Assembly: GCA_038131655.1 (NCBI GenBank)
Contig: JAYPPT010000002.1
Coordinates: 52,517 to 116,516 of the forward strand
Length of the DNA: 64,000 nt
Source: Alphaproteobacteria bacterium
GTDB taxonomy: Bacteria > Pseudomonadota > Alphaproteobacteria > SMXQ01
Direction: 5' to 3'
Shown: piece by piece, positions 1 through 64,000 of the stretch
How positions within the stretch are numbered: position 1 is the stretch's first letter
Layout: every line of letters begins with the position of its first letter
The notes under the pieces: generated by a model
Told to the model about the DNA's origin: nothing
The model's database searches: none
The model's input: only the letters and a program-made list of their open reading frames with translations
Translations under genes and position numbers: made by a program

Positions 1-423
1 GAAGCGATCAAGCGGATGTTCACGCCGGAGTTCCGCAACCGGTTGGATGCGGTCATCCCGTTCTCCGGCCTGTCGCCGGAAATCGTCGTCCGCGTTGTCG
101 ACAAGTTCGTGATCGAGCTGGAAGCCCAGCTGGGCGACCGCGCGGTCGAGATCGAGCTGAGCGACAAGGCGCGGACCTGGCTGGCCCGCAAGGGCTACGA
201 CCAGGCCTTCGGGGCCCGGCCGCTGGCCCGCGTCATCCAGGAAAACATCAAGCGCCCGCTGGCTGATGAGCTACTGTTCGGCAAGCTGGCCAAGGGTGGG
301 CTGGTTCGCATAGACGTCAAGGACGACGCGCTGACCTTCGATATCCGCTCGCGCCCGCCCAAGCGCAAGGAAGTAAAGCGCATCACCAAGAAGCCGCCCA
401 AGGTGCCGGCTCTTGTAGAGTAA
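1..423 (+). CDS. clpA: ATP-dependent Clp protease ATP-binding subunit ClpA, C-terminal fragment (5' end outside window)
   Basis: Frame is open from nt 1. The translation ...EAIKRMFTPEFRNRLDAVIPFSGLSPEIV...GARPLARVIQENIKRPLADELLFGKL matches the conserved ClpA C-terminal sensor domain. Confidence 0.85.
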   Translation, partial: EAIKRMFTPEFRNRLDAVIPFSGLSPEIVVRVVDKFVIELEAQLGDRAVEIELSDKARTWLARKGYDQAFGARPLARVIQENIKRPLADELLFGKLAKGGLVRIDVKDDALTFDIRSRPPKRKEVKRITKKPPKVPALVE

Positions 424-448
424 GCTTTCCGCGATCCGGGAATGCAGG

Positions 449-476
449 GGGCCGGTGGCGACACCGGCCCTTTTCC
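449..476. terminator. Rho-independent terminator between convergent clpA and the DUF482 gene
   Basis: GC stem gccggtg / caccggc followed by cttttcc. Confidence 0.45.
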
Positions 477-479
477 CGT

Positions 480-1679
480 TTAGAAGCCTTCTTCGTCGTC
501 TTCGTTGCGGGGCGCGTTGGCGGGGTTGCCCTCCTGGCGGAAGGGGCCGTGGGCGGTCAGGATTTCGCGTTCACGCCCGACCTCGGCGCGATCCATTTCT
601 AGGAAGCGGGCGACGGCATCGCGGAAGCCCTTGTTCTCGATCCAGTGCGCCGAATAGGTGGCGACGGGCAGGTAGCCGCGCGACAGCTTGTGATGACCCC
701 CGGCGCCGGCCTCGACCCGCTTGAGGCCGCGTTCTATGGCGAATTCCATCGCCTGGTAGTAACAGCACTCGAAGTGCAGGAAGGGGTGATCTTCCGAGCA
801 GCCCCAGTTGCGCCCGAAGATGGCATCGCCGGAAAACAGATTGAGCGCCGCCGCCACGGCGCGGCCGTCACGAAAGGCCATAACCAGCAGGATGCGGTCC
901 TTCAGGCGGGCGCCGATTTCATGGAAAAATTCCCGCGTGAGATACGGGCTGCCCCATTTGCGCGCCGCGGTATCGAGATAGAAATCGTAAAACGCATCCC
1001 AGTGTTCGGGCTGAAGGTCATCGCCGCTCAAGCGCCGGATGGTGACGTGCTCGGTGGCGCGCTCGCGTTCCTTGCGCAGGTTCTTGCGCTTGCGCGAAGA
1101 CAGGGCCGCCAGAAAGTCGTTGAAATCGGCGTAGCCTTCATTGTGCCAGTGAAACTGGCGGCCCTCGCGCAGCAGGAAGCCGGATTCGCCCGCCAGTTCC
1201 CATTCCTCGCGGGTGAGGAAGTTGAGATGCAGCGAGGAAACTTCCATGCGTCTTGCCGCCTCGACCAGGCCCGCCAGCAGCGTGGGCTGCACGGCACCGG
1301 CCCCCAGCAGTCGCGGTCCCGGCACCGGCGAGAACGGCACCCCGGCCAGAAGTTTGGGATAGTATTTGCCGCCGGCGCGTTCATAAGCGTCGGCCCAGGC
1401 CCAGTCGAAGACGTATTCGCCGTAGGAATGCCCCTTGACGTAAAGCGGCACCGCGCCGACCAGCTTGTCCGTGCCGTCGGTCAGGGTGAGGTGACGGGGC
1501 AGCCAGCCGGTCTTGGCGCCAACGCAGTTCGAGACCTCGAGCGTATTGAGGAAATCATAAGAGGGGAAGGGGTTGCACGCCGGGTCCGCGACGGCAAGCA
1601 GCGCATCCCAGTCGGCCGCGGCGACCTCGCCGATGCCTGAAATCACGTTGATCTTGTGGCTGTCCGATCCATCCGGCAT
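480..1679 (-). CDS. GNAT-family N-acyltransferase, DUF482/COG3146 (BioF2-like) family
   Basis: 399 aa ORF. Motifs HSYGEYVFDWAWADAY and LHFECCYYQAMEFAIERGLKRVEAGAGG are typical of the family. Confidence 0.65.
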   Translation of the reverse strand: MPDGSDSHKINVISGIGEVAAADWDALLAVADPACNPFPSYDFLNTLEVSNCVGAKTGWLPRHLTLTDGTDKLVGAVPLYVKGHSYGEYVFDWAWADAYERAGGKYYPKLLAGVPFSPVPGPRLLGAGAVQPTLLAGLVEAARRMEVSSLHLNFLTREEWELAGESGFLLREGRQFHWHNEGYADFNDFLAALSSRKRKNLRKERERATEHVTIRRLSGDDLQPEHWDAFYDFYLDTAARKWGSPYLTREFFHEIGARLKDRILLVMAFRDGRAVAAALNLFSGDAIFGRNWGCSEDHPFLHFECCYYQAMEFAIERGLKRVEAGAGGHHKLSRGYLPVATYSAHWIENKGFRDAVARFLEMDRAEVGREREILTAHGPFRQEGNPANAPRNEDDEEGF

Positions 1680-1706
1680 GACCGGATGGTAGCACCGGGC
1701 GGGGGA

Positions 1707-2171
1707 TCAGGCGAATTCGATAATGGCGTCGATTTCCACCGCGACGCCGAGCGGCAGGGTGTTGACCCCGACGGCGGCCCGCGCATGGCGACCCGCATCA
1801 CCGAACACCTCCACCATCAGGTCGGAGGCGCCGTTGACCACCTTGGGCTGGTCGGTGAAACGGTCGGCGCTGGCGACGAAGCCGCCGAGCCGCACGATGC
1901 GCGTAACCCGGTCGAGATCGCCGAGCGCGGCCTCGGCCTGGGCCAGGATATTGATGGCGCAGAGCCGTGCGGCACGCTGGCCGTCTTCAAGCGAAACGTT
2001 ATCGCCAAGCCGCCCGGCGACCGCGATTTTGCCGGCTTCCATCGGCAACTGGCCCGACACGAACACCTGGTTGCCGGAGATCACCCACGGCACGTAATTC
2101 GCTGCCGGCGCGGCCGCTTGCGGCAGGTCGATGCCGAGGCTCTTGAGCTTGCTGTCGATGGATCCGGTCAT
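1707..2171 (-). CDS. RidA/YjgF family reactive-intermediate deaminase
   Basis: 154 aa. RidA-like length and motifs (…GVAVEIDAIIEF C-terminus). Confidence 0.8.
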   Translation of the reverse strand: MTGSIDSKLKSLGIDLPQAAAPAANYVPWVISGNQVFVSGQLPMEAGKIAVAGRLGDNVSLEDGQRAARLCAINILAQAEAALGDLDRVTRIVRLGGFVASADRFTDQPKVVNGASDLMVEVFGDAGRHARAAVGVNTLPLGVAVEIDAIIEFA

Positions 2172-2272
2172 GATGCTTTCTTTCCCAGCGGTCGGTCTCC
2201 CCGAAAAGGAGGGGTGTCCAAGGACACCCCTCTAGTTTTCAGGGAGAACCTACACCACTAGGTACGTACTGA

Positions 2273-5200
2273 CTAGCTACAGCCGCTGGTGCTACCACAG
2301 GTGTTACACTTGAGGCAGGTCCCGTTTCGCACCAGGGTGAAATTGCCGCATTCACCGCAGGCATCGCCTTCGTAGCCTTTCAGACGCGCTTCGCGAATCT
2401 GATCCAGCTTCGTTGAGACGCTCGCCGTTACAGCGGCACTGACAGTGACGGAATTGGCGGGGCCGTCACCGGTCAGGGGTTGGGAGGCCGTGATGGCTTC
2501 GGCGATGGCTTCCATCGATTCTCCGACGGAAGTTTCCATGTCCTCGGCCATTTCCGCGACCGCCGCGACATTGCGTGCCGCCGCGCCGCCCCCTTGCAGT
2601 ACGTAGAGATTGGAGCGCACGTATCCGGTGCTGGCCAGCCTCTTCGTGACTTCGAGCTGGGCATCCGCTGCCGTTGCCGGCAGATCGCCCTCCTTGTCGC
2701 CCTTGCCAACCGCATCGGGCATCATGTCCGCCGGTTCCACATGGGCAAGATCGTTACGTCCGAGATACGACACCGCCAGCTCACGGAAGATGTAGTCGAG
2801 AATGGACGTCGCCATCTTGATGGCGTCGTTACCCTCGACGATGCCGGAAGGATCGAACCGGGTGAAGGTAAAGGCTTCGACGAATTCTTCCATTGGCACG
2901 CCGTATTGCAGCCCGATGGAAACCGCGATGGCGAAGTTGTTCATCAGCGACCGGAAGGCGGCGCCTTCCTTGTGCATGTCGATGAAGATTTCGCCGATGC
3001 GGCCGTCTTCGTATTCGCCGGTGCGGAGATATACCTTGTGACCGCCGACGATGGCCTTCTGGGTGTACCCCTTGCGCCGCGCCGGCAGGGTCTTGCGGCC
3101 GGACACGAACTTTTCGACGATGCGTTCGGCGATGACCTGGGCCTTTTCGCCCTGGGCCATGGAAGCGATTTCGGCGGCGACGTCCTCGGCGCTTTCGCCC
3201 TCGTCATCGTCGGACAGCAGCTGGGAATTCAGCGGCTGGCTGAGCTTGGAGCCGTCGCGGTAAAGCGCATTGGCCTTGAGCGCAAGCCGCCACGACATCA
3301 TGTAGGCTTCCTTGCACTCATCAACCGTGGCCTGGTTGGGCATGTTGATGGTCTTGGAAATGGCGCCGGAGATGAACGGCTGCGCCGCGGCCAGCATGTT
3401 GATGTGGCTTTGCCACGACAGGTAGCGCTTGCCGATCTTGCCGCAAGGATTGGCGCAGTCGAACACCGGCAGGTGCTCTTCTTTCAGATGCGGTGCCCCT
3501 TCCAGGGTCATGGCACCGGCGCAATAGGTGTTGGCCTCCTCGATCTCGCGCTTGCTGAAGCCGAGGGAGGTCAGCAGGTCAAAGCCCGGATCGTTCATCT
3601 GCGCGTCGGTAACATTCAGCGTATCGCGCAGGAAGTCGGCGCCCAGCGTGAAGCGGTTGAAGACGAAGCGTATATCGAAGGCGCTGGCAACGGCTTCCTC
3701 CACCTTTTGCAGGATGTCTTCGGTGAAGCCGCGTTCGGCCAGGCTCTGGTGGTTGACGTGGGGGGCATCCAGCAGGGTGCCGTGGCCCACCGCGTAGCGG
3801 GCGATGTCTTCAATCTGCGCTTCGCTGTAGCCGAGGGTACGCAGCCCCACGGGAACCGTGCGGTTGATGATCTTGAAGTAACCGCCGCCCGCCAGCTTCT
3901 TGAACTTGACCAGGGCGAAATCGGGTTCGATGCCGGTGGTATCGCAGTCCATCACCAGCCCGATGGTGCCGGTCGGCGCGATCACCGAGGCCTGGGCATT
4001 GCGATAGCCGAACTGTTCACCCAGTTCCAGCGCCCGGTCCCATGCCTTGGCGGCGGCAACGGCGAGGTTGACGTCGGGGCAGGCCTCGATATCGAGGGGC
4101 ACGGGGTTGATGGACAGGCCCTCGTAACCGTCGGTTTCGCCGTAGGCGGCGCGGCGATGGTTGCGGATGACGCGCAGCATCGCATCGCGGTTGCGGCTGT
4201 AATCGGGGAAGGGGCCCAGCTCTTCCGCCATTTCGGCGGAGGTCGCGTAGGACACGCCGGTCAGGATCGCGGTCAGCGCCCCGGCCATGGCCCGGCCCTC
4301 GCACGAATCGTAGCCCATGCCGCCGGCCATCAGCAGCCCGCCGATATTGGCGTAGCCGAGGCCGAGGGTGCGGTACTCGTAAGACAGTTGCGCGATTTCG
4401 CGAGATGGAAACTGGGCCATCAGTACGGAAATTTCCAGCGCGACCGTCCACAGCCGCACGGCGTATTCATAGGACTTGATGTCGAAGGTGCCTTCGGAAT
4501 CGCGGAAGGCCAGCAGGTTGATCGACGCCAGGTTGCACGCCGTGTCGTCGAGGAACATGTACTCTGAACACGGGTTCGAGGCATTGATGCGCCCCGCTTC
4601 CGGGCAGGTGTGCCATTCGTTGATAGTGGTGTCGAACTGCACGCCGGGATCGGCCGATGCCCAGGCGGCGAAACCGATCTGGTCCCACAATTCGCGCGCG
4701 CCGATGACCTTGTGGACCTTGCCGTCGACGCGGCGGGTCAGCTCCCAGTCGCTGTCGGCCAGCACGGCTTCGAGGAAGTCGTTGGTGATGCGGACAGAGT
4801 TGTTGGAATTCTGGCCCGAGACCGTCAGGTAGGCGTCCGAATCCCAATCCGTGTCGTAGGTCTTGAAGTCGATCGCCTCAAAGCCCTGGCGGGCGAATTC
4901 GATGACCCGCTGGACGTAGTTTTCCGGCAGCATCGCCTTGCGCGCGCCGATGATGGCCTTCTTCAGCGCCTTGTTCTTGCGCGGGTTGAAGGCATCTTCC
5001 GGCGATTCGAAGGTCTGGACGGATTCAGCGTCGCCGCGGCCGTGGCAGGCCTGCATGACGGCGTTCAGGTGCACGTTGGCGAGCTTGGACCCGGCGACCA
5101 GCGCCGCGACCTTCTGTTCCTCGATCACCTTCCAGTTGACGTATTGCTCGATGTCGGGATGGTCGACGTCGATGGTGACCATCTTGGCCGCGCGTCGCGT

Positions 5201-6019
5201 GGTGCCGCCCGACTTGATGGCGCTGGCCGCACGGTCGCCGATCTTCAGGAAGCTCATCAGCCCCGAAGACTTGCCGCCGCCCGAAAGCGATTCGTTCTCG
5301 CCGCGAATCCTGGAGAAGTTCGAGCCGGTGCCTGAGCCGTATTTGAACAGCCGTGCTTCACGCACCCAAAGGTCCATGATGCCGCCTTCGTTGACCAGGT
5401 CGTCGGCGACGGACTGGATGAAGCAGGCATGGGGCTGCGGATGTTCGTAGGAGGATTTCGACGTGACCAGTTCGCCGGTGCGGTAATCGACGTAGAAATG
5501 ACCCTGGCTCGGCCCGTCGATGCCGTAAGCCCAGTGCAGGCCGGTGTTGAACCATTGCGGCGAGTTGGGGGCGGCCATCTGGCGTGCCAGCATGTGGCGC
5601 ATTTCGTCGTAATAGGCGCGGGCATCGGCCTCGGTATCGAAGTAGCCGCCTTTCCAGCCCCAGTAGGTCCAGGTGCCGGCGAGCCGGCGGAACACCTGCT
5701 TGGCGCTGGTTTCGCCGCCCATGCGTTCGTCTTCGGGCAGCTCGGCGAGGGCCTCCTCATCGGCCTCATGACGCCACAGCCAGGCCGGGACATCCGTTTC
5801 CTCGACCGGCTTCAGGCGGGCGGGGACACCGGCCTTGCGAAAATACTTCTGCGCGATGACATCGGTGGCGACCTGAGAAAATGCCTTGGGCACATCGAAG
5901 CCGCGCAGGGAAAAGACGATCGAACCGTCCGGGTTCTTGATCTCGCTGACCGCTTCGCGGAACGGAATATCCTGATAAGCGGATTGGCCTTCGCTGGTGA
6001 AATGACGCGCAATGCGCAT
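2273..6019 (-). CDS. nrdJ: Vitamin B12-dependent ribonucleotide reductase (class II, NrdJ)
   Basis: 1248 aa uninterrupted ORF. N-terminus [22 protein letters not shown]... and the Cys-rich C-terminal tail ([22 protein letters not shown]) are typical of alphaproteobacterial NrdJ. Confidence 0.9.
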
Positions 6020-6165
6020 TGACTGCCCCCTAAATTATGCGAAACCGGCGCCCTGTGGTGCTTTCTGGCCCGCTTTTCCTTGCCCAAGCCCGTTCGCGTC
6101 CCCCAATTTCCAGTCTAGATTTAGGCGCCAACAGGAATGTTAACTCTAGATGTGGTATTGGAATT

Positions 6166-6213
6166 CCGTCAACAATAAATTGACGGTTTGGTGATATCAC
6201 CCACAATATGTGG
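6166..6213. promoter_or_regulatory. Two NrdR-box-like palindromes upstream of nrdJ
   Basis: ccgtcaa-caataaa-ttgacgg (6166-6186) and ccaca-ata-tgtgg (6201-6213). Centres are 31 bp apart, which is the usual tandem NrdR-box spacing. Confidence 0.35.
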
Positions 6214-6330
6214 TGCCGGCTCCGAGGGCGGTGAAATCGCCGCGGTGTCGGCAAAATCGCAAAGCAACTTGTCGCATCGGGCGGGCGGTGCCATATTCCG
6301 CCACGCATTGAACCGCGGGAGAGTGCCAAA

Positions 6331-6696
6331 GTGACCATCGGTACCCGGCTTTTGACATGGCTGCGAGGCCAGTTCGTCGGCGAGGACGAATACGGCAACC
6401 GCTACTATCGCGATCCCCGCCACAAGGATCCCAAGAACAATGGCCGCGAACGCCGCTGGGTGATCTATGCCGGCGACGCGGAAGGTTCCAAGGTGCCGCC
6501 GGTGTGGCACGCGTGGCTGCATCACAGCGTTGACGCGGTGCCCGACGCGGCGGCGCTGGCGCGCAAACCCTGGCAGAAACCGCATATGCCCAACATGACT
6601 GGCACCGATCTGGCTTACCGGCCGGCGGGGTCGCTCCTGCGCGGCGGTCACCGGGCCCGGGCGACGGGCGATTATGAACCCTGGACCCCCAGTTGA
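6331..6696 (+). CDS. NADH:ubiquinone oxidoreductase subunit NDUFA12-like protein
   Basis: 121 aa with a GTG start. The motif ...YGNRYYRD...ERRWVIY...VPPVWHAWLHH is characteristic of the NDUFA12 family that is common in alphaproteobacteria. Confidence 0.75.
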   Translation: MTIGTRLLTWLRGQFVGEDEYGNRYYRDPRHKDPKNNGRERRWVIYAGDAEGSKVPPVWHAWLHHSVDAVPDAAALARKPWQKPHMPNMTGTDLAYRPAGSLLRGGHRARATGDYEPWTPS

Positions 6697-6721
6697 TTAG
6701 CGGCGTCCCGGAGATTTGCCC

Positions 6722-7231
6722 ATGAAAAACAATATGATCGAAACCGTTTTGGGCGGGGTTGTGCTGCTGGTGGCGGGCGTGTTCGTCGTTTTTGCCTATA
6801 CCAATGCTTCGCTCAGGACCTCGACCGGTTATGAATTGACAGCCCGTTTTGACCGGGTCGGTGATCTCAAGCAGGGCGACGACGTCAAGCTCGCGGGGAT
6901 CAAGATCGGTTCGGTCACCGGCCAGGCGCTGGACCCCAAGACCTACCAGGCGGTCATCACCCTGACCATCGAGCCCCATGTCAAGCTGCCCACCGATACG
7001 GCGGCGGAAATCGCGTCCACGGGATTGCTCGGCGGCAGCGTCGTCTCGCTTAACCCGGGCGGTGCCGAATCCACCATCAAGCCGGGCGGGCAGATCACCA
7101 TCACCCAGGGTGCCGTCAACCTGGTGGACCTGATCGGCAAGGCGATTTTTTCAGCCAAGGGCGCAGTTGAAGCCAAGCCCGCCGCCGCCGCCGACCCGCT
7201 GATGGCCCCCATGCCGGGAGCCGGCAAATAA
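6722..7231 (+). CDS. mlaD: MlaD-like (Mce-domain) outer-membrane lipid asymmetry protein
   Basis: N-terminal TM segment, then an Mce domain (DVKLAGIKIGSVTGQALDP...). ATG at 6722 preferred over the upstream TTG. Confidence 0.7.
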   Translation: MKNNMIETVLGGVVLLVAGVFVVFAYTNASLRTSTGYELTARFDRVGDLKQGDDVKLAGIKIGSVTGQALDPKTYQAVITLTIEPHVKLPTDTAAEIASTGLLGGSVVSLNPGGAESTIKPGGQITITQGAVNLVDLIGKAIFSAKGAVEAKPAAAADPLMAPMPGAGK

Positions 7232-7246
7232 CATTCTGAACGGGCC

Positions 7247-7702
7247 GTGCTGTCGGTCGTGTCAGGGATGGGGTCACTTAAAGGGAGCCCGTTCGCCGTG
7301 TCGCCGAGGTCATTGTCCACTGTCTTCCTGTGTTGCGCCCTGGTCCTGTCCGGGGGCGCCGCCGCTGCTGATCTTGAAGGCGGCGGGGCGCTCATGCAGG
7401 GACTGGACAAGGTGACGGCCCGCATATCGCCGATCCATGCCCCCGTGGGCCAGGTGGTGCGTTTCGGAACACTGGAGATCATGGTGCGGCGCTGCCTCAA
7501 GCGCCCGCCGGAAGAGCCGCCGGAAAGCGCGGCGCTGGTGGACATCCGCGAGGTTCGGCCGGGGGAAGCACCGGTTGTGCTGTTCCAGGGCTGGATGTTC
7601 GCGTCGTCACCGGCGCTCAACGCGCTGGAGCATCCGGTTTACGACGTTTGGATCAAGGATTGCCTGAACGTCAAATCGGCGGTGGACAGCGCCCCCCGGT
7701 AG
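7247..7702 (+). CDS. DUF2155 domain protein (secreted)
   Basis: Signal peptide plus a conserved domain that commonly accompanies NDUFA12/mlaD in alphaproteobacteria. The 3' end overlaps the convergent aat gene. Confidence 0.6.
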
Positions 7703-8307
7703 AAGGACGCCTTGATCTCGAGCGCCGCGGCGAGGCGGGCATGATAATCGTCGCGCGAAATTTCGATGGCGCCGAACTGCATCAGATGCTCGGTGATGAA
7801 CTGGGTATCGAGCAGCGTATAGCCGCCACGGCGCAGCCGGGCCACGAGATGGCACAGCGCCACCTTCGAAGCATCGCGCATGGTTGAGAACATGCTTTCG
7901 CCAAAGAACGCGCCGCCGAGGGAAACCCCGTAAAGCCCGCCGACCAGCTCGCCCCGGCACCGGCATTCGACCGAATGGGCGTGTCCCAATTGATGCAGCG
8001 CGCCGGCAAGACGTCGAATTTCATCGTTGATCCAGGTGCTTGGGCGAACGGTCCGCGCCGCTGCGCAGGCGCTGACGGTGGCGTTGAAGGCGGTATCACA
8101 GGTCACGTCGAAGCGGTCCTGGCGCAAGGTGCGCTGGAGGCGGCGTGAAACGTGGAAACCATCGAGCGGCAGGATGCCGCGCATTTCCGGGTCGAGCCAG
8201 AACAGGGTCGGGTCGTCGGCGGATTCCGCCATCGGAAAAATGCCCGCGGCATAGATACGCAGCAGCAGTTCCGGGGTCGGTGGGGACAGGGCGTTTCCGG
8301 TATTCAT
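7639..8307 (-). CDS. aat: Leucyl/phenylalanyl-tRNA--protein transferase
   Basis: 222 aa with motifs [14 protein letters not shown] and GESMFS. Confidence 0.85.
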
Positions 8308-8320
8308 CCGGCGCCGGCCT

Positions 8321-9661
8321 TTATTTCAGCCCGACGAATCTTTCGAGCCAGTGGATATCGTAATCGCCGTTGACGAATTCCTGCGATTCGGTGAGCCGCA
8401 CATGCAGCGGAATGGTCGTATCCACGCCTTCGATCACATATTCATGGAGCGCGCGGCGCAGCCGCATCAGTGCTTCGTTGCGGGTCTTGCCGTGAACGAT
8501 CAGCTTGGAAATCAGGCTGTCGTAATGGGGCGGGACCGTGTAGCCGGCATAGATGGCCGAATCGACCCGCACCCCGAGCCCCCCCGGCGGATGATAGGTG
8601 CCGATCTGGCCCGGCGCGGGCATGAAGGTTTCCGAATTTTCGGCATTGATGCGGCACTCGATCGCATGACCGGAGAAGGAAACGTCGTCCTGGGAAATGG
8701 ACAGCGGCAAGCCGGTGGCAATGCGAATCTGTTCGCGCACGATGTCGACGCCGGTGATCATCTCGGTCACGGGGTGCTCGACCTGCACGCGGGTGTTCAT
8801 TTCAATGAAATAGAACTCGCCGTCCTCGTAGAGGAATTCCAGCGTGCCGGCGCCGAGGTAGCCGAGCTTGGCCAGCGCCTTGGTCACGGTTGCGCCGATA
8901 GCCGCGCGCTCGGCGGCATTGAGGGCCGGTGACGGAGCTTCTTCCAGCAGTTTCTGGTGGCGGCGCTGCAGCGAACAATCCCGGTCGCCCAGGTGAATGA
9001 CGTTGCCGTGGCTGTCGGCCAGGATCTGAATTTCGATGTGGCGCGGCCGGCCCAGGTACTTCTCGATATAGACTTCGTCGTTGCCGAAATTGGACTTGGC
9101 TTCCGAGCGCGCGGTCGAGAAAGCCTCGCCGATGGTTTCGGCGCTGTCGGCCACCTTCATGCCGCGTCCGCCGCCGCCGCTGGTGGCCTTGATCAGCACC
9201 GGGTAGCCGATGGCTTCCGCCGCCGCCCGCGCATGGGCTTCGTCGGGGACGCCGCCGTCGGAGCCGGGCACCACGGGCACGCCCAGGGATTTCATCGTGT
9301 CCTTGGCGGTGATCTTGTCGCCCATCATGCGCATATGATCGGCCGCCGGACCGATGAAGACGATGCCGTGGTCCTCGACCATCTGGGCGAAGTCGGCATT
9401 TTCCGACAACAGGCCATAGCCGGGATGGATGGCATCGGCATTGGTGATGGTCGCCGCCGAGATCAGCGCCGCGGCATTGAGATAGCTGCGCGCCGCCGGG
9501 GCTTCGCCGATGCAAACGCTTTCGTCCGCCAGGCGCACGTGCATGGCGTCGGCATCGACCGTGGAATGCACCGCGACCGTGGCGATGCCCATTTCCTTGC
9601 AGGCGCGGTGAATCCGGAGCGCGATTTCGCCGCGGTTGGCAATCAGAACCTTGTCAAACAT
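8321..9661 (-). CDS. accC: Acetyl-CoA carboxylase biotin carboxylase subunit
   Basis: 446 aa. [17 protein letters not shown]... with an ATP-grasp fold. Confidence 0.95.
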
Positions 9662-9678
9662 GGGGCGTTGTCCCGCCG

Positions 9679-10158
9679 CTACTCGATGATCAGGAGGACT
9701 TCGCCGAATTCAACCGGCGCGGCGTTGGTGGCAAGCATCTGGACCACCTTGCCGGATTTGGGCGCGCGGATCGGGTTCATTGTTTTCATCGCCTCGATCA
9801 GCAGCACGGTCTGGCCTTCCTTGACCGTATCGCCTTCCTTGACGAAGGGATTGGCGCCCGGTTCCGGGGCGACGTAAACCGTGCCCACCATCGGGGAAGT
9901 GACGGCGCCCGGATGCGCCTTGGCCGCTTCGCCGGCTGCGGGCGCGGCGGCGGGGGCCGGCGATGCGGCACCTGCGGGTGCCGCTGCCGGAGTGGGCGCC
10001 GGGGCCATCATGGCCGGTCCGGCCGCGACCGTCTGCGCGCGAGACAGCCGGATGCGATGGCGGCCTTCGCCGATCTCGATTTCAGTCAGGCCATGCTGGT
10101 CCAGTGCCTTGGCCAGTTGTTCGATCAGTTTTTCGTCTAGGTCGCGTTTGCCGATCAC
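9679..10158 (-). CDS. accB: Acetyl-CoA carboxylase biotin carboxyl carrier protein
   Basis: Ala/Pro-rich linker plus the biotinyl motif EAMKTMN. The 4-nt overlap with aroQ suggests translational coupling. Confidence 0.9.
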   Translation of the reverse strand: MIGKRDLDEKLIEQLAKALDQHGLTEIEIGEGRHRIRLSRAQTVAAGPAMMAPAPTPAAAPAGAASPAPAAAPAAGEAAKAHPGAVTSPMVGTVYVAPEPGANPFVKEGDTVKEGQTVLLIEAMKTMNPIRAPKSGKVVQMLATNAAPVEFGEVLLIIE

Positions 10159-10607
10159 TTGGAATTCCCTGCGCTGGTCATGTGGTGTATGGCGTCGAGA
10201 GCCAGAATATACCCTTTTGCGCCGAATCCGGCGATCATGCCGTCGGCGGCGCGCGATACATAGGATTCGGCGCGGAACGCCTCGCGCTTGAAGATGTTGG
10301 ACAAATGCACCTCGATCACCGGGACGTCAACCATGCGGAGCGCGTCGAGGATGGCGATGGAGGTGTGGGTATAGGCCCCGGCATTGACGATCAGGCCATC
10401 GGCCTCGCCACGGGCTTCCTGGATCCAGTTCACCATGTCGGATTCGCTGTTGGTCTGGCGAAAATCGATGCTCATGCCATTTTTTTGGGCATGGGCGCGG
10501 CACGCGGCCTCAATGTCGGAGAGGGTGTCGCGGCCATAGACCTCAACTTCGCGGGTTCCCAGCATATTGAGGTTAGGGCCATTTAAAATCAATACGTTAC
10601 AGCTCAT
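10155..10607 (-). CDS. aroQ: Type II 3-dehydroquinate dehydratase
   Basis: 150 aa. LILNGPNLNMLGTRE...VHLSNI signature. Confidence 0.9.
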   Translation of the reverse strand: MSCNVLILNGPNLNMLGTREVEVYGRDTLSDIEAACRAHAQKNGMSIDFRQTNSESDMVNWIQEARGEADGLIVNAGAYTHTSIAILDALRMVDVPVIEVHLSNIFKREAFRAESYVSRAADGMIAGFGAKGYILALDAIHHMTSAGNSK

Positions 10608-10755
10608 TCCTTCACCCCGACACGTGGACTTCGGCCCCTTCGGGCTGCTGTGCCGCCGCGGTTATAGCACGCAACTATCGTCCGGCGAAGGTCCGGAAAA
10701 CCGCGCTCTCGTTCCCCCCTTTACCATGAATTAACTCAAATTCGTCACAAATCAT

Positions 10756-11676
10756 GTGCAAGTACGGTTAATCCAGTTTGGAAGGAACGTCCCGTTGTCG
10801 GAATCGGAAGATCCCAGGGAAAGGCGATTGGTTCTTCGCCTGCTTGAACATTGGCGCGATCTCAGTGGAGATCGCGACATGCCCGCCGTTGCGGATATCA
10901 GCGGCGCGCAAATGTCCGACATGTGGGATTACTGCTTTCTTCTCGATCTTCGCGACGGCTCGCCCCGTTTCCTGCATTTCGGTGCCTGGCACGCGGAGTT
11001 CTACGGCAAGGACATGGCCGGGGCCTCGCTTGCGGATTTGACCAAGGATACGCTGGCGGAAAGATCCGCCCGTTATCTTGACGAGGTGCTGGCCCGCCGT
11101 GTTCCCATTACCTATGGTGCCGAAGCGGTCGAACCCGGCGGCCGCAAGATCCTGTACCGTTCGATCCTGATGCCCCTGTCCGAGGACGGTGACAAGATCA
11201 CCGGTATTCTCGGCGGCTCGAACTGCAAGCTCGTCGTCGACCCGGCGGTTGGTTGGGGGCTGATCATCATGGCAACGCTCAAGCTCTTTGAAATTCATAC
11301 CTTCCGTAACGGATCGTGGAAAATCGATTCGGTTTTCGATGACCGCGACCTAGCCTTGATGGAAGCCGACCGGATCGACCGGTCCAACCGGTATTCCGCC
11401 GTGCGTGTCATCGAGGAAACCTTTGACGAAGAAACGGAAAAGGGCGGCTCGCGCACCATCTTCCGTTCGACCAAGGCCGAGCGCATCAATGCGGCCAACA
11501 AGGCACGTCAGAGCCAGGGCATCAAGGTCGCGGCGCCACCACCGCCGGCCAAGCCGCCGAAGCGCAAGAAATCCATCACCAGCCAGCTGATCATCGGCTG
11601 TATCGTGATGTCGGTCATTGCGATTGGCGGCATCTTCCTGATCGATGTTCTCAACAGTCTCACCGGCGGGCGCTAA
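10756..11676 (+). CDS. Hypothetical protein with a PAS-like N-terminal region and a C-terminal Lys/Pro-rich segment plus TM anchor
   Basis: 306 aa ORF with coding-like composition. C-terminus is AAPPPPAKPPKRKKSITSQLIIGCIVMSVIAIGGIFLI. No confident family assignment; the true start may lie downstream of 10756. Confidence 0.5.
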   Translation: MQVRLIQFGRNVPLSESEDPRERRLVLRLLEHWRDLSGDRDMPAVADISGAQMSDMWDYCFLLDLRDGSPRFLHFGAWHAEFYGKDMAGASLADLTKDTLAERSARYLDEVLARRVPITYGAEAVEPGGRKILYRSILMPLSEDGDKITGILGGSNCKLVVDPAVGWGLIIMATLKLFEIHTFRNGSWKIDSVFDDRDLALMEADRIDRSNRYSAVRVIEETFDEETEKGGSRTIFRSTKAERINAANKARQSQGIKVAAPPPPAKPPKRKKSITSQLIIGCIVMSVIAIGGIFLIDVLNSLTGGR

Positions 11677-11795
11677 ACGTCGTATTCCGCCTCTTTCAGG
11701 CCCCCGCGAACCCTTGCACCCCGGGGTGCCACGCTCCATAATTGCGCCCCTGCATTGCGGCCAACCTGGCTTCGGGCCGCGTCTAAGGAGAGCGC

Positions 11796-12791
11796 ATGTC
11801 GGGCGAAATCACGATCAATGGCGAAACGCGCCCCCTGGTGGGTGCCGAGACGGTTTCCGCCGTACTTGAGGGCATGGGGCTCGACGGGCGCAAGGTCGCG
11901 GTCGAACTGAATCTTGAGATCGTGCCGAAGTCGGCTTACGGCGAGACCCGCGTGGCGCCGGGTGACAAGCTGGAAATCGTTCATTTTATCGGCGGCGGTG
12001 CCGACGATCTGGGCATGGCCGATCCCGATCCCCTCGAAATCGCTGGCGTCAGCTACCGCTCGCGCCTGCTGGTGGGAACCGGCAAGTACAAGGACTTCGA
12101 GGAAACCGCGCGGGCGATCGAGGCGTCCGGCGCGGAGATCGTTACCGTCGCCGTGCGGCGCGTCAACGTTACCGATCCGGGCCAGCCCATGCTGGTCGAT
12201 TACGTCGATCCCAAACGCTACACCTACCTGCCCAATACAGCGGGTTGCTATACCGCCGACGAGGCGGTGCGCACGCTGCGCCTGGCGCGGGAGGCCGGTG
12301 GATGGGATCTGGTCAAGCTCGAGGTGCTGGGCGACCAGAAAACGCTTTATCCCGACATGCCGGAAACGCTGCGCGCGGCCGAGATCCTGGTCAAGGAAGG
12401 CTTCAAGGTTATGGTCTACTGTGCCGACGACCCGATCCAGGCCAAGCGCCTGGAGGAACTGGGCTGCGTCGCCATCATGCCGCTGGCGGCGCCCATCGGC
12501 TCGGGCCTCGGAATCCAGAACCCGGTCACCATCCGCATCATCAAGGAAAATGCCTCGGTGCCGGTCCTGGTGGACGCGGGCGTGGGCACCGCTTCCGACG
12601 CGGCAGTGGCGATGGAACTGGGCTGTGACGGGGTCTTGATGAATACCGCCATCGCCGAGGCGGGCCAGCCGGTCGTCATGGCGCGGGCCATGAAGCTGGC
12701 GATCGAGGCGGGCCGGATGGCTTACCTGGCGGGCCGGATGCCAAAAAAACGCTATGCGGATCCGTCATCTCCGCTTGCGGGACTGATCTAG
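11796..12791 (+). CDS. thiG: ThiS-ThiG fusion (sulfur-carrier protein fused to thiazole synthase)
   Basis: Residues 1-68 end ...[10 protein letters not shown] (ThiS fold with Gly-Gly tail). They continue without a stop through the linker [11 protein letters not shown] into ThiG ([19 protein letters not shown]...). Confidence 0.8.
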
Positions 12792-12858
12792 AGGTCTTAT
12801 ATACGGCCCCCTCGCGGGATGACCGGCCCCGCGGCCCGCCCCCGGAGGGGCACCGCAG

Positions 12859-13989
12859 ATGACAGACAAGATCAAGCGCTTCCTGGCTGAGCAGTGTCCC
12901 GAGACGCCTTGCCTCGTGATCGACGTGGACAAGATCGTCGACAATTACCGTACCCTGAAGCGCCATTTGCCGGCGGCCGACATCTATTACGCGATGAAGG
13001 CGAACCCGGCCGTGGAGGTTCTGCGTCCGCTGGTGCAAGAGGGCGCCAACTTCGATGCCGCGTCGATCTACGAGATCGAGCACGTGATGAAGTGCGGGGC
13101 CAAGGCCGCCAATATTTCTTTCGGCAATACCATCAAGAAGGAAGAGCACATCGCTGCGGCTTACGCGCGCGGGGTGAGAATGTTTGCCTTCGACAGCGCG
13201 GCGGAACTGGAAAAACTTTCCCGTGCCGCGCCCGGCGCGCGCGTCTTTTGCCGTATCCTGATGACCAATCCCGGCGCGCTGTGGCCGACCTCGCGCAAGT
13301 TCGGCTGCGATGTGGAAATGGCCCGCGATCTTCTGATCCAGGCCCGCGATCTTGGTCTCGATCCTTACGGCGTGTCCTTCCATGTCGGTTCCCAGCAGGT
13401 TGACCTGGGCCAGTGGGATATCGCGGTGGCGCGCACGCGCCTTTTGTTCACCGCGCTTGAGGATGCGGGCATTCGTCTCGGCATGGTCAATGTCGGCGGC
13501 GGTATGCCGGTGCGCTATCGTACCGATGTGCCGAGCCCCAAGCAGATTGCCGACGCGATCATGGAGGCCATGCACAAGCATTTCGGCAACCGCCTGCCGC
13601 GCCTGGTTGTCGAACCGGGCCGGGGCATGGCCGGCGATGCGGGTATCATCCTAGCGACGGTGGTGCTGATTTCCACCAAGTCGTATCTGGATGAAAAGCG
13701 TTGGGTCTATCTCGATGTCGGCAAGTTCGGCGGTCTTCCCGAAACCATGGGTGAATGCATCCGCTATCAGATCGAAACCGACCGCGATGGCGGCCCCACG
13801 GGCCCCGTGGTGCTGGCGGGGCCGACCTGCGACGAGGTTGACGTGATCTACGATCAGGCCGGTTACGAATTGCCGCTCGATCTGCAGGTTGGCGACAAGG
13901 TTCGCATTCTCGCCACCGGGGCTTATACTTCGACCTATTCGTCGGTGGCTTTCAACGGCTTCCCGCCGCTGCGCGAAATCTGCATCTGA
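12859..13989 (+). CDS. Type III PLP-dependent ornithine/lysine decarboxylase (eukaryotic-type ODC fold)
   Basis: 376 aa. Contains YAMKAN, GVSFHVGSQ and GPTCDE motifs. Confidence 0.85.
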   Translation: MTDKIKRFLAEQCPETPCLVIDVDKIVDNYRTLKRHLPAADIYYAMKANPAVEVLRPLVQEGANFDAASIYEIEHVMKCGAKAANISFGNTIKKEEHIAAAYARGVRMFAFDSAAELEKLSRAAPGARVFCRILMTNPGALWPTSRKFGCDVEMARDLLIQARDLGLDPYGVSFHVGSQQVDLGQWDIAVARTRLLFTALEDAGIRLGMVNVGGGMPVRYRTDVPSPKQIADAIMEAMHKHFGNRLPRLVVEPGRGMAGDAGIILATVVLISTKSYLDEKRWVYLDVGKFGGLPETMGECIRYQIETDRDGGPTGPVVLAGPTCDEVDVIYDQAGYELPLDLQVGDKVRILATGAYTSTYSSVAFNGFPPLREICI

Positions 13990-14015
13990 CCGGGAAGCCC
14001 GGAGCAACCGCTCGA

Positions 14016-14659
14016 TGGAGCTTTACGACTACTTCCGGTCCTCTGCCAGTTATCGCGTTCGCATCGGTCTCAACCTCAAGGGCCTCTCGCCGGAACGTCA
14101 TTTCGTTCATCTGACGCGCGACGGCGGCGAGCAGTTTTCCGAGGGGTTTTCCAGACTCAACCCGCAGCATCTGGTGCCGGTGCTGGTCGATAACGGCAAT
14201 GCCATCAGCCAGTCCCTGGCTATTCTTGAATATCTCGACGAAACCCATCCCGAACCGCCGTTCCTGCCGGCCGCCGCCGCCGCCCGGGCGCGGGTCCGGG
14301 CCATGGCGCTGGCCATCGCCTGTGACATTCATCCTCTCGATAACTTGCGGGTCCTGTTTTATCTCAGGGATGCCCTGGGTCAGGACGAAGAGGCGCGCAA
14401 CACCTGGTATCGTCACTGGGTGGCGAAAGGGCTTGAGGCGCTGGAAGCCGCGCTCGCGGGCGACAGGGCGACGGGCAGATTCTGTCACGGCGATACGCCG
14501 GGCCTTGCCGATATCTGCCTGGTACCGCAGATCTTCAATGCCAAGCGCTTCGACTGCCCGCTCGGGGGCTACCCCACGGTGATGCGGATTTTCGATGCCT
14601 GCATGGCGCTTCCCGCTTTCGATGCGGCCCAACCCGCCAATCAGCCCGACGCCGAATAA
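14016..14659 (+). CDS. maiA: Maleylacetoacetate isomerase (GST zeta family)
   Basis: MELYDYFRSSASYRVRIGLNLKG...SQSLAILEYLDE is typical of GST zeta. Confidence 0.8.
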
Positions 14660-14671
14660 CTCCCGGCGACG

Positions 14672-16015
14672 TCAGTCGGGCAGCTTGGCGGCCCGCTTGA
14701 TATCCTGCAACCGCAGCCAGGCCGACGAGGCCTTGTCCAGCCGCTTTTCCGCCCGCGTGGCGTGGCTGAGCGCATCCTTCTTGCGCCCGCGCCGGAGCGC
14801 GGCCTCGGCCTGGGAGAGCGCAGCAAGGCCAAGCTGGCCGTCGCGCCCATAGGCCAGCGCCAACTGGTCCCAGCCGAAGGCGTAGTCGGGATCAGCCTGG
14901 GTGACGAGCAGGAGGTTGCGGATCGCTTCCTTGGTCAGGGCCGGATCGTTGAGTTCAAGTTGCGACCGGGCCAGCCCAAGGCGCAGCAACGGCTCTTCGG
15001 GGGCCAGGCGCGTTGCTTCAGCGTTGGGGCCGACGGAATCGAGAATGCGCCCGTTTTCAAACAGCATCTGGCCCTTCAATTCGTGAAAAAACGGGTTCTT
15101 CGGTTCCGATGCGATCAGGTCATCGATCAGCGGCAGCGCCTTGTCGAGCGCGGCAATACGATATTGCGCGATGGCCCGGGCATAGCGGCCCGAAATGCTG
15201 TTGTCCCCGGCGTAGGTGCGGAGCACGGTCGTCGGATGCTCGATAAAGGCATAGAGCTTGGCGATCATGCGCCGGTGACGTTCCTCCAGCGCGGCCGCGG
15301 GCAGGGCGGCCTTGTAAGGTGAAGCCTTGAGGTGATCCTCCATCAGGCGCAAGCGGTCACGGGTCAGCGGATGGGTGCGTACGTAAGGGTCCTGATTTGT
15401 GCTGCTCAGGAATTCCTGGTTTTCCATGGTGCGCAGGAAATTATACAGCCCGGCCGCCGATTGCCCGGTGCGGTCCAGCAGCGTCAGCGCGGCCTGATCG
15501 GCGGCGCTTTCCTGTCCCCGGCTATAGGCGAGGATATTGCCGAGCAGCAGCCCTTGCCCGCCCTGGACGATGGCGGCCCCGGCATCGCCGCGTCCGGTGG
15601 CGACGGCGGTCAGCACGCCGAGGATGGTGGTCAGCGTGGACAGCCTGTTGGCAGTGTTGATCTGGCTGGAAAAGCGCGCGATATGCCCGCCGGCCAGGTG
15701 CCCGGTTTCATGGGCGATGACGCCGATAACCTCGCTCGCCGACCGGGTCTTGAGCAAGAACCCGGTATTGAAGAACATGTTCAGACCGCCCGCGACGAAG
15801 GCGTTAAGGGTACGATTGTTGATGATGTAGATATGAACATCGCGGGGATTCAGCCCAGCCGTCTCAAACAGTGGCGTTGCATAGGTGCGGATGGTATTTT
15901 CCACCTCCGCATCGCGGATCAGGGAGGCCGCACGGGCGTCATGCCCGGAGCTGCTCCAGAGCACCAGGGCAAATGCCAGAAAGAATGCTGCGCGCGTTCG
16001 TATGAGGCTTTTCAT
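14672..16015 (-). CDS. M48-family metalloprotease with C-terminal TPR repeats (BepA-like)
   Basis: Signal peptide, HETGHL zinc motif, TPR-like C-terminus. Confidence 0.8.
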   Translation of the reverse strand: MKSLIRTRAAFFLAFALVLWSSSGHDARAASLIRDAEVENTIRTYATPLFETAGLNPRDVHIYIINNRTLNAFVAGGLNMFFNTGFLLKTRSASEVIGVIAHETGHLAGGHIARFSSQINTANRLSTLTTILGVLTAVATGRGDAGAAIVQGGQGLLLGNILAYSRGQESAADQAALTLLDRTGQSAAGLYNFLRTMENQEFLSSTNQDPYVRTHPLTRDRLRLMEDHLKASPYKAALPAAALEERHRRMIAKLYAFIEHPTTVLRTYAGDNSISGRYARAIAQYRIAALDKALPLIDDLIASEPKNPFFHELKGQMLFENGRILDSVGPNAEATRLAPEEPLLRLGLARSQLELNDPALTKEAIRNLLLVTQADPDYAFGWDQLALAYGRDGQLGLAALSQAEAALRRGRKKDALSHATRAEKRLDKASSAWLRLQDIKRAAKLPD

Positions 16016-16094
16016 GACATCAATCGTCGGACGTTCCGCTAAACCTAGGCGCGGGCAGGGGTCCCGTCAAATCGCGCGCCGCCGCGTTGCGGCG

Positions 16095-17672
16095 ATGACG
16101 ATGCTGGCCATGCTTCTGGCTACCGGCGGTTGTAGCTCGATTGAGCGCACATTCGGCGGCACATTCGGCGCCGCCAAGGGATACGTCGAAGGCTTCAATG
16201 GCGCCGTTGCCGGCGACGAGCCACGCGCTGCCCTGGCCGCGCGTGAAGTCCTTACCGGGGGCGGTAATGCCACCGATGCCATGGTGGCGGCATACTTTAC
16301 CCTGGCGGTGACGCTGCCGTCCTCGGCCTCGCTGGGTTCGGGCGGTGCTTGCCTGTTGTGGGACAGGAACCGCAAGGTTGTTGATGCCCTTGATTTTACC
16401 CATTTCTCATCCGGTTCGCGTGCAGCCATCCCGGTGCCGATGAGCCCGCGCGGCATGCTGGCGCTTCATGCCAAGTATGGCCTTCGCCCCTGGAACCAGG
16501 TGCTTGGTCCCGCCGAAACCCTGGCCCGTATCGGCCATCCCGTCAGCCGGGCCCTGGCCCGTGCCCTGGCGGCGGCACCCGCGGTGCGGACCGATGCAGG
16601 ACTGGCTGCGATCTTCGCCGACAAATCGGGCAATCCCGTGGCCGAGGGCAGCAATCTGCGCCAAATCGCCCTGGCCGCGACCCTGAGCCGGATCCGCCGC
16701 AACCCGACCCGCTATCTTCAGGGGTCGTTTCCCCGGCGACTGGCGGCGGATTACCGGCGCGCGGGCGTTCCGATGACCGTGGACGACCTGAAGGCCGGCG
16801 TGCCGCGTTTCGTCAAGCCGGTGCAAATTACGCGCGGCAACCAGCAGGCATTCTTCCCGCCGATGCCGGGCGGGCTGGTCACGGCACAGCTATGGGCGAT
16901 GATCTACCGCGAGCGCGGCTGGGACCGCTCCGACAACGCCACGCGGGCGGAAATGCTGGTTGCGGCATCCAGGCGCGCCTACGCCGATGCGGGCCGCTGG
17001 TTCCATGCCCCCGGACCCGTCACCGGGGATCCCCAGGCTCTTGTCGGCGACGCCCGTATCGAGACCCTGTGGAAGTCTTATCGAGCTGGCCGCATCAGTC
17101 CTGTGAATGTTGCCGGCGGCGCCCCCGTGGGTGAGCCGGTGGATCAGGGATCGACCACGATCGTCACCGCCGATGCCTACGGTCAGTCCGTAGCCTGCGG
17201 CTTCACCATGAACGGTCTCATGGGCGCGGGCCGGGTGGCGCCGGAAACCGGCATCGTCATCGCGGCGCCGCCCGATCCCGCCGGACGCGGCTACCCCATG
17301 CTGGCGATGATGGGAGTTCGCCTGGAAAGCCACGACCAGCTTGAATACATGGGGGCCGGTAGCGGCAGCGGTGCGGTCCCGGTGACCCTGGCGGCGGGGG
17401 CAGCACGGGTGATCTTGCAAGGCGGCACCGCCGAATCCATTCTGGCCGCACCCCGGTTTTACCATCCGGCCCAACCGAACCGGGTGGTGATTGAAAACGC
17501 GGGCCTCGCCGACGTGGGCGCGCGCTTGCGCAAGCTCGGTCACGCGGTCGTGGGCGCGCCGTCGCTCGGACGCATGAACCTGCTGGTTTGCCCCGCCGGG
17601 TTCAATGGGCCGGGCAGCCAGTGTGACGTGCGGACCGACAGGCGCGGCTTCGGCCTAGCGCAACAGAACTGA
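16095..17672 (+). CDS. ggt: Gamma-glutamyltransferase family lipoprotein
   Basis: Start at MTMLAMLLATGGCSS (lipobox-like). GGT-family core with the conserved T in ...DQGSTTIVTAD... Confidence 0.75.
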   Translation: MTMLAMLLATGGCSSIERTFGGTFGAAKGYVEGFNGAVAGDEPRAALAAREVLTGGGNATDAMVAAYFTLAVTLPSSASLGSGGACLLWDRNRKVVDALDFTHFSSGSRAAIPVPMSPRGMLALHAKYGLRPWNQVLGPAETLARIGHPVSRALARALAAAPAVRTDAGLAAIFADKSGNPVAEGSNLRQIALAATLSRIRRNPTRYLQGSFPRRLAADYRRAGVPMTVDDLKAGVPRFVKPVQITRGNQQAFFPPMPGGLVTAQLWAMIYRERGWDRSDNATRAEMLVAASRRAYADAGRWFHAPGPVTGDPQALVGDARIETLWKSYRAGRISPVNVAGGAPVGEPVDQGSTTIVTADAYGQSVACGFTMNGLMGAGRVAPETGIVIAAPPDPAGRGYPMLAMMGVRLESHDQLEYMGAGSGSGAVPVTLAAGAARVILQGGTAESILAAPRFYHPAQPNRVVIENAGLADVGARLRKLGHAVVGAPSLGRMNLLVCPAGFNGPGSQCDVRTDRRGFGLAQQN

Positions 17673-17683
17673 TCGGCGGGAGC

Positions 17684-18847
17684 GTGGCGCTCAAGGTTTC
17701 CAATCGCGGGCGGATCGCGCCGTTCATCGTCATGGAAGTGATGGCGCGGGCCAATGCGCGGGCGGCGGCCGGTCACGATGTCATCCATCTTGAGGTGGGC
17801 CAGCCCTCCACCGGGGCGCCGGCGGGGGTGTTGGCTGCGGCCCAGGCGCACCTGGATACCGACCGTCTTGGATATACCGATGCCTTCGGCGTGCTCGCGT
17901 TGCGCCGCCGCATCGCCGATCACTACCGGGATCGTTACGGCCTGGCCCTTGATCCGGCGCGCATTGCCGTGACCACCGGTTCGTCGGGCGCGTTCATATT
18001 GGCCTTTCTCGCGGCTTTCGATGCGGGCGACCGGGTGGCTTTCGCCGCGCCCGGTTATCCGGGGTATCGCAATATCCTGACGGCCCTGGATATCGAGCCT
18101 GTGGTGCTGGCCGCCGCGCGCGAAGACGGCTTCCAGCCCACGGTAGCCTTGCTGGAGGCGCTGGAGACACCCCCCGATGGTCTTATCATTGCTTCACCCG
18201 CCAATCCCACGGGTTCGATGCTGGACGCGGCGGCGCTAACGGAACTGGCCGCATGGTGTCGCGCCCACGGCGTGCGCATGATTTCCGACGAGATTTATCA
18301 TGGCATCACTTTCGGCAAGGCGGCGACGAGCCTGGCCTCGATCGAACCCGATGCCGTCGTCATCAACAGTTTTTCCAAGTATTATTCGATGACGGGTTGG
18401 CGGCTCGGCTGGATGGTGGTGCCCGAAGACTTGTGCCGGGCTTGCGAATGTCTCGCCCAGAATCTCTTTATCTCGCCGCCGACGCTGTCGCAATTCGCTG
18501 GCACCCATGTTTTTTCCTGCACCGAGGAACTGGAACGCAACGTGCGCCGCTACGGCGAAAACCGTGACATCTTGCTTGAAGGATTGCCGCGGGCCGGTTT
18601 CGGTCCTTTCGCTCCCGCCGATGGCGCCTTTTACATCTATGCCGGAATCGGCGCGCTGGGCGACGACAGCGTCGAACTGGCGCGGGAAATTCTCGATGTG
18701 GCCGGCGTCGCCGTGACACCGGGTACGGATTTCGATGAAACCGGAGGCACCGGATTTATGCGCTTTTCCTACGCGGGATCGAACTCGGAAATGCGCGATG
18801 CGGTGACGCGGCTGGAGCGCTGGTCGCGCGAACGTAACCGGGACTAG
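17684..18847 (+). CDS. PLP-dependent aminotransferase (class I/II, aspartate aminotransferase-like)
   Basis: 387 aa. Motifs SFSKYYSMTGWRLGW and NPTGS. Confidence 0.8.
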   Translation: MALKVSNRGRIAPFIVMEVMARANARAAAGHDVIHLEVGQPSTGAPAGVLAAAQAHLDTDRLGYTDAFGVLALRRRIADHYRDRYGLALDPARIAVTTGSSGAFILAFLAAFDAGDRVAFAAPGYPGYRNILTALDIEPVVLAAAREDGFQPTVALLEALETPPDGLIIASPANPTGSMLDAAALTELAAWCRAHGVRMISDEIYHGITFGKAATSLASIEPDAVVINSFSKYYSMTGWRLGWMVVPEDLCRACECLAQNLFISPPTLSQFAGTHVFSCTEELERNVRRYGENRDILLEGLPRAGFGPFAPADGAFYIYAGIGALGDDSVELAREILDVAGVAVTPGTDFDETGGTGFMRFSYAGSNSEMRDAVTRLERWSRERNRD

Positions 18848-18857
18848 TCGGTTCCGG

Positions 18858-21376
18858 TCAAGTGCCGAAGCGGTTCCACCAGCCCTTGCGCTGGGGCGCT
18901 TTGGGCTTTTCAGAATCTGCTTGCGAAGCCCCGGCGGTTTCGGGCTCGGCGCGAGCCTCGTCAACGGAGACGACCTCGACCTCTGGCTCGGTGGGGGCGG
19001 GGGCGTCGGTGAGTTCTTCGGTAGCGACGACCGTGACGTCTTCTTCTTCTTCTTTTCGGCTTTCGGTTTCTTCTGTCCGGGGCTCATCGGCGACGGCATC
19101 GCTGTCGGTGCCTTCGTCCTGGGCGGGCGCCGCTGTCGCGGCTTCACCCTCGTTGTTGGCGGCTTCGCCTTCGTCCTCGCGCTTGCGGCCACGGCGGCGG
19201 CCGCCGCGACGCCCACGGCGGCGGCGCTTGGGCTTCTCTTCTTCCTCGTCGCCAGCGGCGCTTTCCCCGTCACCGGCGGGGGCGGCGTCTTCGGCTTCGG
19301 TTTCGGACTTGGTTGCGGGGGCGGCTTCGGCGGCGCTGTCCTCGCCTTCGCCTTCGTCGTCACGCTTGCGGCCACGGCGGCGGCGGCGACGACGGCGACG
19401 GGGGCCTTGTTCATCATTGCCCTCGCCTTCGGTGCGGCTTTCGTCCGCGGAACCTTCGGACTCATCGGCGGCTTCGTCGGCCGTTTCGTCCTCATCGGGC
19501 TCATCGATCACGGGGGCCGGGGCCCCTGCCGGCGCCGCGGTCAACGGACGGCCCTCGACGCGCTCGATTTCATGGGCGGGCGGGATCAGCCTGTCGTCAC
19601 CGGTGATAAGCACGCGGAACCCGTAGCGGGCTTCGATCTCGTTCAGCCGGTCGCGTTTCTGGTTAAGGATGTATAGCGCCACATCCACGGAAACCTTGAC
19701 GCGCAATTCCGTCGAGCGGCGGCGAATGCCTTCGTCCTCGATCACGCGCAGCACATGCAGCGCCGCTGATTCGGTGGAGCGGATTAGCCCCGTGCCCTCG
19801 CAGTGCGGGCAGGGTTGGGTAGAGGCTTCCGCCAGGCTCGGACGCAGCCGCTGGCGTGACAGTTCAAGCAGGCCGAAGGCGCTGATGCGGCCGATCTGGA
19901 TGCGTGCGCGGTCATTGCGCATCGCTTCCTTCATGCGGCGTTCGACCGTGTGCTGGTTGCGGTTTTCCGACATGTCGATGAAGTCGATCACGATCAGTCC
20001 GGCGAGATCGCGGAGCTTGAGCTGGCGTGCAATTTCTTCCGCCGCTTCGAGGTTGGTCTTGTAGGCCGTTTCCTCGATGTTGCGTTCGCGCGTGGCGCGG
20101 CCGAGTTGACGTCGATCGACACCAGGGCTTCAGTCGGGTTGATGACGATGTAGCCGCCGGACTTCAACTGCACGGTGGCCGAGTGCATCGCGTCAAGCTG
20201 GGTTTCAACCTGATAGCGATGGAACAGCGGAATTTCAGGGTCCCTGTAGGGCTGAACCTTCTTCGCATGGCTAGGCATCAGCATGCGCATGAATTCCTTG
20301 GCCGTGCGGTAGCCTTCATCGCCCTCGACCAGCACTTCGTCGATGTCCTTGGTGTAAAGGTCGCGGATCGAACGCTTGATCAGGTTGGCTTCTTCGTACA
20401 CCAGTGTCGGCGCAATCGAACTGAGGGTCAGTTCACGCGCCGTGTCCCATGCGCGCATGAGGAATTCAAAGTCGCGTTTCAGTTCGGCCTTCGATCGTTC
20501 CACCGCCGCCGTGCGCAGGATGATGGCCATCCCGTCGGGAATTTCCAGGTCCGAGAGCAGGGACTTGAGCCGCTTGCGGTCGCCCGCGCTGGTGATCTTG
20601 CGCGAAATGCCGCCGCCCTTGGCCGTGTTCGGCATCAGGACGCAGTAGCGTCCTGCCAGCGAGAGGTAGGTGGTCAGTGCCGCGCCCTTGTTGCCGCGTT
20701 CTTCCTTGACGACCTGGATCAGCAGGATCTGGCGCCGCTTGATGACTTCCTGGATCTTGTAGCGCTGGCGCTTGTGGCGCACCCGACGGCGTTCGGCGTG
20801 CTGGTCGGTTTCATCCTCGCCGCCCACTTCCTCGACCGGGTGGGGGGCGGCTTCAATGATCTCACCTTCCGGCGCCGGGGCATCGTCGTGGGCTTCCTGG
20901 GAATCTGCGGTGCTTTCCGCCGTCACGTCGCCATCGGCGGCGTCGGTTTCGCCATCGCCTTTGGGGGCATCGCCGTCGCCATCGCCATCGTCAGCGGCCG
21001 CTTCGGCTTCGGGCTCGGGCGGTGTCTGCTCCGTCACCTCGATGTCGTCGTCGACCTCGGCATCTTCCTCTGCCGCTTCCGCGGCCAGGGCCTCCTCGTG
21101 CTCGCGTATCAGCGCGGCGCGGTCGGCAACCGGGATCTGGTAGTAGTCGGGATGAATTTCGCTGAAGGCGAGAAAGCCGTGGCGGTTGCCGCCGAACTCC
21201 ACGAACGCCGCCTGAAGCGACGGTTCCACCCGCGTCACCTTGGCGAGGTAGATGTTGCCCTTGAGCTGCTTTTTCGTGGAAGTTTCAAAATCAAATTCTT
21301 CAAGACGCTTGCCGTTAAGGGCAACCACCCGCGTTTCTTCGGGATGGGTGGCGTCAATCAACATGCGCTTCGTCAT
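18858..21376 (-). pseudogene. rne: Ribonuclease E, split into two ORFs by an apparent -1 frameshift near nt 20101 (likely sequence artefact)
   Basis: N-terminal ORF 19994..21376 (S1 and catalytic domain: MTKRMLIDATHPEETRVVAL...). C-terminal ORF 18858..19991 (…LAGLIVIDFIDM…, Arg-rich and acidic tail). Back-translation shows one missing G at the junction. Confidence 0.85.
19165..19410. repeat. Internal direct repeat within rne encoding two Arg-rich (RRRRRGRKR-DEGE) RNA-binding segments
   Basis: Near-identical DNA tcgtc(c/g)tc(g/a)cgcttgcggccacggcggcgg occurs at ~19170 and ~19356. Confidence 0.4.
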
Positions 21377-21860
21377 GTCTATGTCTCCGCGACGATGCCG
21401 CCAGGCCCATATGCGGGCGGCGCATCGCCGTTATGTTGTGCGAAGCCGTTGGCCTGAATCTCGACCCGCGCACAAGGCGGGGAGGGGGTCCGGCCCATCT
21501 TCCGACCGGCGCTTGCGCGCCGTCCGGCGGATCGGCTTCAATCTATTAATACCAACCTCCATTCCGTCTGAGCGCACCGTGGTTGTCCCTTGTCGGCACA
21601 AGAAGAAATCGCCGGGGGGACAAACGCTGCGCCGCTGGGTTCCGGGGCAAGGGCCCGAAATCAGCCGACCGGAGGCATGAACGTCGATTAACATAGGCGC
21701 CCTCTAGGTCTTCCACAATCATATTGTTCGCGCCTATCCCCTTGTGGCGGTGGGGATTTTGCTTTGCCGGGCGGGCTGCGGTGGTGCTGGAAACCTTGCC
21801 CAGCCTGGTATATCTTGCGGTTTGCGCTGGATTTTGCCCCAAGATCATGTGGTCCCTGAC
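21377..21860. promoter_or_regulatory. Long rne 5' leader (candidate autoregulatory UTR) plus the divergent amiC promoter region
   Basis: 484-bp non-coding gap upstream of rne with mixed GC/AT segments. Long structured rne leaders are typical. Confidence 0.3.
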
Positions 21861-23090
21861 GTGAGATTTTTTCGCCAAATCAGCCGTGTACTCCGCCTTT
21901 GCGCCGCCGTGGCGCTGTTTGCGGGGCTTTCGCCCCTGGCCGCGGGGGCGTCTTCAACGGTCAGCAATATCCGGATCGGTGTCCATCCCGACAAGCTGCG
22001 GGTCGTGCTAAAGACCGATGCCAAGTTGCCGGTGTCCGCCTTCGAGCTGGCCGATCCCTATCGTATCGTGGTGGATCTTCCCGACGTCACCTGGCGCATC
22101 GATCCCGCCGACGGCGAGCGCGCGACCGGGTTCATCAGCGGCTACCGCTTCGGCCTGTTCGTCCCCGGCAAGTCGCGCCTGGTGTTCGATCTCAAGCAGC
22201 CTGCCCTGGTCGACAAGGCCTTTCATATCCCGCCGACCGGGGGCCGTCCGTGGCGCCTCGTCATCGATATCAAGGCGGTTGCCGGTACCGTCTTCGCGGC
22301 GCGCGCGGCCAAGCCCCCGCCTGCGCCCGAGCAATCTTCCGGTGCGCGCGCGGCGGTCTTCGTGCCGCCGCCCCGGCCCAAGCCCGAAGGCGCCCAGCGC
22401 AAGCGCGTGGTGGTGCTGGATCCCGGCCATGGCGGCATTGATCCGGGTGCCCTGTCGCGTGGGCGGGGGGTGCGGGAAAAGGACATCACCCTGGCCATGG
22501 CCCGCCAGCTTCGCGACGAACTGGTCCGGCGCGGGCGTTATCACGTCGTGCTGACCCGCGATCACGATATCTTCATTCGACTGCGTGAACGGATCAGCAT
22601 GGCCCGCGCGGCGGGAGCCGATGTGTTCATCAGCCTGCATGCCGATTCCATCCGCAACCGCAAGGTGCGCGGCGCTTCTGTCTATACGCTGTCGGAACGC
22701 GCCTCGGACCGCGAGGCCGCCGACCTGGCGGCCAAGGAAAACAAGTCCGACGTTATCGCGGGCGTGGACCTGACCGGCGAATCGGCCGAGGTGACCAATA
22801 TCCTGATTGATCTTGCCCAGCGTGAAACAATGAACCATTCGGCGGAATTCGCCCGTATCCTGGTGCATGAAATGAGCCGCAATACCAAGTTCCTGCGAAA
22901 ATCCCACCGCTTCGCCGGATTTGCCGTGCTCAAGGCGCCCGATGTGCCGTCGGTGCTGGTGGAGATGGGCTATCTGTCCAATAGCCGCGATGTCAGCCAG
23001 CTTACCAGCCGGACCTACCGTGCCGGCCTTGCCGCGGCCATTGCCGACGGCGTGGATGGCTATTTCGCGAGCCTTCGCGATGGCCGTTAG
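21861..23090 (+). CDS. amiC: N-acetylmuramoyl-L-alanine amidase (AMIN domain + Amidase_3)
   Basis: GTG start, signal peptide, AMIN-like N-terminal domain, Amidase_3 motifs (VVLDPGHGGIDPGA...). Confidence 0.8.
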   Translation: MRFFRQISRVLRLCAAVALFAGLSPLAAGASSTVSNIRIGVHPDKLRVVLKTDAKLPVSAFELADPYRIVVDLPDVTWRIDPADGERATGFISGYRFGLFVPGKSRLVFDLKQPALVDKAFHIPPTGGRPWRLVIDIKAVAGTVFAARAAKPPPAPEQSSGARAAVFVPPPRPKPEGAQRKRVVVLDPGHGGIDPGALSRGRGVREKDITLAMARQLRDELVRRGRYHVVLTRDHDIFIRLRERISMARAAGADVFISLHADSIRNRKVRGASVYTLSERASDREAADLAAKENKSDVIAGVDLTGESAEVTNILIDLAQRETMNHSAEFARILVHEMSRNTKFLRKSHRFAGFAVLKAPDVPSVLVEMGYLSNSRDVSQLTSRTYRAGLAAAIADGVDGYFASLRDGR

Positions 23091-23231
23091 CGCCATACCG
23101 TCGCCACTTTCCGCCGTTAAGGGAAAGGCAGTGAATCCGGCACAACATCAGTCTAGATTTGGGACATCGGGCGTTCCGCCACGGCCCGTGCGGGCGGTGC
23201 GCAGAACTCGGCCGGGCAACGACAGGGCAAT

Positions 23232-25649
23232 ATGCGTTTTCTGACCATCACCTTTGGCGGTCTCCTGATTGCGGCGATTTTTGCGGCGGTGGGGGTGCTT
23301 GGCCTGTTTTTCTATTTCGGCAGGGGACTGCCGGACTACAACCAGCTCGCGGTTTACGAGCCGCCGGTGATGACCCGCGTGCACGCGGGCGACGGCAGCC
23401 TGATTACCGAATACGCGACCCAGAAGCGCGTTTTCGTGCCTATCGGCGCGATGCCCAAGCTGGTGATCAAGGCTTTCCTCGCGGCCGAAGACAAGAATTT
23501 CTATTCCCATCCCGGCGTTGATTTTCTGGGTGTGGCGCGCGCCGCGGTTACCAATCTTCTGCAATTCGCCACGGGCCGCCGTCCGGTGGGGGCCAGCACG
23601 ATCACGCAGCAGGTGGCGAAAAATTTCCTGCTGACCAACGAGGTTTCGATCGAACGCAAGATCAAGGAAGCGATCCTGGCGTTCCGTATCGAGCGCGCCT
23701 TCACCAAGGACCGTATTCTCGAGCTTTACATGAACGAGATTTATCTCGGTTTCGGTTCTTACGGCGTTGCGGCGGCGGCGCTCAACTATTTCAACAAGCC
23801 GCTCGATGAACTGAGCATCGCCGAGGCAGCGTATCTGGCGGCACTGCCCAAGGCGCCGAGCAACTATCATCCAATCCGCAATCACGGCGCGGCCAAGGGG
23901 CGGCGCAACTGGGTGGTGGAGCGGATGCTCGAGGAAGGGTTTATTTCCGCGTCCCAGGCGGCGGCGGCGAAAGCCGTGCCGCTGGTCGTGCGTGAGCGCG
24001 AGGCGACGCTGCTGACCCGCGCCGAGTATTTCGCCGAGGAAGTGCGCCGCGAACTGTTCGAGCGATATGGCGAGAGCCAGCTTTATCGCGGTGGGCTTTC
24101 GGTGCGTACGACGCTGGAGCCGCGCCTTCAGGCCCTTGCCGACCGCGTGTTGCGCGACGGCCTTGTCGCCTATGATCGCCGTCACGGCTGGCGCGGGCCG
24201 CTGGCCCGCCTGGAAGGCGAGGCGGGGACCCCGGCGCCGGGCACGGACTGGGCACGCAAGCTGGCCGCCCGGCAAATCAAGATACCCGATAACTGGCGCC
24301 GCGCCGTGGTGCTGCTGTCCGGACCGGCGGAGGCCGTCATCGGATTTACCGATGCGAGCCGTGGCCGCATTCCGCTGGCCGATCTTGCCTGGGCCCGGAC
24401 TGCCCTGAAAAAGGGCCGGCGCGGCCCCGCGGTGAAATCGGCGGCCCAGGTGCTGATGCCGGGGGATGTCATCGCCGTGGAGCCGGTCGCGGGTGATGTC
24501 TACAGCCTGCGCCAGGTGCCGGAAATAGAAGGCGGCATCGTCGCGCTCGATCCCCACACCGGGCGGGTGCTGGCGATGTCGGGCGGCTTCGCCTTTGCCG
24601 AATCACAGTTCAACCGCGCCACCCAGGCCGAACGCCAGCCCGGTTCGGCCTTCAAGCCTTTCGTTTACCTGGCGGCGCTGGATTCGGGGTTCACGCCCGC
24701 GTCGCGCATTCTCGATGCCCCCTTCGTCATCGATCAGGGGGCGGGCCTTGGCTTGTGGAAACCGCAGAACTATGCAGCGCGGTTCTACGGACCTTCGACC
24801 ATGCGCCTTGGAATCGAGAAATCGCGCAATCTGATGACCGTGCGTCTGGCGCAAACCATCGGCATGGAAAAGGTCGTGGCCTACGCCAGGAAATTCGGCA
24901 TCAACGACAAGATGAAGCCGAACCTGGCGATGGCCCTGGGGGCGGGGGAAACCACCTTGCTGCGCCTGACCGCCGCTTACGGCATGCTGGTCAACGGCGG
25001 CAAGCGTATTGAGCCGACGTTCATCGACCGCATCCAGGATCGCCACGGGCGGACCATCTTCCGTCATGACGAGCGCGATTGCCCGGCGTGCAAGACTCCG
25101 GGCCTCACGCCCACGGAATTGCCGGGAATGCCGGAAATTCCCGATAATCGCGATCAGGTCGCCGATCCCGGTTCCGCCTTTCAGGTGGTCTCCATGCTGC
25201 AAGGCGTGGTCCAGCGCGGCACCGGGCGGCGTATCGCCGCCGTGGGCAAACCGCTCGCGGGCAAGACCGGGACGACCAATGACAGTTTCGATACCTGGTT
25301 CGTCGGTTTTTCGCCCGACCTTGCGGTGGGTGTGTTCATGGGCTTCGACAAGCCCCGGACGCTCGGCCGCGGGGAAACCGGCTCGTCGGTTGCGGCGCCG
25401 GTGTTCAAGGCTTTCATGGAAACTGCACTCAAGGATCAGCCCGCGATTCCCTTCCGTATTCCGCCGGGCATCCGCATGGTGCGGGCCAACCCGGTGACCG
25501 GGCTGCCCGCGCGTCCCGGCGAACGGCGCACCATTCTCGAAGCCTTCAAGCCCGGCACCGAGCCCACCGGCGACGAAGGCGTGATCGACGGTTCGGGACC
25601 CCTGTCCATGGATGGAAAAGGGGCGCCGGGAACGCGTGGTCTGTATTGA
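23232..25649 (+). CDS. mrcA: Class A penicillin-binding protein 1A (glycosyltransferase + transpeptidase)
   Basis: 805 aa. GT51 motifs (EDKNFYSHPG, RKIKE) and transpeptidase motifs SAFKP and KTGTTND. Confidence 0.9.
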   Translation: MRFLTITFGGLLIAAIFAAVGVLGLFFYFGRGLPDYNQLAVYEPPVMTRVHAGDGSLITEYATQKRVFVPIGAMPKLVIKAFLAAEDKNFYSHPGVDFLGVARAAVTNLLQFATGRRPVGASTITQQVAKNFLLTNEVSIERKIKEAILAFRIERAFTKDRILELYMNEIYLGFGSYGVAAAALNYFNKPLDELSIAEAAYLAALPKAPSNYHPIRNHGAAKGRRNWVVERMLEEGFISASQAAAAKAVPLVVREREATLLTRAEYFAEEVRRELFERYGESQLYRGGLSVRTTLEPRLQALADRVLRDGLVAYDRRHGWRGPLARLEGEAGTPAPGTDWARKLAARQIKIPDNWRRAVVLLSGPAEAVIGFTDASRGRIPLADLAWARTALKKGRRGPAVKSAAQVLMPGDVIAVEPVAGDVYSLRQVPEIEGGIVALDPHTGRVLAMSGGFAFAESQFNRATQAERQPGSAFKPFVYLAALDSGFTPASRILDAPFVIDQGAGLGLWKPQNYAARFYGPSTMRLGIEKSRNLMTVRLAQTIGMEKVVAYARKFGINDKMKPNLAMALGAGETTLLRLTAAYGMLVNGGKRIEPTFIDRIQDRHGRTIFRHDERDCPACKTPGLTPTELPGMPEIPDNRDQVADPGSAFQVVSMLQGVVQRGTGRRIAAVGKPLAGKTGTTNDSFDTWFVGFSPDLAVGVFMGFDKPRTLGRGETGSSVAAPVFKAFMETALKDQPAIPFRIPPGIRMVRANPVTGLPARPGERRTILEAFKPGTEPTGDEGVIDGSGPLSMDGKGAPGTRGLY

Positions 25650-25730
25650 TCCGCAATCCGGTGCTTGTCGGCGCCGCCGTCTTCGTGATTTGATGCGCGC
25701 CCAAATTCCCCGCTTCGGAAGAGAGTTACA

Positions 25731-26857
25731 ATGCGTGCCGAAATAGCAACCGTCGCCGATGAAATCAGGCAGTCCCTCGCGCTGCTGAAGGTATCTTTGA
25801 CTACGATAACGCGGTCAAGGAACTCGAGATCCCTGAACTTCAAGGCGGAAGATCCCCCTTTGGTCCGACCAGGCTGAAGCCCAGCGCGTCATGCGCGCGC
25901 GCACGCAACGGCTGGAGCAGGGCTCGGCCGTTTTGATGAGCTGGAGCGCGGGTTCAACGACAGTCTCGAACTGCTTGAGATGGCGGAAGCCGAAAAATGA
26001 TGCCACCGTCACGGCGGACGCGGAAAAAAACCCTGTTTGATATTCGCGACCGCGCCGGAAAAGCTGGAAATCGAAAGCCTGCTGTCGGCGAGGCCGATCC
26101 AACAATTGTTTCCTCGAAGTTCATGCCGGTGCGGGCGGCACGGAATCAGGACTGGGCGGAAATGCTGTTGCGTATGTACACGCGCTGGGCCGAAGCGCAC
26201 GACTACAAGGTGTCCTGGGTGGAAGAAAGCCCCGGCGAGGAGGCCGGGATCAAATCCGCGACGGTAAAGGTCACCGGCGATAATGCCTACGGCTGGCTCA
26301 AGTCCGAAAGCGGCGTGCATCGCCTGGTGCGCATTTCGCCTTACGATTCGGCGGCGCGGCGCCATACCAGCTTCGCCAGTGTCTGGGTTTACCCGGAAGT
26401 GGACGATTCGATCGAGATCGAGATCAACGACAAGGATTTGCGCATAGATACCTACCGGGCGTCGGGCGCCGGTGGTCAGCACGTCAACAAGACCGATTCG
26501 GCGATCCGCATCACCCATTTGCCGACGAATATCGTCGTGCAGTGCCAGACCGACCGTTCCCAGCACCGCAACCGCGCGGCGGCTTTCGCCATGTTGCGCG
26601 CAAGACTGTACGAGCGTGAGTTGCAGATGCGCGAAGAAGCGGCCGAGGCAACCCGAGGGGCAAAATCCGATATCGGCTGGGGCAGTCAGATTCGGTCCAC
26701 CGTGTTGCAGCCCTACCAGATGGTCAAGGACCTGCGCACCGGGGTGGAAAAAGGCAATGCCCAGGGCGTGCTTGACGGCGATCTCGATGATTTCATGGCG
26801 GCGTCGCTGGCGCAGCGCGTCAGCGGCGAGACCAAGACGGTCGAGGATATCGACTAG
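25731..26857 (+). pseudogene. prfB: Peptide chain release factor 2, with at least 7 frame disruptions in the first ~400 nt; C-terminal 240 codons intact
   Basis: MRAEIATVADEIRQSLALLK at 25731. RF2 segments DYDNAVKELE / LNFKAEDP / LWSDQAEAQRVMRARTQRLEQGSAV / [21 protein letters not shown] / [11 protein letters not shown] / [10 protein letters not shown] / [16 protein letters not shown] appear in alternating frames. The frame is then continuous from [11 protein letters not shown] to the end ([21 protein letters not shown]). Confidence 0.8.
25792..25801 (+). promoter_or_regulatory. Canonical RF2 programmed +1 frameshift site (TAT CTT TGA C)
   Basis: tatctttgac is followed by DYDNAV in the +1 frame, as in autoregulated prfB. 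The upstream SD-like AGGGGG is not intact. Confidence 0.6.
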
Positions 26858-27669
26858 CCATTTTTGCCCGGCGCACGCAGGTCGCGATACCAGTCCGGCG
26901 TCAGCCCAGCCTGGGCGCGGGCGGTTTCGTTGAACGGGGCTTTCAGCGCGCCCCTGAACCGCTGGCCGGCCAGTTGGCGCCAGGCTGCGCGCGGTGTCAT
27001 GCCGCGCTCGCGGGCGACGCGTTCGAACCATTTGTGGCCGATGGCGACATGGCCGATTTCATCACGATACACAACGCCGAGCAGGTCCGCCGTTGCGTCA
27101 TCGCCGAAGCGGCGCATACGTGCGATCATCGTCGGCGTGACGTCGAGCCCGCGCGCTTCCAGCACCAGTGGCACGATGGCAAGCCGTGCCAGGATGTCGT
27201 CGGTGGTGGCGGCGGCTGCTTCCCACAGGCCGTCATGGGCGGACAGGTCGCCGTATGCCGCGCCGCATTCCAGCAGGCGGGCGTGGATCATCTCGAAGTG
27301 CCGCGCTTCTTCTGCCGCGACGCGGAGCCAGTCGGTAATGAATTCCGGCGCGATACGGTCATGGGCGAACCGGGCGACGATGTCGGCGGCAAGATCGATG
27401 GCATTCAGTTCGATATGGGCGAGCGCGTGCAGCAGCGCGATGCGTGTCTGGGCCGATTTGCCGGCGCGGCGCTTGGGCATGTCGCGGGGTGCGCGTAGCT
27501 CCGGCCGTGCCGGGCGGGATGGCCGCTCCGGGGCGCCGGGCTCGCCGATGTCGATGATCGCGCCCGAGATCCAGTCCTCTGCCAGCACCCGTGCGGTGCT
27601 GGCCTTGGCCAGCGGGTCGGCGGTCTCCAGGACGGCACGCGCCCGCCGGATCAGGGTCGGCGCGCTCAT
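26854..27669 (-). CDS. Ferritin-like DUF455 family protein
   Basis: 271 aa. The conserved pattern [10 protein letters not shown]...EEARHF is typical of DUF455. Confidence 0.7.
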
Positions 27670-27752
27670 GTCCGATCCCGGGCGCAGGCTTCTTGGGCTG
27701 TCATGGCGGGTTCTGTATCATGCCGGTGTAGCAACAGGTGGGGGAGGCCGAT

Positions 27753-28136
27753 ATGCACAAGCAGTTGAAACCCGCGGGTCTGCGGAGCAATCCCAATTAC
27801 AGCCAGGGGATCGTGGTGGCGCCGGGCCAGCGGCTCCTCGCCGTCGCCGGACAGACAGGCCAGCGCGCCGACGGTTCCGTGCCCGACGGCATCGCGGCCC
27901 AGGCCGAGCTGGCCTGGGGCAATGTCATGACGGTTCTGCGCGAAGCGGGAATGGGACCCGAACATATCGTGCATTACACCTCCTACCTGGTGGCGGGCAC
28001 GGACACGGTGCCCTATGACGAGGCGCGCCTGCGTCATCTCGGGGCGGCGCGTCCGGCCTCGACCAAGATCTACGTTGCCGGACTTGCCCGGCCCGCGCTC
28101 CTGTGCGAGGTGCAGGCCTTCGCCGCCGCGCCCTGA
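27753..28136 (+). CDS. RidA-family protein (second copy)
   Basis: ATG at 27753 is preceded by GGGGGAGG. Sequence is YjgF/RidA-like. Confidence 0.7.
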   Translation: MHKQLKPAGLRSNPNYSQGIVVAPGQRLLAVAGQTGQRADGSVPDGIAAQAELAWGNVMTVLREAGMGPEHIVHYTSYLVAGTDTVPYDEARLRHLGAARPASTKIYVAGLARPALLCEVQAFAAAP

Positions 28137-28142
28137 AAGAGA

Positions 28143-28607
28143 CTAGATTTCCTTCGCCGCCTTGAGCACTTCGTCGGCGTGGCCGTCGACGGAGACCTTG
28201 CGCCAGGCCTTGGCGATCTTGCCCTTTTCGTCGATCAGGAAGGTGGAGCGTTCCACGCCCATCGTCTTCTTGCCGTACATGTTCTTTTCCTTCCACACCT
28301 CATAGGCCTTGATCGCCTTGAGGTCGGGATCGGCAGCGAGGGTGAAGTTAAGTTCGTACTTGGCCTTGAACTTGTCGTGGCTTTCAGCGGAATCCTTGGA
28401 GATGCCGATGATCTCGACGCCTTCCTTCTTGAACTTGGGATGGCTGTCGCGGAAATCGCAGCTTTCCCGGGTACAGCCCGGCGTGTCGTCCTTGGGGTAG
28501 AAATAAAGCACCACCTTCTTGCCCTTCAGTGCCGACAGCTTGACCTTGCCGCCGCCATCGGTCGCCAGGTTGAAATCGGGGGCCTTGTCGCCTTCGTTGA
28601 GTGCCAT
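28143..28607 (-). CDS. bcp: Thiol peroxidase / peroxiredoxin Bcp
   Basis: 154 aa with the FYPKDDTPGCT peroxidatic Cys motif. Confidence 0.85.
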   Translation of the reverse strand: MALNEGDKAPDFNLATDGGGKVKLSALKGKKVVLYFYPKDDTPGCTRESCDFRDSHPKFKKEGVEIIGISKDSAESHDKFKAKYELNFTLAADPDLKAIKAYEVWKEKNMYGKKTMGVERSTFLIDEKGKIAKAWRKVSVDGHADEVLKAAKEI

Positions 28608-28649
28608 GGTGTGTCTCCTTCTTTCTCTCTGTGTGTCGGCGCCGGTGGC

Positions 28650-31600
28650 TTATGCCGCCGGTGCCTGTTCAGGATCGCCGATCAATTCGATGAAAATGGC
28701 GCGAACATCGCGCGCGGTTCTTTCCATCACTGACTTCAGCGACTCGAAATCGTCCACGCCCGCCGCCTTCGCCAGTGCCTGCTTGAGACCGGCGGGAGCC
28801 GCATCCTCGTTAAAGGCGCCGTCATAGGTGAAGCGCAGCATGCCCTGGATTGTACGCCAAAGACGGGCGGCATGGAGCAGGGAATTCGCCGCGCTTGCCG
28901 TCAGCAGCCCGGCTTCCAGCAGCCGGGCGAGCGCCCCGCAGGTGTTGGGATCGAGAACGTTCGGGTTTTCATGGGCGTGGCGCAATTGCAGGTACTGGGC
29001 GATGAATTCCACGTCGATCAGGCCACCGTCGGTATATTTCACATCCCAGATGGGGCTTGCCTTGTGCGCCCGCGCCATGCGTCCACGCATGTCGCGCACA
29101 TCGGTGCGCAGCTTGTCCACATCGCGGGCGCGCGTCAGCACGGCGCGGATGGCGGCTGTGGCGCGCTCGCGCAGATGCCCGGGTCCGGCGATGACGCGTG
29201 CGCGGGTCAGGGCCATGTGCTCCCATGTCCAGGCGGAGGCTGCCTGGTACTGTTCGAACGCGGAAAGCGAGGTGGCGATGGGGCCGGCATTACCCGACGG
29301 GCGCAGGCGCATGTCCACCTCGTACAGCTTGCCTTCGGCGGTGGGGGCGGAAATGGCACTGATCAACTGTTGCGACAGGCGGGCGAAATACTGGCTCGGC
29401 GCCAGTGGCCGCTTGCCGTCCGAAGGGCCATCGGCTTTTTCGCCGCTGCCCTCGGCAGGGTCGTCATACATGAACAGGAGGTCGAGATCCGAGTTTTCCG
29501 TGATCTCGCGGCCACCCAGCTTGCCCAGGGCGACCACGCACATCGCCCGGCCTTCGTCCGCGCCGCGCCCGCCGCCGACGCGGCCATGCTTGCTTTCGAT
29601 ATCGGTGCGCGCAACATCGAACAGCGCCGCAACGACGACTTCCGCCAACTCGCTCAGCGCCAGAACCGCCGCGTCGCAATCCAGCCTGCCGTTAAGCACC
29701 TGCATGCCGATCTTGAACTTCTGGTCATTGGCATAGCGGCGGGACCGGTCCAGGGTTTCTTCGAAATATTCCGCCCGCGCCAGTTCCGCCGCCAGTTCCC
29801 GAGCGAGGGTTTCGCGGGTTTCCAGCGCGCCGTTGAAGTCGCCCGCCAGCACGCCGTCGAGCAGCGATGGATTGGCGGCCAGGTGCAGCGCCAGCTTGGG
29901 CGCCGAGCCCATGATCTCGGCCATCATCGTTAGCAATCCCGGGTTGGCGTGAAACAGCGAGAAAAGCTGGACGCCGGCGGGCAGCCCCGCGAGGAACTGG
30001 TCGAAATTGCGAAACGCCGCGTCGGGGTTGGCGGTCTTGGATAGCGCATCGAGCAGCGTCGGCACCAACTCGGTCAGCAATTCCCGCGCCCGTGCGCTAC
30101 GGGTCGCGCGCCAGCGTCCCCGGTGCCAGGTGCGCACCCTTTCGGAAATCATCGAAGGATCGGAAAAGCCCATGCCTGAAAGTGTCTTCAGGGTTTCGGG
30201 ATCGTCTTCGCCGCCGGTGAAAACCAGGTTGCCGGTGGTGGCCAGGCTCGGGGCTTCCTCGAACAGGTGTGCGTAATATTGTTCGACCCGTGTCAGGTGG
30301 CGGGTCAGTTCGGCGGCGAAGGCGTCGCGTCCGTCGAAGCCGAGAAAAATGGCGAAGCGGTTCAGGGTTTCGTCGTCTTCGGGCAGGCTGTGGGTCTGTC
30401 GATCATCTACCATTTGCAGTCGATGTTCGACCCGGCGCAGGAATTCGTAACTTTCGCGCAGTTCCGCCGCGGCCTTTTCAGTGATGCGGCCCTCCCGCGC
30501 CAGTGCGTCGAGCGTGTCACAGGTCGCCTGGGTGCGTAATCCCGGCACGCGCCCGCCCCAGATCAGTTGCTGGGTCTGGCCGAAGAATTCGATCTCGCGG
30601 ATGCCGCCACGCCCAAGCTTGACGTTGTGCCCATTGACGGCGATCTGGCCGCCGCCGCGATGTGCGTTGATCTGGCGCTTGATCGAATGAATGTCCTCGA
30701 TGGCGGCGAAGTCCAGGTTCTTGCGCCATAGGAAGGGCAGCAGGATATGCAGGAAATCCGCGCCCGCCTCATGGTCACCGGCGATGACGCGGGTCTTGAT
30801 CATCGCGGCGCGTTCCCAGTTTTGGCCCGCGCTTTCGTAGTAGGCCTCGGCAGCGCGCATGGAAACCGCGACGGGGGTCGAGCCGGGATCGGGACGCAGC
30901 CGCAGGTCGGTGCGGAAGACGTAGCCGTCGCGGGTGCGGCTTTCGAGCAGCTTGACGAATCCCTGCACGACGCGAATGTAGAACTGGGGCGGCGACTGGC
31001 GCCCGATGTAGTTGAGCCGTTCGGCGTCGTAAAACGCGATCAGGTCTATATCGCTGGAATAATTCAGCTCATGAGCGCCGAGCTTGCCGAGACCGAGAAT
31101 GAACAGGCCCGCGGTTCGCGACGGCGCCGCGTCGTCGGCAAGTTCGATTTCGTTATCGCGCGCGCCGCGCCACATCATCGTGTCCAGCGCCGTTGTCGCC
31201 GCACGGTCGGCAAAACGCGACAACGCGCCGGTGACCTTGAAAACGTCCCAGGCGCCGGCGATGTCGGCGATGGCGGTGGCGAGCGCGACATCGCGCTTGG
31301 CCAGGCGCAGGGCGGTCATGGTATCGGCCTCGGATCGCTCGCGCTCGGAACCGGCGGCGGCAACCGCCTGGTCGAGCACCGCCTCGGGGCCATCGTGGAC
31401 CAGCCGTCGCAGGGTATCCGGGGCGGCCAGCGCCGCCTGGGTCAAAAACGGGCTGTTGCCGAAAATCGCGTTCAGAAGGGCATGACCGGCGGAATCGGCG
31501 GCAAAATCGCGGGCAAAGGCGCCGATCGCCGTATCGTCGCCGCGCGCGGCGATCTCGGCCCAGCGGGTAAAGCCGGTTTCGGCGGCGCCGGCGTCGGAAG

Positions 31601-31673
31601 CGGCCGGCAACCTTTTGGGATCCGGTAAAAATGTCACCAGTCGGCTTCCTTGTGCTCTGGATTTGCCGCACAC
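28650..31673 (-). CDS. glnE: Bifunctional glutamine synthetase adenylyltransferase/adenylyl-removing enzyme
   Basis: 1007 aa with two nucleotidyltransferase domains (…GKLGGRELNYSSDIDLI… and …GKLGGREITENSDLDLLF…). Confidence 0.9.
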   Translation of the reverse strand: MCGKSRAQGSRLVTFLPDPKRLPAASDAGAAETGFTRWAEIAARGDDTAIGAFARDFAADSAGHALLNAIFGNSPFLTQAALAAPDTLRRLVHDGPEAVLDQAVAAAGSERERSEADTMTALRLAKRDVALATAIADIAGAWDVFKVTGALSRFADRAATTALDTMMWRGARDNEIELADDAAPSRTAGLFILGLGKLGAHELNYSSDIDLIAFYDAERLNYIGRQSPPQFYIRVVQGFVKLLESRTRDGYVFRTDLRLRPDPGSTPVAVSMRAAEAYYESAGQNWERAAMIKTRVIAGDHEAGADFLHILLPFLWRKNLDFAAIEDIHSIKRQINAHRGGGQIAVNGHNVKLGRGGIREIEFFGQTQQLIWGGRVPGLRTQATCDTLDALAREGRITEKAAAELRESYEFLRRVEHRLQMVDDRQTHSLPEDDETLNRFAIFLGFDGRDAFAAELTRHLTRVEQYYAHLFEEAPSLATTGNLVFTGGEDDPETLKTLSGMGFSDPSMISERVRTWHRGRWRATRSARARELLTELVPTLLDALSKTANPDAAFRNFDQFLAGLPAGVQLFSLFHANPGLLTMMAEIMGSAPKLALHLAANPSLLDGVLAGDFNGALETRETLARELAAELARAEYFEETLDRSRRYANDQKFKIGMQVLNGRLDCDAAVLALSELAEVVVAALFDVARTDIESKHGRVGGGRGADEGRAMCVVALGKLGGREITENSDLDLLFMYDDPAEGSGEKADGPSDGKRPLAPSQYFARLSQQLISAISAPTAEGKLYEVDMRLRPSGNAGPIATSLSAFEQYQAASAWTWEHMALTRARVIAGPGHLRERATAAIRAVLTRARDVDKLRTDVRDMRGRMARAHKASPIWDVKYTDGGLIDVEFIAQYLQLRHAHENPNVLDPNTCGALARLLEAGLLTASAANSLLHAARLWRTIQGMLRFTYDGAFNEDAAPAGLKQALAKAAGVDDFESLKSVMERTARDVRAIFIELIGDPEQAPAA

Positions 31674-31740
31674 TGAGGCGTATGTGAACGGCGGTTAAGC
31701 TCCGGAATGGATACTAGCTTTGGTAAGGCGTAGCGCAAAG

Positions 31741-34700
31741 ATGCTCTTAAAATTCTGCGGTGTCATGGTGGCGGGGCTCGCCGTGCTCATGATCCTTGCC
31801 GTGGCGCGCCTGAGTTTCGGCCCGGTTGCCCTCGATTTCCTGACGCCCTATGTCGAGCGCGGCTTATCGGCGGAGGACGGCAGCTACAAGGTGACCGTTC
31901 AAAAAACGGTGCTAACCTGGGGCGGCTGGGAACGCACCATAGATATTCAGCTTTCGGGGCTGAGGGTGGTGGATGCAGCCGGGGCGGAGCAGGCGGCGGT
32001 ACCCAGTCTTGCCGTCGGGTTCTCCCTGCGGGCCCTGGCGTTCGGCCGCGTGGCGCCGGCGCGACTTGAACTGTTTCATCCCAGACTGACCGTGGTACGG
32101 CGGGCCGATGGTGGTTTCGCCTTTGGCGATGGTGTGCCGGGGGCGGCGACGGATGGTGAAACCGCGCGTCTTGGGGGCGACTTGACGGGTACCGTGATCG
32201 CCCATCTGGTGGGACCGCCGAGCCATGACGGACCGCTCGGATACCTGCGGCGGGTGAGCCTGTTCGATGCGGATCTTGTCTTCGACGACAAGCGCACGGG
32301 TGTCGTGCTGCGCGCACCGGGTAGCCAGCTTGTGCTGTCGCGTGACAGTGGCGGGCTCGGCATCAGTGCACGCGTCAATATTGATGGTGGCCAGCATCAG
32401 GCAAAGCTTGAATTGGCTGGTGGTTACAACGCGGCGGAAAAAGCCCTCGATATAGAGACCCGTCTGGCCGGTCTGGTACCTGCGGAATTCGCCGGTATCG
32501 CGCCGGTGCTGGCACCGCTCGGCCAGGCGAAGCTGCCCCTGTCGGGAAAGGTGCTGGCCCGTATCAATCTCGATGGCGCTATCGGCGCCATCGCCGTGGA
32601 CATGGAGGCGGGGTCGGGGACGCTCGATGCACCGGCCTATTTCGATGCGCCGGTAACGGTGCGGGCCGCCGGGCTTAAGGGGCAGTTGGCTGCCGGCGGA
32701 AACAGCTTCGTGCTGGAGGCTTTCACGGCGGATTTCAACGGTCCCCGCATCGCGCTCTCGGGCAAGGGAGGGCGCGCCGATGGCCGGGTCAATATGACCT
32801 TCGAGGCAGGCGCGCGGAACGTTTCCAGCGCCGATCTGCGGCGCCTGTGGCCCAAGGGCGTTGCCGATAACGGACGGACATGGGTACTGGAGAACATAGA
32901 GGACGGCGGCGTCAGCGAATTGAATCTCACCGCCGCAATTTCGGGCCGCGCCGATGCGTCGGGCGTCATTTCGGGGCTGAAGCTGGACAAGCTGGATGGC
33001 GGTTTCGACATAGACGGGGTCACCTTGCATTACCTGCGTCCGCTACCGCCGCTCACCGGTCTTCGCGGCCGCGCGACGCTGGCGCCGGGCGCGCTGAACT
33101 TCACCGTGTCGCAGGGACGCATGGGCCGATTGCGGGTCGGTGACGGGAAAGTAAAAATCTACGATCTGGATACCGATATTGAACGGTTGGACCTGGAAGC
33201 GGTCGCGGGCGGTCCGATTGCCGATGTGGTGAAGGTGCTCAATCACCCACGCCTGAACCTGGTGAAGGCCCTGGGGATCAGCCCAGCGGCGATCAAGGGC
33301 GACGGCGCGACGCGGCTGGTGATGAAATTTCCGCTGCGCAAGGATCTTAAGTTCGACCATATCGAAATCGCCGCCGCATCCAACCTGACCGGTGTGGCGC
33401 TGCCCGCCGTTGCGATGGGCAACGACCTGACCGATGGCGATCTGGTTCTGCATCTCGACAAGCGTGGCATGGATATTGCCGGCAAGGTCAAGCTGGGGGG
33501 CGTGCCCGCCGATCTGAAGTGGACGGAGAATTTTTATTCCGGCGCCCTGTTCCGTTCGCGCTACCACATCAAGGGGACGGCGGATGACGCGGCGCGGAAC
33601 CGTTTCGGTCTCGACTTCCTGGGCCCCCACGTCAACGGGCCTGTGCTGGCCGATCTCATCATCACTCGCTACGACGCCAAGCGGATGACGCTTACCGGCG
33701 CGTTCAACGTCAAGGACGCGGGGCTAATTTTTGGCGAACTGGGGTGGCGCAAGCTGCCCGGCGTTGCCGGTTTTGCGCGGGTCAACCTTACAATTGAAAA
33801 TGATCGCGCCAAGGCGATTGAGCGGCTGACACTGCGTGCCGGTGATCTTTCCGCGTCGGGATCGATTGCGTTGCGTCCCGATGGCAAGTCCATTTCCGCA
33901 TTTGATTTCAGCGAACTGAAATACGGCGAAAGCGATTACCACGTGCGTGGTCGTTTTCGTGACGACGGCGGAATGGTGATCGATGTTGCCGGAACGCGGG
34001 CGGATATCCGCTCGTTCCTCAAGCAGCGCGGCGACGGCAAGCCTAAGGTGCCGCTGGACGTTACCGTTGATCTGGGTGCTGTGCGGGCCGCGCCGGGCGC
34101 GGTGATCAGCAACGTCAAGGGCCGGCTGGTGCGCGACACCGTGGACTGGAATGCCATGGACATTGCCGGCACGGTCGGCAAGGGTACGCCGCTGACCCTG
34201 CGGATCGCGCCTGACAAAGGCCAGTTGCGCCTGGCGGTTGTCAGCGCCGATGCCGGGGCAACGCTCAAGGCCTTTGATATCAGCGACAAGGTTGTGGGCG
34301 GCACCCTCAATATCGGCGGTCAGTATGATCTGTCCAAGGCGAGCCGTCCGCTTACCGGACATTTTGCCATGCGCGACTTTCACATGGTGAAGGCGCCGTT
34401 CCTAGCCAAGCTGTTGTCGGTGGCTTCGTTGACGGGTCTGCTGGATACGCTGACCGGGCAGGGCATTTCCCTCAAGCGGGCCGATGTGCCTTTCGTCAAG
34501 GACCGCGACAGGATCACGCTCAAGGAATCGCGTGCGCACGGCGCCGCGATCGGGTTTACGGCCCAGGGTTCGATCGACCTGGAAAAGGACACACTGGACC
34601 TGAAGGGCACGCTGGTGCCGGCCTATACGCTGAATTCGGTGTTCGGCAGCATCCCGCTGATCGGGCGCATTCTGGTGCCGGAAAAGGGCTCGGGCCTGTT

Positions 34701-34947
34701 CGCCGCGACCTATACCATGCGCGGGCCGATCGAGGCCCCGGCGGTTTCGGTGAACCCGCTGGCGACGTTGGCGCCGGGTTTCCTGCGCGGCCTGTTCGAT
34801 ATTTTCGATGAGCCGGCCAAGGATGCGGTCCCGTCCACGGCGCCCAAGGCGTCGCCGCCGCCCGTGGTTTCGAGCCCGGCGGGGCCTGTCGGGCCAGTGA
34901 CGCCGGCACCGGTGCCCACGGCGCCGGCGCCCGCATCGCGGAGATAG
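31741..34947 (+). CDS. AsmA-like/YhdP-family (DUF3971) large envelope protein with a Pro-rich C-terminus
   Basis: N-terminal TM helix, long beta-rich body, C-terminal PSTAPKASPPPVVSSPAGPVGPVTPAPVPTAPAPA. ATG at 31741 preferred. Confidence 0.65.
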   Translation: MLLKFCGVMVAGLAVLMILAVARLSFGPVALDFLTPYVERGLSAEDGSYKVTVQKTVLTWGGWERTIDIQLSGLRVVDAAGAEQAAVPSLAVGFSLRALAFGRVAPARLELFHPRLTVVRRADGGFAFGDGVPGAATDGETARLGGDLTGTVIAHLVGPPSHDGPLGYLRRVSLFDADLVFDDKRTGVVLRAPGSQLVLSRDSGGLGISARVNIDGGQHQAKLELAGGYNAAEKALDIETRLAGLVPAEFAGIAPVLAPLGQAKLPLSGKVLARINLDGAIGAIAVDMEAGSGTLDAPAYFDAPVTVRAAGLKGQLAAGGNSFVLEAFTADFNGPRIALSGKGGRADGRVNMTFEAGARNVSSADLRRLWPKGVADNGRTWVLENIEDGGVSELNLTAAISGRADASGVISGLKLDKLDGGFDIDGVTLHYLRPLPPLTGLRGRATLAPGALNFTVSQGRMGRLRVGDGKVKIYDLDTDIERLDLEAVAGGPIADVVKVLNHPRLNLVKALGISPAAIKGDGATRLVMKFPLRKDLKFDHIEIAAASNLTGVALPAVAMGNDLTDGDLVLHLDKRGMDIAGKVKLGGVPADLKWTENFYSGALFRSRYHIKGTADDAARNRFGLDFLGPHVNGPVLADLIITRYDAKRMTLTGAFNVKDAGLIFGELGWRKLPGVAGFARVNLTIENDRAKAIERLTLRAGDLSASGSIALRPDGKSISAFDFSELKYGESDYHVRGRFRDDGGMVIDVAGTRADIRSFLKQRGDGKPKVPLDVTVDLGAVRAAPGAVISNVKGRLVRDTVDWNAMDIAGTVGKGTPLTLRIAPDKGQLRLAVVSADAGATLKAFDISDKVVGGTLNIGGQYDLSKASRPLTGHFAMRDFHMVKAPFLAKLLSVASLTGLLDTLTGQGISLKRADVPFVKDRDRITLKESRAHGAAIGFTAQGSIDLEKDTLDLKGTLVPAYTLNSVFGSIPLIGRILVPEKGSGLFAATYTMRGPIEAPAVSVNPLATLAPGFLRGLFDIFDEPAKDAVPSTAPKASPPPVVSSPAGPVGPVTPAPVPTAPAPASRR

Positions 34948-34951
34948 CGCC

Positions 34952-36185
34952 CTAGGTTCTGGAGACCAGGCGGGCGATTTTCTTTTTGCCCACCGTCAGC
35001 CGCTGTTCGCCCGCCTGGGGCATGACAGTCAGGTTCATGTCCGTGATCTTTTCACCGTCGATGGACACCGCGCCTTGCTGCACCAAGCGGCGGGCTTCGC
35101 TGTTCGATTTGGCGAAACCGGCGGACGTGATCGCGGCGATGACTGACAGTCCCGCAGCATCGCTGATTTCTATGGTCGGCAGATCGCCGCCCAGCGTGCC
35201 TTCCTCGAAGGTCTTGCGCGCCGTTTCATTGGCGGCTTCGGCGGCGGCCCGGCCGTGGACCATGGCGGTCGCGTGATCGGCGAGGATTTTCTTGGCCTCG
35301 TTGATCTCCGCCCCTTGCAGTTGTTCCAGCCGGGCGATCTCGTCCAGGGGCAGTTCGGTGAACAGGCGCAGGAAGCGGCCCACGTCGGCATCTTCCGTGT
35401 TGCGCCAGAACTGCCAGTAGGCGTAGGCGGGCAACCGGGCTTCCGACAACCACACCGCGCCGCGCGCGGTCTTGCCCATTTTTTCGCCCGAGGCCGTGGT
35501 GATCAGCGGGCTGGTGAGGCCGAACACCTCGCGCTCGGCGGCGCGGCGCGTCAGTTCGACGCCGTTGACGATATTGCCCCACTGGTCCGATCCGCCCATT
35601 TGCAGCACGCAATCGTGCCGCCGCGCCAGTTCCAGGAAGTCATAGGCTTGCAGGATCATGTAGTTGAATTCGAGAAAGCTGAGGGGCTGTTCGCGTTCAA
35701 GGCGCAGCTTGACCGATCTGAATCCGAGCATCCGGTTGACGGAAAAATGCCGCCCGTAATCGCGCAGGAATGAAATGTAGTTCAGCCGGTCGAGCCATTC
35801 GGCGTTGTCCAGTATGACCGCATCGTTGGTGCCGTCGCCGAAGCTGACAAAGCGGTCGAAGATACGCTGGATGCCGGCTTTGTTTTCTCCGATGACCGCT
35901 TCGGACAGAAGCTGGCGGCTTTCGTCCTTGCCCGACGGATCGCCCACTGGTGGTGCCGCCGCCCATCAGGACGATGGGCTTGTGGCCGGATTTCTGCAAA
36001 TGACGCAGCAGCATGATCGGCACCAGGGAGCCGACGTGAAGGCTGGATGCCGTGCAGTCGAAGCCGATGTAAGCCGTGGTGACGCCCTTCATCAGGCGCG
36101 CATCGAGCGCGTCCATGTCCGTGCACTGGTGCACGAATCCGCGTTCGATCAGGGTATTGAGGAATTCGCTCTTGACCGTAGCCAT
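34952..36185 (-). pseudogene. tyrS: Tyrosine--tRNA ligase, interrupted by an apparent 2-nt deletion near 35950 (likely artefact)
   Basis: N-terminal ORF ends …[11 protein letters not shown] then goes out of frame. The next ORF begins [14 protein letters not shown] (class I KMSKS: [10 protein letters not shown]). Expected accaccaaggtgggc is observed as accaccagtgggc. Confidence 0.85.
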
Positions 36186-36307
36186 GGCCTGAAGTCTGTT
36201 GCACAAGGGTGAATGCTTGGTTGCGGCGTCATGTAGCATGATCGGAGAGGCGGCACAAATTGAACGGTGAAGGGCCCTATAATATTGATCGCGGCCCGGC
36301 GGCTGGC

Positions 36308-37411
36308 GTGCCGGTCTGGGCCGTGGGCCTGATGAGCGGAACCTCCTCGACGGTGTCGACGTGGCCCTGGTTCGCACCGACGGCGAGACCCTGACCGAGG
36401 TGGGACCGGCCCTGATGCTGGCCTATGACGATGTCTTTCGCAAACGTCTGCATGCGCTGATCCGGGGCCGGGCCGACGACGCCGAGCGCGCCGATATCGA
36501 GCGCGATCTGACCGCGCGCCACTGGAAGGCGGTGGGCGCCCTGGTGCGGCGCTGGTACGACGGTGATCCCCGCGATGTCCGGGTGATCGGTTTCACGGCC
36601 AGACCCTGTGGCACCGCCCGGAAAGCCACGAGACCTGCCAGATCGGGGACGGCGCCCTGCTGGCCCAATTGTCGGCGGCGCCGGTCATCAATGATTTTCG
36701 CAGCGCCGACATGGCGGCGGGCGGCGAAGGCCCCCGTTGGCGCCGCTTTACCACCTGGCCCGCGTCGCGGCCTGCGGTATCGCGGCGCCGGTGGCGGTCC
36801 TGAACATCGGCGGCGTCGCCAACGTCACCTGGATCGGACCCGATGACTTGGCCCTGGAAGATCGTCTGCTGGCCTTCGACACCGGTCCCGGCGGCGCGCT
36901 GATCGACGATTGGGCGCTGATGCATACGGGCCGAGCCTGCGACGTGGACGGACGGCTGGCGGTGGCGGGACGGTGGACGCGGCGGCGGTGGCGCAAATGA
37001 TGGCGCATCCCTTTTGATCGGGCGCCGCCCAAGTCCCTCGACCGGCTGGCGTTCGAGACTCCGCTCGGCGGGCTTGGGGTCGAGAACGGGACGGCCACCC
37101 TGACCGCCTTTACCGTGCGTTCCATCGCGCGCGCGGCGGATTTCTTCCCGCAGCCGGTGACGCGCTGGCTGGTCACCGGCGGTGGTCGCCATAACCCGGT
37201 GCTGATGGCGGGGCTGGCGGCGGCGCTGGGCGTGCCGGTGGAGCCGGTGGAAGATGTGGGCTGGAACGGCGATGCGATCGAGGCGGAGGCGTTTGCCTAT
37301 CTCGCGGTGCGGTCGCTTCGGGGCTTGCCGCTGAGCCTCCCCAAAACGACTGGCGCCCGCCGTGCGATGACGGGCGGGCGCCTGTACATGCCGGAAGGGT
37401 CCGTCGCCTAG
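36308..37411 (+). pseudogene. anmK: Anhydro-N-acetylmuramic acid kinase, at least 4 frame disruptions
   Basis: AnmK segments [11 protein letters not shown] / [28 protein letters not shown] / APLYHLARVAACGIAAPVAVLNIGGVANVTWIGP / SIARAADFFPQPVTRWLVTGGGRHNPVLMAGL occur in three different frames. The first lesion is tccctcgac observed as tcctcgac. Confidence 0.7.
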
Positions 37412-38073
37412 CTAGCTTCGCGCACCGCGTCGAGGGCCTTGCGCGCCTCATCGACATAGGTGCCGACGGCCTGGCTCATTTCCTCGAGCTTGTCCTGGAA
37501 GAAGTGGTTGGCACCGGGAATATTGGTGTGCTGCACCACGATGTCGCGCTGGGCCGACAGCTTGGTCGCCAGCGCCTTGACCGAATCGGCGGGCACCAGG
37601 TCATCGGCGTCGCCGTGGACGATCAGTCCCGACGCCGGGCAGGGCGCGAGGAAGGTGAAGTCGTAGAGGTTGGCCGGCGGGGCGACGGAAATGAAGCCCT
37701 CGATCTCGGGGCGGCGCATCAGCAGTTGCATGCCGATCCAGGCGCCGAAGGAAAAGCCCGCGATCCAGCAGCCGGCGGCATCCGGGTTCTGGGTCTGGAT
37801 CCAGTCCAGCGCCGCGGCCGCGTCGGCCAGTTCGCCCTGGCCCTGGTCGAAACGTCCCTGGGAGCGTCCGACACCGCGAAAATTGAAGCGTAGCGCCGAA
37901 AAGCCTCGCTGAACGAAGGTATTGTACAGGTTGTACACGACCTTGTTGTTCATCGTGCCGCCGCCCTGGGGATGGGGATGCAGCAGCAGCACCATCGGTG
38001 CATTTTCGGTTTTACTCTGAAAGTAACGGCCTTCAAGACGCCCATCGGGCCCATTAAAGATGATTTCCGGCAT
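37408..38073 (-). CDS. Alpha/beta-fold hydrolase (dienelactone-hydrolase-like)
   Basis: 221 aa with the GFSFGAW nucleophile elbow. Confidence 0.7.
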   Translation of the reverse strand: MPEIIFNGPDGRLEGRYFQSKTENAPMVLLLHPHPQGGGTMNNKVVYNLYNTFVQRGFSALRFNFRGVGRSQGRFDQGQGELADAAAALDWIQTQNPDAAGCWIAGFSFGAWIGMQLLMRRPEIEGFISVAPPANLYDFTFLAPCPASGLIVHGDADDLVPADSVKALATKLSAQRDIVVQHTNIPGANHFFQDKLEEMSQAVGTYVDEARKALDAVREAS

Positions 38074-38255
38074 TCCTCACCTTGAATTCCCGCGGAATCC
38101 CGCGATTTAAACGCTCGCCCATGGAAAAATTGCGGGTATAAAGGCCAGCCAGCCTTCCGGATTTTCCCAATACCTGATATAATTTGTGGGTTTTATCAAG
38201 TCCGTTACCGCGCGTTGCGGAGGGCAGGGCGGCGCAACATAGCACAAAGGGCACC

Positions 38256-38978
38256 ATGTTTTTCAAGAGCCTGATAGAAGACATTGATGCTGTCCTCGTC
38301 CGGGACCCGGCTGCAAAAAGCCGATTCGATGTCATTTTCAGCTACCCCGGCTTCCATGCCCTGATGTTTTACCGCCTGTCCCACCGCCTGTGGGGTTGGG
38401 GGGCGCGCTTTTTCGCCCGCTGGGTTTCGCACCTGGCGCGGTGGCTGACGGGGATCGAGATTCACCCCGGTGCCCAAATCGGCCAGCGCTTTTTCATCGA
38501 CCACGGCATGGGAGTCGTGATCGGTGAGACAGCAGAGATAGGCAACGACGTGACCATTTACCAGGGGGTGACCCTTGGCGGCACTTCCTTGCACGACGGC
38601 AAGCGCCACCCCACCTTGGGCAACGGTGTCGTTGTCGGTTCTGGGGCCCAGGTCCTGGGACCGCTGACCGTGGGTAAGGGCGCGCGGATCGGCGCCAACG
38701 CGGTGGTGCTGCGCGATGTGCCGGAAGGCGTCACCATGGTTGGCATTCCCGCCCGCCCGGTGCAGCCCAAGCCCAAGGTCGTCGATACCGACAAGGCGGT
38801 GCCGCTGGAATTTTGCGCCTATGGAACCCAGAACGGCGACATGCCCGATCCGGTTGCCCGCGCCCTTGATCAGCTATGCGAGCATGTCACGAACAGCCAG
38901 AAGCGGATTGAGGAACTGGAGCGGCGGCTGGCGGAACGTGACCCGGAAGAAAACGCGCCGCGCTTGGCCAAAAACTAA
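38256..38978 (+). CDS. cysE: Serine O-acetyltransferase
   Basis: [13 protein letters not shown]..., hexapeptide repeats, [15 protein letters not shown]. Confidence 0.85.
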
Positions 38979-39042
38979 GACCTGACAGTCCGGCAGCTTG
39001 CGGCATGGGTCGCACCCGGGCGCATCCGAGCGGAGACGGATC

Positions 39043-39498
39043 ATGAAACTGACAACCAAGGGCCGCTACGCGGTGATGGCGATGGCGGATCTGGCCCGCA
39101 ATGGCGGCGAAAAGCCGTTGTCGCTGGCCGATATTGCCGAGCGCCAGGAAATTTCCCTGTCCTACCTGGAACAGCTTTTCGCCAAGCTGCGTAAGGGCGG
39201 GCTGGTGCGTTCGGTGCGCGGGCCGGGCGGCGGCTACCTGTTGTCGCGCCCTGCCAGCGCAGTGCGGGTTTCCGACATCATTTTTGCCGTGGATGAGCCC
39301 ATCCGCGCCACGCGCTGCACTCCCGGTTCGCCGATCAGTTGCCAGGGCGCCAAGGGCCGATGCCTGACCCATGACCTCTGGGAGGAACTGTCCAATCACA
39401 TTCACCTATTCCTGAGTGCGGTAACACTCGACGATGTGAGCAGTCAGAAGGTGCTGGGCATGTCCGGCGTCGTGTATCGCAACAGCGCCGTCCAATAG
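39043..39498 (+). CDS. Rrf2-family transcriptional regulator (IscR-like)
   Basis: [18 protein letters not shown]... wHTH and Cys residues ([16 protein letters not shown]). Confidence 0.8.
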
Positions 39499-39544
39499 AC
39501 AAAGCCCAGGTCTTGATCCGAACCGCCGCGAGAGAGCCCATCCC

Positions 39545-40687
39545 GTGAGTTGCCGTCATTACATGGATTACAACGCGACCGCGCCGCACCGCGCCGAAGT
39601 GCGTGCCGCAATTAGCGATGCGCTGGCAATGACCGGCAATCCGTCGTCAGTTCATGCCGAGGGCCGTGCCGCCCGCGCCGCCGTTGAGACGGCCCGGCGC
39701 GATGTTGCGGCGCTGGTCGGGGCCCAACCGACGCAAGTGGTGTTCACCGGTTCGGGATCGGAGGCGAACAATCTTGCTCTTTCCGGCCTCCGACCGGCGC
39801 GGGTCATGGTGTCGGCGGTAGAGCACGCCTCGGTCCTGCGTCCGGCGGCGGAACGCTCGGGCGCCTTCGTGCTGCTGGCGGTGGACGGTGATGGGGTGGT
39901 GAACCTGGGTGGCCTGGAACGCGCCCTCGACGAATCTTCCGCTACCGGGCCGACGCTGGTTTCGGTAATGCTCGCCAATAACGAGACCGGCGTCATCCAG
40001 CCGACGGCCGATGTGGTGCGTCTGGCCAGGGATGCAGGCGCCTTGGTGCATATCGATGCGGTGCAGGGTGTGGGCCGTATCGCCATTGATTTTGCCGCGC
40101 TCGGTTGCGATTTGATGAGCCTGTCGGCGCACAAGCTCGGTGGTCCCAAGGGCGTAGGTGCGCTAGTGGTGCGCAACGGACTAGCGCTGGCGCCGCTGGT
40201 GGCCGGTGGCGGGCAGGAGCGCAGCCTGCGCGCGGGCACGGAAAATGTCGCCGGTATTGTCGGTTTTGCCGCTGCGGCGCGCGTGGCGCGGGCCGAGGTC
40301 GCGGCGGGAACGGAGCTTGCCCGCCAGCGGGCGATGCGTGACCGTATCGAGGCGGCGGTCCTGGCCAGCCGCAATGACGCGATCATTCTGGGCACGGCCG
40401 CCGAACGGCTGGTCAATACCAGTTGCATTGCGTTGCCTGGCGCGCGGTCCGATGTTCAGGTCATGGCCTTCGACCTGGCCGGGATCGCGCTCAGTGCGGG
40501 TTCGGCCTGCTCGTCGGGTAAGGTGGAACCGTCCCACGTTCTCGAAGCGATGGGACTGGCGCCGGAAATCGCGGGCAGTGTCGTGCGCGTCAGTGTCGGC
40601 TACGGCACAACCGATGCCGATGCCGATGCCTTCATAGATGCGTGGCAGAGGATTTGCGGTGCTGGGGGCACGCGCCGCACAGCGTAG
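39545..40687 (+). CDS. Cysteine desulfurase (NifS/IscS family)
   Basis: 380 aa with motifs [19 protein letters not shown] and the active-site loop SAGSACSSG. Confidence 0.85.
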
Positions 40688-40734
40688 TTTTTTTCAATTG
40701 TGTGTTCCAAGAGCAAGAAAGGTGGTTCGGCGCG

Positions 40735-41064
40735 ATGCCCAAAATGACATTCATCAATAAGGATGGTTCCAAGAAGGAAGTGGAAGCGCCGATCGGCCAG
40801 TCGGTGCTGGAAATTGCCCATGCCAACGGCATAGACATCGAAGGCGCGTGCGAGGGATCGCTGGCCTGTTCCACCTGCCATGTCATCGTCGCGCCGGAGG
40901 ATTACGAGCGCCTGTCGGAAGCGACCGAGGACGAAGAAGACATGCTCGATCTCGCCTTCGGGTTGACGGCGACCTCGCGGCTCGGCTGCCAGATCATCAT
41001 GAGCGAGGAGCTCGAGGGCCTGACCGTGAACCTGCCCCAGGAAACCCACAACATGCAGGGCTAG
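40735..41064 (+). CDS. 2Fe-2S ferredoxin (adrenodoxin/Fdx type)
   Basis: Motifs [11 protein letters not shown]...C are typical of adrenodoxin-type ferredoxins. Confidence 0.8.
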
Positions 41065-41070
41065 CCGGGA

Positions 41071-42237
41071 ATGAGCGTCGTGCTGGACCAAGCCGATGTG
41101 CTGCCCGTTCTTGCTCCCCTGGTGGCGGGCAAGGCGCCTGCGGACACGCGTGTGGTCGTCGCTATGTCGGGCGGCGTCGATTCGTCGGCGACGGCGGCGT
41201 GGCTGCACGCGCTCGGCTACGATGTGATCGGCATCACGCTTCAGCTTTACGATCATGGTCAGGCGGTGGGGCGCAAGGGTGCTTGCTGCGCCGGGCAGGA
41301 TATCCACGATGCCCGTGACGTTGCCGCTGGGCTTGGTATTCCGCATTACGTGCTCGACTACGAAAGCCGTTTCCGCGATCAGGTGATGGACGATTTCGCT
41401 GATGCCTACCTGCGCGGGGAAACACCGATCCCCTGCGTGCGCTGTAACCAGACGGTGAAGTTCCGCGACCTGCTGGCGACGGCCCGCGAACTGGGCGCGG
41501 ATGTCTTGGCCACCGGCCATTATGCGCGCCGCGAGGAAGGTGCCGCCGGCCCCGAACTGCGCCGCGCCGCCGATGACGGGCGCGACCAGAGCTATTTCCT
41601 GTTCACCACCACCCGCGACCAGCTCGATCTGCTGCGCTTCCCCCTGGGCGGGCTGCCGGACAAGGCCGCGACCCGGGCGCTGGCCCAGCGCTTCGGCCTG
41701 CGCGTCGCCGACAAGCCCGACAGCCAGGACATCTGCTTCGTGCCCGATGGCGATTACGCGCGGGTGATCGAAAAGCTGCGCCCCGGCGCGGCGGAGCCGG
41801 GCGATATCGTGGATATGGAGGGCAATGTCCTGGGCCGCCACAAGGGCATCATTCATTACACCATCGGCCAGCGCCGGGGGCTCGGCATCGGCGGGCGCAC
41901 GGGCGGGGAGGACGATGCGCTTTATGTCATCCGCCTCGATGCCGATAGGCGCCGCGTCATCGTCGGCCCGCGTGCGGCGCTCGGCGTCGGCGCGATCACC
42001 CTGCGCGAGGTGAACTGGCTCGGCGATGCGCCCCTCGGCGCCCGGCCGGTGCCGGTCATGGTCAAGGTGCGCTCGACCCATCGCCCGGTGGCGGTGACCC
42101 TCGCGGCCACCGAAGATGGCGGCGCCCGGCTGGTGTTCGATCAGCCCGAGCCCGGCGTTTCGCCGGGCCAGGCGGCGGTTTTCTACGATGGTGACCGGGT
42201 ACTTGGCGGCGGCTGGATCGCGGCCACGGGCGGTTAA
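41071..42237 (+). CDS. mnmA: tRNA-specific 2-thiouridylase
   Basis: [13 protein letters not shown]-loop; C-terminus [13 protein letters not shown]. Confidence 0.9.
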
Positions 42238-42285
42238 CTTGACAGGGTGGGGCAGCCCGGCCTATACGCCTGTTTCCCGATTTAA

Positions 42286-42361
42286 GGCGGAGTAGCTCAG
42301 CTGGTTAGAGCAGTGGAATCATAATCCATGTGTCGGGGTTCAAATCCCTCCTCCGCTACCA
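42286..42361 (+). tRNA. tRNA-Met (anticodon CAT; elongator type, tRNA-Ile2 not excluded)
   Basis: 76-nt cloverleaf: acceptor GGCGGAG/CTCCGCT, D-arm GCTC..GAGC, anticodon stem GTGGA/TCCAT with loop ATCATAA, T-loop TTCAAAT, encoded CCA. Confidence 0.85.
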
Positions 42362-42368
42362 AATCAAG

Positions 42369-42397
42369 CCCCGCAGCCCCCGGTTGCGGGGCTTTAT
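42369..42397 (+). terminator. Rho-independent terminator after the tRNA
   Basis: gccccgca-N9-tgcggggc followed by tttat. Confidence 0.55.
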
Positions 42398-42587
42398 GGT
42401 CAGGGGACACGAAGCCCATTTTTTGAAAATTATTTTTAAAAATAAAGGGCTAATCTAATGAATAATAAATTCCGCTATTCGTCTAGAATCTATTAACTTT
42501 CGAGCTATCCTGCCATTTACAAGCAGGGAGAAAAGCAAGATTTCTATGTCTGGTGTTTCCCCTTGCATTCTGGCCTGATGTCAGGTG

Positions 42588-43010
42588 CTAGAGCGCGACC
42601 TGCTGCTGGCGGTCCTTCGTGAAGTAATCGCGATTATTCAATTGGCCCTTGCCGGCGATGACGATCTCGTCGCCCGGCTTCTTCACCTGGTAAAGCAGGG
42701 CGGGCGCTTCGCTTTCATTGTGCAGCTGATAATACTGCCCACCGGGAATCAGCACGCACATACCTTCTTCAAGGTGATGAACCTCCGGCTCCGCATCCTC
42801 GCTTTTCTTGGTTCGAACTGTCAGCTTACCTTTCAGGCATAAGAACGATTGTGACGTTCCCTTGTGGTAATGGAACTCGTTACGTCCGCCCGGTGAGTAA
42901 AGGTTAAGTGCGATCAGAAGATCCTCCTCCTTCGACAGCAGCTTGCGCTGGCGCGGGCGGTCTGGGTTCTGCATATCGATCGAATCGAAAATCCTGGTAA
43001 CCTGAGCCAT
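42588..43010 (-). CDS. Small cupin-domain protein
   Basis: Start MAQVTRIFDSIDM at 43010. Cupin motif ...NEFHYHKG...QSF. GC is lower than surrounding genes. Confidence 0.55.
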   Translation of the reverse strand: MAQVTRIFDSIDMQNPDRPRQRKLLSKEEDLLIALNLYSPGGRNEFHYHKGTSQSFLCLKGKLTVRTKKSEDAEPEVHHLEEGMCVLIPGGQYYQLHNESEAPALLYQVKKPGDEIVIAGKGQLNNRDYFTKDRQQQVAL

Positions 43011-43137
43011 GTCTGTTCCTCCATCGTTGGCGGCCTTTGCGGACTGTTGGTTGGAAGTGTAGCCGAATATACTCCCCTGAAAGGGCAAAAAGAAGGGGAG
43101 GGCTAGGCCCTCCCCATGATTGGTGCCATGGCTTGGG

Positions 43138-44391
43138 TTATTTGCAGTTGACTTCCTTTGCCTCGGCGCCGACGCGCAAGTAGACAAAAGTACAGGTCAT
43201 GCCTGGCTTGATATTCTTACGCTTGTTTTTTTTGCCGCCAATGGTGACCTTGGTGCGCGAACCGGAAACCTTGGCTGATACTTCCTTGCCCTCGTGCATC
43301 AGTGAGATCTTGCGACCACCTCTTTCGGTCTTGGTGACCTTGCCGGTGTGGTTGAGTATAGTGACTTTGGTCGTGACTTTGTTGGCATCGATGATCAGCT
43401 GCTTGACCTTAGGAGAAACATTCAGGGCCTCCTGGAATGCCTTGTCGACTTCCTCGCCGTAGCCCGCTTCGATGTCCCGGCCCTGGGCCTTGGCAGCCTT
43501 GCGTGCTTCCGGGTTTCCCAGTGCATACTTGTAGGCGGCACGGAGCGCCTCAAGACGGTCCGCCTTGATGCCCGGAGGTGCACCGGTCACCCGCCAGAAT
43601 TCACCGGCGAGGGTGGTCAGCTTGGCCAGTTGCAGGCCGTCTGGATCCTTTATCAGTTCATAGGCCGTGGGCACGTTCGGCAGGTCCGGATCCCGCTTGG
43701 TTGAATAGGTGGTGAGAATGCGGCCGCGGCCCTGCTTGTGGAAGTCGATATTGCTTTCGATCGACCCCATCATTACGTCGATTTCGCCGCGCATCATGGC
43801 AAGATGCGCGTCCGGTCCATCATAGCCCGGAATCATGCGGAACTTCAGGTTCATCGCGGCTTCCGACATCTTGGCGAAGACCCAGCGTCCCGAGCCCGGT
43901 CCACCGGTTGCCATTTTCAACGCCTTGCCCGCCGCGCGCATCTCGTCGATGCTTTTGTAAGGCAGCTTGCCGTTAACCATGATCAGCTGTGGCGAGCTCG
44001 AGGCCTTACCAAGGAAGTTCATTTTAGCGAGATCGTACTTGACGCCCTTCTTTTTCAGGATCTGGTTGAAGAACATCGCCGTGTTGAACGTGCCCATGGT
44101 TAGGCCGTCGGGCTTCGAATTGTAAATGAAGTTAGTGCCGATGATGTGGCCGGCGCCAGGCATATTGCGGACCACGAAGGTTGAGCCCTTCAGGTATTGG
44201 GACATGTACTTGGCAACCAGTCGGCCATAGAAGTCGAAACCGCCGCCGGCGCCGGTCGCGACGATATAGGTCGCGGTCTTTCCCTTGAAATAGGCGACGT
44301 CTTCCTTGGCTTTGGCGCTGTTCACTCCACCGAATCCGACCGCCGCGGCGAGTGTCACCGCGATGGCGATGGATGTCTTGCTGGGGTACAT
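43138..44391 (-). CDS. TctC/Bug-family periplasmic solute-binding protein with a conserved Cys-pair C-terminal extension (paralog A1)
   Basis: AGGAGG SD then MYPSKTSIAIAV signal peptide. Bug-type motifs ATGAGGGFDFYGR and FVVRNMPGAGHIIG. C-terminus ...SGSRTKVTIGGKKNKRKNIKPGMTCTFVYLRVGAEAKEVNCK. Confidence 0.7.
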   Translation of the reverse strand: MYPSKTSIAIAVTLAAAVGFGGVNSAKAKEDVAYFKGKTATYIVATGAGGGFDFYGRLVAKYMSQYLKGSTFVVRNMPGAGHIIGTNFIYNSKPDGLTMGTFNTAMFFNQILKKKGVKYDLAKMNFLGKASSSPQLIMVNGKLPYKSIDEMRAAGKALKMATGGPGSGRWVFAKMSEAAMNLKFRMIPGYDGPDAHLAMMRGEIDVMMGSIESNIDFHKQGRGRILTTYSTKRDPDLPNVPTAYELIKDPDGLQLAKLTTLAGEFWRVTGAPPGIKADRLEALRAAYKYALGNPEARKAAKAQGRDIEAGYGEEVDKAFQEALNVSPKVKQLIIDANKVTTKVTILNHTGKVTKTERGGRKISLMHEGKEVSAKVSGSRTKVTIGGKKNKRKNIKPGMTCTFVYLRVGAEAKEVNCK

Positions 44392-44588
44392 ACTGATGCC
44401 TCCTTTGACAGATGATTTGGGGATAGCGCCGGACCGGTCTTTGGACCGATTGTGGGCAGCAATTGACAGCCCGCGTCCTACTCGCCAAATTCTTTCGACG
44501 GTAACACGGGAGCAAACGGTGAGGCAAACCGTCCGTATCCCGCGGGAATTCTGTGAACAACCCGGCAAAAATAAAACAGGGGAAAAAA

Positions 44589-45830
44589 ATGAAAAAACGC
44601 CTTCAGGTAGAACGACGCACGCAGCGGTGGCAGGAACAGCGCTGGATTCTCGATGCGGTGATCGCCACCGTAGGTCCCGAATGGGACCAGGGCCGCATGT
44701 CCAAGGGCGCGCGAGCCGGATCAGAAGGTGCGGCGGCTTTCCGCACTGCATCATCGCGGATGAAGAGATTCAACGATATCGGTCCCGAATTTACCCGTCA
44801 GGGCCGGAAGGCGGAAGCTCGCGCAAAACAGTACGAGAAAGAAAAGCGCATGGTATCAGCGCGCGAGCAATATTTTATCGCCTCGCTTCTTTATGCATCG
44901 GCCCAGTGGCCTTATTTCGATTTCGACGACACCGTGGCAGAACTGGAAGAACGGATGAATGCGACGTTCGCCAAGTACTGTAAATACGCACCGCAGCCGA
45001 CACGCCGCGTCGAGATACCATTTGGTAAGGGCAAGACCCTTCCTGCGTATCTGCATTTGCCACGCAAGCCGGTAAGGGGTGAGCGCTTTCCGGTGACCCT
45101 GGTGACCGGCGGCATGGACGGCTCCAAGGAAAGCATGGTGTCAATGTACGGCGATCCGGCGTTGCAGCGCGGCTTCGCGGTATTGGCGCTGGACGGGCCG
45201 GGGCAGGGCGAATGCCCTGGCCGGGGTATCTACCTGACCCCGACCAACTTCGGCGATGCTGGTGCAGCTTGTGTTGATTGGCTGTGCGACCAGCCGGAGA
45301 TAGATCCGGACGGCGTCGTTATCCGCGGCTCCTCCTTCGGCACCTACTTCGGGACCCAGGCTGCAGCGGGGCTCGGCAACCGTATCAAGGGTGTCTGTGC
45401 CACTGGCATTTGCCAGGAACCGGGTGCGCATACCATCTTCAACATGGCGTCGCCCACCTTCAAGGTGCGCTTCATGTTCATGTGCGGCTTCGAGGACGAA
45501 GCCAAGTTCGACAAGTTCGTCCAAGGCTTCGACCTACGCAAGGTCGCAGCCAAGGTCAAATGTCCGTACATGATCGTGGCCGGTGAGGACGATCAGCTTT
45601 CCCCGGTGGAGCACACCTACAAGCTATTCGAGAAGATCAAGGCGCCGCGTCGCCTGGTGGTTTACGAAAGTGCGAACCATTCAATCAAGGGGGGACCAGC
45701 GGCTGCCAATGGCGAGAACCGGGAAACCATGATGATGGATTGGATGCTCGACCGGGTGACGGGCAAATCGATGAAATCCGAGCTCTGGTATATCGATTCT
45801 GCCGGGAAGGCCAACATTACCAGGTATTAG
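44589..45830 (+). CDS. Alpha/beta-hydrolase (DHPON-hydrolase/FrsA-like family)
   Basis: ~414 aa with the GSSFGTY nucleophile elbow. Family members include C-C bond hydrolases. Confidence 0.65.
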   Translation: MKKRLQVERRTQRWQEQRWILDAVIATVGPEWDQGRMSKGARAGSEGAAAFRTASSRMKRFNDIGPEFTRQGRKAEARAKQYEKEKRMVSAREQYFIASLLYASAQWPYFDFDDTVAELEERMNATFAKYCKYAPQPTRRVEIPFGKGKTLPAYLHLPRKPVRGERFPVTLVTGGMDGSKESMVSMYGDPALQRGFAVLALDGPGQGECPGRGIYLTPTNFGDAGAACVDWLCDQPEIDPDGVVIRGSSFGTYFGTQAAAGLGNRIKGVCATGICQEPGAHTIFNMASPTFKVRFMFMCGFEDEAKFDKFVQGFDLRKVAAKVKCPYMIVAGEDDQLSPVEHTYKLFEKIKAPRRLVVYESANHSIKGGPAAANGENRETMMMDWMLDRVTGKSMKSELWYIDSAGKANITRY

Positions 45831-45871
45831 GTAGTTGAAACCGGGGGCGAGCCTCCTGTTGGCGAAGCCGA

Positions 45872-46063
45872 TTGCAGAGGTGGGGCCGGGTGATCGTGAT
45901 CAGCAATGCAGGACGGGCGGTTTCGGCCAATGCCTTTGAGCCGCGCACCAAGGTTACCGTCGGCGGCAAACCGGCTAAGCGTTCGGCCCTCAAGCAGGGC
46001 GTGACCTGTACTTTCCACTATCCGAGCCCCGGCGCTGAGGCTGAGCAGATCATTTCCAAATAG
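45872..46063 (+). pseudogene. Stand-alone degenerate copy of the TctC-paralog C-terminal extension
   Basis: Encodes ...EPRTKVTVGGKPAKRSALKQGVTCTFHYPSPGAEAEQIISK. Nucleotide-level similarity to the 3' ends of the A-type paralogs; no upstream TctC domain; second Cys lost. Confidence 0.5.
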
Positions 46064-46092
46064 CCCGGTATCTATTAATTTTAGCGACTTAG

Positions 46093-46120
46093 GCGGGCCC
46101 GAAAGGCCCGCCCATCTTTC
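46093..46120 (+). terminator. Candidate terminator hairpin
   Basis: ggcgggcc-cgaaa-ggcccgcc followed by catctttc. Confidence 0.35.
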
Positions 46121-46257
46121 TGTCGGTCTCTGTCGCCTTGCGGCAGGAAGAGCTAGCGGTTAGTTTTTTGCCTTAGCCAGGGGTCCTAGCGCGCGAGATC
46201 AAGCAATAAAATGCGCGCAGTTGACGGGCGCTTGCCTCGATAAACAGGGAGCCAAGC

Positions 46258-47496
46258 ATGCACAGCATAAACACCAAGAGAATAGTATTGGGCCTCGCGG
46301 CCGGCATGGCCATGTCGTTGGCGGGGACCGCGGGGGCCACCGACAAAGGCAAGGCCTATTTCAACGGCAAGACGGTGGAATGGATCGTCGCCACGGCGCC
46401 CGGCGGCGGCCACGATTTCTGGGGGCGGCTGGTGGCGGGCTCGATGCAGAAGCATCTTCCCGGCTCGACCTTCGTGGTAAAGAACCGGCCCGGTGCCGGC
46501 CATGTTATCGGCGCCAACCTGATCTACAACGCCAAGCCCAACGGGCTGACCCTGGGCAATTTCACCACGGGATTGCTCTATTCGTCGCTGCTCAAGACCA
46601 AGGGTATCCGCTTCGACTTGGCCAAGATGTCGTGGCTCGGCAAGGTAACGTCCGAACGCCGCGTCCTGTCCGTGGGACAGAAATCCGAATTCAAGTCCTT
46701 TCAGGACATGATCGATTCCAAGCGGATCATTAAGTTCTCGGCCACCGGGGTGGGCTCCAACACCCATACGGAAGCCTTCCTGCTGGGCACGGCCTTCAAG
46801 ATCCCGTTCAGGATCATCACCGGCTACACCAGTTCTTCGGCGGCGCTGGCCATCCTGCGGGGTGAGATAGACGCCATGACCGGGGGCGAGGATTCGGCCG
46901 CGTCCTATGAGAAGGCCGGGCATATCCGCAACGTCATGATGATCGGCGCGGGCAAGCCCGGCGTTGTCGATGCCGCCGATTACGCCAAGACGCCGCTGGC
47001 CAAGTCCGTGGTCAGGCTGATGGGGGCCATGGGCACGTTGTCGCGCATCATGGCCGGCCCCCCGGCCATCCCGGCGGACCGCCTGGCGGCGCTGCGCACG
47101 GCGTTCCGCGAATCGCTCGAAAGCCCGTCGCTGCAGGCGGCGGCAAAAAAGGCGGGCCGCGGGATCGAGCCGGCCTATGGCGATGATGTCGGCCGCCTTG
47201 TCGCGGAACTGATGGACCAGCCGCCGGAGGTGGTGGCGATGCTCAATGAGCTGTCCAAGGTCCGGGTTGCAATGGTCAAGCACGAGGGCAAGGTCACCCA
47301 GACCAAGCGGGGCGGGAGGCAGGTATTCATCAGCCACAAGGGCAAGGAGGTCTGGGCCAAGATCTCCGGTTCGCGCACCAAGGTGACGGTCAATGGCAAG
47401 CCCGCCAAGCGCAAGGCGATCAAGGTGGGCATGACCTGCGCGTTTTCCTACCCGCGCGCCAATGCCGAGGCCAAGAAGGTTGACTGTAGAAAATAA
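46258..47496 (+). CDS. TctC/Bug-family binding protein with Cys-pair C-terminal extension (paralog A2)
   Basis: Signal peptide. Motifs ATAPGGGHDFWGR and FVVKNRPGAGHVIG. C-terminus ...SGSRTKVTVNGKPAKRKAIKVGMTCAFSYPRANAEAKKVDCRK. Confidence 0.75.
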   Translation: MHSINTKRIVLGLAAGMAMSLAGTAGATDKGKAYFNGKTVEWIVATAPGGGHDFWGRLVAGSMQKHLPGSTFVVKNRPGAGHVIGANLIYNAKPNGLTLGNFTTGLLYSSLLKTKGIRFDLAKMSWLGKVTSERRVLSVGQKSEFKSFQDMIDSKRIIKFSATGVGSNTHTEAFLLGTAFKIPFRIITGYTSSSAALAILRGEIDAMTGGEDSAASYEKAGHIRNVMMIGAGKPGVVDAADYAKTPLAKSVVRLMGAMGTLSRIMAGPPAIPADRLAALRTAFRESLESPSLQAAAKKAGRGIEPAYGDDVGRLVAELMDQPPEVVAMLNELSKVRVAMVKHEGKVTQTKRGGRQVFISHKGKEVWAKISGSRTKVTVNGKPAKRKAIKVGMTCAFSYPRANAEAKKVDCRK

Positions 47497-47699
47497 AATA
47501 AAATCATAACAGTTGGTTACATTCAACTTCTAAAGTTAATTCTTTGGATGAGCCGGGCCGGGTTTCCGGGGTTGAACCGACCCGGCCCAGCGGCTAGCCT
47601 TGGGCTCAATACAGGGAAAGACCTCGAATAATATAATATGCAACTGCGGTTTAAACGCATGTGTCAGGGGTCTTTCGGCACAAGAACTGGGAGACGAAA

Positions 47700-48938
47700 A
47701 TGAAACATCCTTCACAGAACTGGGCCGGCTACGCGATCGCGGCGGCGGCAGGACTGGCGCTTGCCGCGCCGGCGGTGGCGGCCGAAAAGGGCGCGGCTTA
47801 TTTCAAGGGCAAGACGGTCGAATGGATCGTTACCACGGCGCCGGGCGGTGGCCACGATTTCTGGGGCCGGTTGCTGTCCAACACCATGGAAAAGAAGCTG
47901 CCGGGCTCGACCTTCGTGGTCAAGAACCGGCCGGGTGCCGGGCATATCATCGGCGTCAACCTGATCTACAGTTCCACCCCCAACGGGCTGACGATGGGTA
48001 ATTTCACCACCGGTCTGGCCTATTCCCAGGTGTTGAAGAAGAAGGGCATCCGCTTCGATCTGGCCAAGATGTCGTGGCTCGGCAAGCTGGCGTCGGAGCC
48101 GCGCACCATGTCGGTGGCGAAGAATTCGCCCTTCAAGAATTTCGAAGACATTCTCAAGTCCAAGCGGGTGCTGAAGTTCTCGGCTTCCGGCGTGGGGTCC
48201 GGCTCCTATACGGACAGTTTCATGGTCGGCCAGGCTTTCGGCCTGCCGTACCGGATCATTACCGGCTATTCCGGCTCCCAGTCGGCGCTGGCGATGCTGC
48301 GCGGCGAAGTGGACATTCTCATGGGTAGCGAGGATTCGGCGCTGGCCTACCAGCGTGCCGGTCAGCTGCGCATCGTCATGCAGGTCGGTGGCGGCGTGAA
48401 AGGCGTGCAGGACGGCCGGGATTACGCCAACAACCCGCAGGCCAAGGCGGTGATGCGGCTGCTGTCGCAGATGGGGGCGCTGTCGCGCATTGCCGCCGGT
48501 CCGCCGAATATCCCCGCTGATCGCCTTGCGGCGCTGCGGGCCGCGTTCAAGGCTTCGACCGAGGATGCGGAATTCCGCGCCGCGGCCAAGCGCGCGGGGC
48601 GTTCGATCGAGCCCGCCTTCGGCGAGGACGTTCAGAAAATGATCGTCGCACTGATGGATCAGCCGCCGGAAATCGTGGACCTGCTCAAGAAGCTGTCCAC
48701 GGTCAAGGTGGACATGATCCAGCACGTCGGTCCGGTGACCCAGATCAAGCGGGGTGGGCGCCAGGTGTACATCTCCAACAAGGGCAAAGAGGTGTTCGCC
48801 AAGATTTCCGGTTCGCGCACCCGAGTGACCGTTGACAACAAGAAGGCCAAGAGAAAGGCCATCAAAAAAGGGATGACCTGCACCTTCACCTATCCTCGGG
48901 CGAATGCCGAGGCGAAGAAGGTGGATTGCAAGAGCTAG
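47700..48938 (+). CDS. TctC/Bug-family binding protein with Cys-pair C-terminal extension (paralog A3)
   Basis: ~75% identical to A2. C-terminus ...SGSRTRVTVDNKKAKRKAIKKGMTCTFTYPRANAEAKKVDCKS. Confidence 0.75.
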   Translation: MKHPSQNWAGYAIAAAAGLALAAPAVAAEKGAAYFKGKTVEWIVTTAPGGGHDFWGRLLSNTMEKKLPGSTFVVKNRPGAGHIIGVNLIYSSTPNGLTMGNFTTGLAYSQVLKKKGIRFDLAKMSWLGKLASEPRTMSVAKNSPFKNFEDILKSKRVLKFSASGVGSGSYTDSFMVGQAFGLPYRIITGYSGSQSALAMLRGEVDILMGSEDSALAYQRAGQLRIVMQVGGGVKGVQDGRDYANNPQAKAVMRLLSQMGALSRIAAGPPNIPADRLAALRAAFKASTEDAEFRAAAKRAGRSIEPAFGEDVQKMIVALMDQPPEIVDLLKKLSTVKVDMIQHVGPVTQIKRGGRQVYISNKGKEVFAKISGSRTRVTVDNKKAKRKAIKKGMTCTFTYPRANAEAKKVDCKS

Positions 48939-48974
48939 GTAGCTTGCGCGCTACCGCTTGGCGGGTTCCGCTTC

Positions 48975-48993
48975 GGCGGGCCCGCCTTTTTCT
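48975..48993 (+). terminator. Rho-independent terminator
   Basis: ggcggg/cccgcc followed by ttttt. Confidence 0.55.
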
Positions 48994-49125
48994 TTGCCAG
49001 GAGCCCGGAATCCGCCGGGCGGCGGGATCGCGGTTGATCGGGCACGGGGGCTCGGCTAGCATCCGGAGGCTAACTCGCGCCCTCGCAACCAAAAAAAACA
49101 AGCGCGGAAACTATGGGGAGATTTC

Positions 49126-49524
49126 ATGGCCAAGATTCGCCATTTTGCTATCGTTTCCACGGACCCGGGCAAGCTCGCGGATTTTTACGAGCGGGTCTTC
49201 GAGATGGAGGTCCTGCACCGCGCCGATAACGGCAGCGTGTTCATGACCGACGGTTATCTCAACCTCGCCATCTTGCTCAACAAGGCCGAGGGCAAGCCCA
49301 GTGGCCTGAATCATTTCGGCTTTCATGTCGAGGATTCGGCGGAAATCGCGCGCCGGCTTGAAAGCGAAGGCCTGCCGGGACCGGCGAAGCGCCCCGCCGA
49401 TCGCCATTACGCGCAGTTCCGGGCCTTTGACCCGGACGGCAACAATTTCGATCTTTCAGAAAACGGGTACGAAACCGTACGGCCCGATCGCATGTCGTCG
49501 GTCAAGGCAAAAACGCCGGCCTGA
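49126..49524 (+). CDS. VOC/glyoxalase-family protein
   Basis: 132 aa: MAKIRHFAIVSTDPGKLADFYERVFEM...LNHFGFHVED. Confidence 0.75.
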   Translation: MAKIRHFAIVSTDPGKLADFYERVFEMEVLHRADNGSVFMTDGYLNLAILLNKAEGKPSGLNHFGFHVEDSAEIARRLESEGLPGPAKRPADRHYAQFRAFDPDGNNFDLSENGYETVRPDRMSSVKAKTPA

Positions 49525-49559
49525 CGCATCCCACTTATTCCACGAACAGGGAGAGAGAT

Positions 49560-50855
49560 ATGAGCATCATTCAAAAACTGGCTTTCGCTGGTGTCGCGGC
49601 AGGAGCGTTCGCTATTGCCGCGCAGGCACCGGTGCAGGCTGCGGATTTTTATAAGGGCAAGACCATCAAGGTTGTCATCGGCTATAGCGCTGGCGGTGGT
49701 TACGATATCTACGCCCGCGCCGTTGCGCGTTATCTCGGTCGCTATGTGCCGGGCAATCCAAACGTCATTTCCCAGAATATGACCGGCGCGGGCAGTGTGC
49801 GCGCCGCCAATTATCTTTACGTTCAGGCGCCGAAGGACGGCACCCAGTTCGGTACGTTCTCTCGCGGGTTGCCCCTCCTGGCACTGACCGGTGCGGACAA
49901 GAACGTGCGTTTCGATCCGACCAAGTTCAAATGGATTGGCAGTACGTCGAGCTATGCCGATGACGCCTATGTGTTTACCGTGCGGCGCGACAAGGGCATC
50001 ACGTCGGTGCGTGAGTTGATGGGCAAGAATGCCAAGCTGGTTACCTTCGGTTCGACCAACTACGGTTCCACCGGGTTCGATGTTCCGCTGGTGCTGAAGG
50101 ATACGTTGGGCCTCAACATCAAGCTGGTTCATGGTTATCCCGGCGGTAGTGCCATCAACCTGGCGATCGAGCGCAAGGAAATGGATGGCCGTACCCAGGG
50201 CCTGTCGTCACTGAGTTCAATGGGCGGCGACTGGAAAAAGGACCGTATTGGGCTGGTGCAGTTCGCCCGCGGAAATGTCCGTCACCCGGACCTGGCTGAC
50301 GTGCCAACGGCGCGTGAACTTGCGACCCGCGAAGACGACCGCAGGCTGATCGACATGCTGGAAACGGCGTTCTTCATGGCGCGTCCGTTTGCCGCCCCTC
50401 CGGGGGTTCCCGTGGACCGCATCAAGGTCCTGCGTACCGCTTTCATGGCGGCCCAGAAAGATCCGAAGTACGTCAAGGACATGGGTAAGCTGGGCATGGA
50501 CATAAGCCCTAAAAGCGGCGAAGAGGTTGAACAGATCGTCGCCCGAATTATGAGCACGCCCAAGCCCTTGCTCGCGCGCTACAAGTCGATCATTGAAAAT
50601 CCTAAGGCGGAGCCACGCAAGGTCAACTGGATCCTGTCCGAAGGCACGATCAGCAAGGTCGGCAAGAAGGGCCGCATCCAGATCAAGGTCGCGGGCAAGT
50701 CCAAGGCCTTCAAGACCCGGATGCGCAAGGGCTATACCAAGATCACGGTCAACGGCAAGAAGGCCAAGATCAAGTCGGTCAAGGAAGGTATGACCTGTAA
50801 GATCTGGCACGAAGGGCCTAAGTCCACTGCCGGCAAGGCTGAATGCACCAAATAG
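49560..50855 (+). CDS. TctC/Bug-family binding protein with Cys-pair C-terminal extension (paralog B1)
   Basis: Signal peptide. Motifs GYSAGGGYDIYAR and NMTGAGSVRAANY. C-terminus ...KITVNGKKAKIKSVKEGMTCKIWHEGPKSTAGKAECTK. Confidence 0.75.
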   Translation: MSIIQKLAFAGVAAGAFAIAAQAPVQAADFYKGKTIKVVIGYSAGGGYDIYARAVARYLGRYVPGNPNVISQNMTGAGSVRAANYLYVQAPKDGTQFGTFSRGLPLLALTGADKNVRFDPTKFKWIGSTSSYADDAYVFTVRRDKGITSVRELMGKNAKLVTFGSTNYGSTGFDVPLVLKDTLGLNIKLVHGYPGGSAINLAIERKEMDGRTQGLSSLSSMGGDWKKDRIGLVQFARGNVRHPDLADVPTARELATREDDRRLIDMLETAFFMARPFAAPPGVPVDRIKVLRTAFMAAQKDPKYVKDMGKLGMDISPKSGEEVEQIVARIMSTPKPLLARYKSIIENPKAEPRKVNWILSEGTISKVGKKGRIQIKVAGKSKAFKTRMRKGYTKITVNGKKAKIKSVKEGMTCKIWHEGPKSTAGKAECTK

Positions 50856-50874
50856 ATTCGGTTCAGGGGCGAAG

Positions 50875-50899
50875 AGGCGGGACCGTGTTCCCGCCTTTT
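50875..50899 (+). terminator. Rho-independent terminator
   Basis: ggcggg-N8-cccgcc followed by ttttt. Confidence 0.55.
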
Positions 50900-51041
50900 T
50901 GTGCCCAAGGTGCGGTAAATATGCAACATTTTGTTGTATTGATCCCACATCCACAAGTCGTTAGCATCCGCCCAAGAAATCAAGAAAGGCCGCTGAACCT
51001 CACCCAAGAGGGCGGCGTTGATATTTGAAAGGCAGGGAAAT

Positions 51042-52340
51042 ATGTCAACCCATCTCCATTTGGGGCGAGTTTCGCTCGCCCTCGTGTTCGGGCTCGGGGT
51101 TGCCGCTCATGGCGCGGCGCAGGTCGGGGCCGCTGAATTGTACGAAGGCAAGACCGTCAAGGTGATGATCGGTTACGGGGCCGGCGGCGGCTACGATACT
51201 TATGGTCGCTTCGTCGCACGCAATATCGGCAGGCATTTGCCGGGCAAGCCCAGCACCATCACCCAGAACATGCCCGGCGCCGGTTCGATCGCCGTGGTCA
51301 ACTATATCTACAAGCAGGGTGCCAAGAATGGCACCGAGTTCGCCATTTTCGCCCGCTCCGCGCCGATTCTCGCGCTGGCCGGAAAAAGCAAGCAGGCCCG
51401 GTTCGATCCGCTGAAGCTCACCTGGGTCGGCAGCTCGTCGAGCTACAAGGGCGAGGCCTACATGATGATGGTGCGCAAGGACACGGGCATCACTTCCATC
51501 AACGACTTGCGCAAGGCCAAGAAGGAGCTTCGTTTCGCCGCAACCTCGTTTGGCTCCGACGGCACCGACGTGCCGATCGTGCTGCGCGAAGTCCTTGGCC
51601 TCAACATCGTGCCGCTGCGCGGTTATCCGGGCGGCAATTCGCTTTATCTCGCGGTCGAGCGCGGTGAAGCGCAGGGCCGCATGACGGGCTTTGCCTCAAT
51701 GAAGACGGCGCAGCCGGGATGGCTCAAGCCGGACGCCCCGGTGCGGCCGATCCTTCAGTTCGCCACCCAGACCCGCCTGCCGGAATTTCCCGACGTGCCG
51801 ACCGCACGCGAGATTGCGACCAAGGCGGATGACCTGGCCCTGATCGAGATGCTGGAAGCGCCGTTCTACATGGCCCGGCCTTTTGCCGCGCCGCCGGACC
51901 TGCCCGCGGAGATCACCAAGGCCCTGCGTACGGGCTTCATGAAGGCGCACCAGGATCCGGTCGCATTGAAGGAAGCGAAGAAGCTGCGTCTCGACCTGTC
52001 CCCCGCTGACGGTGCCGAAGTGCATAAGGTCATCGAGCGCCTGGCGGCGATGCCGAAGTCGCTTTACGACCGCTATAACGACATCCTGAAGGACCCGAAG
52101 TCGCCGATCCGCCAGGTCAAGTGGCAGATCGTGGAGGGTGAGCTTTCCAAGATTGCGAAGAAGGGCCGGGTCGAACTGGTCTCCGGCGGCAAGACCCACA
52201 AGGTCCGGGTCACCGGCGGCTACACCGAGCTTACGATCAAGGGCAAGGCCGCGAAGGACAAGGCCCTGAAGACCGGCATGACCTGCAAGGTCTGGTACGA
52301 AGGCAACGGCTCCGCCGCCGGCAAGATGGAATGCAAATAA
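51042..52340 (+). CDS. TctC/Bug-family binding protein with Cys-pair C-terminal extension (paralog B2)
   Basis: MSTHLHLGRVSLALVFG... Motifs GYGAGGGYDTYGR and NMPGAGSIAVVNY. C-terminus ...LTIKGKAAKDKALKTGMTCKVWYEGNGSAAGKMECK. Confidence 0.75.
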   Translation: MSTHLHLGRVSLALVFGLGVAAHGAAQVGAAELYEGKTVKVMIGYGAGGGYDTYGRFVARNIGRHLPGKPSTITQNMPGAGSIAVVNYIYKQGAKNGTEFAIFARSAPILALAGKSKQARFDPLKLTWVGSSSSYKGEAYMMMVRKDTGITSINDLRKAKKELRFAATSFGSDGTDVPIVLREVLGLNIVPLRGYPGGNSLYLAVERGEAQGRMTGFASMKTAQPGWLKPDAPVRPILQFATQTRLPEFPDVPTAREIATKADDLALIEMLEAPFYMARPFAAPPDLPAEITKALRTGFMKAHQDPVALKEAKKLRLDLSPADGAEVHKVIERLAAMPKSLYDRYNDILKDPKSPIRQVKWQIVEGELSKIAKKGRVELVSGGKTHKVRVTGGYTELTIKGKAAKDKALKTGMTCKVWYEGNGSAAGKMECK

Positions 52341-52373
52341 CCTTCTGATCGGCGATCGCCGAAACGACTGCTG

Positions 52374-52405
52374 GGGCGCGAATCTTCGGATTCGCGCTCT
52401 TTTTT
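52374..52405 (+). terminator. Rho-independent terminator
   Basis: gcgcgaatc-ttcg-gattcgcgc followed by tctttttt. Confidence 0.6.
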
Positions 52406-52594
52406 GGCCGAAAAGCCACTTTATAAAATATATGTTTTTGATAACCCATTGAAATTAAATAATCTTAAGTTCTTAAGACGCTCCATGCGTTGCCCCGGCC
52501 CAAGAAAGCTTGTTAGCATCTTCTTATTCATGGCGGAGGCGACAAGGCGCTGAAGAAACCCGGCCCCGCCGCACAGAAGAACTGGGAGACTGAA

Positions 52595-53908
52595 ATGAGT
52601 AAATTCCATCATCTGGCCCGCATTCCTGCCTTTGCGGGTGTCGCGGCCCTTGTCGGGGCTGCTGCCCTGGCGCTTCCCTCAAATCCGGCATCGGCGGAAA
52701 TGTTTTCCGGCAAGACCGTTCGCGTGCTTATCGGCTACGCCGCCGGTGGCGGCTACGACCGTTACGGTCGCCAGGTCGCGCGCCATATCGGCAAGTACCT
52801 GCCGGGCAAGCCCAATGTCGTCGCCGTGAATATGCCGGGCGCGGGCAGTTACAAGGTGGTCAACTACATCTACAACACTGCGCCGAAGGACGGCACGGAG
52901 TTCGCGATTTTTGCCCGCTCCGTGCCCATTCTTGCGTTTTCGGGCAAGTTCGACAAAACCCGCTTTGATCCGCTGAAGCTGACCTGGATCGGCACGTCGT
53001 CCAGCTACAAGGGCGAAGCCTATCTTGTGGTGGTGCGCAAGGACACCGGCGTGAAAAATATCGAGGATCTTCGCAAGATCAAGAAGACGGTAATGTTCTC
53101 GGCCACGGCTTTCGGTTCCGACGGTACCGACGTGCCGATCGTGCTGCGTGAAGTGCTTGGCCTCAATGTTCAGGCGTTGCGCGGTTACCCTGGCGGCAAC
53201 TCGCTTTACCTTGCGGTGGACCGTGGCGAGACCCAGGGACGCATGGTCGGCTACGCCTCGGTCAAGACGGCGCATCCCGAATGGCTGAAGCCGGACAGCC
53301 CGATCAATGTCGTGCTGCAATTCGCCACGCGCGAGCGTCTGCCCGCCTTCCCCAATGCGCCGACGGCTTACGAGCTTGCCCGCAACGACGCGGACCGTGC
53401 GTTGATCGACATGCTGGAAGCGCCGTTCTACATGGCGCGCCCGTTCGCGGGCCCGCCTGGCATGCCGGCGGCGAATACCTCGGCGGTGCGCGCGGCCTTC
53501 ATGGCGGCGCATGAGGACCCGGTGTACAAGAAGGAAGCGAAGAAGTTGCGCTTGCTCACCAGTCCCCAGGACGGTGCCACCGTGCAGAACCTGGTGGCCA
53601 AGCTCGGCAAGATGTCGCCGGACCTTTATGCGCGTTACACGCGAATCCTGAAGAACCCGGATTCCCCGGTCCGCGTCATCAAGTGGGTCAAGTTTTCCGG
53701 CAAGATCTCGAAAACCGGCAAGAAGGGCCGCTTCGTGGTCAAGACCGCCGAGGGCAAGAGCCACAAGCTGCGTGCCCGCGGCAGCTACACCAAGATCAAG
53801 ATCAACGGCAAGAAAGCCAAGTCAAAGGCGCTCAAGAAGGGCATGGAGTGCAATGTCTGGTGGGAAGGTCCGAAGACCACGCCCGGCCGGGTAGAGTGCA
53901 CGAAGTAA
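52595..53908 (+). CDS. TctC/Bug-family binding protein with Cys-pair C-terminal extension (paralog B3)
   Basis: Motifs GYAAGGGYDRYGR and NMPGAGSYKVVNY. C-terminus ...KIKINGKKAKSKALKKGMECNVWWEGPKTTPGRVECTK. Confidence 0.75.
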   Translation: MSKFHHLARIPAFAGVAALVGAAALALPSNPASAEMFSGKTVRVLIGYAAGGGYDRYGRQVARHIGKYLPGKPNVVAVNMPGAGSYKVVNYIYNTAPKDGTEFAIFARSVPILAFSGKFDKTRFDPLKLTWIGTSSSYKGEAYLVVVRKDTGVKNIEDLRKIKKTVMFSATAFGSDGTDVPIVLREVLGLNVQALRGYPGGNSLYLAVDRGETQGRMVGYASVKTAHPEWLKPDSPINVVLQFATRERLPAFPNAPTAYELARNDADRALIDMLEAPFYMARPFAGPPGMPAANTSAVRAAFMAAHEDPVYKKEAKKLRLLTSPQDGATVQNLVAKLGKMSPDLYARYTRILKNPDSPVRVIKWVKFSGKISKTGKKGRFVVKTAEGKSHKLRARGSYTKIKINGKKAKSKALKKGMECNVWWEGPKTTPGRVECTK

Positions 53909-53931
53909 CGTTCTGCGCTTGAAGTCATTGA

Positions 53932-53962
53932 GGGCGCGGGTTTTGGCCCGCGCCCTTTTTTT
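53932..53962. terminator. Bidirectional Rho-independent terminator between paralog B3 and the convergent UbiD-family gene
   Basis: gggcgcggg-ttttgg-cccgcgccc followed by ttttttt. Confidence 0.6.
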
Positions 53963-53964
53963 GC

Positions 53965-55416
53965 CTAGAGCCCGAACTTGTCGCGCACCTTGGCGCGCAT
54001 GTCGTCGGAGAACACGTTGACGGCCGGGAATTCGTCGCGCCAGCGGTAGGGGCGGCAGGCATCGATCAGGACCCGGTCCATGGTGTAGCCGTGGGGCGAG
54101 CGGTCATCGGGGGCGATGGCCGGATCGGCGGGCGATGTCCAGACGCTCTTGACGATATCCACGCCTTCACGCGGATTGCAGCGGGTGGCGACGGCCCAGA
54201 TGACATCGTTGATGTTCGACGCCTCGACATCGTCGTCGACGACGATGACGAACTTGCCGCCGTAGGCCCCGGCGCGGGCCGAAGTCGCGGCCAGCGCGGT
54301 CTGCTTGGCGTGCCCGGCATAGGACTGGCGGATGGAGACCACGGTGAAGGGACCGGATTGCCCGCCGTAGATATGACCCCAGACGCCGGTGATGCCGGGA
54401 ATGCCGGCGGCCTCAAGCTGGTCCCACAGTTGCGCCGCGCCCAGCGGCACGGAAATGTAATTGTTGGGCGGCTTCAGCGGCGGCACGCCGAGGATGATCG
54501 GCTCATCCCGCCAATAGGCCGCCTTGACGTGCATCAGCGGCACTTCGCCGGTGGTGGTGTCGGCGAAATAGCCGGGCCATTCGCCGAAGGGGCCTTCCTT
54601 GGGCAGCACCTCGTCGCTCGGCGGCGGCACCTCGCCCTCGATCACGATCTCGGCGCTGGCGGGAATAGGCAGGCCATAAAGCGGGCTGGCGACGGTTTCC
54701 ACCGGCGCGCCCTGCAGCCAGCCGGCGATTTCATATTCCTTCTCGCCGGGCGCGACGGGCAGTTGCGCGGCCAGGAAGATCGAGGTCGCGTGGCCGAAGC
54801 TGATGGCCACGGGGCAGGCTTCGCCCCGCGCGTGGTAGGCGTCCATCGCCAGGCGCCCGTGCTTGCCCTTGTTCATCTTGACGCTGATGCGGTCCTTGCC
54901 CTGCACCATGCAGCGGTAGGTGCCGATATTGACCTGGCCGCTGTCGGGGTCGCGGGTGATGACCGCCGATCCGGTGCCGAGATAGCGTCCGCCGTCGTGT
55001 TCGTGCCAGATGGGGGCGGGAAAGATGCCGAGATCAAGCGCCGCACCCTCGGCGCGGTTCTCGAACACCGGGCCGTCCTTGACCATCACCGGGGCGATGG
55101 GTTTCTTCTCGCGGATACGCTGGCGCCAGGCGTTGAGCAGGCCAACCCCGGAAAGCGTGTCCGGCAGTCCCAGGCTGGCGGCGGCGCGGGCGTGGGTGCG
55201 AAAGACGTTGGAAAAGACCCGGAAGCCCTTGGGGTAATCCTTGATCTCGTCGAACAGGAGGGCAGGGCCTTCTTCCTCGCCCAGGATTTCGGTCACGGCG
55301 CCGATTTCAAGTTTCCAGTCGGCGCCCTTGATTTCCCGCAGGTCGCCGCTCTCGCGCAGTTCCGCGATAAAGGCGCGCAGGTCGCTTTGCCGGTTGCTTC
55401 GGTTGTTCGCGCTCAT
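53965..55416 (-). CDS. UbiD-family (prFMN-dependent) decarboxylase
   Basis: Start at MSANNRS. ~483 aa. UbiD-type body (…PGYFADTTTGEVPLMHV…, …FVIVVDDDVE…). Confidence 0.8.
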   Translation of the reverse strand: MSANNRSNRQSDLRAFIAELRESGDLREIKGADWKLEIGAVTEILGEEEGPALLFDEIKDYPKGFRVFSNVFRTHARAAASLGLPDTLSGVGLLNAWRQRIREKKPIAPVMVKDGPVFENRAEGAALDLGIFPAPIWHEHDGGRYLGTGSAVITRDPDSGQVNIGTYRCMVQGKDRISVKMNKGKHGRLAMDAYHARGEACPVAISFGHATSIFLAAQLPVAPGEKEYEIAGWLQGAPVETVASPLYGLPIPASAEIVIEGEVPPPSDEVLPKEGPFGEWPGYFADTTTGEVPLMHVKAAYWRDEPIILGVPPLKPPNNYISVPLGAAQLWDQLEAAGIPGITGVWGHIYGGQSGPFTVVSIRQSYAGHAKQTALAATSARAGAYGGKFVIVVDDDVEASNINDVIWAVATRCNPREGVDIVKSVWTSPADPAIAPDDRSPHGYTMDRVLIDACRPYRWRDEFPAVNVFSDDMRAKVRDKFGL

Positions 55417-55447
55417 TGCATCCCCCCTGCACCGGCGCGTTCCCGCC

Positions 55448-56929
55448 TCAGCTCGAGGCGGGAAACACCAGCGATTTGATGACCACGGGTACCGCACCGG
55501 ACGAAGGAATAAGTTCGCCGATGTCGATGTAGTCGAATTCCTTGAGCTCGATCCCATCAATGGACACGACAGCATCGTCGAGCTGAATTTCCTCGGTCAT
55601 GTGCAGCCCGAGAAGGCCGCCGATATCGCTGTCGTTGACCATGATCAACGGATGGCCCTTTTCGCAATGCTTCTTCAGTCCGGCGACGACGCCGGTGCAG
55701 AAATCGTGCAGCCGCTTGAAGGTTGCCGAGCCGCCCCACTTGAACGAAACCGCCACCGGCTGCTCCGCGTCCGTCAGGTCTAGGCGTGTCAGCGATGCCT
55801 CGATTTCCTGGGCGACCTTGGCCGGGTCGATTTCCTCGGCCGTGAGGTCGATATCGGGCGCGATCACCGGCACGTTGCGAATAGGCACGGCGCTGGTCGG
55901 GTTGATGAAGATCGTGTTGCCCGACACCTGCACGGTGTATTGCGATGCGCCGATGACGGTCGCGCGAATGGTGGCCTTGGGTTCGTGAATCTTGATGCCG
56001 AGCGCATCCACCGCCTTGCGGATGGCCTTGGCTACGAAGGGGCCGAGGTCGCCAAAAGCTGTCGTCGCCTTGTCGTAGATGAATTCCGAAACCCCGCCGG
56101 AAAACGTGATCGCATCCACCTTGCCACGGTAGGTAAGCGGCGGCAGGCGCAGAAGCTTGATGGCTTCGGGCGTCATGTCTTTCAGGGTCACGACCTCCAT
56201 CAGACGCGCGATCATGCGATCGACAAATGCCTGAAGTTGGGTGTCCGTCGGCTTGACGCCGAATCCGATTTCAATGCCCGCTTCCTTGGCATAGGTATGG
56301 GCGGCGTCTTCGATGCGGTTGATCTTGCCGTCGTCGTCCATGGCCAGAAGCCGGGCGCCGACGTCAATGGCGGTGACTTCGTGAACCTTGCCGCCTTCAC
56401 AGATAGCGACCTTGGAGGTGCCGCCGCCGATATCGATGTTCATCACCACGCCATCGAGCGACGCAGACAACGCCACCGCGCCGGAACCATGGGCCGCCAT
56501 GGTGGTTTCCAGCCCGTCACCGGCCGAAACCGCGACGAACTTTCCGGCATCGGCCGCGAACAGGTCGGCAATGGCGCGGGCATTGCTGCGGCGCACGGCA
56601 ACGCCGGTGAGGATCAGGGCGCCGGTGTCGATATCCGACCGCTTGAGGCCGCTTTTCGTATAGCAGCCGTCAATGAATGATCCCAGCGCGTCCGAATCGA
56701 TCACCTCGCCGTCCACATAGGGGGTGAGCAGGATGTCGGATTCGGCCAGAATTTCGCGCTCTACGATCTTGTAGCGCGAGCCGATGCATTCCATGTGCAG
56801 GCGCGAGAAAACCAGGTGCGACGTGGACGAACCGATGTCCACGCCGACGCTGGTCAGGTCGAATTCACCTTCGTCAACGATGTGCCGCTCGGCGCTGGTG
56901 AACGCCGCGCGAATCTCTCTCTGTGCCAT
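55448..56929 (-). CDS. EutA-family ASKHA ATPase (ethanolamine ammonia-lyase reactivase-like)
   Basis: 493 aa. SVGVDIGSSTSHLVFSRL and NIDIGGGTSKVAI are collinear with EutA phosphate-binding motifs. Confidence 0.7.
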   Translation of the reverse strand: MAQREIRAAFTSAERHIVDEGEFDLTSVGVDIGSSTSHLVFSRLHMECIGSRYKIVEREILAESDILLTPYVDGEVIDSDALGSFIDGCYTKSGLKRSDIDTGALILTGVAVRRSNARAIADLFAADAGKFVAVSAGDGLETTMAAHGSGAVALSASLDGVVMNIDIGGGTSKVAICEGGKVHEVTAIDVGARLLAMDDDGKINRIEDAAHTYAKEAGIEIGFGVKPTDTQLQAFVDRMIARLMEVVTLKDMTPEAIKLLRLPPLTYRGKVDAITFSGGVSEFIYDKATTAFGDLGPFVAKAIRKAVDALGIKIHEPKATIRATVIGASQYTVQVSGNTIFINPTSAVPIRNVPVIAPDIDLTAEEIDPAKVAQEIEASLTRLDLTDAEQPVAVSFKWGGSATFKRLHDFCTGVVAGLKKHCEKGHPLIMVNDSDIGGLLGLHMTEEIQLDDAVVSIDGIELKEFDYIDIGELIPSSGAVPVVIKSLVFPASS

Positions 56930-56932
56930 ACG

Positions 56933-58162
56933 CTACTCGGCGGCTTTGTTCGGCGCGACGTAGAGCTCCGGCTCCATGCGGGACTTGCCGCCGTCTTCCG
57001 CGAGGGTCGATTCGAATTCCTTGCGGAGATACGGGTCTTCCATGTCGTAGGGAATGGCCGTGCCGCCGTCGCGGATATCGATGGCGCCGTAGTCGTTCAT
57101 CTGGCTGCCGGGCGCACCGGAGCGGGAGTTCTTGCCCGGATGGACGGGGCCGAACCACGCGGTCAGGCGCAGCGGGCCGGACGACACGCCGAAGTGCTGG
57201 TGATACCACTCGCCGCCCATGGGCGCGGCGGTGACCATGCCCACCGGCTCGTAATCCTGGCGCATAACCTCGGCGGCCTTGCCGTCCTTCCATGGCGTCG
57301 GGCCAAGGCGGTCGGGCCAAGTGTAAGTGTAGCCCTTGCCCTTGAGGCAGATCAGCACCGCCGCCGAACCGTGGGCGTGGGCCTTCGAATAGCGGCCGGT
57401 TTCATGCTGGGCGATCCACAGGTAGAAATTCTGGCGCGCCATGTGCGGCTCGATCCGGCGATAGCCCGGCGAGCGACGGTTATCCAGCGGCAGTTCGCAG
57501 TTGATGACATCGGGCAGGATGTTGGTCTGCTTCATCGCCAGGCCGCGAATGGGATCGGCGAAGATGTCGTCGTTGGGCTTGTAGTAGTCCTCGGCGTTCG
57601 GATCGAAGCGGTCGCGGAAGGCGTAGGGGCAGTTGAAGATGAAATCCGCGTTGCGGTAGGTGTTGAACGCTTCCGGCGCGAGCGAGCCGCCGAGCAGCTT
57701 TGCCGGCTGCGACGACGCGTTGATCAGGCGGTACTTGGCGTTCAGCGGAATGGCGAACATCGAACCGGCCTGCCATTCGAACACGTGCTTTTTCGTTTCG
57801 TCGCCGTCTTCCCAGACCTCGGTGGTGCCGCGGCCTTCGATCACCAGGAACTGCTGTTCGTAGATGTGCTTGACCGCGTTGGTCGCCCCGGCACCGGGAA
57901 CTTCCAGCACGAACGATCCCCACAGGCCTTCGGTGCCCCAAAGCTGGATGAAAGTGCCGCGCCCGCCGTAGAACTTCCAGTCGCCGAGCGGCAGATCCTG
58001 GCAGCGCTGCACGCCGAGGCCGCGGAAGCACGGGATGCACTGGGCTTCCATCCAGTCGTCATAAGGCAGATTGGGCCGTTCGAAGGTGCCGAAGCCGGAC
58101 TTCTTCTTGTTGTCCGTCGGTTCGGTCCAGTGGATGTGTTCATCGGGCATGTCGTGCGGCAT
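56933..58162 (-). CDS. Bicupin protein (gentisate/ring-cleaving dioxygenase-like)
   Basis: 409 aa with two cupin modules (…HAHGSAAVLICLKGKGYT… and …EWYHQHFG…). It lies 3 nt upstream of the EutA-like gene, suggesting an operon. Confidence 0.55.
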   Translation of the reverse strand: MPHDMPDEHIHWTEPTDNKKKSGFGTFERPNLPYDDWMEAQCIPCFRGLGVQRCQDLPLGDWKFYGGRGTFIQLWGTEGLWGSFVLEVPGAGATNAVKHIYEQQFLVIEGRGTTEVWEDGDETKKHVFEWQAGSMFAIPLNAKYRLINASSQPAKLLGGSLAPEAFNTYRNADFIFNCPYAFRDRFDPNAEDYYKPNDDIFADPIRGLAMKQTNILPDVINCELPLDNRRSPGYRRIEPHMARQNFYLWIAQHETGRYSKAHAHGSAAVLICLKGKGYTYTWPDRLGPTPWKDGKAAEVMRQDYEPVGMVTAAPMGGEWYHQHFGVSSGPLRLTAWFGPVHPGKNSRSGAPGSQMNDYGAIDIRDGGTAIPYDMEDPYLRKEFESTLAEDGGKSRMEPELYVAPNKAAE

Positions 58163-58356
58163 TGCAATCTCCTAGGGAGCCCCGTTTCGGGGTGGATGGA
58201 CTGAGTCGTGAAAAGGCGGGGCGGCGCCGCATTGGGGCGCCGCCGGTGGCGCGATTTTAGCCCCCGGATGGCCCGCCCGCAACCGCGCCCCTGCGGGTGC
58301 GGTTTGCGTTGCCGCCGCCATGGGCCATAATCGGCCAAAATCGGCAGGGGGCACCG

Positions 58357-59511
58357 GTGAGCTTCGAATTACCCGAGGAATTGCGCATTCTCAAAGCCAG
58401 TGTCCGGCGTTTCGTGGACGAGGAAATGATTCCCCTCGAAGGCAAGACGCTGGAGGCGGGCCGTCTGCGTCCCGGTTACCTGGAACATTTCTGCGACAAG
58501 GCCAAGGCGCTGGGCCTGTGGCTGATCGACGTGCCGGAGGAATTCGGCGGTCAGGGCCTCGGCCTTCTTGCCCGCGCGGTGGTATGGGAAGAACTGGGCC
58601 GCACGGTGGCCCTGCCGACGCGGGGCGTCAGCATCCTTGGCCCTGATGTGCGCCCGATCCTCTATGCCCTTGATGCGGAAATGCGTGAACGCTATCTGTT
58701 TCCCGTCATTCGCGGCGAAAAAACCTGCTGCTTTGTCCAGACGGAGCCCGATTCCGGCTCCGACCCCGGTTCGATGCGGACCACCGCGGTGCGCGATGGC
58801 GACGATTACGTCATCAACGGCGTCAAGCGATTCATCACCGGCGCCGATCACGCCGATTTCGCCCAGGTCATGGCGGCAACGGAGCGGGAGAAGGGGTCGC
58901 GCGGCGGGATTTCGTGTTTCCTGGTGGACATGGATACGCCCGGCATCCGGCTTTCGGCCCAGTACCACACCATGACCGAGGAAGGCCCGTGGGAAATCGT
59001 TTTCGACGACGTGCGCGTGCCCGCGCGCAATCTCGTCGGCGAGGAGGGCAAGGGCTTTGCCTTGGGACAGAAGTGGCTCAGCGTCGGACGCATCAAGCAG
59101 GGCGCGCGGGCGCTCGGCGTCACGGAACGCTGTCTTGAACTCGGCACGGCTTACGCCAAGCAGCGCGTGACCTTTGGCCGGCCCCTGGCGGATCGCCAGG
59201 GCATCCAGTGGATGCTGGCGGAAACGGCGGTCAAGCTGACGGCGGCGCGGCTGATGATTTACCGCGCGGCGGCGCGCGCGGACGCCGGGGTCGAGGACCG
59301 GGTTGAGCCCTATATGGCCAAGCTGTTCGGGACCGAAATGGCTTACCGCGCGGCGGACGAATGCCTGCAAATCCACGGCGGCATCGGCCTGACCAAGGAT
59401 CTGCCGGTGGAACGCCTGTTCCGCGACCAGCGCAGCCACCTCATTACCGAAGGCACCCCGGAAATGATGCGGATGGTGATCGCCCGTCAGGTCCTGCGGG
59501 CTTCGTCCTAG
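58357..59511 (+). CDS. Acyl-CoA dehydrogenase family protein
   Basis: GTG start after AGGGGG. ACAD motifs including a C-terminal catalytic-Glu region (…QIHGGIGLTKDLPVERLFRD…). Confidence 0.85.
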   Translation: MSFELPEELRILKASVRRFVDEEMIPLEGKTLEAGRLRPGYLEHFCDKAKALGLWLIDVPEEFGGQGLGLLARAVVWEELGRTVALPTRGVSILGPDVRPILYALDAEMRERYLFPVIRGEKTCCFVQTEPDSGSDPGSMRTTAVRDGDDYVINGVKRFITGADHADFAQVMAATEREKGSRGGISCFLVDMDTPGIRLSAQYHTMTEEGPWEIVFDDVRVPARNLVGEEGKGFALGQKWLSVGRIKQGARALGVTERCLELGTAYAKQRVTFGRPLADRQGIQWMLAETAVKLTAARLMIYRAAARADAGVEDRVEPYMAKLFGTEMAYRAADECLQIHGGIGLTKDLPVERLFRDQRSHLITEGTPEMMRMVIARQVLRASS

Positions 59512-60149
59512 AAGCGGTAGCCGAACCCGACCGAAAACACCTAGGGATTGAGATCGACGCCCGGCGCGTTGATGCCACCGTTGTTCACGGTGATATCGGT
59601 ATCGACGTAAATCTTCTTGATGTCGAAGTTGAGCGACCAGCGGTCGTCCAGGGCGACATCAAGACCTGCCTGAAAAGCGTAGCCGAGCGAATCCTTGTAT
59701 TTCACGGCTGTCAGTCCGGGGCCCTTGTCCACGTCATAGAACATGACATAGCTGAGTCCGGCGCCGATATAGGGGCTGAACTTGGCCTTGGGCGTGAAGT
59801 GGTATTGCAGCGTCAGCACGGGCGGCAACAGCGAAACCTCGCCCAGGTCCACGTCGCCGGAGGTGCTGTTCAAAACCGAAGCGCGATGGCGCGTGGTCGC
59901 CAGGATCAGTTCGGCGGCGATGTTGTCGGTTAAGAAGTAGGTGAAGTCCACCTCGGGCACGGTGTCCTGGTTGACCTTGGCGGCGCCGCCGATTTCGCGC
60001 GTCGTGCCGTTTGTTTCAGGCGCCAGGCTCGCCATGCGCAGGCGTACCAGGAAATCACCGGCCTCCTTGGCAAGGACAGCGCCGGGTGCGGCGAACAGGG
60101 TTGCGGAAACGACGGCGGCGCCCAGCAGGGCGGTAATTTGGCGTGGCAT
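59508..60149 (-). pseudogene. ompW: OmpW-family outer-membrane protein with an in-frame TAG where TGG (Trp) is expected, 12 codons from the end
   Basis: Signal peptide plus OmpW beta-barrel. The ORF stops at ...GVDLNP*. The next codons in the same frame encode VFSVGFGYRF*, the canonical OmpW C-terminal strand. Confidence 0.65.
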
Positions 60150-60361
60150 GAATATCCCTCCGGTAAATGGCCCGCAGAGAATATCATAAGAACTCTAACT
60201 ATTCGATATAAAAGTAATTATATTGATAATAGTTCGCGGGCCTTTATGCCGGTTTTGAGCCCCGACAGGGGCCGGAAAACCCGGTGCCTGTCTCCGGGAT
60301 GTCACGCAACCGTGTTAGGGGAGGCAGGCTGAATATCCTCACGAATCAGGGTGTGTGCTTC

Positions 60362-60889
60362 ATGCAAAATGAGAAGGAAGTGAAATCTCAGGAAATCCCC
60401 ATTCTGCTAGCTTCCCTGCAGGATGTTCGCAATACGATACGTGGTTACGATACCAAGGCACAGATTATCAGTATCGGTTTCATCTTTTCACTGGGATTGA
60501 TCACGACGGTCGGTTCGCTGGCTCCCAAGGCCCCGCAATTTACCCTGGCCCTGGTCATCCTTTCGTGGGTGCTCGGGGTCGTGCCGATCATTATGTTCGG
60601 TTATGTGCTCTATCCATCCCGCAGCATGGCGCCGAAGCTCGGGACGCATATCGATAACCTTCAACGTAGCTATTACCTGCTGGAAGAACGCTATCCCATT
60701 CTTGATGACTTCATCGCTGCATTGAACAGAAGCGATTGGAAGATTGAACTAGCCTACGAAATCCAGAAAAATTCCCTGTTGCGCGACATGAAGCGTCGCC
60801 GTTTCGTGTGGGCGCTGAGGATAGCCGGGGTTTCCTACAGCCTGATGTTCTTGATTCAACTCCTGCGCTCGGAAACCCTGATTTCCTGA
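60362..60889 (+). CDS. Hypothetical small membrane protein (about 3 predicted TM helices) in a low-GC islet
   Basis: MQNEKEVKSQEIPILL... Hydrophobic segments IISIGFIFSLGLITTVGSL, LALVILSWVLGVVPIIMFGYVL and FVWALRIAGVSYSLMFLIQLL. Local GC is far below the window average. No family recognised. Confidence 0.45.
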   Translation: MQNEKEVKSQEIPILLASLQDVRNTIRGYDTKAQIISIGFIFSLGLITTVGSLAPKAPQFTLALVILSWVLGVVPIIMFGYVLYPSRSMAPKLGTHIDNLQRSYYLLEERYPILDDFIAALNRSDWKIELAYEIQKNSLLRDMKRRRFVWALRIAGVSYSLMFLIQLLRSETLIS

Positions 60890-60895
60890 GGGGAT

Positions 60896-63070
60896 TCAGG
60901 ATCCGGTGCCGGACAGAACCACCAGCGCATCCAGCGCCAGCGCGCCCCGGCCTTCGGGCAGGGCGACCAGGGGATTGATATCCACCGCCTCGATAATGTC
61001 GCCGGAATGGGCGGCCAGCGCGCCGAGCGCGACGATGGCGTCGATCACGGCTTCGCGGTCGAGCGCAGGTGCCCCGCGCCAGCCCGCCAGCAATTTTCCG
61101 GCGCGGGTGGCGTCGATCATCGCGGCGGCTTCCGCCCGGTTCAGCCCGGCGCGGCCGAAGGCCACGTCCTTGTATAGCTCCAGCATGACGCCACCCATGC
61201 CGAACATGACCACCGGGCCCATTTCCGCATCGCGGGAAATGCCGAGCGCCAGTTCCGCCCCGCCGGTCACCTGCTCGGCGACCAGGAATCCTTCCAGCTT
61301 TGTGCCCGGCGCGTAGGCTTCGACATTACCGGCAATGGTCGCGCAGGCGGCTTTTACAGCTGCCGCGTCGGCGAGGTTCAGCATCACCGCGCCCGCTTCG
61401 GTCTTGTGGGCCAGCGTCGGGGCCACGCCCTTGATGACGACGGGATAGCCCATCGCGTCCGCGGCCCCGGCGGCGGACTGCGGATCGTTGGCGAGGGTTT
61501 CGCGTGCCGCCCGGAGACCCCAGGGCGGCAGCAGCGCCTTGGATTGCGCTTCGCTCAGGGTGCGCGGGCCATCGCCGCGGGCCTCGGCCAGTTCGCGCAA
61601 GCGCGCCAGTGCCTCGGCACCGGCCTTGGGACCGGGGCCTGCTTCGGCGCGGGTGCGCCGGGCGATCTGGTCGTTGAACCGCTGGACGACGCGAAAGGCG
61701 CGGTCGGGCTCACTGAGGTAGGGCAGATGCGCGAGGCCGGCCCGCAGGCTTTTCGCGTGGGCGCTGGGGCTGACATTGACCGGCGTGAACAGCGCGAGCG
61801 GCGGGCGGTTCTCGCGCTCCTTGGTCCATTTCGCGACCCCGCGCAGGTTGGATTCTTTTCGTTCAATACCGGGGACTTGCGGGATTTCCTCGCCAAGAAG
61901 AATCAACCCGACTTCCGGGTCATCGGCGAGCGCGTCGAGACAGGCGAGATAGTTTTCGGTACGGATCGTCTGCTTGGTATCCACCGGGTTTCCGCGCGGC
62001 GCATCGGCGGCAAGCTGTTCGGAAATGCGGGCCTGGGTGGTTTCGGAAAACCGGGCCAGCGGCACACCGGCGCGGGCCGCGGATTCGGAAACCAGGCTTT
62101 TCAGCGCGCCGGAATTGCTGACCACCGCGACGGCGGGGCCGCGTGGTGGCGCGGCGCGCACTGCGTATTCCAGCGCCTCGACCGCGTCTTCCAGGCAATC
62201 GAACCGGGTCACCCCGGCGGCGCCGGCAACCGCATCGAAAGCTTCGACCGCACCCGCCAGCGATCCCGTATGGGCGAGCGCTGCCGCCCGGCCCGCGTCC
62301 GAACCGCCGATCTTGACCGCGAGCACGGCCTTGCCCGCGGCCTGCGCCGTGCGGCAGGCGTCGAGGAAGTCGTCCACCCGCGCCACCTGTTCGAGGTAGA
62401 GCAGGATGGCGCGAACCTGGGGTTCACCGGCCATGAAGCGAATGTAGTCGCCGGCGGCGAGACCCACCTGGTTACCGCAGGAAATCAGGTAGGAGGGCAT
62501 CATAGCGCGTTCGGCGAGAATGCGGTTCAGCGCCACGCAAAGACCGCCCGACTGGGCGATGACGGCGACGGGGCCGGGTTCGATCCCGCCCAACCCGTCG
62601 TCGGGCAGGGTGACGGCGCGCGACGGCGCCGCGACGTTGCCGAGGCAATTGGGGCCGCACAGCGCGATCCCGGTTTCCTCGACAACCTTGGCCAGTTCGC
62701 GGGCGCGTTCGCGCCCCTTGGGATCATTGCCTTCGCCGAAGCCGCCGGCGAAAACAAGCGCCGAGCGCGCACCCGCCGCCGCCGCTTTGCGCAACAGGCC
62801 GGGGACAAGATCCGCGGGCAGGAACGACAGAATGTGATCGGGTGCTTCGGGCAGGGCGGCGACATTGGGGAAGCAGGGCACGTCCCAGATCGTCTCGCGC
62901 TTGGGATTGACGGGATAGACCCCACCGGGGAAACCGAAACGGCGAAGGTTCTCGTAAACGCGTCCGGACCAGTGGCGGGGGCGGTCGGAAGCGCCGACCA
63001 GGACGATATTGCGGGGGCGTAGAAGCGCGCCGGCGTCGTGATGCACGACAGGCGGGGTACGGGTAGTCAC
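60896..63070 (-). CDS. Acyl-CoA synthetase (NDP-forming): CoA-binding plus ATP-grasp fused subunits
   Basis: GTG start after GAGGAT. N-terminal CoA-binding / succinyl-CoA-synthetase-like alpha domains (NIVLVGASDRP..., GPNCLG). C-terminal ATP-grasp (GYPVVIKGVAPTLAHKTEAGAV). Confidence 0.75.
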   Translation of the reverse strand: MTTRTPPVVHHDAGALLRPRNIVLVGASDRPRHWSGRVYENLRRFGFPGGVYPVNPKRETIWDVPCFPNVAALPEAPDHILSFLPADLVPGLLRKAAAAGARSALVFAGGFGEGNDPKGRERARELAKVVEETGIALCGPNCLGNVAAPSRAVTLPDDGLGGIEPGPVAVIAQSGGLCVALNRILAERAMMPSYLISCGNQVGLAAGDYIRFMAGEPQVRAILLYLEQVARVDDFLDACRTAQAAGKAVLAVKIGGSDAGRAAALAHTGSLAGAVEAFDAVAGAAGVTRFDCLEDAVEALEYAVRAAPPRGPAVAVVSNSGALKSLVSESAARAGVPLARFSETTQARISEQLAADAPRGNPVDTKQTIRTENYLACLDALADDPEVGLILLGEEIPQVPGIERKESNLRGVAKWTKERENRPPLALFTPVNVSPSAHAKSLRAGLAHLPYLSEPDRAFRVVQRFNDQIARRTRAEAGPGPKAGAEALARLRELAEARGDGPRTLSEAQSKALLPPWGLRAARETLANDPQSAAGAADAMGYPVVIKGVAPTLAHKTEAGAVMLNLADAAAVKAACATIAGNVEAYAPGTKLEGFLVAEQVTGGAELALGISRDAEMGPVVMFGMGGVMLELYKDVAFGRAGLNRAEAAAMIDATRAGKLLAGWRGAPALDREAVIDAIVALGALAAHSGDIIEAVDINPLVALPEGRGALALDALVVLSGTGS

Positions 63071-63083
63071 GGTAATCCTCGGG

Positions 63084-64000
63084 TCAGGGCTGCATGAACA
63101 GGCAGCTCGCGTTGCCGCCGCTGGTGCGGGCGATGTGGGGTCGGTCCTCGAACAGGCCGGGCAGAACCTTGCGGATGCGCCGGGAATTGGCGTGGTCGGG
63201 GAAACGGGCGAGGTAGGCTTCGGTCCAGGCCATGTGATGCCAGCGTCCACGCGGCTCGGTAAAGCGCAGGTCCTGTTCGCGCCAGTCGAGTCCGGGACCC
63301 GGTGCGCGGTTCACCTTGGCATAAGGGTGAACGATGACCGGCCGCTCAATGCCGTCGAGCAGGAAACGGATGGCGCGGTGCAACGACCGTCCCTCGATTT
63401 CCATGCCGTAGAGGTCGTGCCCCTGGCGTGCCGCGGTTTCGGCGATGGTGGTCAGCATGCCGACGGCATAATTCTGATACCAAAGCGCCCGCGAACCGCG
63501 CTGGGTTTCGAGCGGCAGGGAGCCATCGGCGCGCATCTGGCGCAGGGCCACGCGGAAACGCTGGATCCCCTTGCGGTAGCGCGTGTCATCACCGCTGGCC
63601 GTGCCCCACATGATGTTCACGGCATCGCGCAAGTAGCGATGATTGTTGCAATTGCTGGTGTCCTGGTTGGCGGGGCAGTTGAGGATGCGCTTCGCGCGAT
63701 TGCGCCCGCCGGTGTTGGTGTCGGCCAGGTTCACCATTTTTTCGACCCAGCCATTCACCTTGGCGCGCTGGTCGGGGGGCACGCGGGCATCGTCGCGAAT
63801 CGCCACCCAGTTGGGGATCAGGGCGGCAAGCGAACGCTTGAGGCCGAAGGTCACGGATGTGTTGGAGCCGGCGACATCATCGATCAATTGTGTCATCGCC
63901 CCGGCATCGGCCCAACGCGTAAGCAGGCTCATGAAGGTATCGAGCGCGGGGCGGGAGTTGGTGCCGAAGGCATTTGCACTGTGGACGACCACGGCCCAGT
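63084..64000 (-). CDS. Alginate-lyase-like (PL5-type) polysaccharide lyase, 5' end beyond the window
   Basis: Motifs NNHRY and WYQNYA match the PL5 NNHSYW / WLEPYCALY signatures loosely. The ORF runs to the window edge. Confidence 0.5.
   Translation of the reverse strand, partial: WAVVVHSANAFGTNSRPALDTFMSLLTRWADAGAMTQLIDDVAGSNTSVTFGLKRSLAALIPNWVAIRDDARVPPDQRAKVNGWVEKMVNLADTNTGGRNRAKRILNCPANQDTSNCNNHRYLRDAVNIMWGTASGDDTRYRKGIQRFRVALRQMRADGSLPLETQRGSRALWYQNYAVGMLTTIAETAARQGHDLYGMEIEGRSLHRAIRFLLDGIERPVIVHPYAKVNRAPGPGLDWREQDLRFTEPRGRWHHMAWTEAYLARFPDHANSRRIRKVLPGLFEDRPHIARTSGGNASCLFMQP

Follow-up and report, generated by a model that had tools for sequence, protein, structure and literature searches.

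The prfB locus and its relatives

The window (the whole 64-kb stretch of DNA that was analysed; 63% GC) carries at positions 25731-26857 of the plus strand the gene prfB for RF2 (peptide chain release factor 2), from which, in the sequence as given, full-length RF2 cannot be translated. The gene lies between a PBP1A gene (23232-25649), which ends in TGA 80 nt upstream of prfB, and a DUF455 gene (26854-27669); the same-species orthologue is found at the same position. The prfB ATG (25731-25733, plus strand), where ORF0 starts in frame 0, is matched in the alignment by an ATG in every prfB gene of the same species and of relatives, and the frame that it opens in the window starts MRAEIATVADEIRQSLALL. 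The largest ORF of the locus, 25997-26857, consists of RF2 sequence only from QDWAEM (26147) onward. Against TIGR00020 (curated cut-off of 370 bits) this ORF scores 404.9 bits, over profile positions 131-352 only, and the intact RF2 of the same species scores 525.4 bits over positions 2-352/353. Homologues of the window RF2 carry PF03462 and PF00472, the PCRF and RF-1 domains.

The stretch from QDWAEM to the stop codon TAG (26147-26857, plus strand) is the undamaged two-thirds of RF2, with zero indels relative to any relative; the best protein match of this intact C-terminal part in the protein search (P0001) is 96% identical. The catalytic motif GGQ is present (26471-26479, plus strand), and the tripeptide anticodon is SPY (26336-26344, plus strand), the textbook form being SPF. 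Related alphaproteobacterial RF2 have SPY in 30 of 69 cases and SPF in 37, so that SPY is, as judged from these sequences, a variant typical of the lineage. A dinucleotide change private to the window, TAC to ACC at 26699-26700 (plus strand), converts QIRSYV to QIRSTV; all four same-species assemblies have TA there, and the Tyr is invariant in 69 of 69 related RF2. This change is probably a compensated -T/+C indel pair, and thus a further error outside the main patch described below.

Same-species assemblies were found via an exact-sequence look-up of the 154-aa peroxiredoxin encoded in the window. The set, which comes from at least four independent samples, consists of GCA_038105755.1 contig JAYOCV010000006.1 (L088/L098), JGI 3300063996 (L089), JGI 3300063997 (L090) and GCA_038131285.1 (L091), and also includes several short Logan contigs. 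Nucleotide identity to window positions 7684-38599 is 99.3-99.5%. Compared with one another, these assemblies show 25-41 substitutions and zero frameshifting indels over 13-16 kb; their sole indel is an in-frame 6-nt difference in the (TCT)n repeat of the C-terminal part of rne. That repeat (19039-19055) varies in frame by 3-9 nt among the same-species assemblies, which looks like natural length polymorphism and not error. Separately, positions 38000-38500 show 23 mismatches per 500 nt relative to L088 (1-7 elsewhere), with no indels; local divergence or recombination of this segment may be the reason.

More distant relatives (73-86% DNA identity; 73.5% for L097) have an intact prfB too. Their contigs are syntenic with the window, sharing the genes for RNase E, an AmiC-like amidase, PBP1A, prfB, DUF455, a RidA-like protein, peroxiredoxin, GlnE and YhdP; the syntenic relatives from the protein search are 76-86% identical in DNA. 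In a collection of species-representative genomes, the best RF2 among the matches listed has 82% protein identity, and no same-species genome was among them. Exact-protein look-ups gave no match for the window's PBP1A, DUF455 and cupin (42588-43187) proteins or for the ORF at 38998-39498; in the large assembly collection the PBP1A and DUF455 proteins are missing even though it contains proteins from strains that are 99% identical, so that the source record of the window is apparently not part of it.

The recoding cassette and the eleven lesions

TAT CTT TGA C is read at 25792-25801 and is continued in the +1 frame by GAC TAC GAT AAC GCG GTC AAG GAA CTC GAG (DYDNAVKELE), both just where a sequence-only reading of this DNA had placed them. 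The recoding heptamer itself, CTT TGA C (25795-25801, plus strand), combines the slippery CTTT, the RF2-specific stop and a 3' C, and is invariant in the alignment of relatives. That reading had described the recoding motif as intact, which is right for the heptamer, but the cassette as a whole is not functionally intact. In place of the AGGAGG that relatives and conspecifics keep at the canonical spacing, the window has AAGG (25788-25791, plus strand), a remnant of the internal SD-like stimulator left by lesion 1, a 2-nt deletion at 25789 (GAGGAGG to GAAGG); the SD region reads CTGCTGAGGAGGTATCTTTGAC in all same-species assemblies and relatives. The same deletion takes CTT TGA out of the frame set by the ATG at 25731: frame 0 as given reads GTA TCT TTG ACT and continues to a TGA at 25875-25877. 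A metagenome collection scanned for the SD region, with a pattern accepting both the intact and the deleted allele, gave two matches, both with the intact GGAGG allele and both from more distant relatives; the lesion allele was not found in this collection, which is weak negative evidence.

In the same species, prfB is 1129 nt long, and a single +1 shift at CTG CTG AGG AGG TAT CTT TGA C leads to its 375-aa RF2. There, ORF0 comprises 22 codons ending in CTT TGA C, AGGAGG stands 3 nt upstream of CTT, and 353 codons follow; the uninterrupted +1 ORF for the rest of RF2 is present in all same-species assemblies. RF2 acts in termination at UGA and UAA, and the early in-frame UGA of prfB, with CUU before and C after it, is a poor terminator (PMC12421855). 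Pairing of 16S rRNA with an internal SD-like sequence, located 3 nt upstream of CUU, favours a +1 slip of the peptidyl-tRNA-Leu, from CUU to UUU. With abundant RF2 termination prevails, and with scarce RF2 frameshifting gives the full-length protein (PMC12421855). The frameshift site CTTTGA is absent, and RF2 is encoded in one frame, in 11 of the 80 related alphaproteobacterial prfB loci fetched (about one in seven; for example L003, L007, L011, L014, L060 and L068), which agrees with the prevalence of ~50% reported for Alphaproteobacteria (PMC12421855).

We placed the lesions by DNA alignment to the same-species assemblies, which all agree with one another in this part. The window differs from them by exactly 11 indels in 360 nt (25789-26148), six deletions and five insertions. 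One lies upstream of the recoding site (25789), and the downstream +1 ORF is interrupted, between 25828 and 26148, by nine frame-changing indels and one 3-nt insertion. All lesions are given on the plus strand. Lesion 2 is a 1-nt insertion of G outside a homopolymer at 25828 (CTCGA-ATC to CTCGAGATC), and lesion 3 is a 2-nt deletion (CCCGCCC to CCCCC, 25854-25858, the indel at 25857). Lesion 4, an in-frame 3-nt insertion of AAC at 25907-25909, adds a Gln found in no relative, and lesion 5 is the loss of 1 nt from GGGG (to GGG, 25920-25922, the indel at 25923). Three 1-nt insertions follow, each extending a run of A: AAAA to AAAAA at 25993-25997 (lesion 6), by which an in-frame TGA arises in the RF2 frame, A6 to A7 at 26024-26030 (lesion 7) and AAA to AAAA at 26059-26062 (lesion 8). 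The last three are deletions: 1 nt (CC to C) at 26086, with the indel at 26087 (lesion 9); 1 nt (CCC to CC) at 26099-26100, with the indel at 26101 and a window-private substitution adjacent at 26103 (lesion 10); and, as the last break, 2 nt (CCC to C in GAATCCCAGGAC) at 26147, with the indel at 26148 (lesion 11). The net length change of the 11 lesions is -2 nt, and therefore translation from the ATG does not reach the C-terminal part of RF2, the programmed shift notwithstanding.

The sequence-only reading had seen RF2 peptides hop between frames at least six more times before QDWAEM. The hops are real, but the number was an undercount, since 11 indels are found by alignment, and QDWAEM starts at 26147. 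They are seen in the three-frame translation and in a frameshift-aware alignment to 10 related alphaproteobacterial RF2, which required ~10 frame corrections in 25788-26146 besides the programmed +1, and zero after that. It had also been suggested that prfB be aligned with that of related genomes; this is the alignment that gave the count of 11, and none of the 11 occurs in conspecifics. All are absent from L088/L098, L089 and L090, and L091 lacks the six that fall in its covered part.

The idea that every break is a shortened homopolymer proved wrong for about half of them. Five of the 11 are insertions (the three A-run extensions, the non-homopolymer G and the in-frame AAC), and two of the 2-nt deletions are in runs that are not pure. 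Two of the examples offered for it have to be read otherwise: tcgggcgag to tcggcgag had been taken as GGG to GG, but the same-species sequence TGTCCGGCGAG shows CC to C (lesion 9), and ccaaacaat to ccaacaat had been taken as AAA to AA, but the same-species GATCCCAAT shows CCC to CC (lesion 10). In all, seven or eight of the 11 indels lie in or beside runs of at least 3 nt, and four events (the inserted G, the inserted AAC and two of the 2-nt deletions) are other than simple homopolymer miscalls.

These details bear on whether prfB might be expressed despite the breaks, through extra programmed frameshifts, transcriptional slippage or an N-terminally truncated RF2 made from an internal start. 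The three expanded A-runs (A5, A7 and A4) are of a kind that can in principle support slippage, but ten frame corrections of mixed sign would be required, most of them at sites without a slippery sequence, and no relative conserves any of these sites; the same-species genomes are without them. At the sole real recoding site, the SD-like stimulator is damaged too. Past the last lesion, the first in-frame Met is found within QDWAEM (near 26162), and an RF2 started there would be short of ~140 N-terminal residues. We consider expression of this kind extremely unlikely.

Distribution of the lesions over the window

Over the 30,916 aligned nt of 7684-38599, the same-species comparison yields 18 non-triplet indels: the 11 in prfB, one at 20101-20103 and six at 35948-37012. 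The presence of 11 of the 18 within 360 nt has a binomial P of ~1.6e-17, and prfB is indeed, as the sequence-only reading had it, the densest lesion cluster in the window. Inside the gene, all 11 fall in the first 420 of 1129 nt (the first 37%; P ~2e-5), with not one indel in the other 711 nt. Homopolymer runs of at least 3 nt are affected in about 7 of 20 cases inside the patch, against 0 of 30 in the other ~700 nt of prfB, where A5, A4, G4 and C4 runs are among those spared. Sequence context alone thus does not govern the damage; its position matters as well. Substitutions in the same 360 nt number 1-3 relative to the same-species assemblies, which equals the local background of ~0.5%.

Three further genes, rne, tyrS and anmK, are broken in the same manner as prfB, all within 17 kb. 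In rne, comparison with three independent assemblies of the same species shows 1 nt to be missing at 20101-20103 (CCC to CC); L099 is without the lesion too. RNase E is split into ORFs 19994-21376 and 18858-19991 (minus strand), on which profile positions 1-298 and 335-415 (NCBIfam/Pfam) are found separately; in conspecifics it is one protein of 838-840 aa. The other patch, compared with one same-species contig only (L088), holds six deletions, at 35948 (-2), 36345, 36594, 36729, 36967 and 37012 (-2), and breaks tyrS and anmK. The tyrS gene is split into ORFs 34952-35947 and 35697-36377 (minus strand), covering profile positions 4-78 and 82-404, and anmK is in several fragments (36289-37408, plus strand). 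Both rne and tyrS are essential genes.

A codon-usage segmentation of the window, for which its five longest ORFs served as training set, reproduced the ORF boundaries almost everywhere. Same-strand frame switches without a gene boundary appeared at 20103 (rne), 25612-26083 (prfB) and 35947-37408 (tyrS and anmK). Candidates at 6365-7672, 12859-14659, 40641-42229, 42588-44754, 49118-50852, 53965-58162 and 60896-63992 were rejected as frameshifts, being separate complete genes by Pfam. Apart from three patches that lie between 20.1 and 37.0 kb, of 1 nt, 360 nt and ~1.07 kb, the window thus looks clean; the other ~29 kb compared are without non-triplet indels. The patches at 20101-20103 and 35948-37012 are of the same character as that in prfB.

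This distribution, taken together with the use of stop codons, bears on whether prfB is a genuine, very recent pseudogene, with a second RF2 gene elsewhere that handles termination at UGA and UAA. TGA ends 16 of the 48 scored coding segments of the window (about one-third), which means that RF2 is needed. The sequence as given is unable to encode it, and a paralogue could lie in the genome beyond the visible 64 kb; within the 64-kb window no second class-I release factor gene was found, and strains of the same species have retained one intact prfB, at this very locus. The lesions themselves do not resemble decay of a gene: 11 indels to at most three substitutions is the opposite of what neutral decay leaves, and the 711 nt after the damaged first 37% show neither indels nor an excess of substitutions. 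Furthermore, rne and tyrS would also have to be pseudogenes. A pseudogene backed by a second RF2 gene is thus very improbable. There is an equally slight chance that the indels are real and mark a strain with a freshly inactivated prfB plus broken rne and tyrS. If this were true, the essential genes would be duplicated elsewhere, or the lineage would be undergoing catastrophic localised indel mutagenesis, for instance through error-prone repair patches.

Origin of the lesions and comparison with known systems

The 11 indels appear to be a localised, indel-only error patch of this assembly, and neither a pseudogene nor a new recoding system; we put the probability of this reading at about 0.9. 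The sequence-only reading had likewise seen a problem of sequence quality and not biology, and its view is borne out by the intact genes of conspecifics, by indels that come without an excess of substitutions, by the additional breaks in rne and tyrS, and by the regular use of TGA. In the living organism, prfB is almost certainly intact and autoregulated in the classical way, by +1 frameshifting: at times of RF2 shortage, the ribosome would slip on CUU-U and go on through the other 353 codons.

The consensus of the patch would then resemble the indel noise of raw reads, with contraction of G/C-runs, expansion of A-runs, a few events of 2-3 nt and correct base identities. Contracted G/C-runs, expanded A-runs and a few 2-3-nt events are a known signature of indel-prone chemistries. 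Over the patch, reads of such a chemistry may have been very few or poor in quality, or polishing that corrected the neighbouring sequence may have missed it. Conjectural candidate causes of the patchiness are a gap in coverage, an island of a hybrid assembly that escaped polishing, or a bridge made by a single read. Two points go against reading the lesions as errors: it is unusual for an error process to be confined to three short patches when the 64 kb are otherwise clean, and the four events named above are not simple homopolymer miscalls.

Alternatively, the indels could be physically present in the DNA that was sequenced and yet belong to no viable lineage, owing to a damaged or amplified template, a consensus from a single cell or from very low coverage, or slippage during amplification, or they could stem from corruption of the record after assembly. 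The patchy, indel-only and homopolymer-biased pattern would also suit polymerase slippage or the consensus of one molecule. By sequence alone, such origins look the same as an assembly error, and their upshot is the same as well, in that the breaks would not be those of the organism's functional gene; we regard them as unlikely.

An assembly error patch has consequences for how the record is used. The prfB, rne, tyrS and anmK genes would be annotated as pseudogenes or fragments, by which the estimated completeness would fall and a loss of RF2 could wrongly be read into the record; the finding serves mainly as a quality flag. More generally, an otherwise clean assembly can hold short patches with an indel rate of ~3%. 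Such patches are recognisable without reads by same-species comparison, because the indels appear without substitutions.

Genuine loss of RF2 goes along with reassignment of UGA, as in Mycoplasma and Hodgkinia. The window resembles these cases in that its prfB is non-functional as written. In contrast to them, about one-third of its scored coding segments end in TGA, the prfB of close relatives is intact, and in GC content, gene content and synteny it matches a normal free-living alphaproteobacterium. We tried reassignment of UGA as an explanation and ruled it out, since TGA ends about one-third of the scored coding segments, the PBP1A gene upstream included.

The closest parallel to the lesions is provided by long-read or flow-based indel artefacts; indel errors in long-read assemblies are known to give rise to spurious frameshifts and pseudogenes (PMC12007338, PMC8011154). 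The window shares with these artefacts indel-only, homopolymer-biased lesions, the fragmentation of essential genes and the lack of the lesions in conspecific assemblies. It differs from them in that its errors are confined to three short patches and not spread over the sequence.

The gene itself belongs with the bacterial prfB +1 frameshift of the E. coli paradigm (PMC12421855), to which it is similar in its TIGR00020 match, its PCRF and RF-1 domains and its GGQ motif, as well as in the CTT TGA C that stands ~22 codons past the start. The conspecifics add the AGGAGG 3 nt upstream of CTT and the 375-aa product made via a single +1 shift. As written, the window departs from the paradigm by an SD-like element reduced to AAGG, an ORF0 whose register does not match the TGA, nine more frame-changing indels and one 3-nt insertion in the +1 frame, and the tripeptide SPY, not SPF. 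Nothing here is novel biology, and the canonical autoregulatory frameshift of prfB is textbook.

Follow-up and report, generated by a model that had tools for sequence, protein, structure and literature searches.

The DNA analysed here, a stretch of 64 kb (the window), carries six genes for paralogous secreted binding proteins, A1 to A3 and B1 to B3, which are listed with their surroundings in Table 1. An earlier sequence-only reading had placed six such paralogs in two subfamilies at these positions, and all six open reading frames were recovered, with agreeing strands. Each product has a Sec signal peptide; the longest open reading frame of A1 extends to 44754, and the signal peptide is present when translation starts at 44391. 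Alignment of the six proteins, with 51 invariant columns, upholds the two subfamilies: A2 and A3 are 64-67% identical to each other and 43-44% identical to A1, B2 and B3 share 64% identity with each other and 49-50% with B1, and identity between subfamilies is 26-32%. When the two profiles are compared (hhalign), 383 columns align with a probability of 100% and an E-value of 2e-67, so that the homology of A and B is far above chance. The motifs quoted previously hold for five of the proteins, namely B1 to B3 (GYxAGGGYDxYxR and NMxGAGS), A2 (ATAPGGGHDFWGR) and A3 (TTAPGGGHDFWGR), the latter two also sharing FVVKNRPGAGH, whereas A1 deviates at both subfamily A motifs (ATGAGGGFDFYGR and FVVRNMPGAGH).

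Table 1. Features of the binding-protein array and its neighborhood (positions in the window; OB, the C-terminal domain described in the text; L numbers, related loci in other genomes)
Feature	Position	Strand	Remarks
tRNA-Met(CAT), left border of cluster	42286..42361	+	Also upstream of cluster in L004, L010, L013
Small cupin, conserved cluster member	42588..43010	-	Pfam Cupin_2; 64-83% identity in L004, L010, L012-L014, L016, L020
Terminator-like hairpin after A1	43095..43115	-	9 pairs, 8 GC
A1, TTT (TctC-type) binding protein + C-terminal OB domain	43138..44391	-	417 aa; Sec signal peptide, end AKA; Pfam TctC 76 bits
OB domain + linker of A1	43141..43383	-	C-terminal-domain HMM 101 bits; alignment
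FrsA-like alpha/beta-hydrolase (esterase), conserved cluster member	44553..45830	+	Pfam FrsA-like, Peptidase_S9 and others; 82-86% identity in L004, L010-L014, L016
Pseudogene remnant of seventh A-type gene	45887..46063	+	Last 58 codons (OB domain); frame-3 translation; C-terminal HMM 62 bits
Terminator-like hairpin after remnant	46092..46112	+	Hairpin search
A2, TTT binding protein + OB domain	46258..47496	+	412 aa; Pfam TctC 54 bits; AF2 model pLDDT 90.9
OB domain + linker of A2	47254..47493	+	Residues ~338-412 structured
Promoter-like TTGAAC-N17-TAGCCT, upstream of A3	47572..47600	+	Pattern search
A3, TTT binding protein + OB domain	47700..48938	+	412 aa; Pfam TctC 67 bits
OB domain of A3	48696..48935	+	Alignment + C-terminal-domain HMM
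Promoter-like TTGATC-N17-TAGCAT, upstream of VOC and B1	49034..49062	+	Pattern search
VOC/glyoxalase-fold protein	49126..49524	+	Pfam Glyoxalase; 77% in L020; absent from L004
B1, subfamily-B TTT binding protein + OB domain	49560..50855	+	431 aa; Pfam TctC 27.6 bits (cut-off 27)
OB domain of B1	50592..50852	+	Alignment + C-terminal-domain HMM
Promoter-like TTGATC-N17-TAGCAT, upstream of B2	50939..50967	+	Pattern search
B2, subfamily-B TTT binding protein + OB domain	51042..52340	+	432 aa; Pfam TctC 20.3 bits (below cut-off)
OB domain of B2	52086..52337	+	Alignment + C-terminal-domain HMM
Terminator-like hairpin after B2	52373..52400	+	12 pairs
Promoter-like TTGCCC-N18-TAGCAT, upstream of B3	52490..52519	+	Pattern search
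B3, subfamily-B TTT binding protein + OB domain	52595..53908	+	437 aa; full-length homolog of B1, B2 and A
OB domain of B3	53648..53905	+	Alignment + C-terminal-domain HMM
Terminator-like hairpin between convergent B3 and UbiD genes	53930..53957	+	12 pairs, 9 GC
UbiD-family (de)carboxylase	53965..55416	-	Pfam UbiD N, core and C domains
EutA-like ASKHA ATPase	55448..56929	-	Pfam EutA 411 bits; 75-81% identity in syntenic loci
409-aa protein, single weak cupin match	56933..58162	-	Translationally coupled to EutA-like gene; 85-86% identity in syntenic loci

Against the Pfam TctC model (cut-off 27 bits), A1 to A3 score 54-76 bits and B1 also passes, whereas B2 and B3 miss it, the scan of B3 returning no match at all; scores with the TAXI and PhnD profiles are far under their cut-offs. 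The JGI source names B3 TctC. Searched by fold against the PDB, the A2 model has TTT binding proteins at ranks 1 to 17 (E-values 1e-16 to 1e-19), among them TphC, I. sakaiensis TBP, Bug27, BugD, BugE, MatC, AdpC, and 4x9t, with the next class appearing at about 1e-8. The subfamily B profile, searched against PDB sequences, gave 11 matches, to TTT binding proteins only. Behind the signal peptide, approximately 300 aa form a type II binding-protein body of two lobes, in which the GGxxD...R ligand-loop core is retained; G49, G50, D53, and R57 are invariant across 96 homologs and correspond to the core of the published ligand-loop motif P-F-x-A-G-G-x-x-D (PMC8556258). Profile comparisons and the structural model thus support membership of both subfamilies in the TTT substrate-binding family, as the TctC/Bug-type label given earlier implied, and no profile or fold search assigned them to any other family.

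The description of the proteins as full-length TctC proteins is right as to type but incomplete: apart from the weak Pfam scores of subfamily B, every one of the six exceeds a normal TctC by about 100 aa and ends in an OB fold of about 75 aa resembling CusF and DUF5666. This domain is very rich in lysine (net charge +10 to +20) and carries two cysteines as an invariant pair; Met392, Cys394, and Cys410 are conserved. Modelled alone, it reaches a pLDDT of 93.4, and its top Foldseek match is CusF (TM 0.61-0.66); hhalign relates it to a DUF5666-type repeat (probability 86%, E-value 5e-6), and relatives found with the OB-domain profile match Pfam DUF5666 or, in repeat proteins, CusF_Ec. No Pfam model covers the domain itself, and Pfam CusF did not match any of the six copies even at E-values up to 10. 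Like CusF (PF11604) and DUF5666 (PF18914), it is a small five-stranded periplasmic OB-type barrel with the strand motif K-x-G-[MD]-x-[VC]-x-[FV]-x-[YF], but the Cys pair, the lysine content and the placement set it apart: it occurs at the extreme C-terminus of larger periplasmic proteins or free-standing, with a signal peptide, beside tctAB. Other settings include tandem repeats, an ABC-type binding protein and a HlyD-type adaptor. The CusF metal ligands, His/Trp/Met-x-Met, are at positions not conserved in the OB-domain alignment. In the model, the invariant cysteines lie on adjacent terminal strands and probably form a disulfide staple.

Every array gene has its own Shine-Dalgarno sequence, GGAG or GGGAG 6-9 nt upstream of the ATG (AAGGAGG in A1). 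Terminator-like hairpins, claimed earlier for most genes, are clear after A1, B2, and B3 and weaker downstream of B1; a hairpin with a T-run was spotted by eye downstream of A3, and none was found downstream of A2. The promoter-like pattern TTGNNN-N16-18-TAGC[AC]T, searched on both strands, occurs four times in the window, each time in an intergenic region of the array, with a shared form of about TTGAYC-N17-TAGCAT. The start of B1 lies 35 nt beyond the VOC gene, and the two probably share a transcript. Given these four sites and the terminators, most array genes look like separate transcription units, and the independent expression proposed before is supported.

Pfam searches confirmed that the array is interleaved with cupin, alpha/beta-hydrolase, and VOC genes. 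The nearest NCBIfam model of the UbiD-family protein, under its cut-off, is phenylphosphate carboxylase beta; further co-conserved genes encode an acyl-CoA dehydrogenase, an NDP-forming acyl-CoA synthetase, and an OmpW channel, and no gene of the cluster is an obvious regulator dedicated to it. The order cupin, A, FrsA-like esterase, A, B, UbiD, EutA-like is shared by at least 8 alphaproteobacterial MAGs (L004, L010-L014, L016, and L020), where array relatives are present in 4-7 copies, so the array is neither strain-specific, a possibility left to a synteny comparison, nor unusually compact for its clade. Orthologs in these loci are 76-79% (A1; L004, L011, and L012), 79% (A3; the same loci), 74% (B1; L020), and 75-80% (B2; L012 and L014) identical. 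With orthologs at 74-80% identity against 45-67% between paralogs in the window, the duplications are, judging by identity, older than the split of several MAG species, and the statement that the family arose by local duplication is misleading. The remnant of a seventh gene, without start codon, signal peptide, and terminal Cys, has its best match (64%) in the L004 gene that comes first behind the FrsA-like one.

Neither Pfam scans of 46 window open reading frames, the six array genes included, for TctA and TctB nor a search for credible polytopic membrane proteins across the 64 kb returned a candidate, and the "orphan Bug" situation described before is borne out within the window. The syntenic loci likewise have no membrane open reading frame or tctAB within 10 kb, and no other candidate permease is conserved beside the arrays. 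Among more distant relatives, genes for proteins with this OB tail share an operon with tctA-tctB, and in 24 of 74 related loci TctA (with TctB, or as fused TctAB) is encoded within 1.5 kb of a gene for an OB-tailed binding protein.

The best PDB matches, the Bordetella Bug proteins and TphC of Comamonas and Ideonella (with TpiBA), have in common with the array proteins the two-lobed fold, the GGxxD core, signal peptides, multi-copy paralogs, and a location among catabolic genes with a tctAB-type permease elsewhere: the TphC gene lies in a catabolic operon and tpiBA elsewhere (PMC8556258), and Bordetella pertussis has 76-79 Bug genes versus two tctAB sets (PMC5812351). By contrast, the array proteins are only 17-22% identical to the solved structures, subfamily A has other residues in place of the canonical P and F of the motif, body and OB domain are both strongly basic (pI 9.6-10.7), and the OB tail is absent from every solved TTT binding protein among the fold matches, all of about 290-300 residues. 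A binding protein of a secondary transporter with added domains that do not bind ligand, as is proposed for the OB tail, and without the expected membrane genes adjoining is known in BP0403 of B. pertussis, an elongated, multi-domain TAXI protein of a TAXI-GltS system (PMC12344293); BP0403, however, is a lipoprotein with N-terminal extra domains (globular and helical dimerisation), whereas the array proteins are soluble, carry a C-terminal OB fold and have relatives linked to canonical tctAB. Closer still in family, OB tail, and tandem paralogy are the operons L037-L041 of related MAGs, in which 4-6 genes for binding proteins and one for a free OB protein come after tctA-tctB. Unlike the array, with its A and B subfamilies, interleaved enzymes, and missing permease, these contain the permease and A-like members only, and just some of their binding proteins carry the OB domain, which is evidently not required by every receptor of a system.

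Orphan receptors without a permease in 64 kb or an obvious regulator could instead be mainly sensors, each docking in its loaded form on a sensor kinase or chemoreceptor and inducing the neighboring catabolic genes; solute-binding proteins can stimulate signalling proteins, according to PMC8050422. Yet neither the cluster and its surroundings nor the syntenic loci contain a sensor kinase, chemoreceptor, or response regulator, relatives adjoin tctA/tctB in the 24 loci mentioned, and it would be strange for one small enzyme set to have 6-7 sensors that are each expressed separately, making this quite improbable. Similarly improbable is service to a non-TctAB permease with the OB tail as adaptor for a non-canonical partner. 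The TAXI-GltS system is a precedent for an elongated multi-domain binding protein that works with a symporter of an unrelated kind (PMC12344293), the OB domain, found on an ABC-type protein and a HlyD-type adaptor, is not bound to one transporter class, and tctAB is missing within 10 kb in the near syntenic loci too, but no alternative permease is conserved beside the arrays and distant OB-tailed members are operonic with tctA-tctB.

Still less probable is a CusF-type metal-binding tail on proteins that handle metals or metal-carboxylate complexes. The missing Pfam matches and ligand positions, a Cys pair on neighboring terminal strands that fits a structural periplasmic disulfide, and adjacent genes for organic-acid catabolism rather than metal resistance outweigh the Foldseek match, the CusF_Ec matches of repeat-protein relatives, the conserved Met and Cys residues, the occurrence of the domain on a HlyD/CusB-type adaptor, and the report in a 2026 preprint that BctC binds Zn- or Ni-chelated citrate. 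Least probable of all is a recent strain-specific amplification, possibly on a tRNA-linked genomic island. Tandem genes, a GC content of 0.57-0.61 at 42-54 kb against 0.62-0.68 in most other window DNA, the tRNA-Met at the left border, and a remnant indicative of ongoing turnover would fit it, but paralogs across the array are 26-67% identical versus 74-80% for orthologs in other MAG species, gene order is kept in the eight syntenic loci, the tRNA precedes the cluster in three of them (with MnmA in L013), the window showed neither an integrase nor a transposase, and lysine-rich proteins may partly explain the low GC.

The reading we prefer, and regard as likely, is that the six proteins are orphan TTT receptors for carboxylate-type substrates that work with a TctA/TctB permease encoded elsewhere and carry a CusF/DUF5666-like OB tail. 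Each receptor would capture its substrate in the periplasm and pass it to that permease, as is established for TphC with TpiBA and for most Bug proteins of Bordetella. Having two old subfamilies with diverged members probably provides the cell with several specificities for related compounds. Imported compounds would feed the FrsA-like esterase, cupin, VOC protein, UbiD-type decarboxylase, EutA-like/409-aa pair, and acyl-CoA enzymes, in a set that includes the OmpW channel; this co-conserved catabolic gene set points to hydrophobic or aromatic acids, or esters of such acids, as substrates. More tentatively, and with rather low confidence, we propose the OB tail as a candidate docking or tethering module, not a ligand binder, which would hold the receptor at an anionic envelope surface or on an OB-protein partner close to the permease. 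The array is accordingly viewed as an ordinary orphan-Bug situation with a new, previously undescribed OB-domain variant and, because this tail is without precedent among solved TTT proteins, its six proteins may behave differently from classical Bug proteins.

Six open reading frames (ORFs) for the receptors lie where the sequence-only reading had placed them (see the table below), and its start for A1 also holds: the longest ORF extends to position 44754, and the ATG at 44391 is preceded by AAGGAGG and opens a normal signal peptide. By inspection, all six N-termini combine a positively charged n-region with a hydrophobic core and an A-x-A site but have no Cys, marking secreted proteins without a lipobox. 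End-to-end alignment of the six yields 51 invariant columns. Within subfamily A, A1 is 43–45% identical to A2 and A3, which share 64–67%; within subfamily B, B1 is 49–50% identical to B2 and B3, which share 64%; identity between the subfamilies is 26–32%, and their profiles align over 383 columns (hhalign, probability 100%, E 1.9e-67). The motifs quoted earlier for each subfamily are present, except that A1 departs from the wording that fits A2 and A3.

Assignment of these proteins to TctC/Bug, the receptors of tripartite tricarboxylate transporters (TTT), proved right, with Pfam for subfamily A, a PDB profile search for subfamily B and a fold search for A2 in agreement. Against Pfam TctC (PF03401, gathering score 27 bits), A1, A2 and A3 score 76.1, 54.3 and 67.1 bits, above the cut-off, whereas B1 is at threshold (27.6 bits), B2 below it (20.3 bits) and B3 has no match. 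All 11 distinct matches of the subfamily B profile to PDB sequences are TTT binding proteins (E 2e-8 to 4e-4). The AlphaFold2 model of A2 (96-sequence alignment; pLDDT 90.9, pTM 0.80) retrieved from the PDB with Foldseek, as its best 17 matches, exclusively TTT binding proteins (E 1e-16 to 4.5e-19 over ~310 columns, target-normalised TM up to 0.84), including TphC, the Ideonella terephthalate-binding protein, Bug27, BugD, BugE, MatC, AdpC and 4x9t. The next binding-protein class follows at ~1e-8, roughly 8 orders of magnitude behind, and PhnD-type structures reach E ~1e-7, against 1e-19 for TTT. NCBIfam and PhnD searches of the six receptors gave nothing beyond sub-threshold fragments, namely N-terminal partial matches of 16.6–30.3 bits to TAXI-type TRAP proteins (TIGR02122, cut-off 84 bits) and a PhnD match (PF12974, cut-off 27 bits) in B2 alone, at 19.5 bits. 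The TTT ligand-loop motif is P-F-x-A-G-G-x-x-D (PMC8556258); its core G-G-x-x-D and the following R (G49, G50, D53, R57) are invariant across 96 homologs, the loop reading Y-x-A-G-G-G-Y-D in subfamily B and A-T-A-P-G-G-G-H-D, without P and F at the motif positions, in subfamily A. Both subfamilies are divergent yet genuine TTT receptors, predicted to bind carboxylates.

The usual picture of a secondary-transporter binding protein is of two lobes and a hinge, nothing more. The receptors studied here are not limited to two lobes: they measure 412–437 aa, against ~300–330 aa for a TTT receptor of two lobes alone and 288–302 residues in solved TTT binding proteins, and all six carry an extra C-terminal domain, which the sequence-only reading missed. 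The last ~75 residues form an all-beta domain with an OB fold, modelled with pLDDT ~95 in full-length A2 and 93.4 alone. Pfam searches of the six isolated domains at E up to 10 returned two chance-level matches, with neither CusF_Ec nor PF18914 among them. Among 96 sequences, G391, C394 and C410 never vary, and conservation reaches at least 90% at G344, G353, G362, T374, G380, K381, K384 and M392. The two Cys sit on the last two strands of the A2 model, and we infer that C394 and C410 form a structural disulfide. With 13–19 Lys per domain, net charge is +10 to +20 and pI 9.9–10.7; the binding-protein body is also basic (pI 9.6–9.9). The OB-domain profile retrieves DUF5666 repeat proteins and aligns to one such repeat with probability 86% (hhalign, E 5e-6), which points to remote homology with DUF5666 (PF18914) rather than membership. 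Literature searches on DUF5666 and on TctC with an OB fold returned nothing relevant. This tail, undescribed in domain libraries, highly basic and, as modelled, well folded, is what sets the array apart, together with its genetic link to tctAB.

A search of 1.84 billion representatives with the OB-domain profile yielded 587 clusters (50% identity) with E no higher than 1e-3, and 235 of them reach 1e-10 or better; architectures other than that of the receptors are known from this sequence-profile search only. The domain stands at the very C-terminus of receptors of ~410–470 aa, in two tandem copies in others (cluster representatives P0242, P0243 and P0268), alone in short secreted proteins such as P0245 (114 aa), and in 5–15 repeats in long proteins labelled DUF5666 or CusF_Ec by Pfam. 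In two related loci from other genomes it forms the C-terminus of an ABC-type SBP_bac_8 binding protein and of a HlyD/CusB-type adaptor (membrane-fusion protein), respectively, and therefore is not confined to TTT receptors. The two receptor subfamilies have >1,500 and >5,800 database matches, and the receptor family is almost wholly confined to uncultured Alphaproteobacteria. Free-standing OB genes (~85–110 aa, signal peptide plus OB domain, motif ...SGSRT.VTI.G....R....K.GM.C....C[K]) occur in 15 loci, 11 of which contain TctA (free-standing genes in L036–L041, L047, L056, L061–L063, L067, L075 and L076). They adjoin receptor genes, frequently placed between tctB and a receptor gene or at the end of an array, and the arrays of L037–L041 hold receptors with and without the domain side by side. 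Given these varied architectures and the free genes beside tctB and receptors, the OB domain is a modular periplasmic add-on genetically tied to TTT systems.

The permease subunits TctA and TctB have 12 and 4 transmembrane segments (TM), respectively. Pfam scans of 46 ORFs (six array genes included) and a six-frame hydropathy screen detected no TctA, TctB or credible polytopic membrane protein in the 64-kb window, bearing out what had been read from the sequence. The single ORF flagged by the hydropathy screen is antisense to RNase E and is not a credible membrane protein. RNase E/G is itself split into two overlapping ORFs, the cause being a frameshift or else a misassembly. With no tctAB in 64 kb, the six receptors are orphans in the classical sense, a layout of an already known kind: receptor genes apart from tctAB-type permease genes have been described for the Bordetella Bug proteins (76–79 genes versus two tctAB sets; PMC5812351) and for TphC, encoded inside its catabolic operon with tpiBA elsewhere (PMC8556258).

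Relatives were surveyed in one genome per GTDB species with the subfamily A alignment as query, so that B-type loci are under-sampled. A relative was confirmed in 259 stretches, 80 of which were kept, all from metagenome-assembled genomes (MAGs), mostly of uncultured Alphaproteobacteria and a few of Burkholderiales. They represent 74 distinct loci, 69 with at least one receptor bearing the C-terminal domain. A TctA homolog is present in 26 of the 74, and in 24 TctA, with TctB or as fused TctAB, lies ≤1.5 kb from a gene for a domain-bearing receptor; Pfam recognized TctA (383–405 bits), TctB and fused TctA-TctB proteins of ~700 aa among the neighbours. Since TctA adjoins domain-bearing receptors in these 24 loci, the family probably works with TctAB. 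As a separate observation, the TctB proteins that adjoin OB-bearing receptors in L022, L028, L034, L056, L061 and L062, some of them part of a fused TctAB, share a charged, conserved stretch of ~55 aa inserted between TM2 and TM3 (DPRTDFE+YM.E....H...L..D..KEK.E.LVEDHS). We rejected this insertion as a periplasmic dock for the basic OB domain, because by the positive-inside rule the loop is probably cytoplasmic.

The best PDB match of the OB domain is E. coli CusF (Foldseek E 1.5e-3, TM 0.61–0.66), in which the metal site consists of His/Met/Met/Trp. The likeness to CusF (PF11604) is one of fold alone, as the window domain has neither a CusF_Ec match nor the metal ligands: the matching strands of the OB-domain alignment contain no conserved His or Met-x-Met. 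With the CusF ligand residues not conserved, it is very improbable that the tail is a metal-binding domain. We favour, tentatively, a docking or tethering role. The fuller form of this docking reading, which we put forward as doubtful, is that the cationic, Cys-stapled domain would be an unrecognised periplasmic docking module that recruits receptors to membrane machinery or the envelope or tethers them there, possibly via OB-OB contacts. It draws on the recurrence of the domain on TTT, ABC-type and HlyD-type proteins and on the free protein encoded between tctB and a receptor gene.

The array is not strain-specific, a possibility raised for checking by synteny: the same arrangement, with 4–7 receptors, recurs in different MAG species (L004, L005, L008, L010–L014, L016 and L020), in the order cupin(-), A(-), FrsA-like(+), A, A, B, B, B, UbiD(-), EutA-like(-), 409-aa protein(-). 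Cluster enzymes in related loci are 74–89% identical to those of the window, and the orthologs of A1, A3, B2 and B1 share 76–79%, 79%, 75–80% and 74% identity with their counterparts. The window receptors are more distant from their own closest paralogs (45–67%) than from these orthologs (74–80%), and the duplications are therefore old; the receptor family evolves by birth and death. A trace of such gene turnover is visible between A1 and A2, where what is left of a seventh A-type receptor gene, now a pseudogene, still matches the domain HMM at 62 bits. This remnant has no start codon and has lost the terminal Cys while keeping its own terminator; its best match and positional counterpart in L004 is the gene that directly follows the FrsA-like one. 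GC content is lower across 42–54 kb, and an Rfam search found nothing but the tRNA-Met gene, which lies where GC drops. A recent tRNA-linked island was considered and rejected: tRNA-Met lies upstream of the cluster also in L004, L010 and L013, in the last with MnmA upstream too. Given this conservation, the low GC is not a sign of recent insertion; Lys-rich proteins may add to it.

Conserved neighbours of the receptors comprise an FrsA-like esterase, a small cupin, a VOC protein, an acyl-CoA dehydrogenase, OmpW, an NDP-forming acyl-CoA synthetase (flanking the cluster in L004 too), a UbiD-type (de)carboxylase, and a EutA-like ATPase coupled to a 409-aa protein. No gene resembling UbiX turned up in the window, and the UbiD gene is missing from the otherwise syntenic L010, L012, L013 and L014. 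Apart from one weak cupin match, the 409-aa protein lacks relatives in NCBIfam and the PDB. Together with the EutA-like ATPase it forms a pair that, found also in L004, L010–L014 and L074, is 75–86% identical beside receptor arrays and 54–61% identical in a Burkholderiales MAG; no ethanolamine ammonia-lyase lies near it, and a literature search on EutA together with UbiD and cupin found nothing relevant. From this gene context, the cluster is predicted to break down hydrophobic or aromatic carboxylic acids or esters, and the receptors would supply several related substrates to its enzymes. As a catabolic cluster (UbiD, EutA-like ATPase with the 409-aa protein, esterase) it is conserved but uncharacterised; the array is its marker, and the six receptors are a handle on its substrates.

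Each of the six genes has its own GGAG-type ribosome-binding site, as had been noted. Terminators had been claimed for most of them: hairpin-plus-T structures follow A1, B2 and B3, a weaker one B1 and one recognized by eye A3, but none follows A2. The pattern TTGNNN-N16-18-TAGC[AC]T occurs just four times in the window, both strands counted, always in intergenic regions of the array; the promoter-like motif of these sites is TTGAYC-N17-[CT]TAGCAT. The sites, with the terminators, suggest separate transcription units under a common promoter type.

Features of the receptor array, its surroundings and two related loci (positions in the window unless a locus is named)
Feature	Position	Strand	Remarks
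RNase E/G, split	18858-21430	-	ORFs 18858-20129 and 19994-21430, each with part of RNase_E_G
tRNA-Met(CAT)	42286-42361	+	between MnmA and cluster
Receptor A1	43138-44391	-	
Receptor remnant	45887-46063	+	last 58 codons, OB-domain end
Terminator of remnant	46092-46112		
Receptor A2	46258-47496	+	
Promoter-like site	47572-47600	+	upstream of A3
Receptor A3	47700-48938	+	
Promoter-like site	49034-49062	+	upstream of VOC-B1
Receptor B1	49560-50855	+	
Promoter-like site	50939-50967	+	upstream of B2
Receptor B2	51042-52340	+	
Promoter-like site	52490-52519	+	upstream of B3
Receptor B3	52595-53908	+	
UbiD-family (de)carboxylase	53965-55416	-	nearest phenylphosphate carboxylase beta and VdcC, below equivalog cut-offs
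EutA-like ATPase and 409-aa protein	55448-58162	-	translationally coupled; Pfam EutA 411 bits
NDP-forming acyl-CoA synthetase	60896-63310	-	804 aa; CoA_binding_2, Succ_CoA_lig, ATP-grasp_5
614-aa ORF	61178-63022	+	spurious; no family match, antisense to acyl-CoA synthetase gene
SBP_bac_8 protein ending in OB domain	L019:5752-7152	-	
HlyD/CusB-type adaptor ending in OB domain	L034:11374-12762	-	

Were it not for the OB domain, this would be just another orphan-Bug array. Ever since the Bug family was described, it has been a question how a few TctAB permeases can serve dozens of orphan TTT receptors. The free OB gene linked to tctAB offers a concrete handle on receptor-permease or receptor-envelope targeting. 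If the docking reading is true, the OB module would add a fourth component to some secondary transporters that depend on binding proteins, and would suggest how a single permease is found and shared by many orphan receptors.

Follow-up and report, generated by a model that had tools for sequence, protein, structure and literature searches.

Six genes of the analysed window, a 64,000-nt stretch of DNA from an Alphaproteobacteria bacterium (GCA_038131655.1), encode secreted binding proteins of the TTT (TctC/Bug) type, each extended by a C-terminal tail (Table 1). The gathering threshold of the Pfam family PF03401 (27 bits) is passed by paralogs 1 to 4, while paralogs 5 and 6 fall below it; the latter two align over their full length with paralog 4, with core identities of 48–67%. 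In a Foldseek search, the AlphaFold2 model of paralog 2 matched the solved structures of TBP, TphC, Bug27, BugD, BugE, MatC, AdpC and the Polaromonas TctC (E 1e-16 to 8e-19; TM normalised to the target 0.69–0.84), i.e., the cores share with the TTT binding proteins the two-lobe type II periplasmic binding fold. The disulfide found in lobe 2 of some Bug proteins is absent from the window proteins. A size of 29–33 kDa is conserved among TTT binding proteins (PMC5812351). After removal of a signal peptide of about 28 residues, the mature window proteins have about 41–45 kDa and thus lie outside this range, owing to the additional tail domain. No tctA or tctB gene was found beside any of the six genes, all of which are orphans, and their clustering resembles the orphan-rich paralog clusters known from the Bug and Rhodoplanes expansions (PMC5994714).

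Table 1. TctC-like genes and tail copies, with positions counted from the first letter of the window
Feature	Position	Strand	Details
Paralog 1, TctC-like binding protein with tail	43138..44391	-	417 aa, start MYPSK; Cys400, Cys416; Pfam TctC 77.2 bits, residues 57-326; alignment A1
Tail domain, paralog 1	43141..43374	-	Cys codons 43192-43194, 43144-43146; tail HMM E 2e-34, profile positions 3-80; translation checked
Relic of a seventh tail, truncated and decayed	45872..46063	+	63-aa ORF; SGSRT changed to NAFEPRT; last Cys lost (QIISK)
Paralog 2, TctC-like binding protein with tail	46258..47496	+	412 aa; Cys394, Cys410; Pfam TctC 54.3 bits
Tail domain, paralog 2	47251..47493	+	Cys codons 47437-47439, 47485-47487
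Paralog 3, TctC-like binding protein with tail	47700..48938	+	412 aa; Cys394, Cys410; Pfam TctC 67.1 bits; alignment A1
Tail domain, paralog 3	48693..48935	+	tail HMM E 5.5e-41; translation checked
Paralog 4, divergent TctC-like protein with tail	49560..50855	+	431 aa; Cys413, Cys429; Pfam TctC 27.6 bits, barely over the cut-off of 27; alignment A1
Tail domain, paralog 4	50613..50852	+	tail HMM E 1.8e-26
Paralog 5, divergent TctC-like protein with tail	51042..52340	+	432 aa; Cys415, Cys431; Pfam TctC 20.3 bits, under the cut-off; full-length alignment with other paralogs
Tail domain, paralog 5	52110..52337	+	tail HMM E 1.8e-26
Paralog 6, divergent TctC-like protein with tail	52595..53908	+	437 aa; Cys419, Cys435; no Pfam TctC match; weak TAXI (TIGR02122, E 1.9e-7) and weak Phosphonate-bd matches; core 67% identical to paralog 5
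Tail domain, paralog 6	53672..53905	+	tail HMM E 1.2e-28

The tail is a Lys/Arg-rich module of about 75–80 aa at the C terminus of all six paralogs. Among the window ORFs of at least 80 aa, the tail HMM matched these six (E 1e-26 to 1e-41) and no other, and a TctC without a tail does not occur in the window. A search with the pattern G[MLIV]xC...C-stop likewise recovered the six genes; its only other match is an out-of-frame string that overlaps the last of them. The alignment and the tail HMM (6/6 ORFs) thereby bear out the preliminary description, which had proposed an extra C-terminal module with two cysteines on every paralog. These are not only the sole cysteines of the tail region, as had been stated, but also the sole ones of each whole protein. 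Their spacing, previously given as variable, is i to i+16 (15 residues between them) in all six, and the proposed ending C-x-K is not universal, with CRK in paralog 2, CK in paralogs 1 and 5 and CKS in paralog 3. Similarly, the preceding SGSRTKVT-like segment is present in paralogs 1 to 3, whereas paralogs 4 to 6 have K/G/S-G-Y-T-K/E instead. The relic upstream of paralog 2 matched the tail profile A4 in hhalign with a probability of 99.5% (E 3.4e-22, 58 columns). At its place, two syntenic loci, L081 and L083, have an intact TctC of 402–405 aa; the relic ORF was also called in L078–L080, there as a 57-aa ORF.

According to the structure predictions, the tail is a domain separate from the TctC lobe rather than its end. 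The full-length AlphaFold2 model of paralog 2 (pLDDT 88.9) has an all-beta tail at residues 340–412 (pLDDT >90), and the tail predicted alone was all-beta as well (pLDDT 92.8, pTM 0.79). In these models the folded domain comprises about 75 aa plus a short linker, somewhat less than the 80–90 aa estimated before. The Pfam TctC match stops at residue ~313–340, and all solved TTT binding proteins (288–302 aa) cover the core only, about 310 columns in the Foldseek comparison with the paralog 2 model. The earlier placement of the module beyond the canonical TctC fold therefore holds. By structure comparison, the modelled tail is a small closed beta-barrel that matches known OB domains, the best small-domain match being CusF (TM 0.60–0.67); it thus belongs to the OB topology class and is not novel in its fold.

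At the sequence level, the six tails alone gave no credible match in Pfam, NCBIfam or PDB, and the Pfam models DUF5666 (PF18914) and CusF_Ec did not score for any of them, even at E values up to 10. The view that the tail is not a described domain is therefore correct as far as family entries are concerned; its fold, however, is known, and it appears to have distant kin among DUF5666-type domains, which are themselves uncharacterised. This kinship is indirect. The tail profile A4 aligned with a set of DUF5666-type repeats (A6) over 69 columns with a probability of 97.2% and E ~3e-11 (3.2e-11) in hhalign, a comparison that is partly circular, because the A6 repeats had been selected with the tail HMM. 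Of the 18 repeats in A6, seven matched Pfam DUF5666 and three CusF_Ec. Furthermore, in a search of 5.8 billion sequences, the tail profile matched stand-alone relatives of 93 aa that lack the cysteines (E ~1e-6), and their best Pfam matches, both sub-threshold, were again DUF5666 and CusF_Ec. These profile comparisons suggest that the tail is a distant relative of the DUF5666-type repeats and of periplasmic DUF5666/CusF-like OB domains. With DUF5666, a beta-barrel repeat of the periplasm or the cell exterior that is itself uncharacterised, it has in common the motif x-R/T-T-x-[IV]-T-[LV]-N-G-x-x-A-x-[RL]-x-x-[LI]-x-x-G-M, an OB-like beta topology, secreted contexts and an occurrence in single or tandem copies. 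It differs by its own signature (GGR, SGSRT and GMxC...C-terminus), by another arrangement of the cysteines and by its fusion to binding proteins, whereas DUF5666 forms long tandem arrays.

Several domains with a known function were considered as well. CusF (PF11604), which in E. coli serves as a periplasmic metallochaperone for Cu(I)/Ag(I), is a small OB barrel of the size of the tail, but is free-standing, has no disulfide and is part of an efflux system. A direct hhalign comparison of the tail with the CusF sequence was insignificant (probability 0.7%). A CusF-type metal site was rejected, as His36, Met47, Met49 and Trp44 are lacking and the W44-M47-M49 segment falls into a gap of this alignment. 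The HMA domain (GMxCxxC, beta-alpha-beta-beta-alpha-beta) was rejected too, in agreement with the preliminary description: the cysteines are 16 positions apart, the tail is all-beta and Pfam HMA gave no match. TOBE (transport-associated OB, PF03459/PF08402), an OB module on the C terminus of ABC-transporter ATPases, offers an analogy only. Like HMA and CusF_Ec, the Pfam TOBE models were not matched by any of the six tails. Profile search and structure prediction together thus yielded neither a known family nor the normal end of a TctC lobe, as had been anticipated.

Conservation was assessed over 123 divergent tail sequences, non-redundant at 70%. Both cysteines, C63 and C79, are conserved to 99%, followed by G49 (0.99), T43 (0.98), G22 (0.94), R54 (0.91), S39 (0.89), K58, M61 and A74 (0.88 each) and R23 (0.84). 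Exactly two cysteines are present in 236 of the 239 full-length tail domains. In the model of the tail alone they lie on the last two strands (62–67 and 76–80), which are neighbours. In the periplasm, cysteine pairs on adjacent strands are expected to be oxidised by the Dsb system. Given this position and the oxidising compartment, the two cysteines are most likely joined in a structural disulfide, which would be buried and would brace the barrel. Their conservation, their place on adjacent strands and the Val found in Cys-less relatives (see below) agree with such a bond, if only indirectly.

An alternative is that the tail holds a second small-ligand site, for an anion (carboxylate, phosphate or sulfate) or for a metal bound via Met-x-Cys...Cys, and acts as a sensor or as an antenna for substrate capture, like CusF or TOBE. 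CusF as the nearest small solved domain, the weak matches of the DUF5666-type repeats to CusF_Ec and SilF, the highly conserved SGSRT and GGR segments as plausible anion-binding loops and the conservation of M61 and both cysteines would fit such a site. Yet the His/Met/Met/Trp site of CusF has no equivalent in the tail, the 123 sequences contain no conserved His, no conserved Met beyond M61 and no Met-x-Met, and some members have Leu, Val or Gln in place of M61, as befits a core position. In the Cys-less relatives, Val occupies the first Cys position and, in an alignment made by hand with the EAK motif as anchor, the second one too, which points to packing rather than ligation. Together with the expected oxidation of the Cys pair and the lack of Pfam TOBE, HMA and CusF_Ec matches, this leads us to regard a small-ligand site as quite improbable.

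The window tails contain 16–23 Lys and Arg per ~75 aa and have a net charge of +9 to +19. Over all full-length tail domains, the median net charge is +14, with a 10th percentile of +4 and a minimum of -6; acidic variants such as P0139, P0143 and P0179 exist, and the basic charge is therefore not universal. As the cores of the window proteins are basic, too (pI 9.6–10), the charge may partly reflect the periplasmic proteome of the organism.

An exhaustive profile search identified 491 protein clusters with the tail (counted by representatives), nearly all of them from uncultured Alphaproteobacteria. Besides TctC with one tail, we found TctC with two tails (P0128, P0130 and P0179), ABC-type binding proteins (SBP_bac_1/6/8) with a tail (P0200, P0213, P0241 and P0244; P0213 is present on six contigs) and a signal peptide followed by the tail alone (P0165 and P0323). 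The tail is thus portable, moving between host proteins. Between paralogs, the identities of the tail (28–76%) and of the core (25–67%) track each other, which indicates that the fusion predates the divergence of the paralogs and has been passed on with them. The neighbourhoods of the stand-alone tail genes gave no clue to function.

These architectures bear on what the tail might bind. It could be a docking adaptor for one specific protein partner that many orphan binding proteins have in common. Candidates are the TctA/TctB translocators, of which the genome has few, a sensor kinase or a chemoreceptor; dozens of paralogs would thereby gain affinity for a single receptor. Most tail-bearing genes are indeed orphans among catabolic enzymes without a membrane component nearby (the window, L081–L084 and L090), the GGR, SGSRT and AEA loops could make up one interface, and the tail is conserved at least as well as the core, or slightly better, across paralogs that presumably differ in ligand. 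In addition, some tail-bearing genes lie within tctC-tctA-tctB operons. In L060, tctA and tctB come immediately after a tctC with a tail; in L037, L056 and L059, tctA does so, and in L061 and L076 this place is taken by an unassigned membrane ORF of ~500 aa. This linkage also speaks for genuine TTT proteins among the tail-bearing homologues. However, the ABC-type fusions use another translocator, which makes an interface specific for TctA/TctB unlikely, tandem tails are easier to reconcile with avid binding to a surface or polymer than with one docking site, and no co-occurring candidate gene for a partner was found in the window-syntenic, stand-alone and ABC-fusion neighbourhoods. We thus consider a docking adaptor unlikely, although less so than a small-ligand site.

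Least probable to us is that the tail binds nothing of its own and serves as a stabilising or self-association module for oligomerisation, solubility or protease resistance. The long tandem arrays of DUF5666-type domains are compatible with it, as is the dimerisation of some TRAP binding proteins via C-terminal elements (PMC5812351). But secreted stand-alone tails would have nothing to stabilise, and the polar, surface-type residues R23, S39, R54 and K58 are conserved to 0.84–0.91 over the 123 divergent sequences, arguing for a specific interaction.

In the reading that we favour, with a modest degree of confidence, the tail is a portable OB domain, braced by a disulfide, through which soluble binding proteins have a binding activity in common. 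This activity would probably be attachment to the cell envelope and not the binding of substrate or metal. The C terminus of the binding protein would lead via the short linker into the ~75-residue barrel, which was probably fused before the paralogs diverged, duplicated in tandem, and used also on ABC-type binding proteins and alone as a small secreted protein. It would thereby serve binding proteins with different ligands and two unrelated kinds of translocator, and because its hosts differ in both respects, we infer that it neither binds the transported substrate nor docks specifically on TctA/TctB. Probably it binds something common to all hosts. Our preferred candidate is an anionic surface of the envelope, i.e., lipid head groups of the inner membrane or the cell wall, and the binding face may be formed by the conserved GGR, SGSRT and AEA loops and the strongly basic surface. 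Such binding would keep otherwise soluble binding proteins near the membrane. A more far-reaching version, which we put forward tentatively and hold to be possible but doubtful, is a dedicated tether for binding proteins: a disulfide-locked OB domain, recruited independently by TTT- and ABC-type proteins and also occurring free, that keeps soluble periplasmic receptors in place, either at one envelope site or on one receptor common to all.

TTT binding proteins have been described as uniform in size and architecture; here, a clade of hundreds of clusters carries an extra conserved domain. This, and the capture of the domain by ABC-type binding proteins, points to a property that soluble binding proteins of these organisms have in common beyond the binding of ligands; localisation, assembly or the use of one receptor would be examples. 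No family entry is devoted to the tail, no current family model captures it, and since Pfam and NCBIfam miss it at present, defining the domain would improve annotation. It would also provide a testable handle on the periplasmic organisation of orphan binding proteins. If the more far-reaching version is true, the tether would be a Gram-negative counterpart of the lipid-anchored binding proteins in Gram-positives and Archaea and could explain how large sets of orphans stay functional in these uncultured Alphaproteobacteria.

All six TctC-like binding-protein paralogs of the window (p1-p6) carry an extra C-terminal module of ~75 residues, rich in Lys and Arg. This feature of the preliminary description was confirmed by a full-length alignment and by a profile HMM of the tail, which matched exactly p1-p6 among the window ORFs of at least 80 aa (E 1e-26 to 1e-41). 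A scan of the window ORFs found no tail-less TctC. The Pfam model for TctC (PF03401) matched p1-p4 above threshold, p5 below threshold and p6 not at all; where there is a match, it stops at about residue 313-340, and ~80 more residues follow in all six. Without signal peptide, p1-p6 have a size of ~41-45 kDa; for TctC homologues a conserved size of 29-33 kDa is given in a review of the tripartite tricarboxylate transporters, TTT (PMC5812351).

Common to p1-p6 is the ending G-M-[TE]-C-x15-C, followed by one or two residues. Of the motif as first described, the GM[TE]C...C ending held in all six, and the variable distance of 13-16 residues to the second Cys gave way to a constant spacing of 16 positions. 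The two cysteines, described as the only ones of that region, turned out to be the sole ones of the entire protein (6/6). The paralogs form two groups, p1-p3 and p4-p6, with 41-67% identity inside a group and 25-32% across groups; tail and core identities rise and fall together, which indicates that the fusion is older than the divergence of the window paralogs. An artefact of gene fusion or frameshift was ruled out: clusters with this architecture number in the hundreds, and syntenic loci of independent assemblies show it as well.

Coordinates of the tail-bearing paralogs and associated features in the window and in gene loci (L) of other assemblies
Feature	Sequence	Position	Strand	Evidence
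p1, TctC-like + tail	window	43138-44391	-	mutual full-length alignment of six ORFs
p2, TctC-like + tail	window	46258-47496	+	mutual full-length alignment of six ORFs
p3, TctC-like + tail	window	47700-48938	+	mutual full-length alignment of six ORFs
p4, TctC-like + tail	window	49560-50855	+	mutual full-length alignment of six ORFs
p5, TctC-like + tail	window	51042-52340	+	mutual full-length alignment of six ORFs
p6, TctC-like + tail	window	52595-53908	+	mutual full-length alignment of six ORFs
Relic of seventh tail-bearing TctC, 63-aa ORF	window	45872-46063	+	hhalign 99.5% to tail profile
GC-rich hairpin	window	46093-46113		
Binding-protein cluster with GC dip	window	42000-54000		
UbiD/EutA-like/cupin trio	window	53968-58162	-	
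Stand-alone tail, P0323 family	L085	7581-7844		
Cys-less relative, P0335	L087	8001-8282		
ABC-type binding protein + tail, P0213	L090 (55.6-kb contig)	1467-2852		
TTT operon	L060 (MAG chromosome OX638326.1)	4963-8270		
Long TctA homologue	L007	2481-4601	-	
Long TctA homologue	L041	2488-4611	-	
Long TctA homologue	L065	2611-4743	-	

AlphaFold2 modeling of the full paralog p2 (60-sequence alignment, pLDDT 88.9) folded residues 340-412 as an all-beta unit of their own (pLDDT >90), and a model of the tail alone (34 sequences) reached a pLDDT of 92.8 and a pTM of 0.79, with strands at 9-19, 24-29, 32-37, 44-47, 62-67 and 76-80. Foldseek comparison of the full p2 model with the PDB matched every solved TTT binding protein (TBP, TphC, Polaromonas TctC, Bug27, BugE, BugD, MatC and AdpC, all of 288-302 residues) over ~305-315 columns, with TM scores of 0.69-0.84 when normalised to the target and 0.52-0.61 when normalised to the query. 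The separate beta unit and these short alignments ruled out that the tail is simply the normal end of the TctC lobe and bear out the earlier proposal of a domain beyond the canonical fold. Judging from the models, the tail is very probably an extra, independently folding OB barrel.

The tail also stands outside the described families, as had been supposed: Pfam (newest models 2025) held no credible match at E up to 10, NCBIfam release 20.0 no match, and the PDB sequences no significant match to the tail profile; a model for it is missing from both family databases. Among small domains, Foldseek ranked CusF, a periplasmic Cu(I)/Ag(I) chaperone, best (TM 0.60-0.67 in both normalisations, E ~1e-3). 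Searched exhaustively by HMMER, 1.84 billion representative proteins yielded 491 clusters that match the tail profile at E <=1e-3. These include long secreted proteins with 5-8 weak tail-like repeats, each scoring 10-24 bits in register along the entire profile and called DUF5666 (PF18914) and CusF_Ec (PF11604) by Pfam. By hhalign, tail and DUF5666-type repeats aligned over 69 columns with 97.2% probability and E 3e-11, values that are partly circular because the repeats were chosen with the tail HMM; they have the motif RT-x-[IV]-T-[LV]-NG-x-x-A-x-x-x-x-L-x-x-GM in common. By its sequence, a Cys-less secreted family of 93 aa is an independent bridge from the tail to DUF5666/CusF_Ec: it matches the tail profile at E ~1e-6 (5.8 billion sequences), retains SGSRT, and has DUF5666 and CusF_Ec as its best Pfam matches, both below threshold. 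We assign the tail to the DUF5666/CusF-like periplasmic OB domains, among which it forms a divergent branch without a family entry.

Direct hhalign of the tail against CusF was insignificant, and in that alignment the ligand-bearing segment of CusF has no counterpart in the tail. No conserved His or Met-x-Met occurs in 123 tail sequences non-redundant at 70%. With the CusF ligands absent, a CusF-like metal chaperone was ruled out; an HMA site, which the preliminary description had already rejected, fits neither the spacing of the cysteines nor the fold. A rival to the role considered below is a small-ligand or metal site of some kind in the tail.

Exactly two Cys are present in 236 of 239 full-length tail domains, and in the non-redundant set C63 and C79 (tail numbering) are 99% conserved each. 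Both lie on the last two barrel strands of the AlphaFold2 tail model, which form a hairpin; the tail-bearing proteins carry signal peptides and reside in the periplasm. The Cys-less 93-aa relatives have Val at the first Cys position (GQNV aligned to GMTC) and, in a manual alignment anchored on EAK (EAKTIKV vs EAKKVDC), also at the second. A hydrophobic pair in place of the Cys pair, on neighbouring strands, is the pattern that a buried structural disulfide would leave, and we infer that Cys63-Cys79 would be such a bond. A purely stabilising or oligomerising module is another candidate role for the tail. Its strongly conserved loop residues are G22-R23, S39-G-S-R-T43, G49, R54, K58 and A74, and its composition is very basic in most members (median net charge +14).

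More than 1500 full-length homologues of p2 exist; each of the best 120 is 373-456 aa long and matches PF03401 only, and most of these belong to uncultured Alphaproteobacteria. With every species represented by a single genome, a scan with tails of the p1-p3 group only detected 146 tail-encoding stretches. The retained loci all came from MAGs (77/77), labeled Alphaproteobacteria, Rhodospirillales, Rhodospirillaceae, Hyphomicrobiaceae or unclassified Proteobacteria, and several MAGs held at least 10 tail copies.

Six architectures were seen. TctC with one tail is the majority form, and some clusters have two tandem tails (P0128, P0130, P0179). The search for other hosts found ABC-type binding proteins unrelated to TctC (Pfam SBP_bac_1/6/8) that carry a tail with both Cys (P0200, P0213, P0241, P0244), and secreted forms consisting of a signal peptide and the tail alone, again with both Cys (P0165, 98 aa; P0323 family, 87 aa). 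The Cys-less stand-alone relatives (93-aa family, P0335) and, most distant, the DUF5666-type arrays complete the list. P0213, found on six contigs, is an orphan among catabolic genes, its neighbours in L090 encoding a LysR regulator, enoyl-CoA hydratase, CoA ligase, racemase and MR/MLE; the gene neighbourhoods of the stand-alone forms gave no functional clue. The tail is a portable module. P0123 (114 aa) passes straight from a TctC-like signal peptide and first FYKNKRV motif into a complete tail; it is either a natural deletion derivative that has lost all of the binding core or a product of misassembly.

In the window, p1-p6 are orphans. In other genomes a tail-bearing tctC stands immediately upstream of tctA, with tctB next in line in L060, so these homologues are genuine TTT receptors. 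The complete L060 operon has the order tctC-tctA-tctB, the classical order being tctC-tctB-tctA, and is flanked by arylmalonate-decarboxylase-like, amidohydrolase and FAD-oxidoreductase genes. The TctA homologues encoded at three loci are ~706-710 aa long (usual length ~500 aa), have 14-16 predicted membrane helices and may be TctA-TctB fusions; in the one scanned, from L007, the Pfam TctA match covers residues 21-441 only.

Between the FrsA-like hydrolase gene and p2 lies a 63-aa ORF, the degenerate 3' end left from a seventh copy, in which SGSRT has become NAFEPRT and the final Cys is gone; a GC-rich hairpin follows downstream. In the syntenic MAG loci L081 and L083 an intact TctC of 402-405 aa occupies its position. 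Other assemblies share the cluster in synteny, at 63-69% identity and with the common order cupin, tail-bearing TctCs, FrsA-like hydrolase, more tail-bearing TctCs, VOC, UbiD, EutA-like and cupin. The trio made up of a UbiD-family decarboxylase, an EutA-like ATPase (PF06277, E 1e-122) and a ~405-409 aa cupin-containing protein also adjoins the binding-protein cluster in L081, L083 and L084; it is unusual for an EutA-type reactivase to accompany UbiD where ethanolamine lyase genes are missing. GC content is 0.57-0.61 over the cluster vs 0.62-0.68 in the flanks, which may reflect Lys-rich coding (AAG/AAA) or a separate island origin.

The hosts of the tail serve two unrelated translocator types, TTT and ABC. 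Since the receptors that have the module in common differ in ligand and in translocator, it is unlikely to bind substrate or to dock specifically on TctA/TctB; the latter idea, down-weighted here, would suit the operons with tctA and tctB, but the ABC-type fusions count against it. The tail might instead bind a shared protein receptor. Tentatively, and with somewhat less than even confidence, we favour a disulfide-braced module that would tether or localise receptors of differing ligands and translocators at the envelope. A basic OB barrel in the periplasm would fit binding of anionic envelope components, and tandem tails suggest avidity for a surface or polymer; weaknesses of the tethering reading are that acidic tail variants exist and that the core of the window proteins is basic, too. 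In the searchable literature we found no description of a TctC that ends in an OB or DUF5666-like domain. The OB fold and the TctC host family are known; new are the architecture and the portability of the tail across binding-protein families.

Follow-up and report, generated by a model that had tools for sequence, protein, structure and literature searches.

Results

Organization of the locus

The window, by which we mean the whole 64,000-nucleotide stretch of an alphaproteobacterial contig (JAYPPT010000002.1) analyzed here, contains six full-length TctC-like paralogs, each with a C-terminal extension of ~75 amino acids. A1 lies on the reverse strand (43138-44391), and A2 (46258-47496), A3 (47661-48938), A4 (49560-50855), A5 (51018-52340) and A6 (52595-53908) lie on the forward strand. 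The extensions occupy 43141-43365 (-) in A1 and 47266-47493, 48708-48932, 50616-50852, 52110-52337 and 53672-53905 (+) in A2 through A6, respectively. A1-A3 score above the Pfam gathering score for TctC (A2, E 1.9e-14), A4 barely above it, and A5 and A6 below it. An FrsA-like alpha/beta hydrolase gene (44553-45830, +; Pfam PF06500, E 6.8e-15), which ends in a TAG codon at 45828-45830, is located between A1 and A2.

The element under study lies between the hydrolase gene and A2, the latter with its extension intact. As an earlier note on this DNA reported, a 63-codon ORF with the translation quoted there is present at 45872-46063 (+); it starts with TTG and stops with TAG (46061-46063). Its frame is open from 45839, just 3' of a TGA codon (45836-45838) that lies in the same frame within the spacer (45831-45871) separating it from the hydrolase stop codon. 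Nested in this ORF is a 57-codon ORF (45890-46063, +), which starts with GTG and is annotated publicly as a "hypothetical protein" of 57 amino acids. A purine-rich sequence, AGAGGTGG, occurs at 45876-45883, six bases 5' of the GTG. As 80 ORFs of at least 40 amino acids occur in 10 kb, a frame that stays open for 63 codons does not by itself point to a gene. Fusion of the hydrolase to the extension, or read-through between them, was considered and rejected, as the frames differ and both the TAG at 45828-45830 and the TGA at 45836-45838 are present in all three close genomes (see below).

Several other features of the neighborhood were recorded. Between 42588 and 58204, the paralogs are interspersed with catabolic-type genes, including cupins, the FrsA-like hydrolase, a glyoxalase/dioxygenase-fold gene (49126-49524), a UbiD-like decarboxylase gene (53965-55575) and an EutA-like gene (55448-56929). 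A tRNA-Met gene (42286-42361, +) separates mnmA (41071-42237) from the first gene of this binding-protein/catabolic array, a cupin gene, and may mark an island boundary. No TctA or TctB membrane component was matched among the proteins scanned in 42588-58204, which were drawn from part of that region; the binding proteins of the array thus appear to be "orphans". Orphan binding proteins are common in the TctC-like family. Long ORFs are also found antisense to A2 (46186-47526, -; 446 amino acids) and A3 (47712-48725, -; 337 amino acids). Their translations are of low complexity and rich in Arg, Gly and Ala, as is typical of GC-rich DNA, and they are almost certainly not genes.

Homology of the 63-codon ORF to the paralog extensions

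When the A2 extension was searched against the window (tblastn), it matched 45866-46051 with 50% identity over 62 amino acids (E 9e-16). The match covers positions 11-72 of the 76 positions of the A2 extension, which is nearly the whole of it. At the nucleotide level (blastn), 45831-46140 aligned with the 3' ends of A1 (43259-43135; 70.4% over 125 nt, E 3e-11), A2 (47372-47471; 71% over 100 nt, E 2e-8) and, weakly, A3 (48814-48895; 68% over 82 nt, E 0.005). Judged by these scores, the similarity to the paralog extensions is far above chance. An orthologue of the ORF product in a close genome (P0002) also matched a profile of the extension in a search of 1.84 billion proteins (E 2.4e-15). The seven sequences underlying that profile include the ORF itself, so this match is partly circular; the tblastn match (E 9e-16) is independent of it.

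The rest of a binding protein was sought as well. A TctC-like body used as a query (tblastn) found only the six full paralogs in the window. No body was detected near 45831-45871 in any frame, or under the hydrolase gene; the sole match was noise (E 4.6). A Pfam search of 45839-46060 returned no family at E <= 1, PF03401 (TctC) included, and NCBIfam gave no match to the ORF. The earlier note was therefore sound in stating that the ORF has no TctC body upstream, the upstream gene being the FrsA-like hydrolase, and that its DNA resembles the 3' ends of paralogs, the A3 alignment being the weak one. Its remark that the terminal Lys had been lost was mistaken, as the ...IISK terminus aligns with the ...NCK terminus of A1 and the Lys is present.

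A seventh paralog at the same site in related genomes

Orthologous loci were retrieved with the hydrolase as an anchor: six from alphaproteobacterial metagenome-assembled genomes (MAGs; L003-L008; hydrolase identity 82-85%) and four close ones from metagenomes (L009-L012). Hydrolase orthologues are 82-86% identical to that of the window in L003-L010 and L012, and 75% in L011. The metagenome scan on the hydrolase gave 80 loci, among which the array was common to L009-L012 only, and none of these contained a further remnant. In L004, L005, L007, L008 and L009, a full-length TctC-like paralog, here called X, lies 120-200 nt 3' of the hydrolase stop codon. L010 ends 268 nt past the hydrolase, where the 5' end of X is visible.

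The extension of X reads ...GREISIQRAGQEVSAKVSGSRTKITQAGKPAKRSIFKPGVICTITYARPGAEAQEIACQ, and the motifs AG, GKPAKRS, GV.CT and PGAEA.QI are common to it and the ORF in the window. The longest DNA alignments of the ORF are those with the 3' ends of X genes: 45883-46051 aligned with the 3' end of X in L008 (12455-12623) with 70% identity over 172 nt, and the 3' end of X in L005 gave 70.6% over 160 nt (both blastn). In a multiple alignment, homology to X begins at about 45872 of the window, where TTG CAG AGG TGG GGC CGG stands against GTG AAG AAC GAG GGC CGG. The spacer upstream (45831-45871) is ~34% identical to X in register, which is near random (counted base by base by hand). What the window retains would thus be the final ~63 codons of X and its stop codon, corresponding to strands beta2-beta6 of the OB-like extension (see below). 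Relative to L008, ~1.15 kb is missing, comprising the hydrolase-X spacer and the first ~346 of the 409 codons of X. The breakpoints of the deletion would be located in the 3' flank of the hydrolase gene, its left anchor, and at about codon 346 of X.

In a neighbor-joining tree of the extensions, the remnants (that of the window and the one in L006 described below) grouped with X in 126 of 200 bootstraps, with branches several times longer than those of the functional copies. This tree is not well resolved, and the assignment to X combines the 63% bootstrap value with position and collinearity. On these comparisons, the element appears to be the 3' end of X left in place, and not a copy of A1 or A3. 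The suggestion that it is a domain remnant, produced by deletion in a dynamic array of paralogs, is borne out by the full-length X at the same site in relatives. Its proposed derivation from A1/A3 is not, nor is illegitimate recombination between paralogs, as the breakpoints are those of a plain deletion.

A candidate terminator downstream of the remnant

A GC-rich hairpin followed by CATCTTTCTG is present at 46092-46112 (+), downstream of both the hydrolase gene and the remnant; the hairpin in the earlier note is thus real, but its coordinates are not 46093-46120. It has eight G-C pairs and a 5-nt loop (-18.7 kcal/mol, z -2.7), and the tail that follows the stem, CAUCUUUCUGU, contains 5 U in 8 and is interrupted. 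Hairpins with differing stem sequences occur in the window, L002, L012, L004, L005, L007 and L008 (-17 to -27 kcal/mol), and a degraded one in L006. The site is the same in these relatives: the hairpin follows full-length X in L004, L005, L007 and L008, and in L012 the hydrolase immediately precedes it. A search of Rfam with 45700-46400 gave no match at E <= 1. We infer that this predicted terminator is likely the old terminator of X, the sole part of it still working, and that it now ends transcription of the hydrolase gene.

Substitution pattern among three closely related genomes

When 5.8 billion proteins were searched with the remnant as a query, only three gene calls of 57 amino acids came back, P0001 (that of the window itself), P0002 and P0003, all of which begin at the GTG equivalent to 45890 in the window. 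This word-indexed search missed the paralogs too and is uninformative on distant relatives; an exhaustive profile search was used instead (see below). L001 and L002, the contigs of the P0002/P0003 variants, have the same gene order as the window and are 95.8-98.1% identical to it over 45831-46257.

The codon aligned with the GTG of the window is GAG in the X genes and in L006, and encodes the Glu of a conserved G-R-E. The GTG start codon therefore appears to be a derived, lineage-specific product of a GAG-to-GTG mutation. Such a change would have created a start codon, and for that reason gene callers would report a hypothetical protein of 57 amino acids. The penultimate residue is Ser (TCC) in the window, Phe (TTC) in L001 and Cys (TGC) in L002. 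Because every X gene, like the L006 remnant, has TGC or TGT at this position, Cys is taken from the alignment to be ancestral. Loss of the second Cys, as claimed in the earlier note, thus holds for the strain of the window but not in general.

Counts of substitutions (Nei-Gojobori) set the remnant apart from its neighbors. Between the window and L001, the remnant has five non-synonymous changes and one synonymous change (omega 1.7), and between the window and L002, eight and one (omega 2.4-2.8). The corresponding non-synonymous:synonymous counts are 1:6 and 2:8 for the hydrolase gene (omega 0.05-0.07), 5:19 for A1 (omega 0.08), 0:2 for A2 (omega 0.00) and 5:20 for A3 (omega 0.08), and the difference between the remnant and these neighboring genes (omega 0.00-0.08) is significant (Fisher p = 0.005 and 0.007). 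When the changes were polarized against X by hand, rather than by a tool, eight were non-synonymous and two synonymous. As this matches the neutral site ratio of 3:1, we read the pattern as neutral drift. Nucleotide divergence in the remnant (3.5-4.6%) is at or above the level of the flanking spacers (1-5.7%) and several times that of the coding neighbors (0.2-2%); among the three close genomes, no other stretch varies as much. These substitution data indicate that the remnant is without purifying selection on its protein and drifts like non-coding DNA.

As a separate observation, the divergence between the window and L001 is a mosaic (A2 0.16%, with a protein 100% identical in the two; A3 1.96%; remnant 3.45%; A2-A3 spacer 5.7%), which suggests recent recombination between strains inside the array.

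Remnants and losses in other lineages

A second remnant is found at the equivalent site in L006 (11276-11474), directly after the hydrolase stop codon. Together with its hairpin and spacer, it is collinear with the 3' end of X, the terminator and the spacer in L008 (66% over 372 nt, E 7e-14), and the L006 remnant and spacer also align with 45872-46257 of the window. Its homology to X starts within a few codons of the breakpoint in the window. Loss of 1 nt from a run of five Gs (11369-11373 region) disrupts its frame, and no start codon is present at the aligned site; addition of one G restores a frame of 66 codons ending in ...QIDCI. The run lies in a 2.5-Mb MAG contig, and the frameshift could be a homopolymer assembly error rather than a mutation.

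In a tree of the hydrolases, the window grouped with L012 in 181 of 200 bootstraps, and these two with L003 in 192 of 200, and L006 was unplaced. No remnant is present in L012, where a homologous hairpin lies ~15 nt after the hydrolase stop codon and is followed by the region upstream of A2 (the body of the A2 orthologue there is 86% identical). L003 and L011 also contain no remnant, and an A2-like gene comes straight after the hydrolase. Across lineages, X therefore appears to have been kept, truncated or wholly deleted, and the remnant appears dispensable because it is absent from L012 and L003, and frameshifted and without a start codon in L006. In L012, tblastn recovered the hydrolase orthologue (1286-2556) in two parts that overlap (residues 2-301 and 284-425), so that this metagenome contig must contain either a frameshift or a misassembly.

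The breakpoints in the window and L006 agree within a few codons, but L006 does not fall with the clade of the window in the hydrolase tree; the two remnants may go back to one ancestral deletion, our tentative reading, or to independent deletions. After frame correction of L006, the two remnants share 44% of their amino acids, and the differences at the three codon positions number 22, 23 and 34 of 61. Omega is ~0.33 in frame and ~1.4 in the other two frames, and the excess of third-position differences is marginal (p about 0.05, chi-square by hand). Nucleotide identity is 66% in the remnant and 68% in the adjacent non-coding spacer, compared with 55-56% in shuffled controls. The third-position excess may mean that some of the divergence predates the loss of an intact X, in which case X would have been truncated twice, at almost the same position. 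It may instead reflect a weak past coding constraint, or it may be a compositional legacy, in which formerly GC-rich third positions are relaxing to mutational equilibrium. All three readings leave the conclusion on the present-day element unchanged.

The C-terminal extension domain

The ~75-residue extension is matched by no Pfam or NCBIfam model. In A1-A3, the PF03401 match (54-77 bits, cut-off 27) ends at about residues 313-326 of 412-425, before the extension. A structure predicted by AlphaFold2 from seven sequences of the window is a six-strand barrel (pLDDT 86.8), with strands at model residues 8-18, 23-28, 31-36, 43-46, 61-66 and 75-79. Among small domains, the best Foldseek matches of the intact extension were to CusF (2vb2, 2qcp; TM 0.61-0.65), and OB domains of LysRS were also matched.

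The remnant lacks several parts of this domain. Its homology starts at about residue 19-21, past beta1 (8-18), so the complete beta1-beta6 barrel is not present, and the conserved pair of Cys residues (in beta5 and the C-terminal strand) is represented by Cys and then Ser in the window. No signal peptide was seen in the 57-residue product, which begins MIVISNAGRAVSANAFEPRT... and has no hydrophobic leader (judged by eye from the sequence). Proteins with the intact domain are secreted. Missing beta1, a signal peptide and one Cys, the product is predicted from the model to be unable to form the barrel or to reach the periplasm.

An exhaustive search of 1.84 billion proteins with the extension profile returned 433 clusters at E <= 1e-3, many of which are the C-termini of binding proteins of 410-460 amino acids. 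P0004 and P0015 are binding proteins with two tandem copies of the extension, and P0006, P0023 and P0105 are secreted proteins with 5-8 repeats and Pfam matches to CusF_Ec or DUF5666. These database architectures support, independently of the remnant, the view that the extension domain is modular. P0010 supports this view as well: it consists of a signal peptide, the first residues of the body and then the extension, the rest of the body having been deleted in frame, and is possibly a secreted stand-alone domain. P0009 (73 amino acids) and P0007 (122 amino acids) appear to be additional tails lacking a signal peptide, and the body may have been lost, with the tail kept, more than once.

Discussion

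The alignments, the position of X in relatives and the substitution pattern lead us to conclude that the 63-codon ORF is very probably a non-functional tail of a seventh paralog, X, left by a deletion with the old terminator behind it. The ancestral array would have been hydrolase - X - (A2) - A3..., in which a TctC-like gene, X, encoded a periplasmic binding protein with an OB-like extension. A deletion of ~1.15 kb, starting just beyond the stop codon of the hydrolase gene (by a few bases) and ending at about codon 346 of X, would have removed the promoter region of X, its signal peptide and the entire binding body, and spared the last ~63 codons, the stop codon and the terminator hairpin. 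The leftover would then have drifted like non-coding DNA, a GAG-to-GTG change would have provided a start codon along the way, and the hairpin would now terminate transcription of the hydrolase gene.

Certain features stand against reading the remnant as dead. The 63-codon frame is open in three genomes, in which the 57-codon ORF has the same length and is annotated as a gene, a Shine-Dalgarno-like AGAGGTGG precedes its GTG by six bases, and a hairpin follows it, so that the ORF may be translated. It could then be a real, expressed small protein of 57 or 63 amino acids, in which the freed extension domain has acquired a different function, perhaps in the cytoplasm, and evolves fast under diversifying selection; in formal terms, positive selection could give an omega above 1, and other extension-only ORFs (P0009 and P0010) exist in databases. 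We nevertheless consider this very unlikely. With a divergence of just 1-5% among the three genomes at the locus, the intactness of the frame carries little weight. Its start codon arose by a lineage-specific change in a Glu codon, and L006 has none; the barrel lacks beta1, and there is no signal peptide; and at the position of the disulfide Cys, three near-identical strains have Ser, Phe and Cys. In addition, the nearest relatives, L012 and L003, have lost the element, L006 carries it frameshifted, and the hand-polarized ratio of 8:2 is that of neutral sites. A specific form of this proposal, in which the tail was exapted through the new GTG and the Shine-Dalgarno-like sequence as a translated, 57-residue cytoplasmic peptide, co-transcribed with the hydrolase and under diversifying selection, has in our view a distinctly slim chance of being correct. 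If true, it would be a small protein caught being born from the remnant of a periplasmic OB domain.

The similarity of ~70% to the 3' ends of A1, A2 and A3, in an array that gains and loses copies between relatives, would also fit a secondary partial copy of one of these ends, made by illegitimate or unequal recombination between paralogs. Such an origin is very unlikely, as A1-A3 (68-71% in nucleotides, 48-52% in amino acids) are no closer in identity than X from other genomes, and align over shorter stretches (82-125 nt, compared with 160-172 nt for X). Moreover, the remnants group with X in the extension tree, the site is the position of X in relatives, and the downstream flank in L006 is collinear with that of X in L008. 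Recombination between two paralogs is expected to yield a chimeric full-length gene, not a tail without a body abutting the hydrolase. That the region is maintained for a separate non-coding role, for instance as a 3'UTR element or a small RNA, is scarcely credible. The position of the hairpin is conserved in most relatives, and the remnant and spacer exceed the shuffled background in the comparison of the window with L006; yet 45700-46400 resembles no Rfam family, L012 has kept the hairpin only, and no stretch varies more among the three close genomes than the remnant.

As a decayed tail of X, the remnant is an ordinary truncated pseudogene. Expansion of the TTT/Bug family of binding proteins by duplication has been described (PMC5994714; reviewed in PMC5812351), and neither pseudogenes nor truncation nor a C-terminal feature came up in a term search of the former article. 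Like other truncated bacterial pseudogenes in expanded paralog arrays, such as those of TTT/Bug proteins, the remnant is a 3' fragment made by a deletion, without promoter, signal peptide or body, that evolves neutrally and is variably present among relatives. Nothing essential differs; the breakpoint happens to lie near a domain boundary, and the fragment consequently resembles an independent domain and has been annotated as a gene of 57 amino acids. With TctC/Bug proteins (PF03401), whose domain is shared by X and A1-A3, the remnant has in common a homology to their C-terminal tails; it differs in having no PF03401 segment, the ~75-residue extension lying outside PF03401. The likeness of the extension to the small OB-fold barrels of CusF-like and DUF5666 proteins (PF11604, PF18914; 2vb2, 2qcp) consists of a predicted six-strand barrel with TM 0.61-0.65, together with the matches of multi-repeat relatives, found by the extension profile, to PF11604 or PF18914. 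In contrast, the identity is 14-16% with a Foldseek E of ~1e-3, the extension falls outside Pfam models, and the remnant is without beta1. The earlier note took the remnant as a demonstration that the extension is open to modular shuffling; a neutral and dispensable fragment lacking beta1, a signal peptide and one Cys does not demonstrate this.

For annotation, these results mean that a public "hypothetical protein" of 57 amino acids would be the decaying tail of a gene, and that a deletion near a domain boundary can imitate a stand-alone domain. For the family, they document birth-and-death turnover in an array of TctC-like binding proteins. The OB-like extension domain carried by these proteins is the more interesting object, and constitutes a separate finding.
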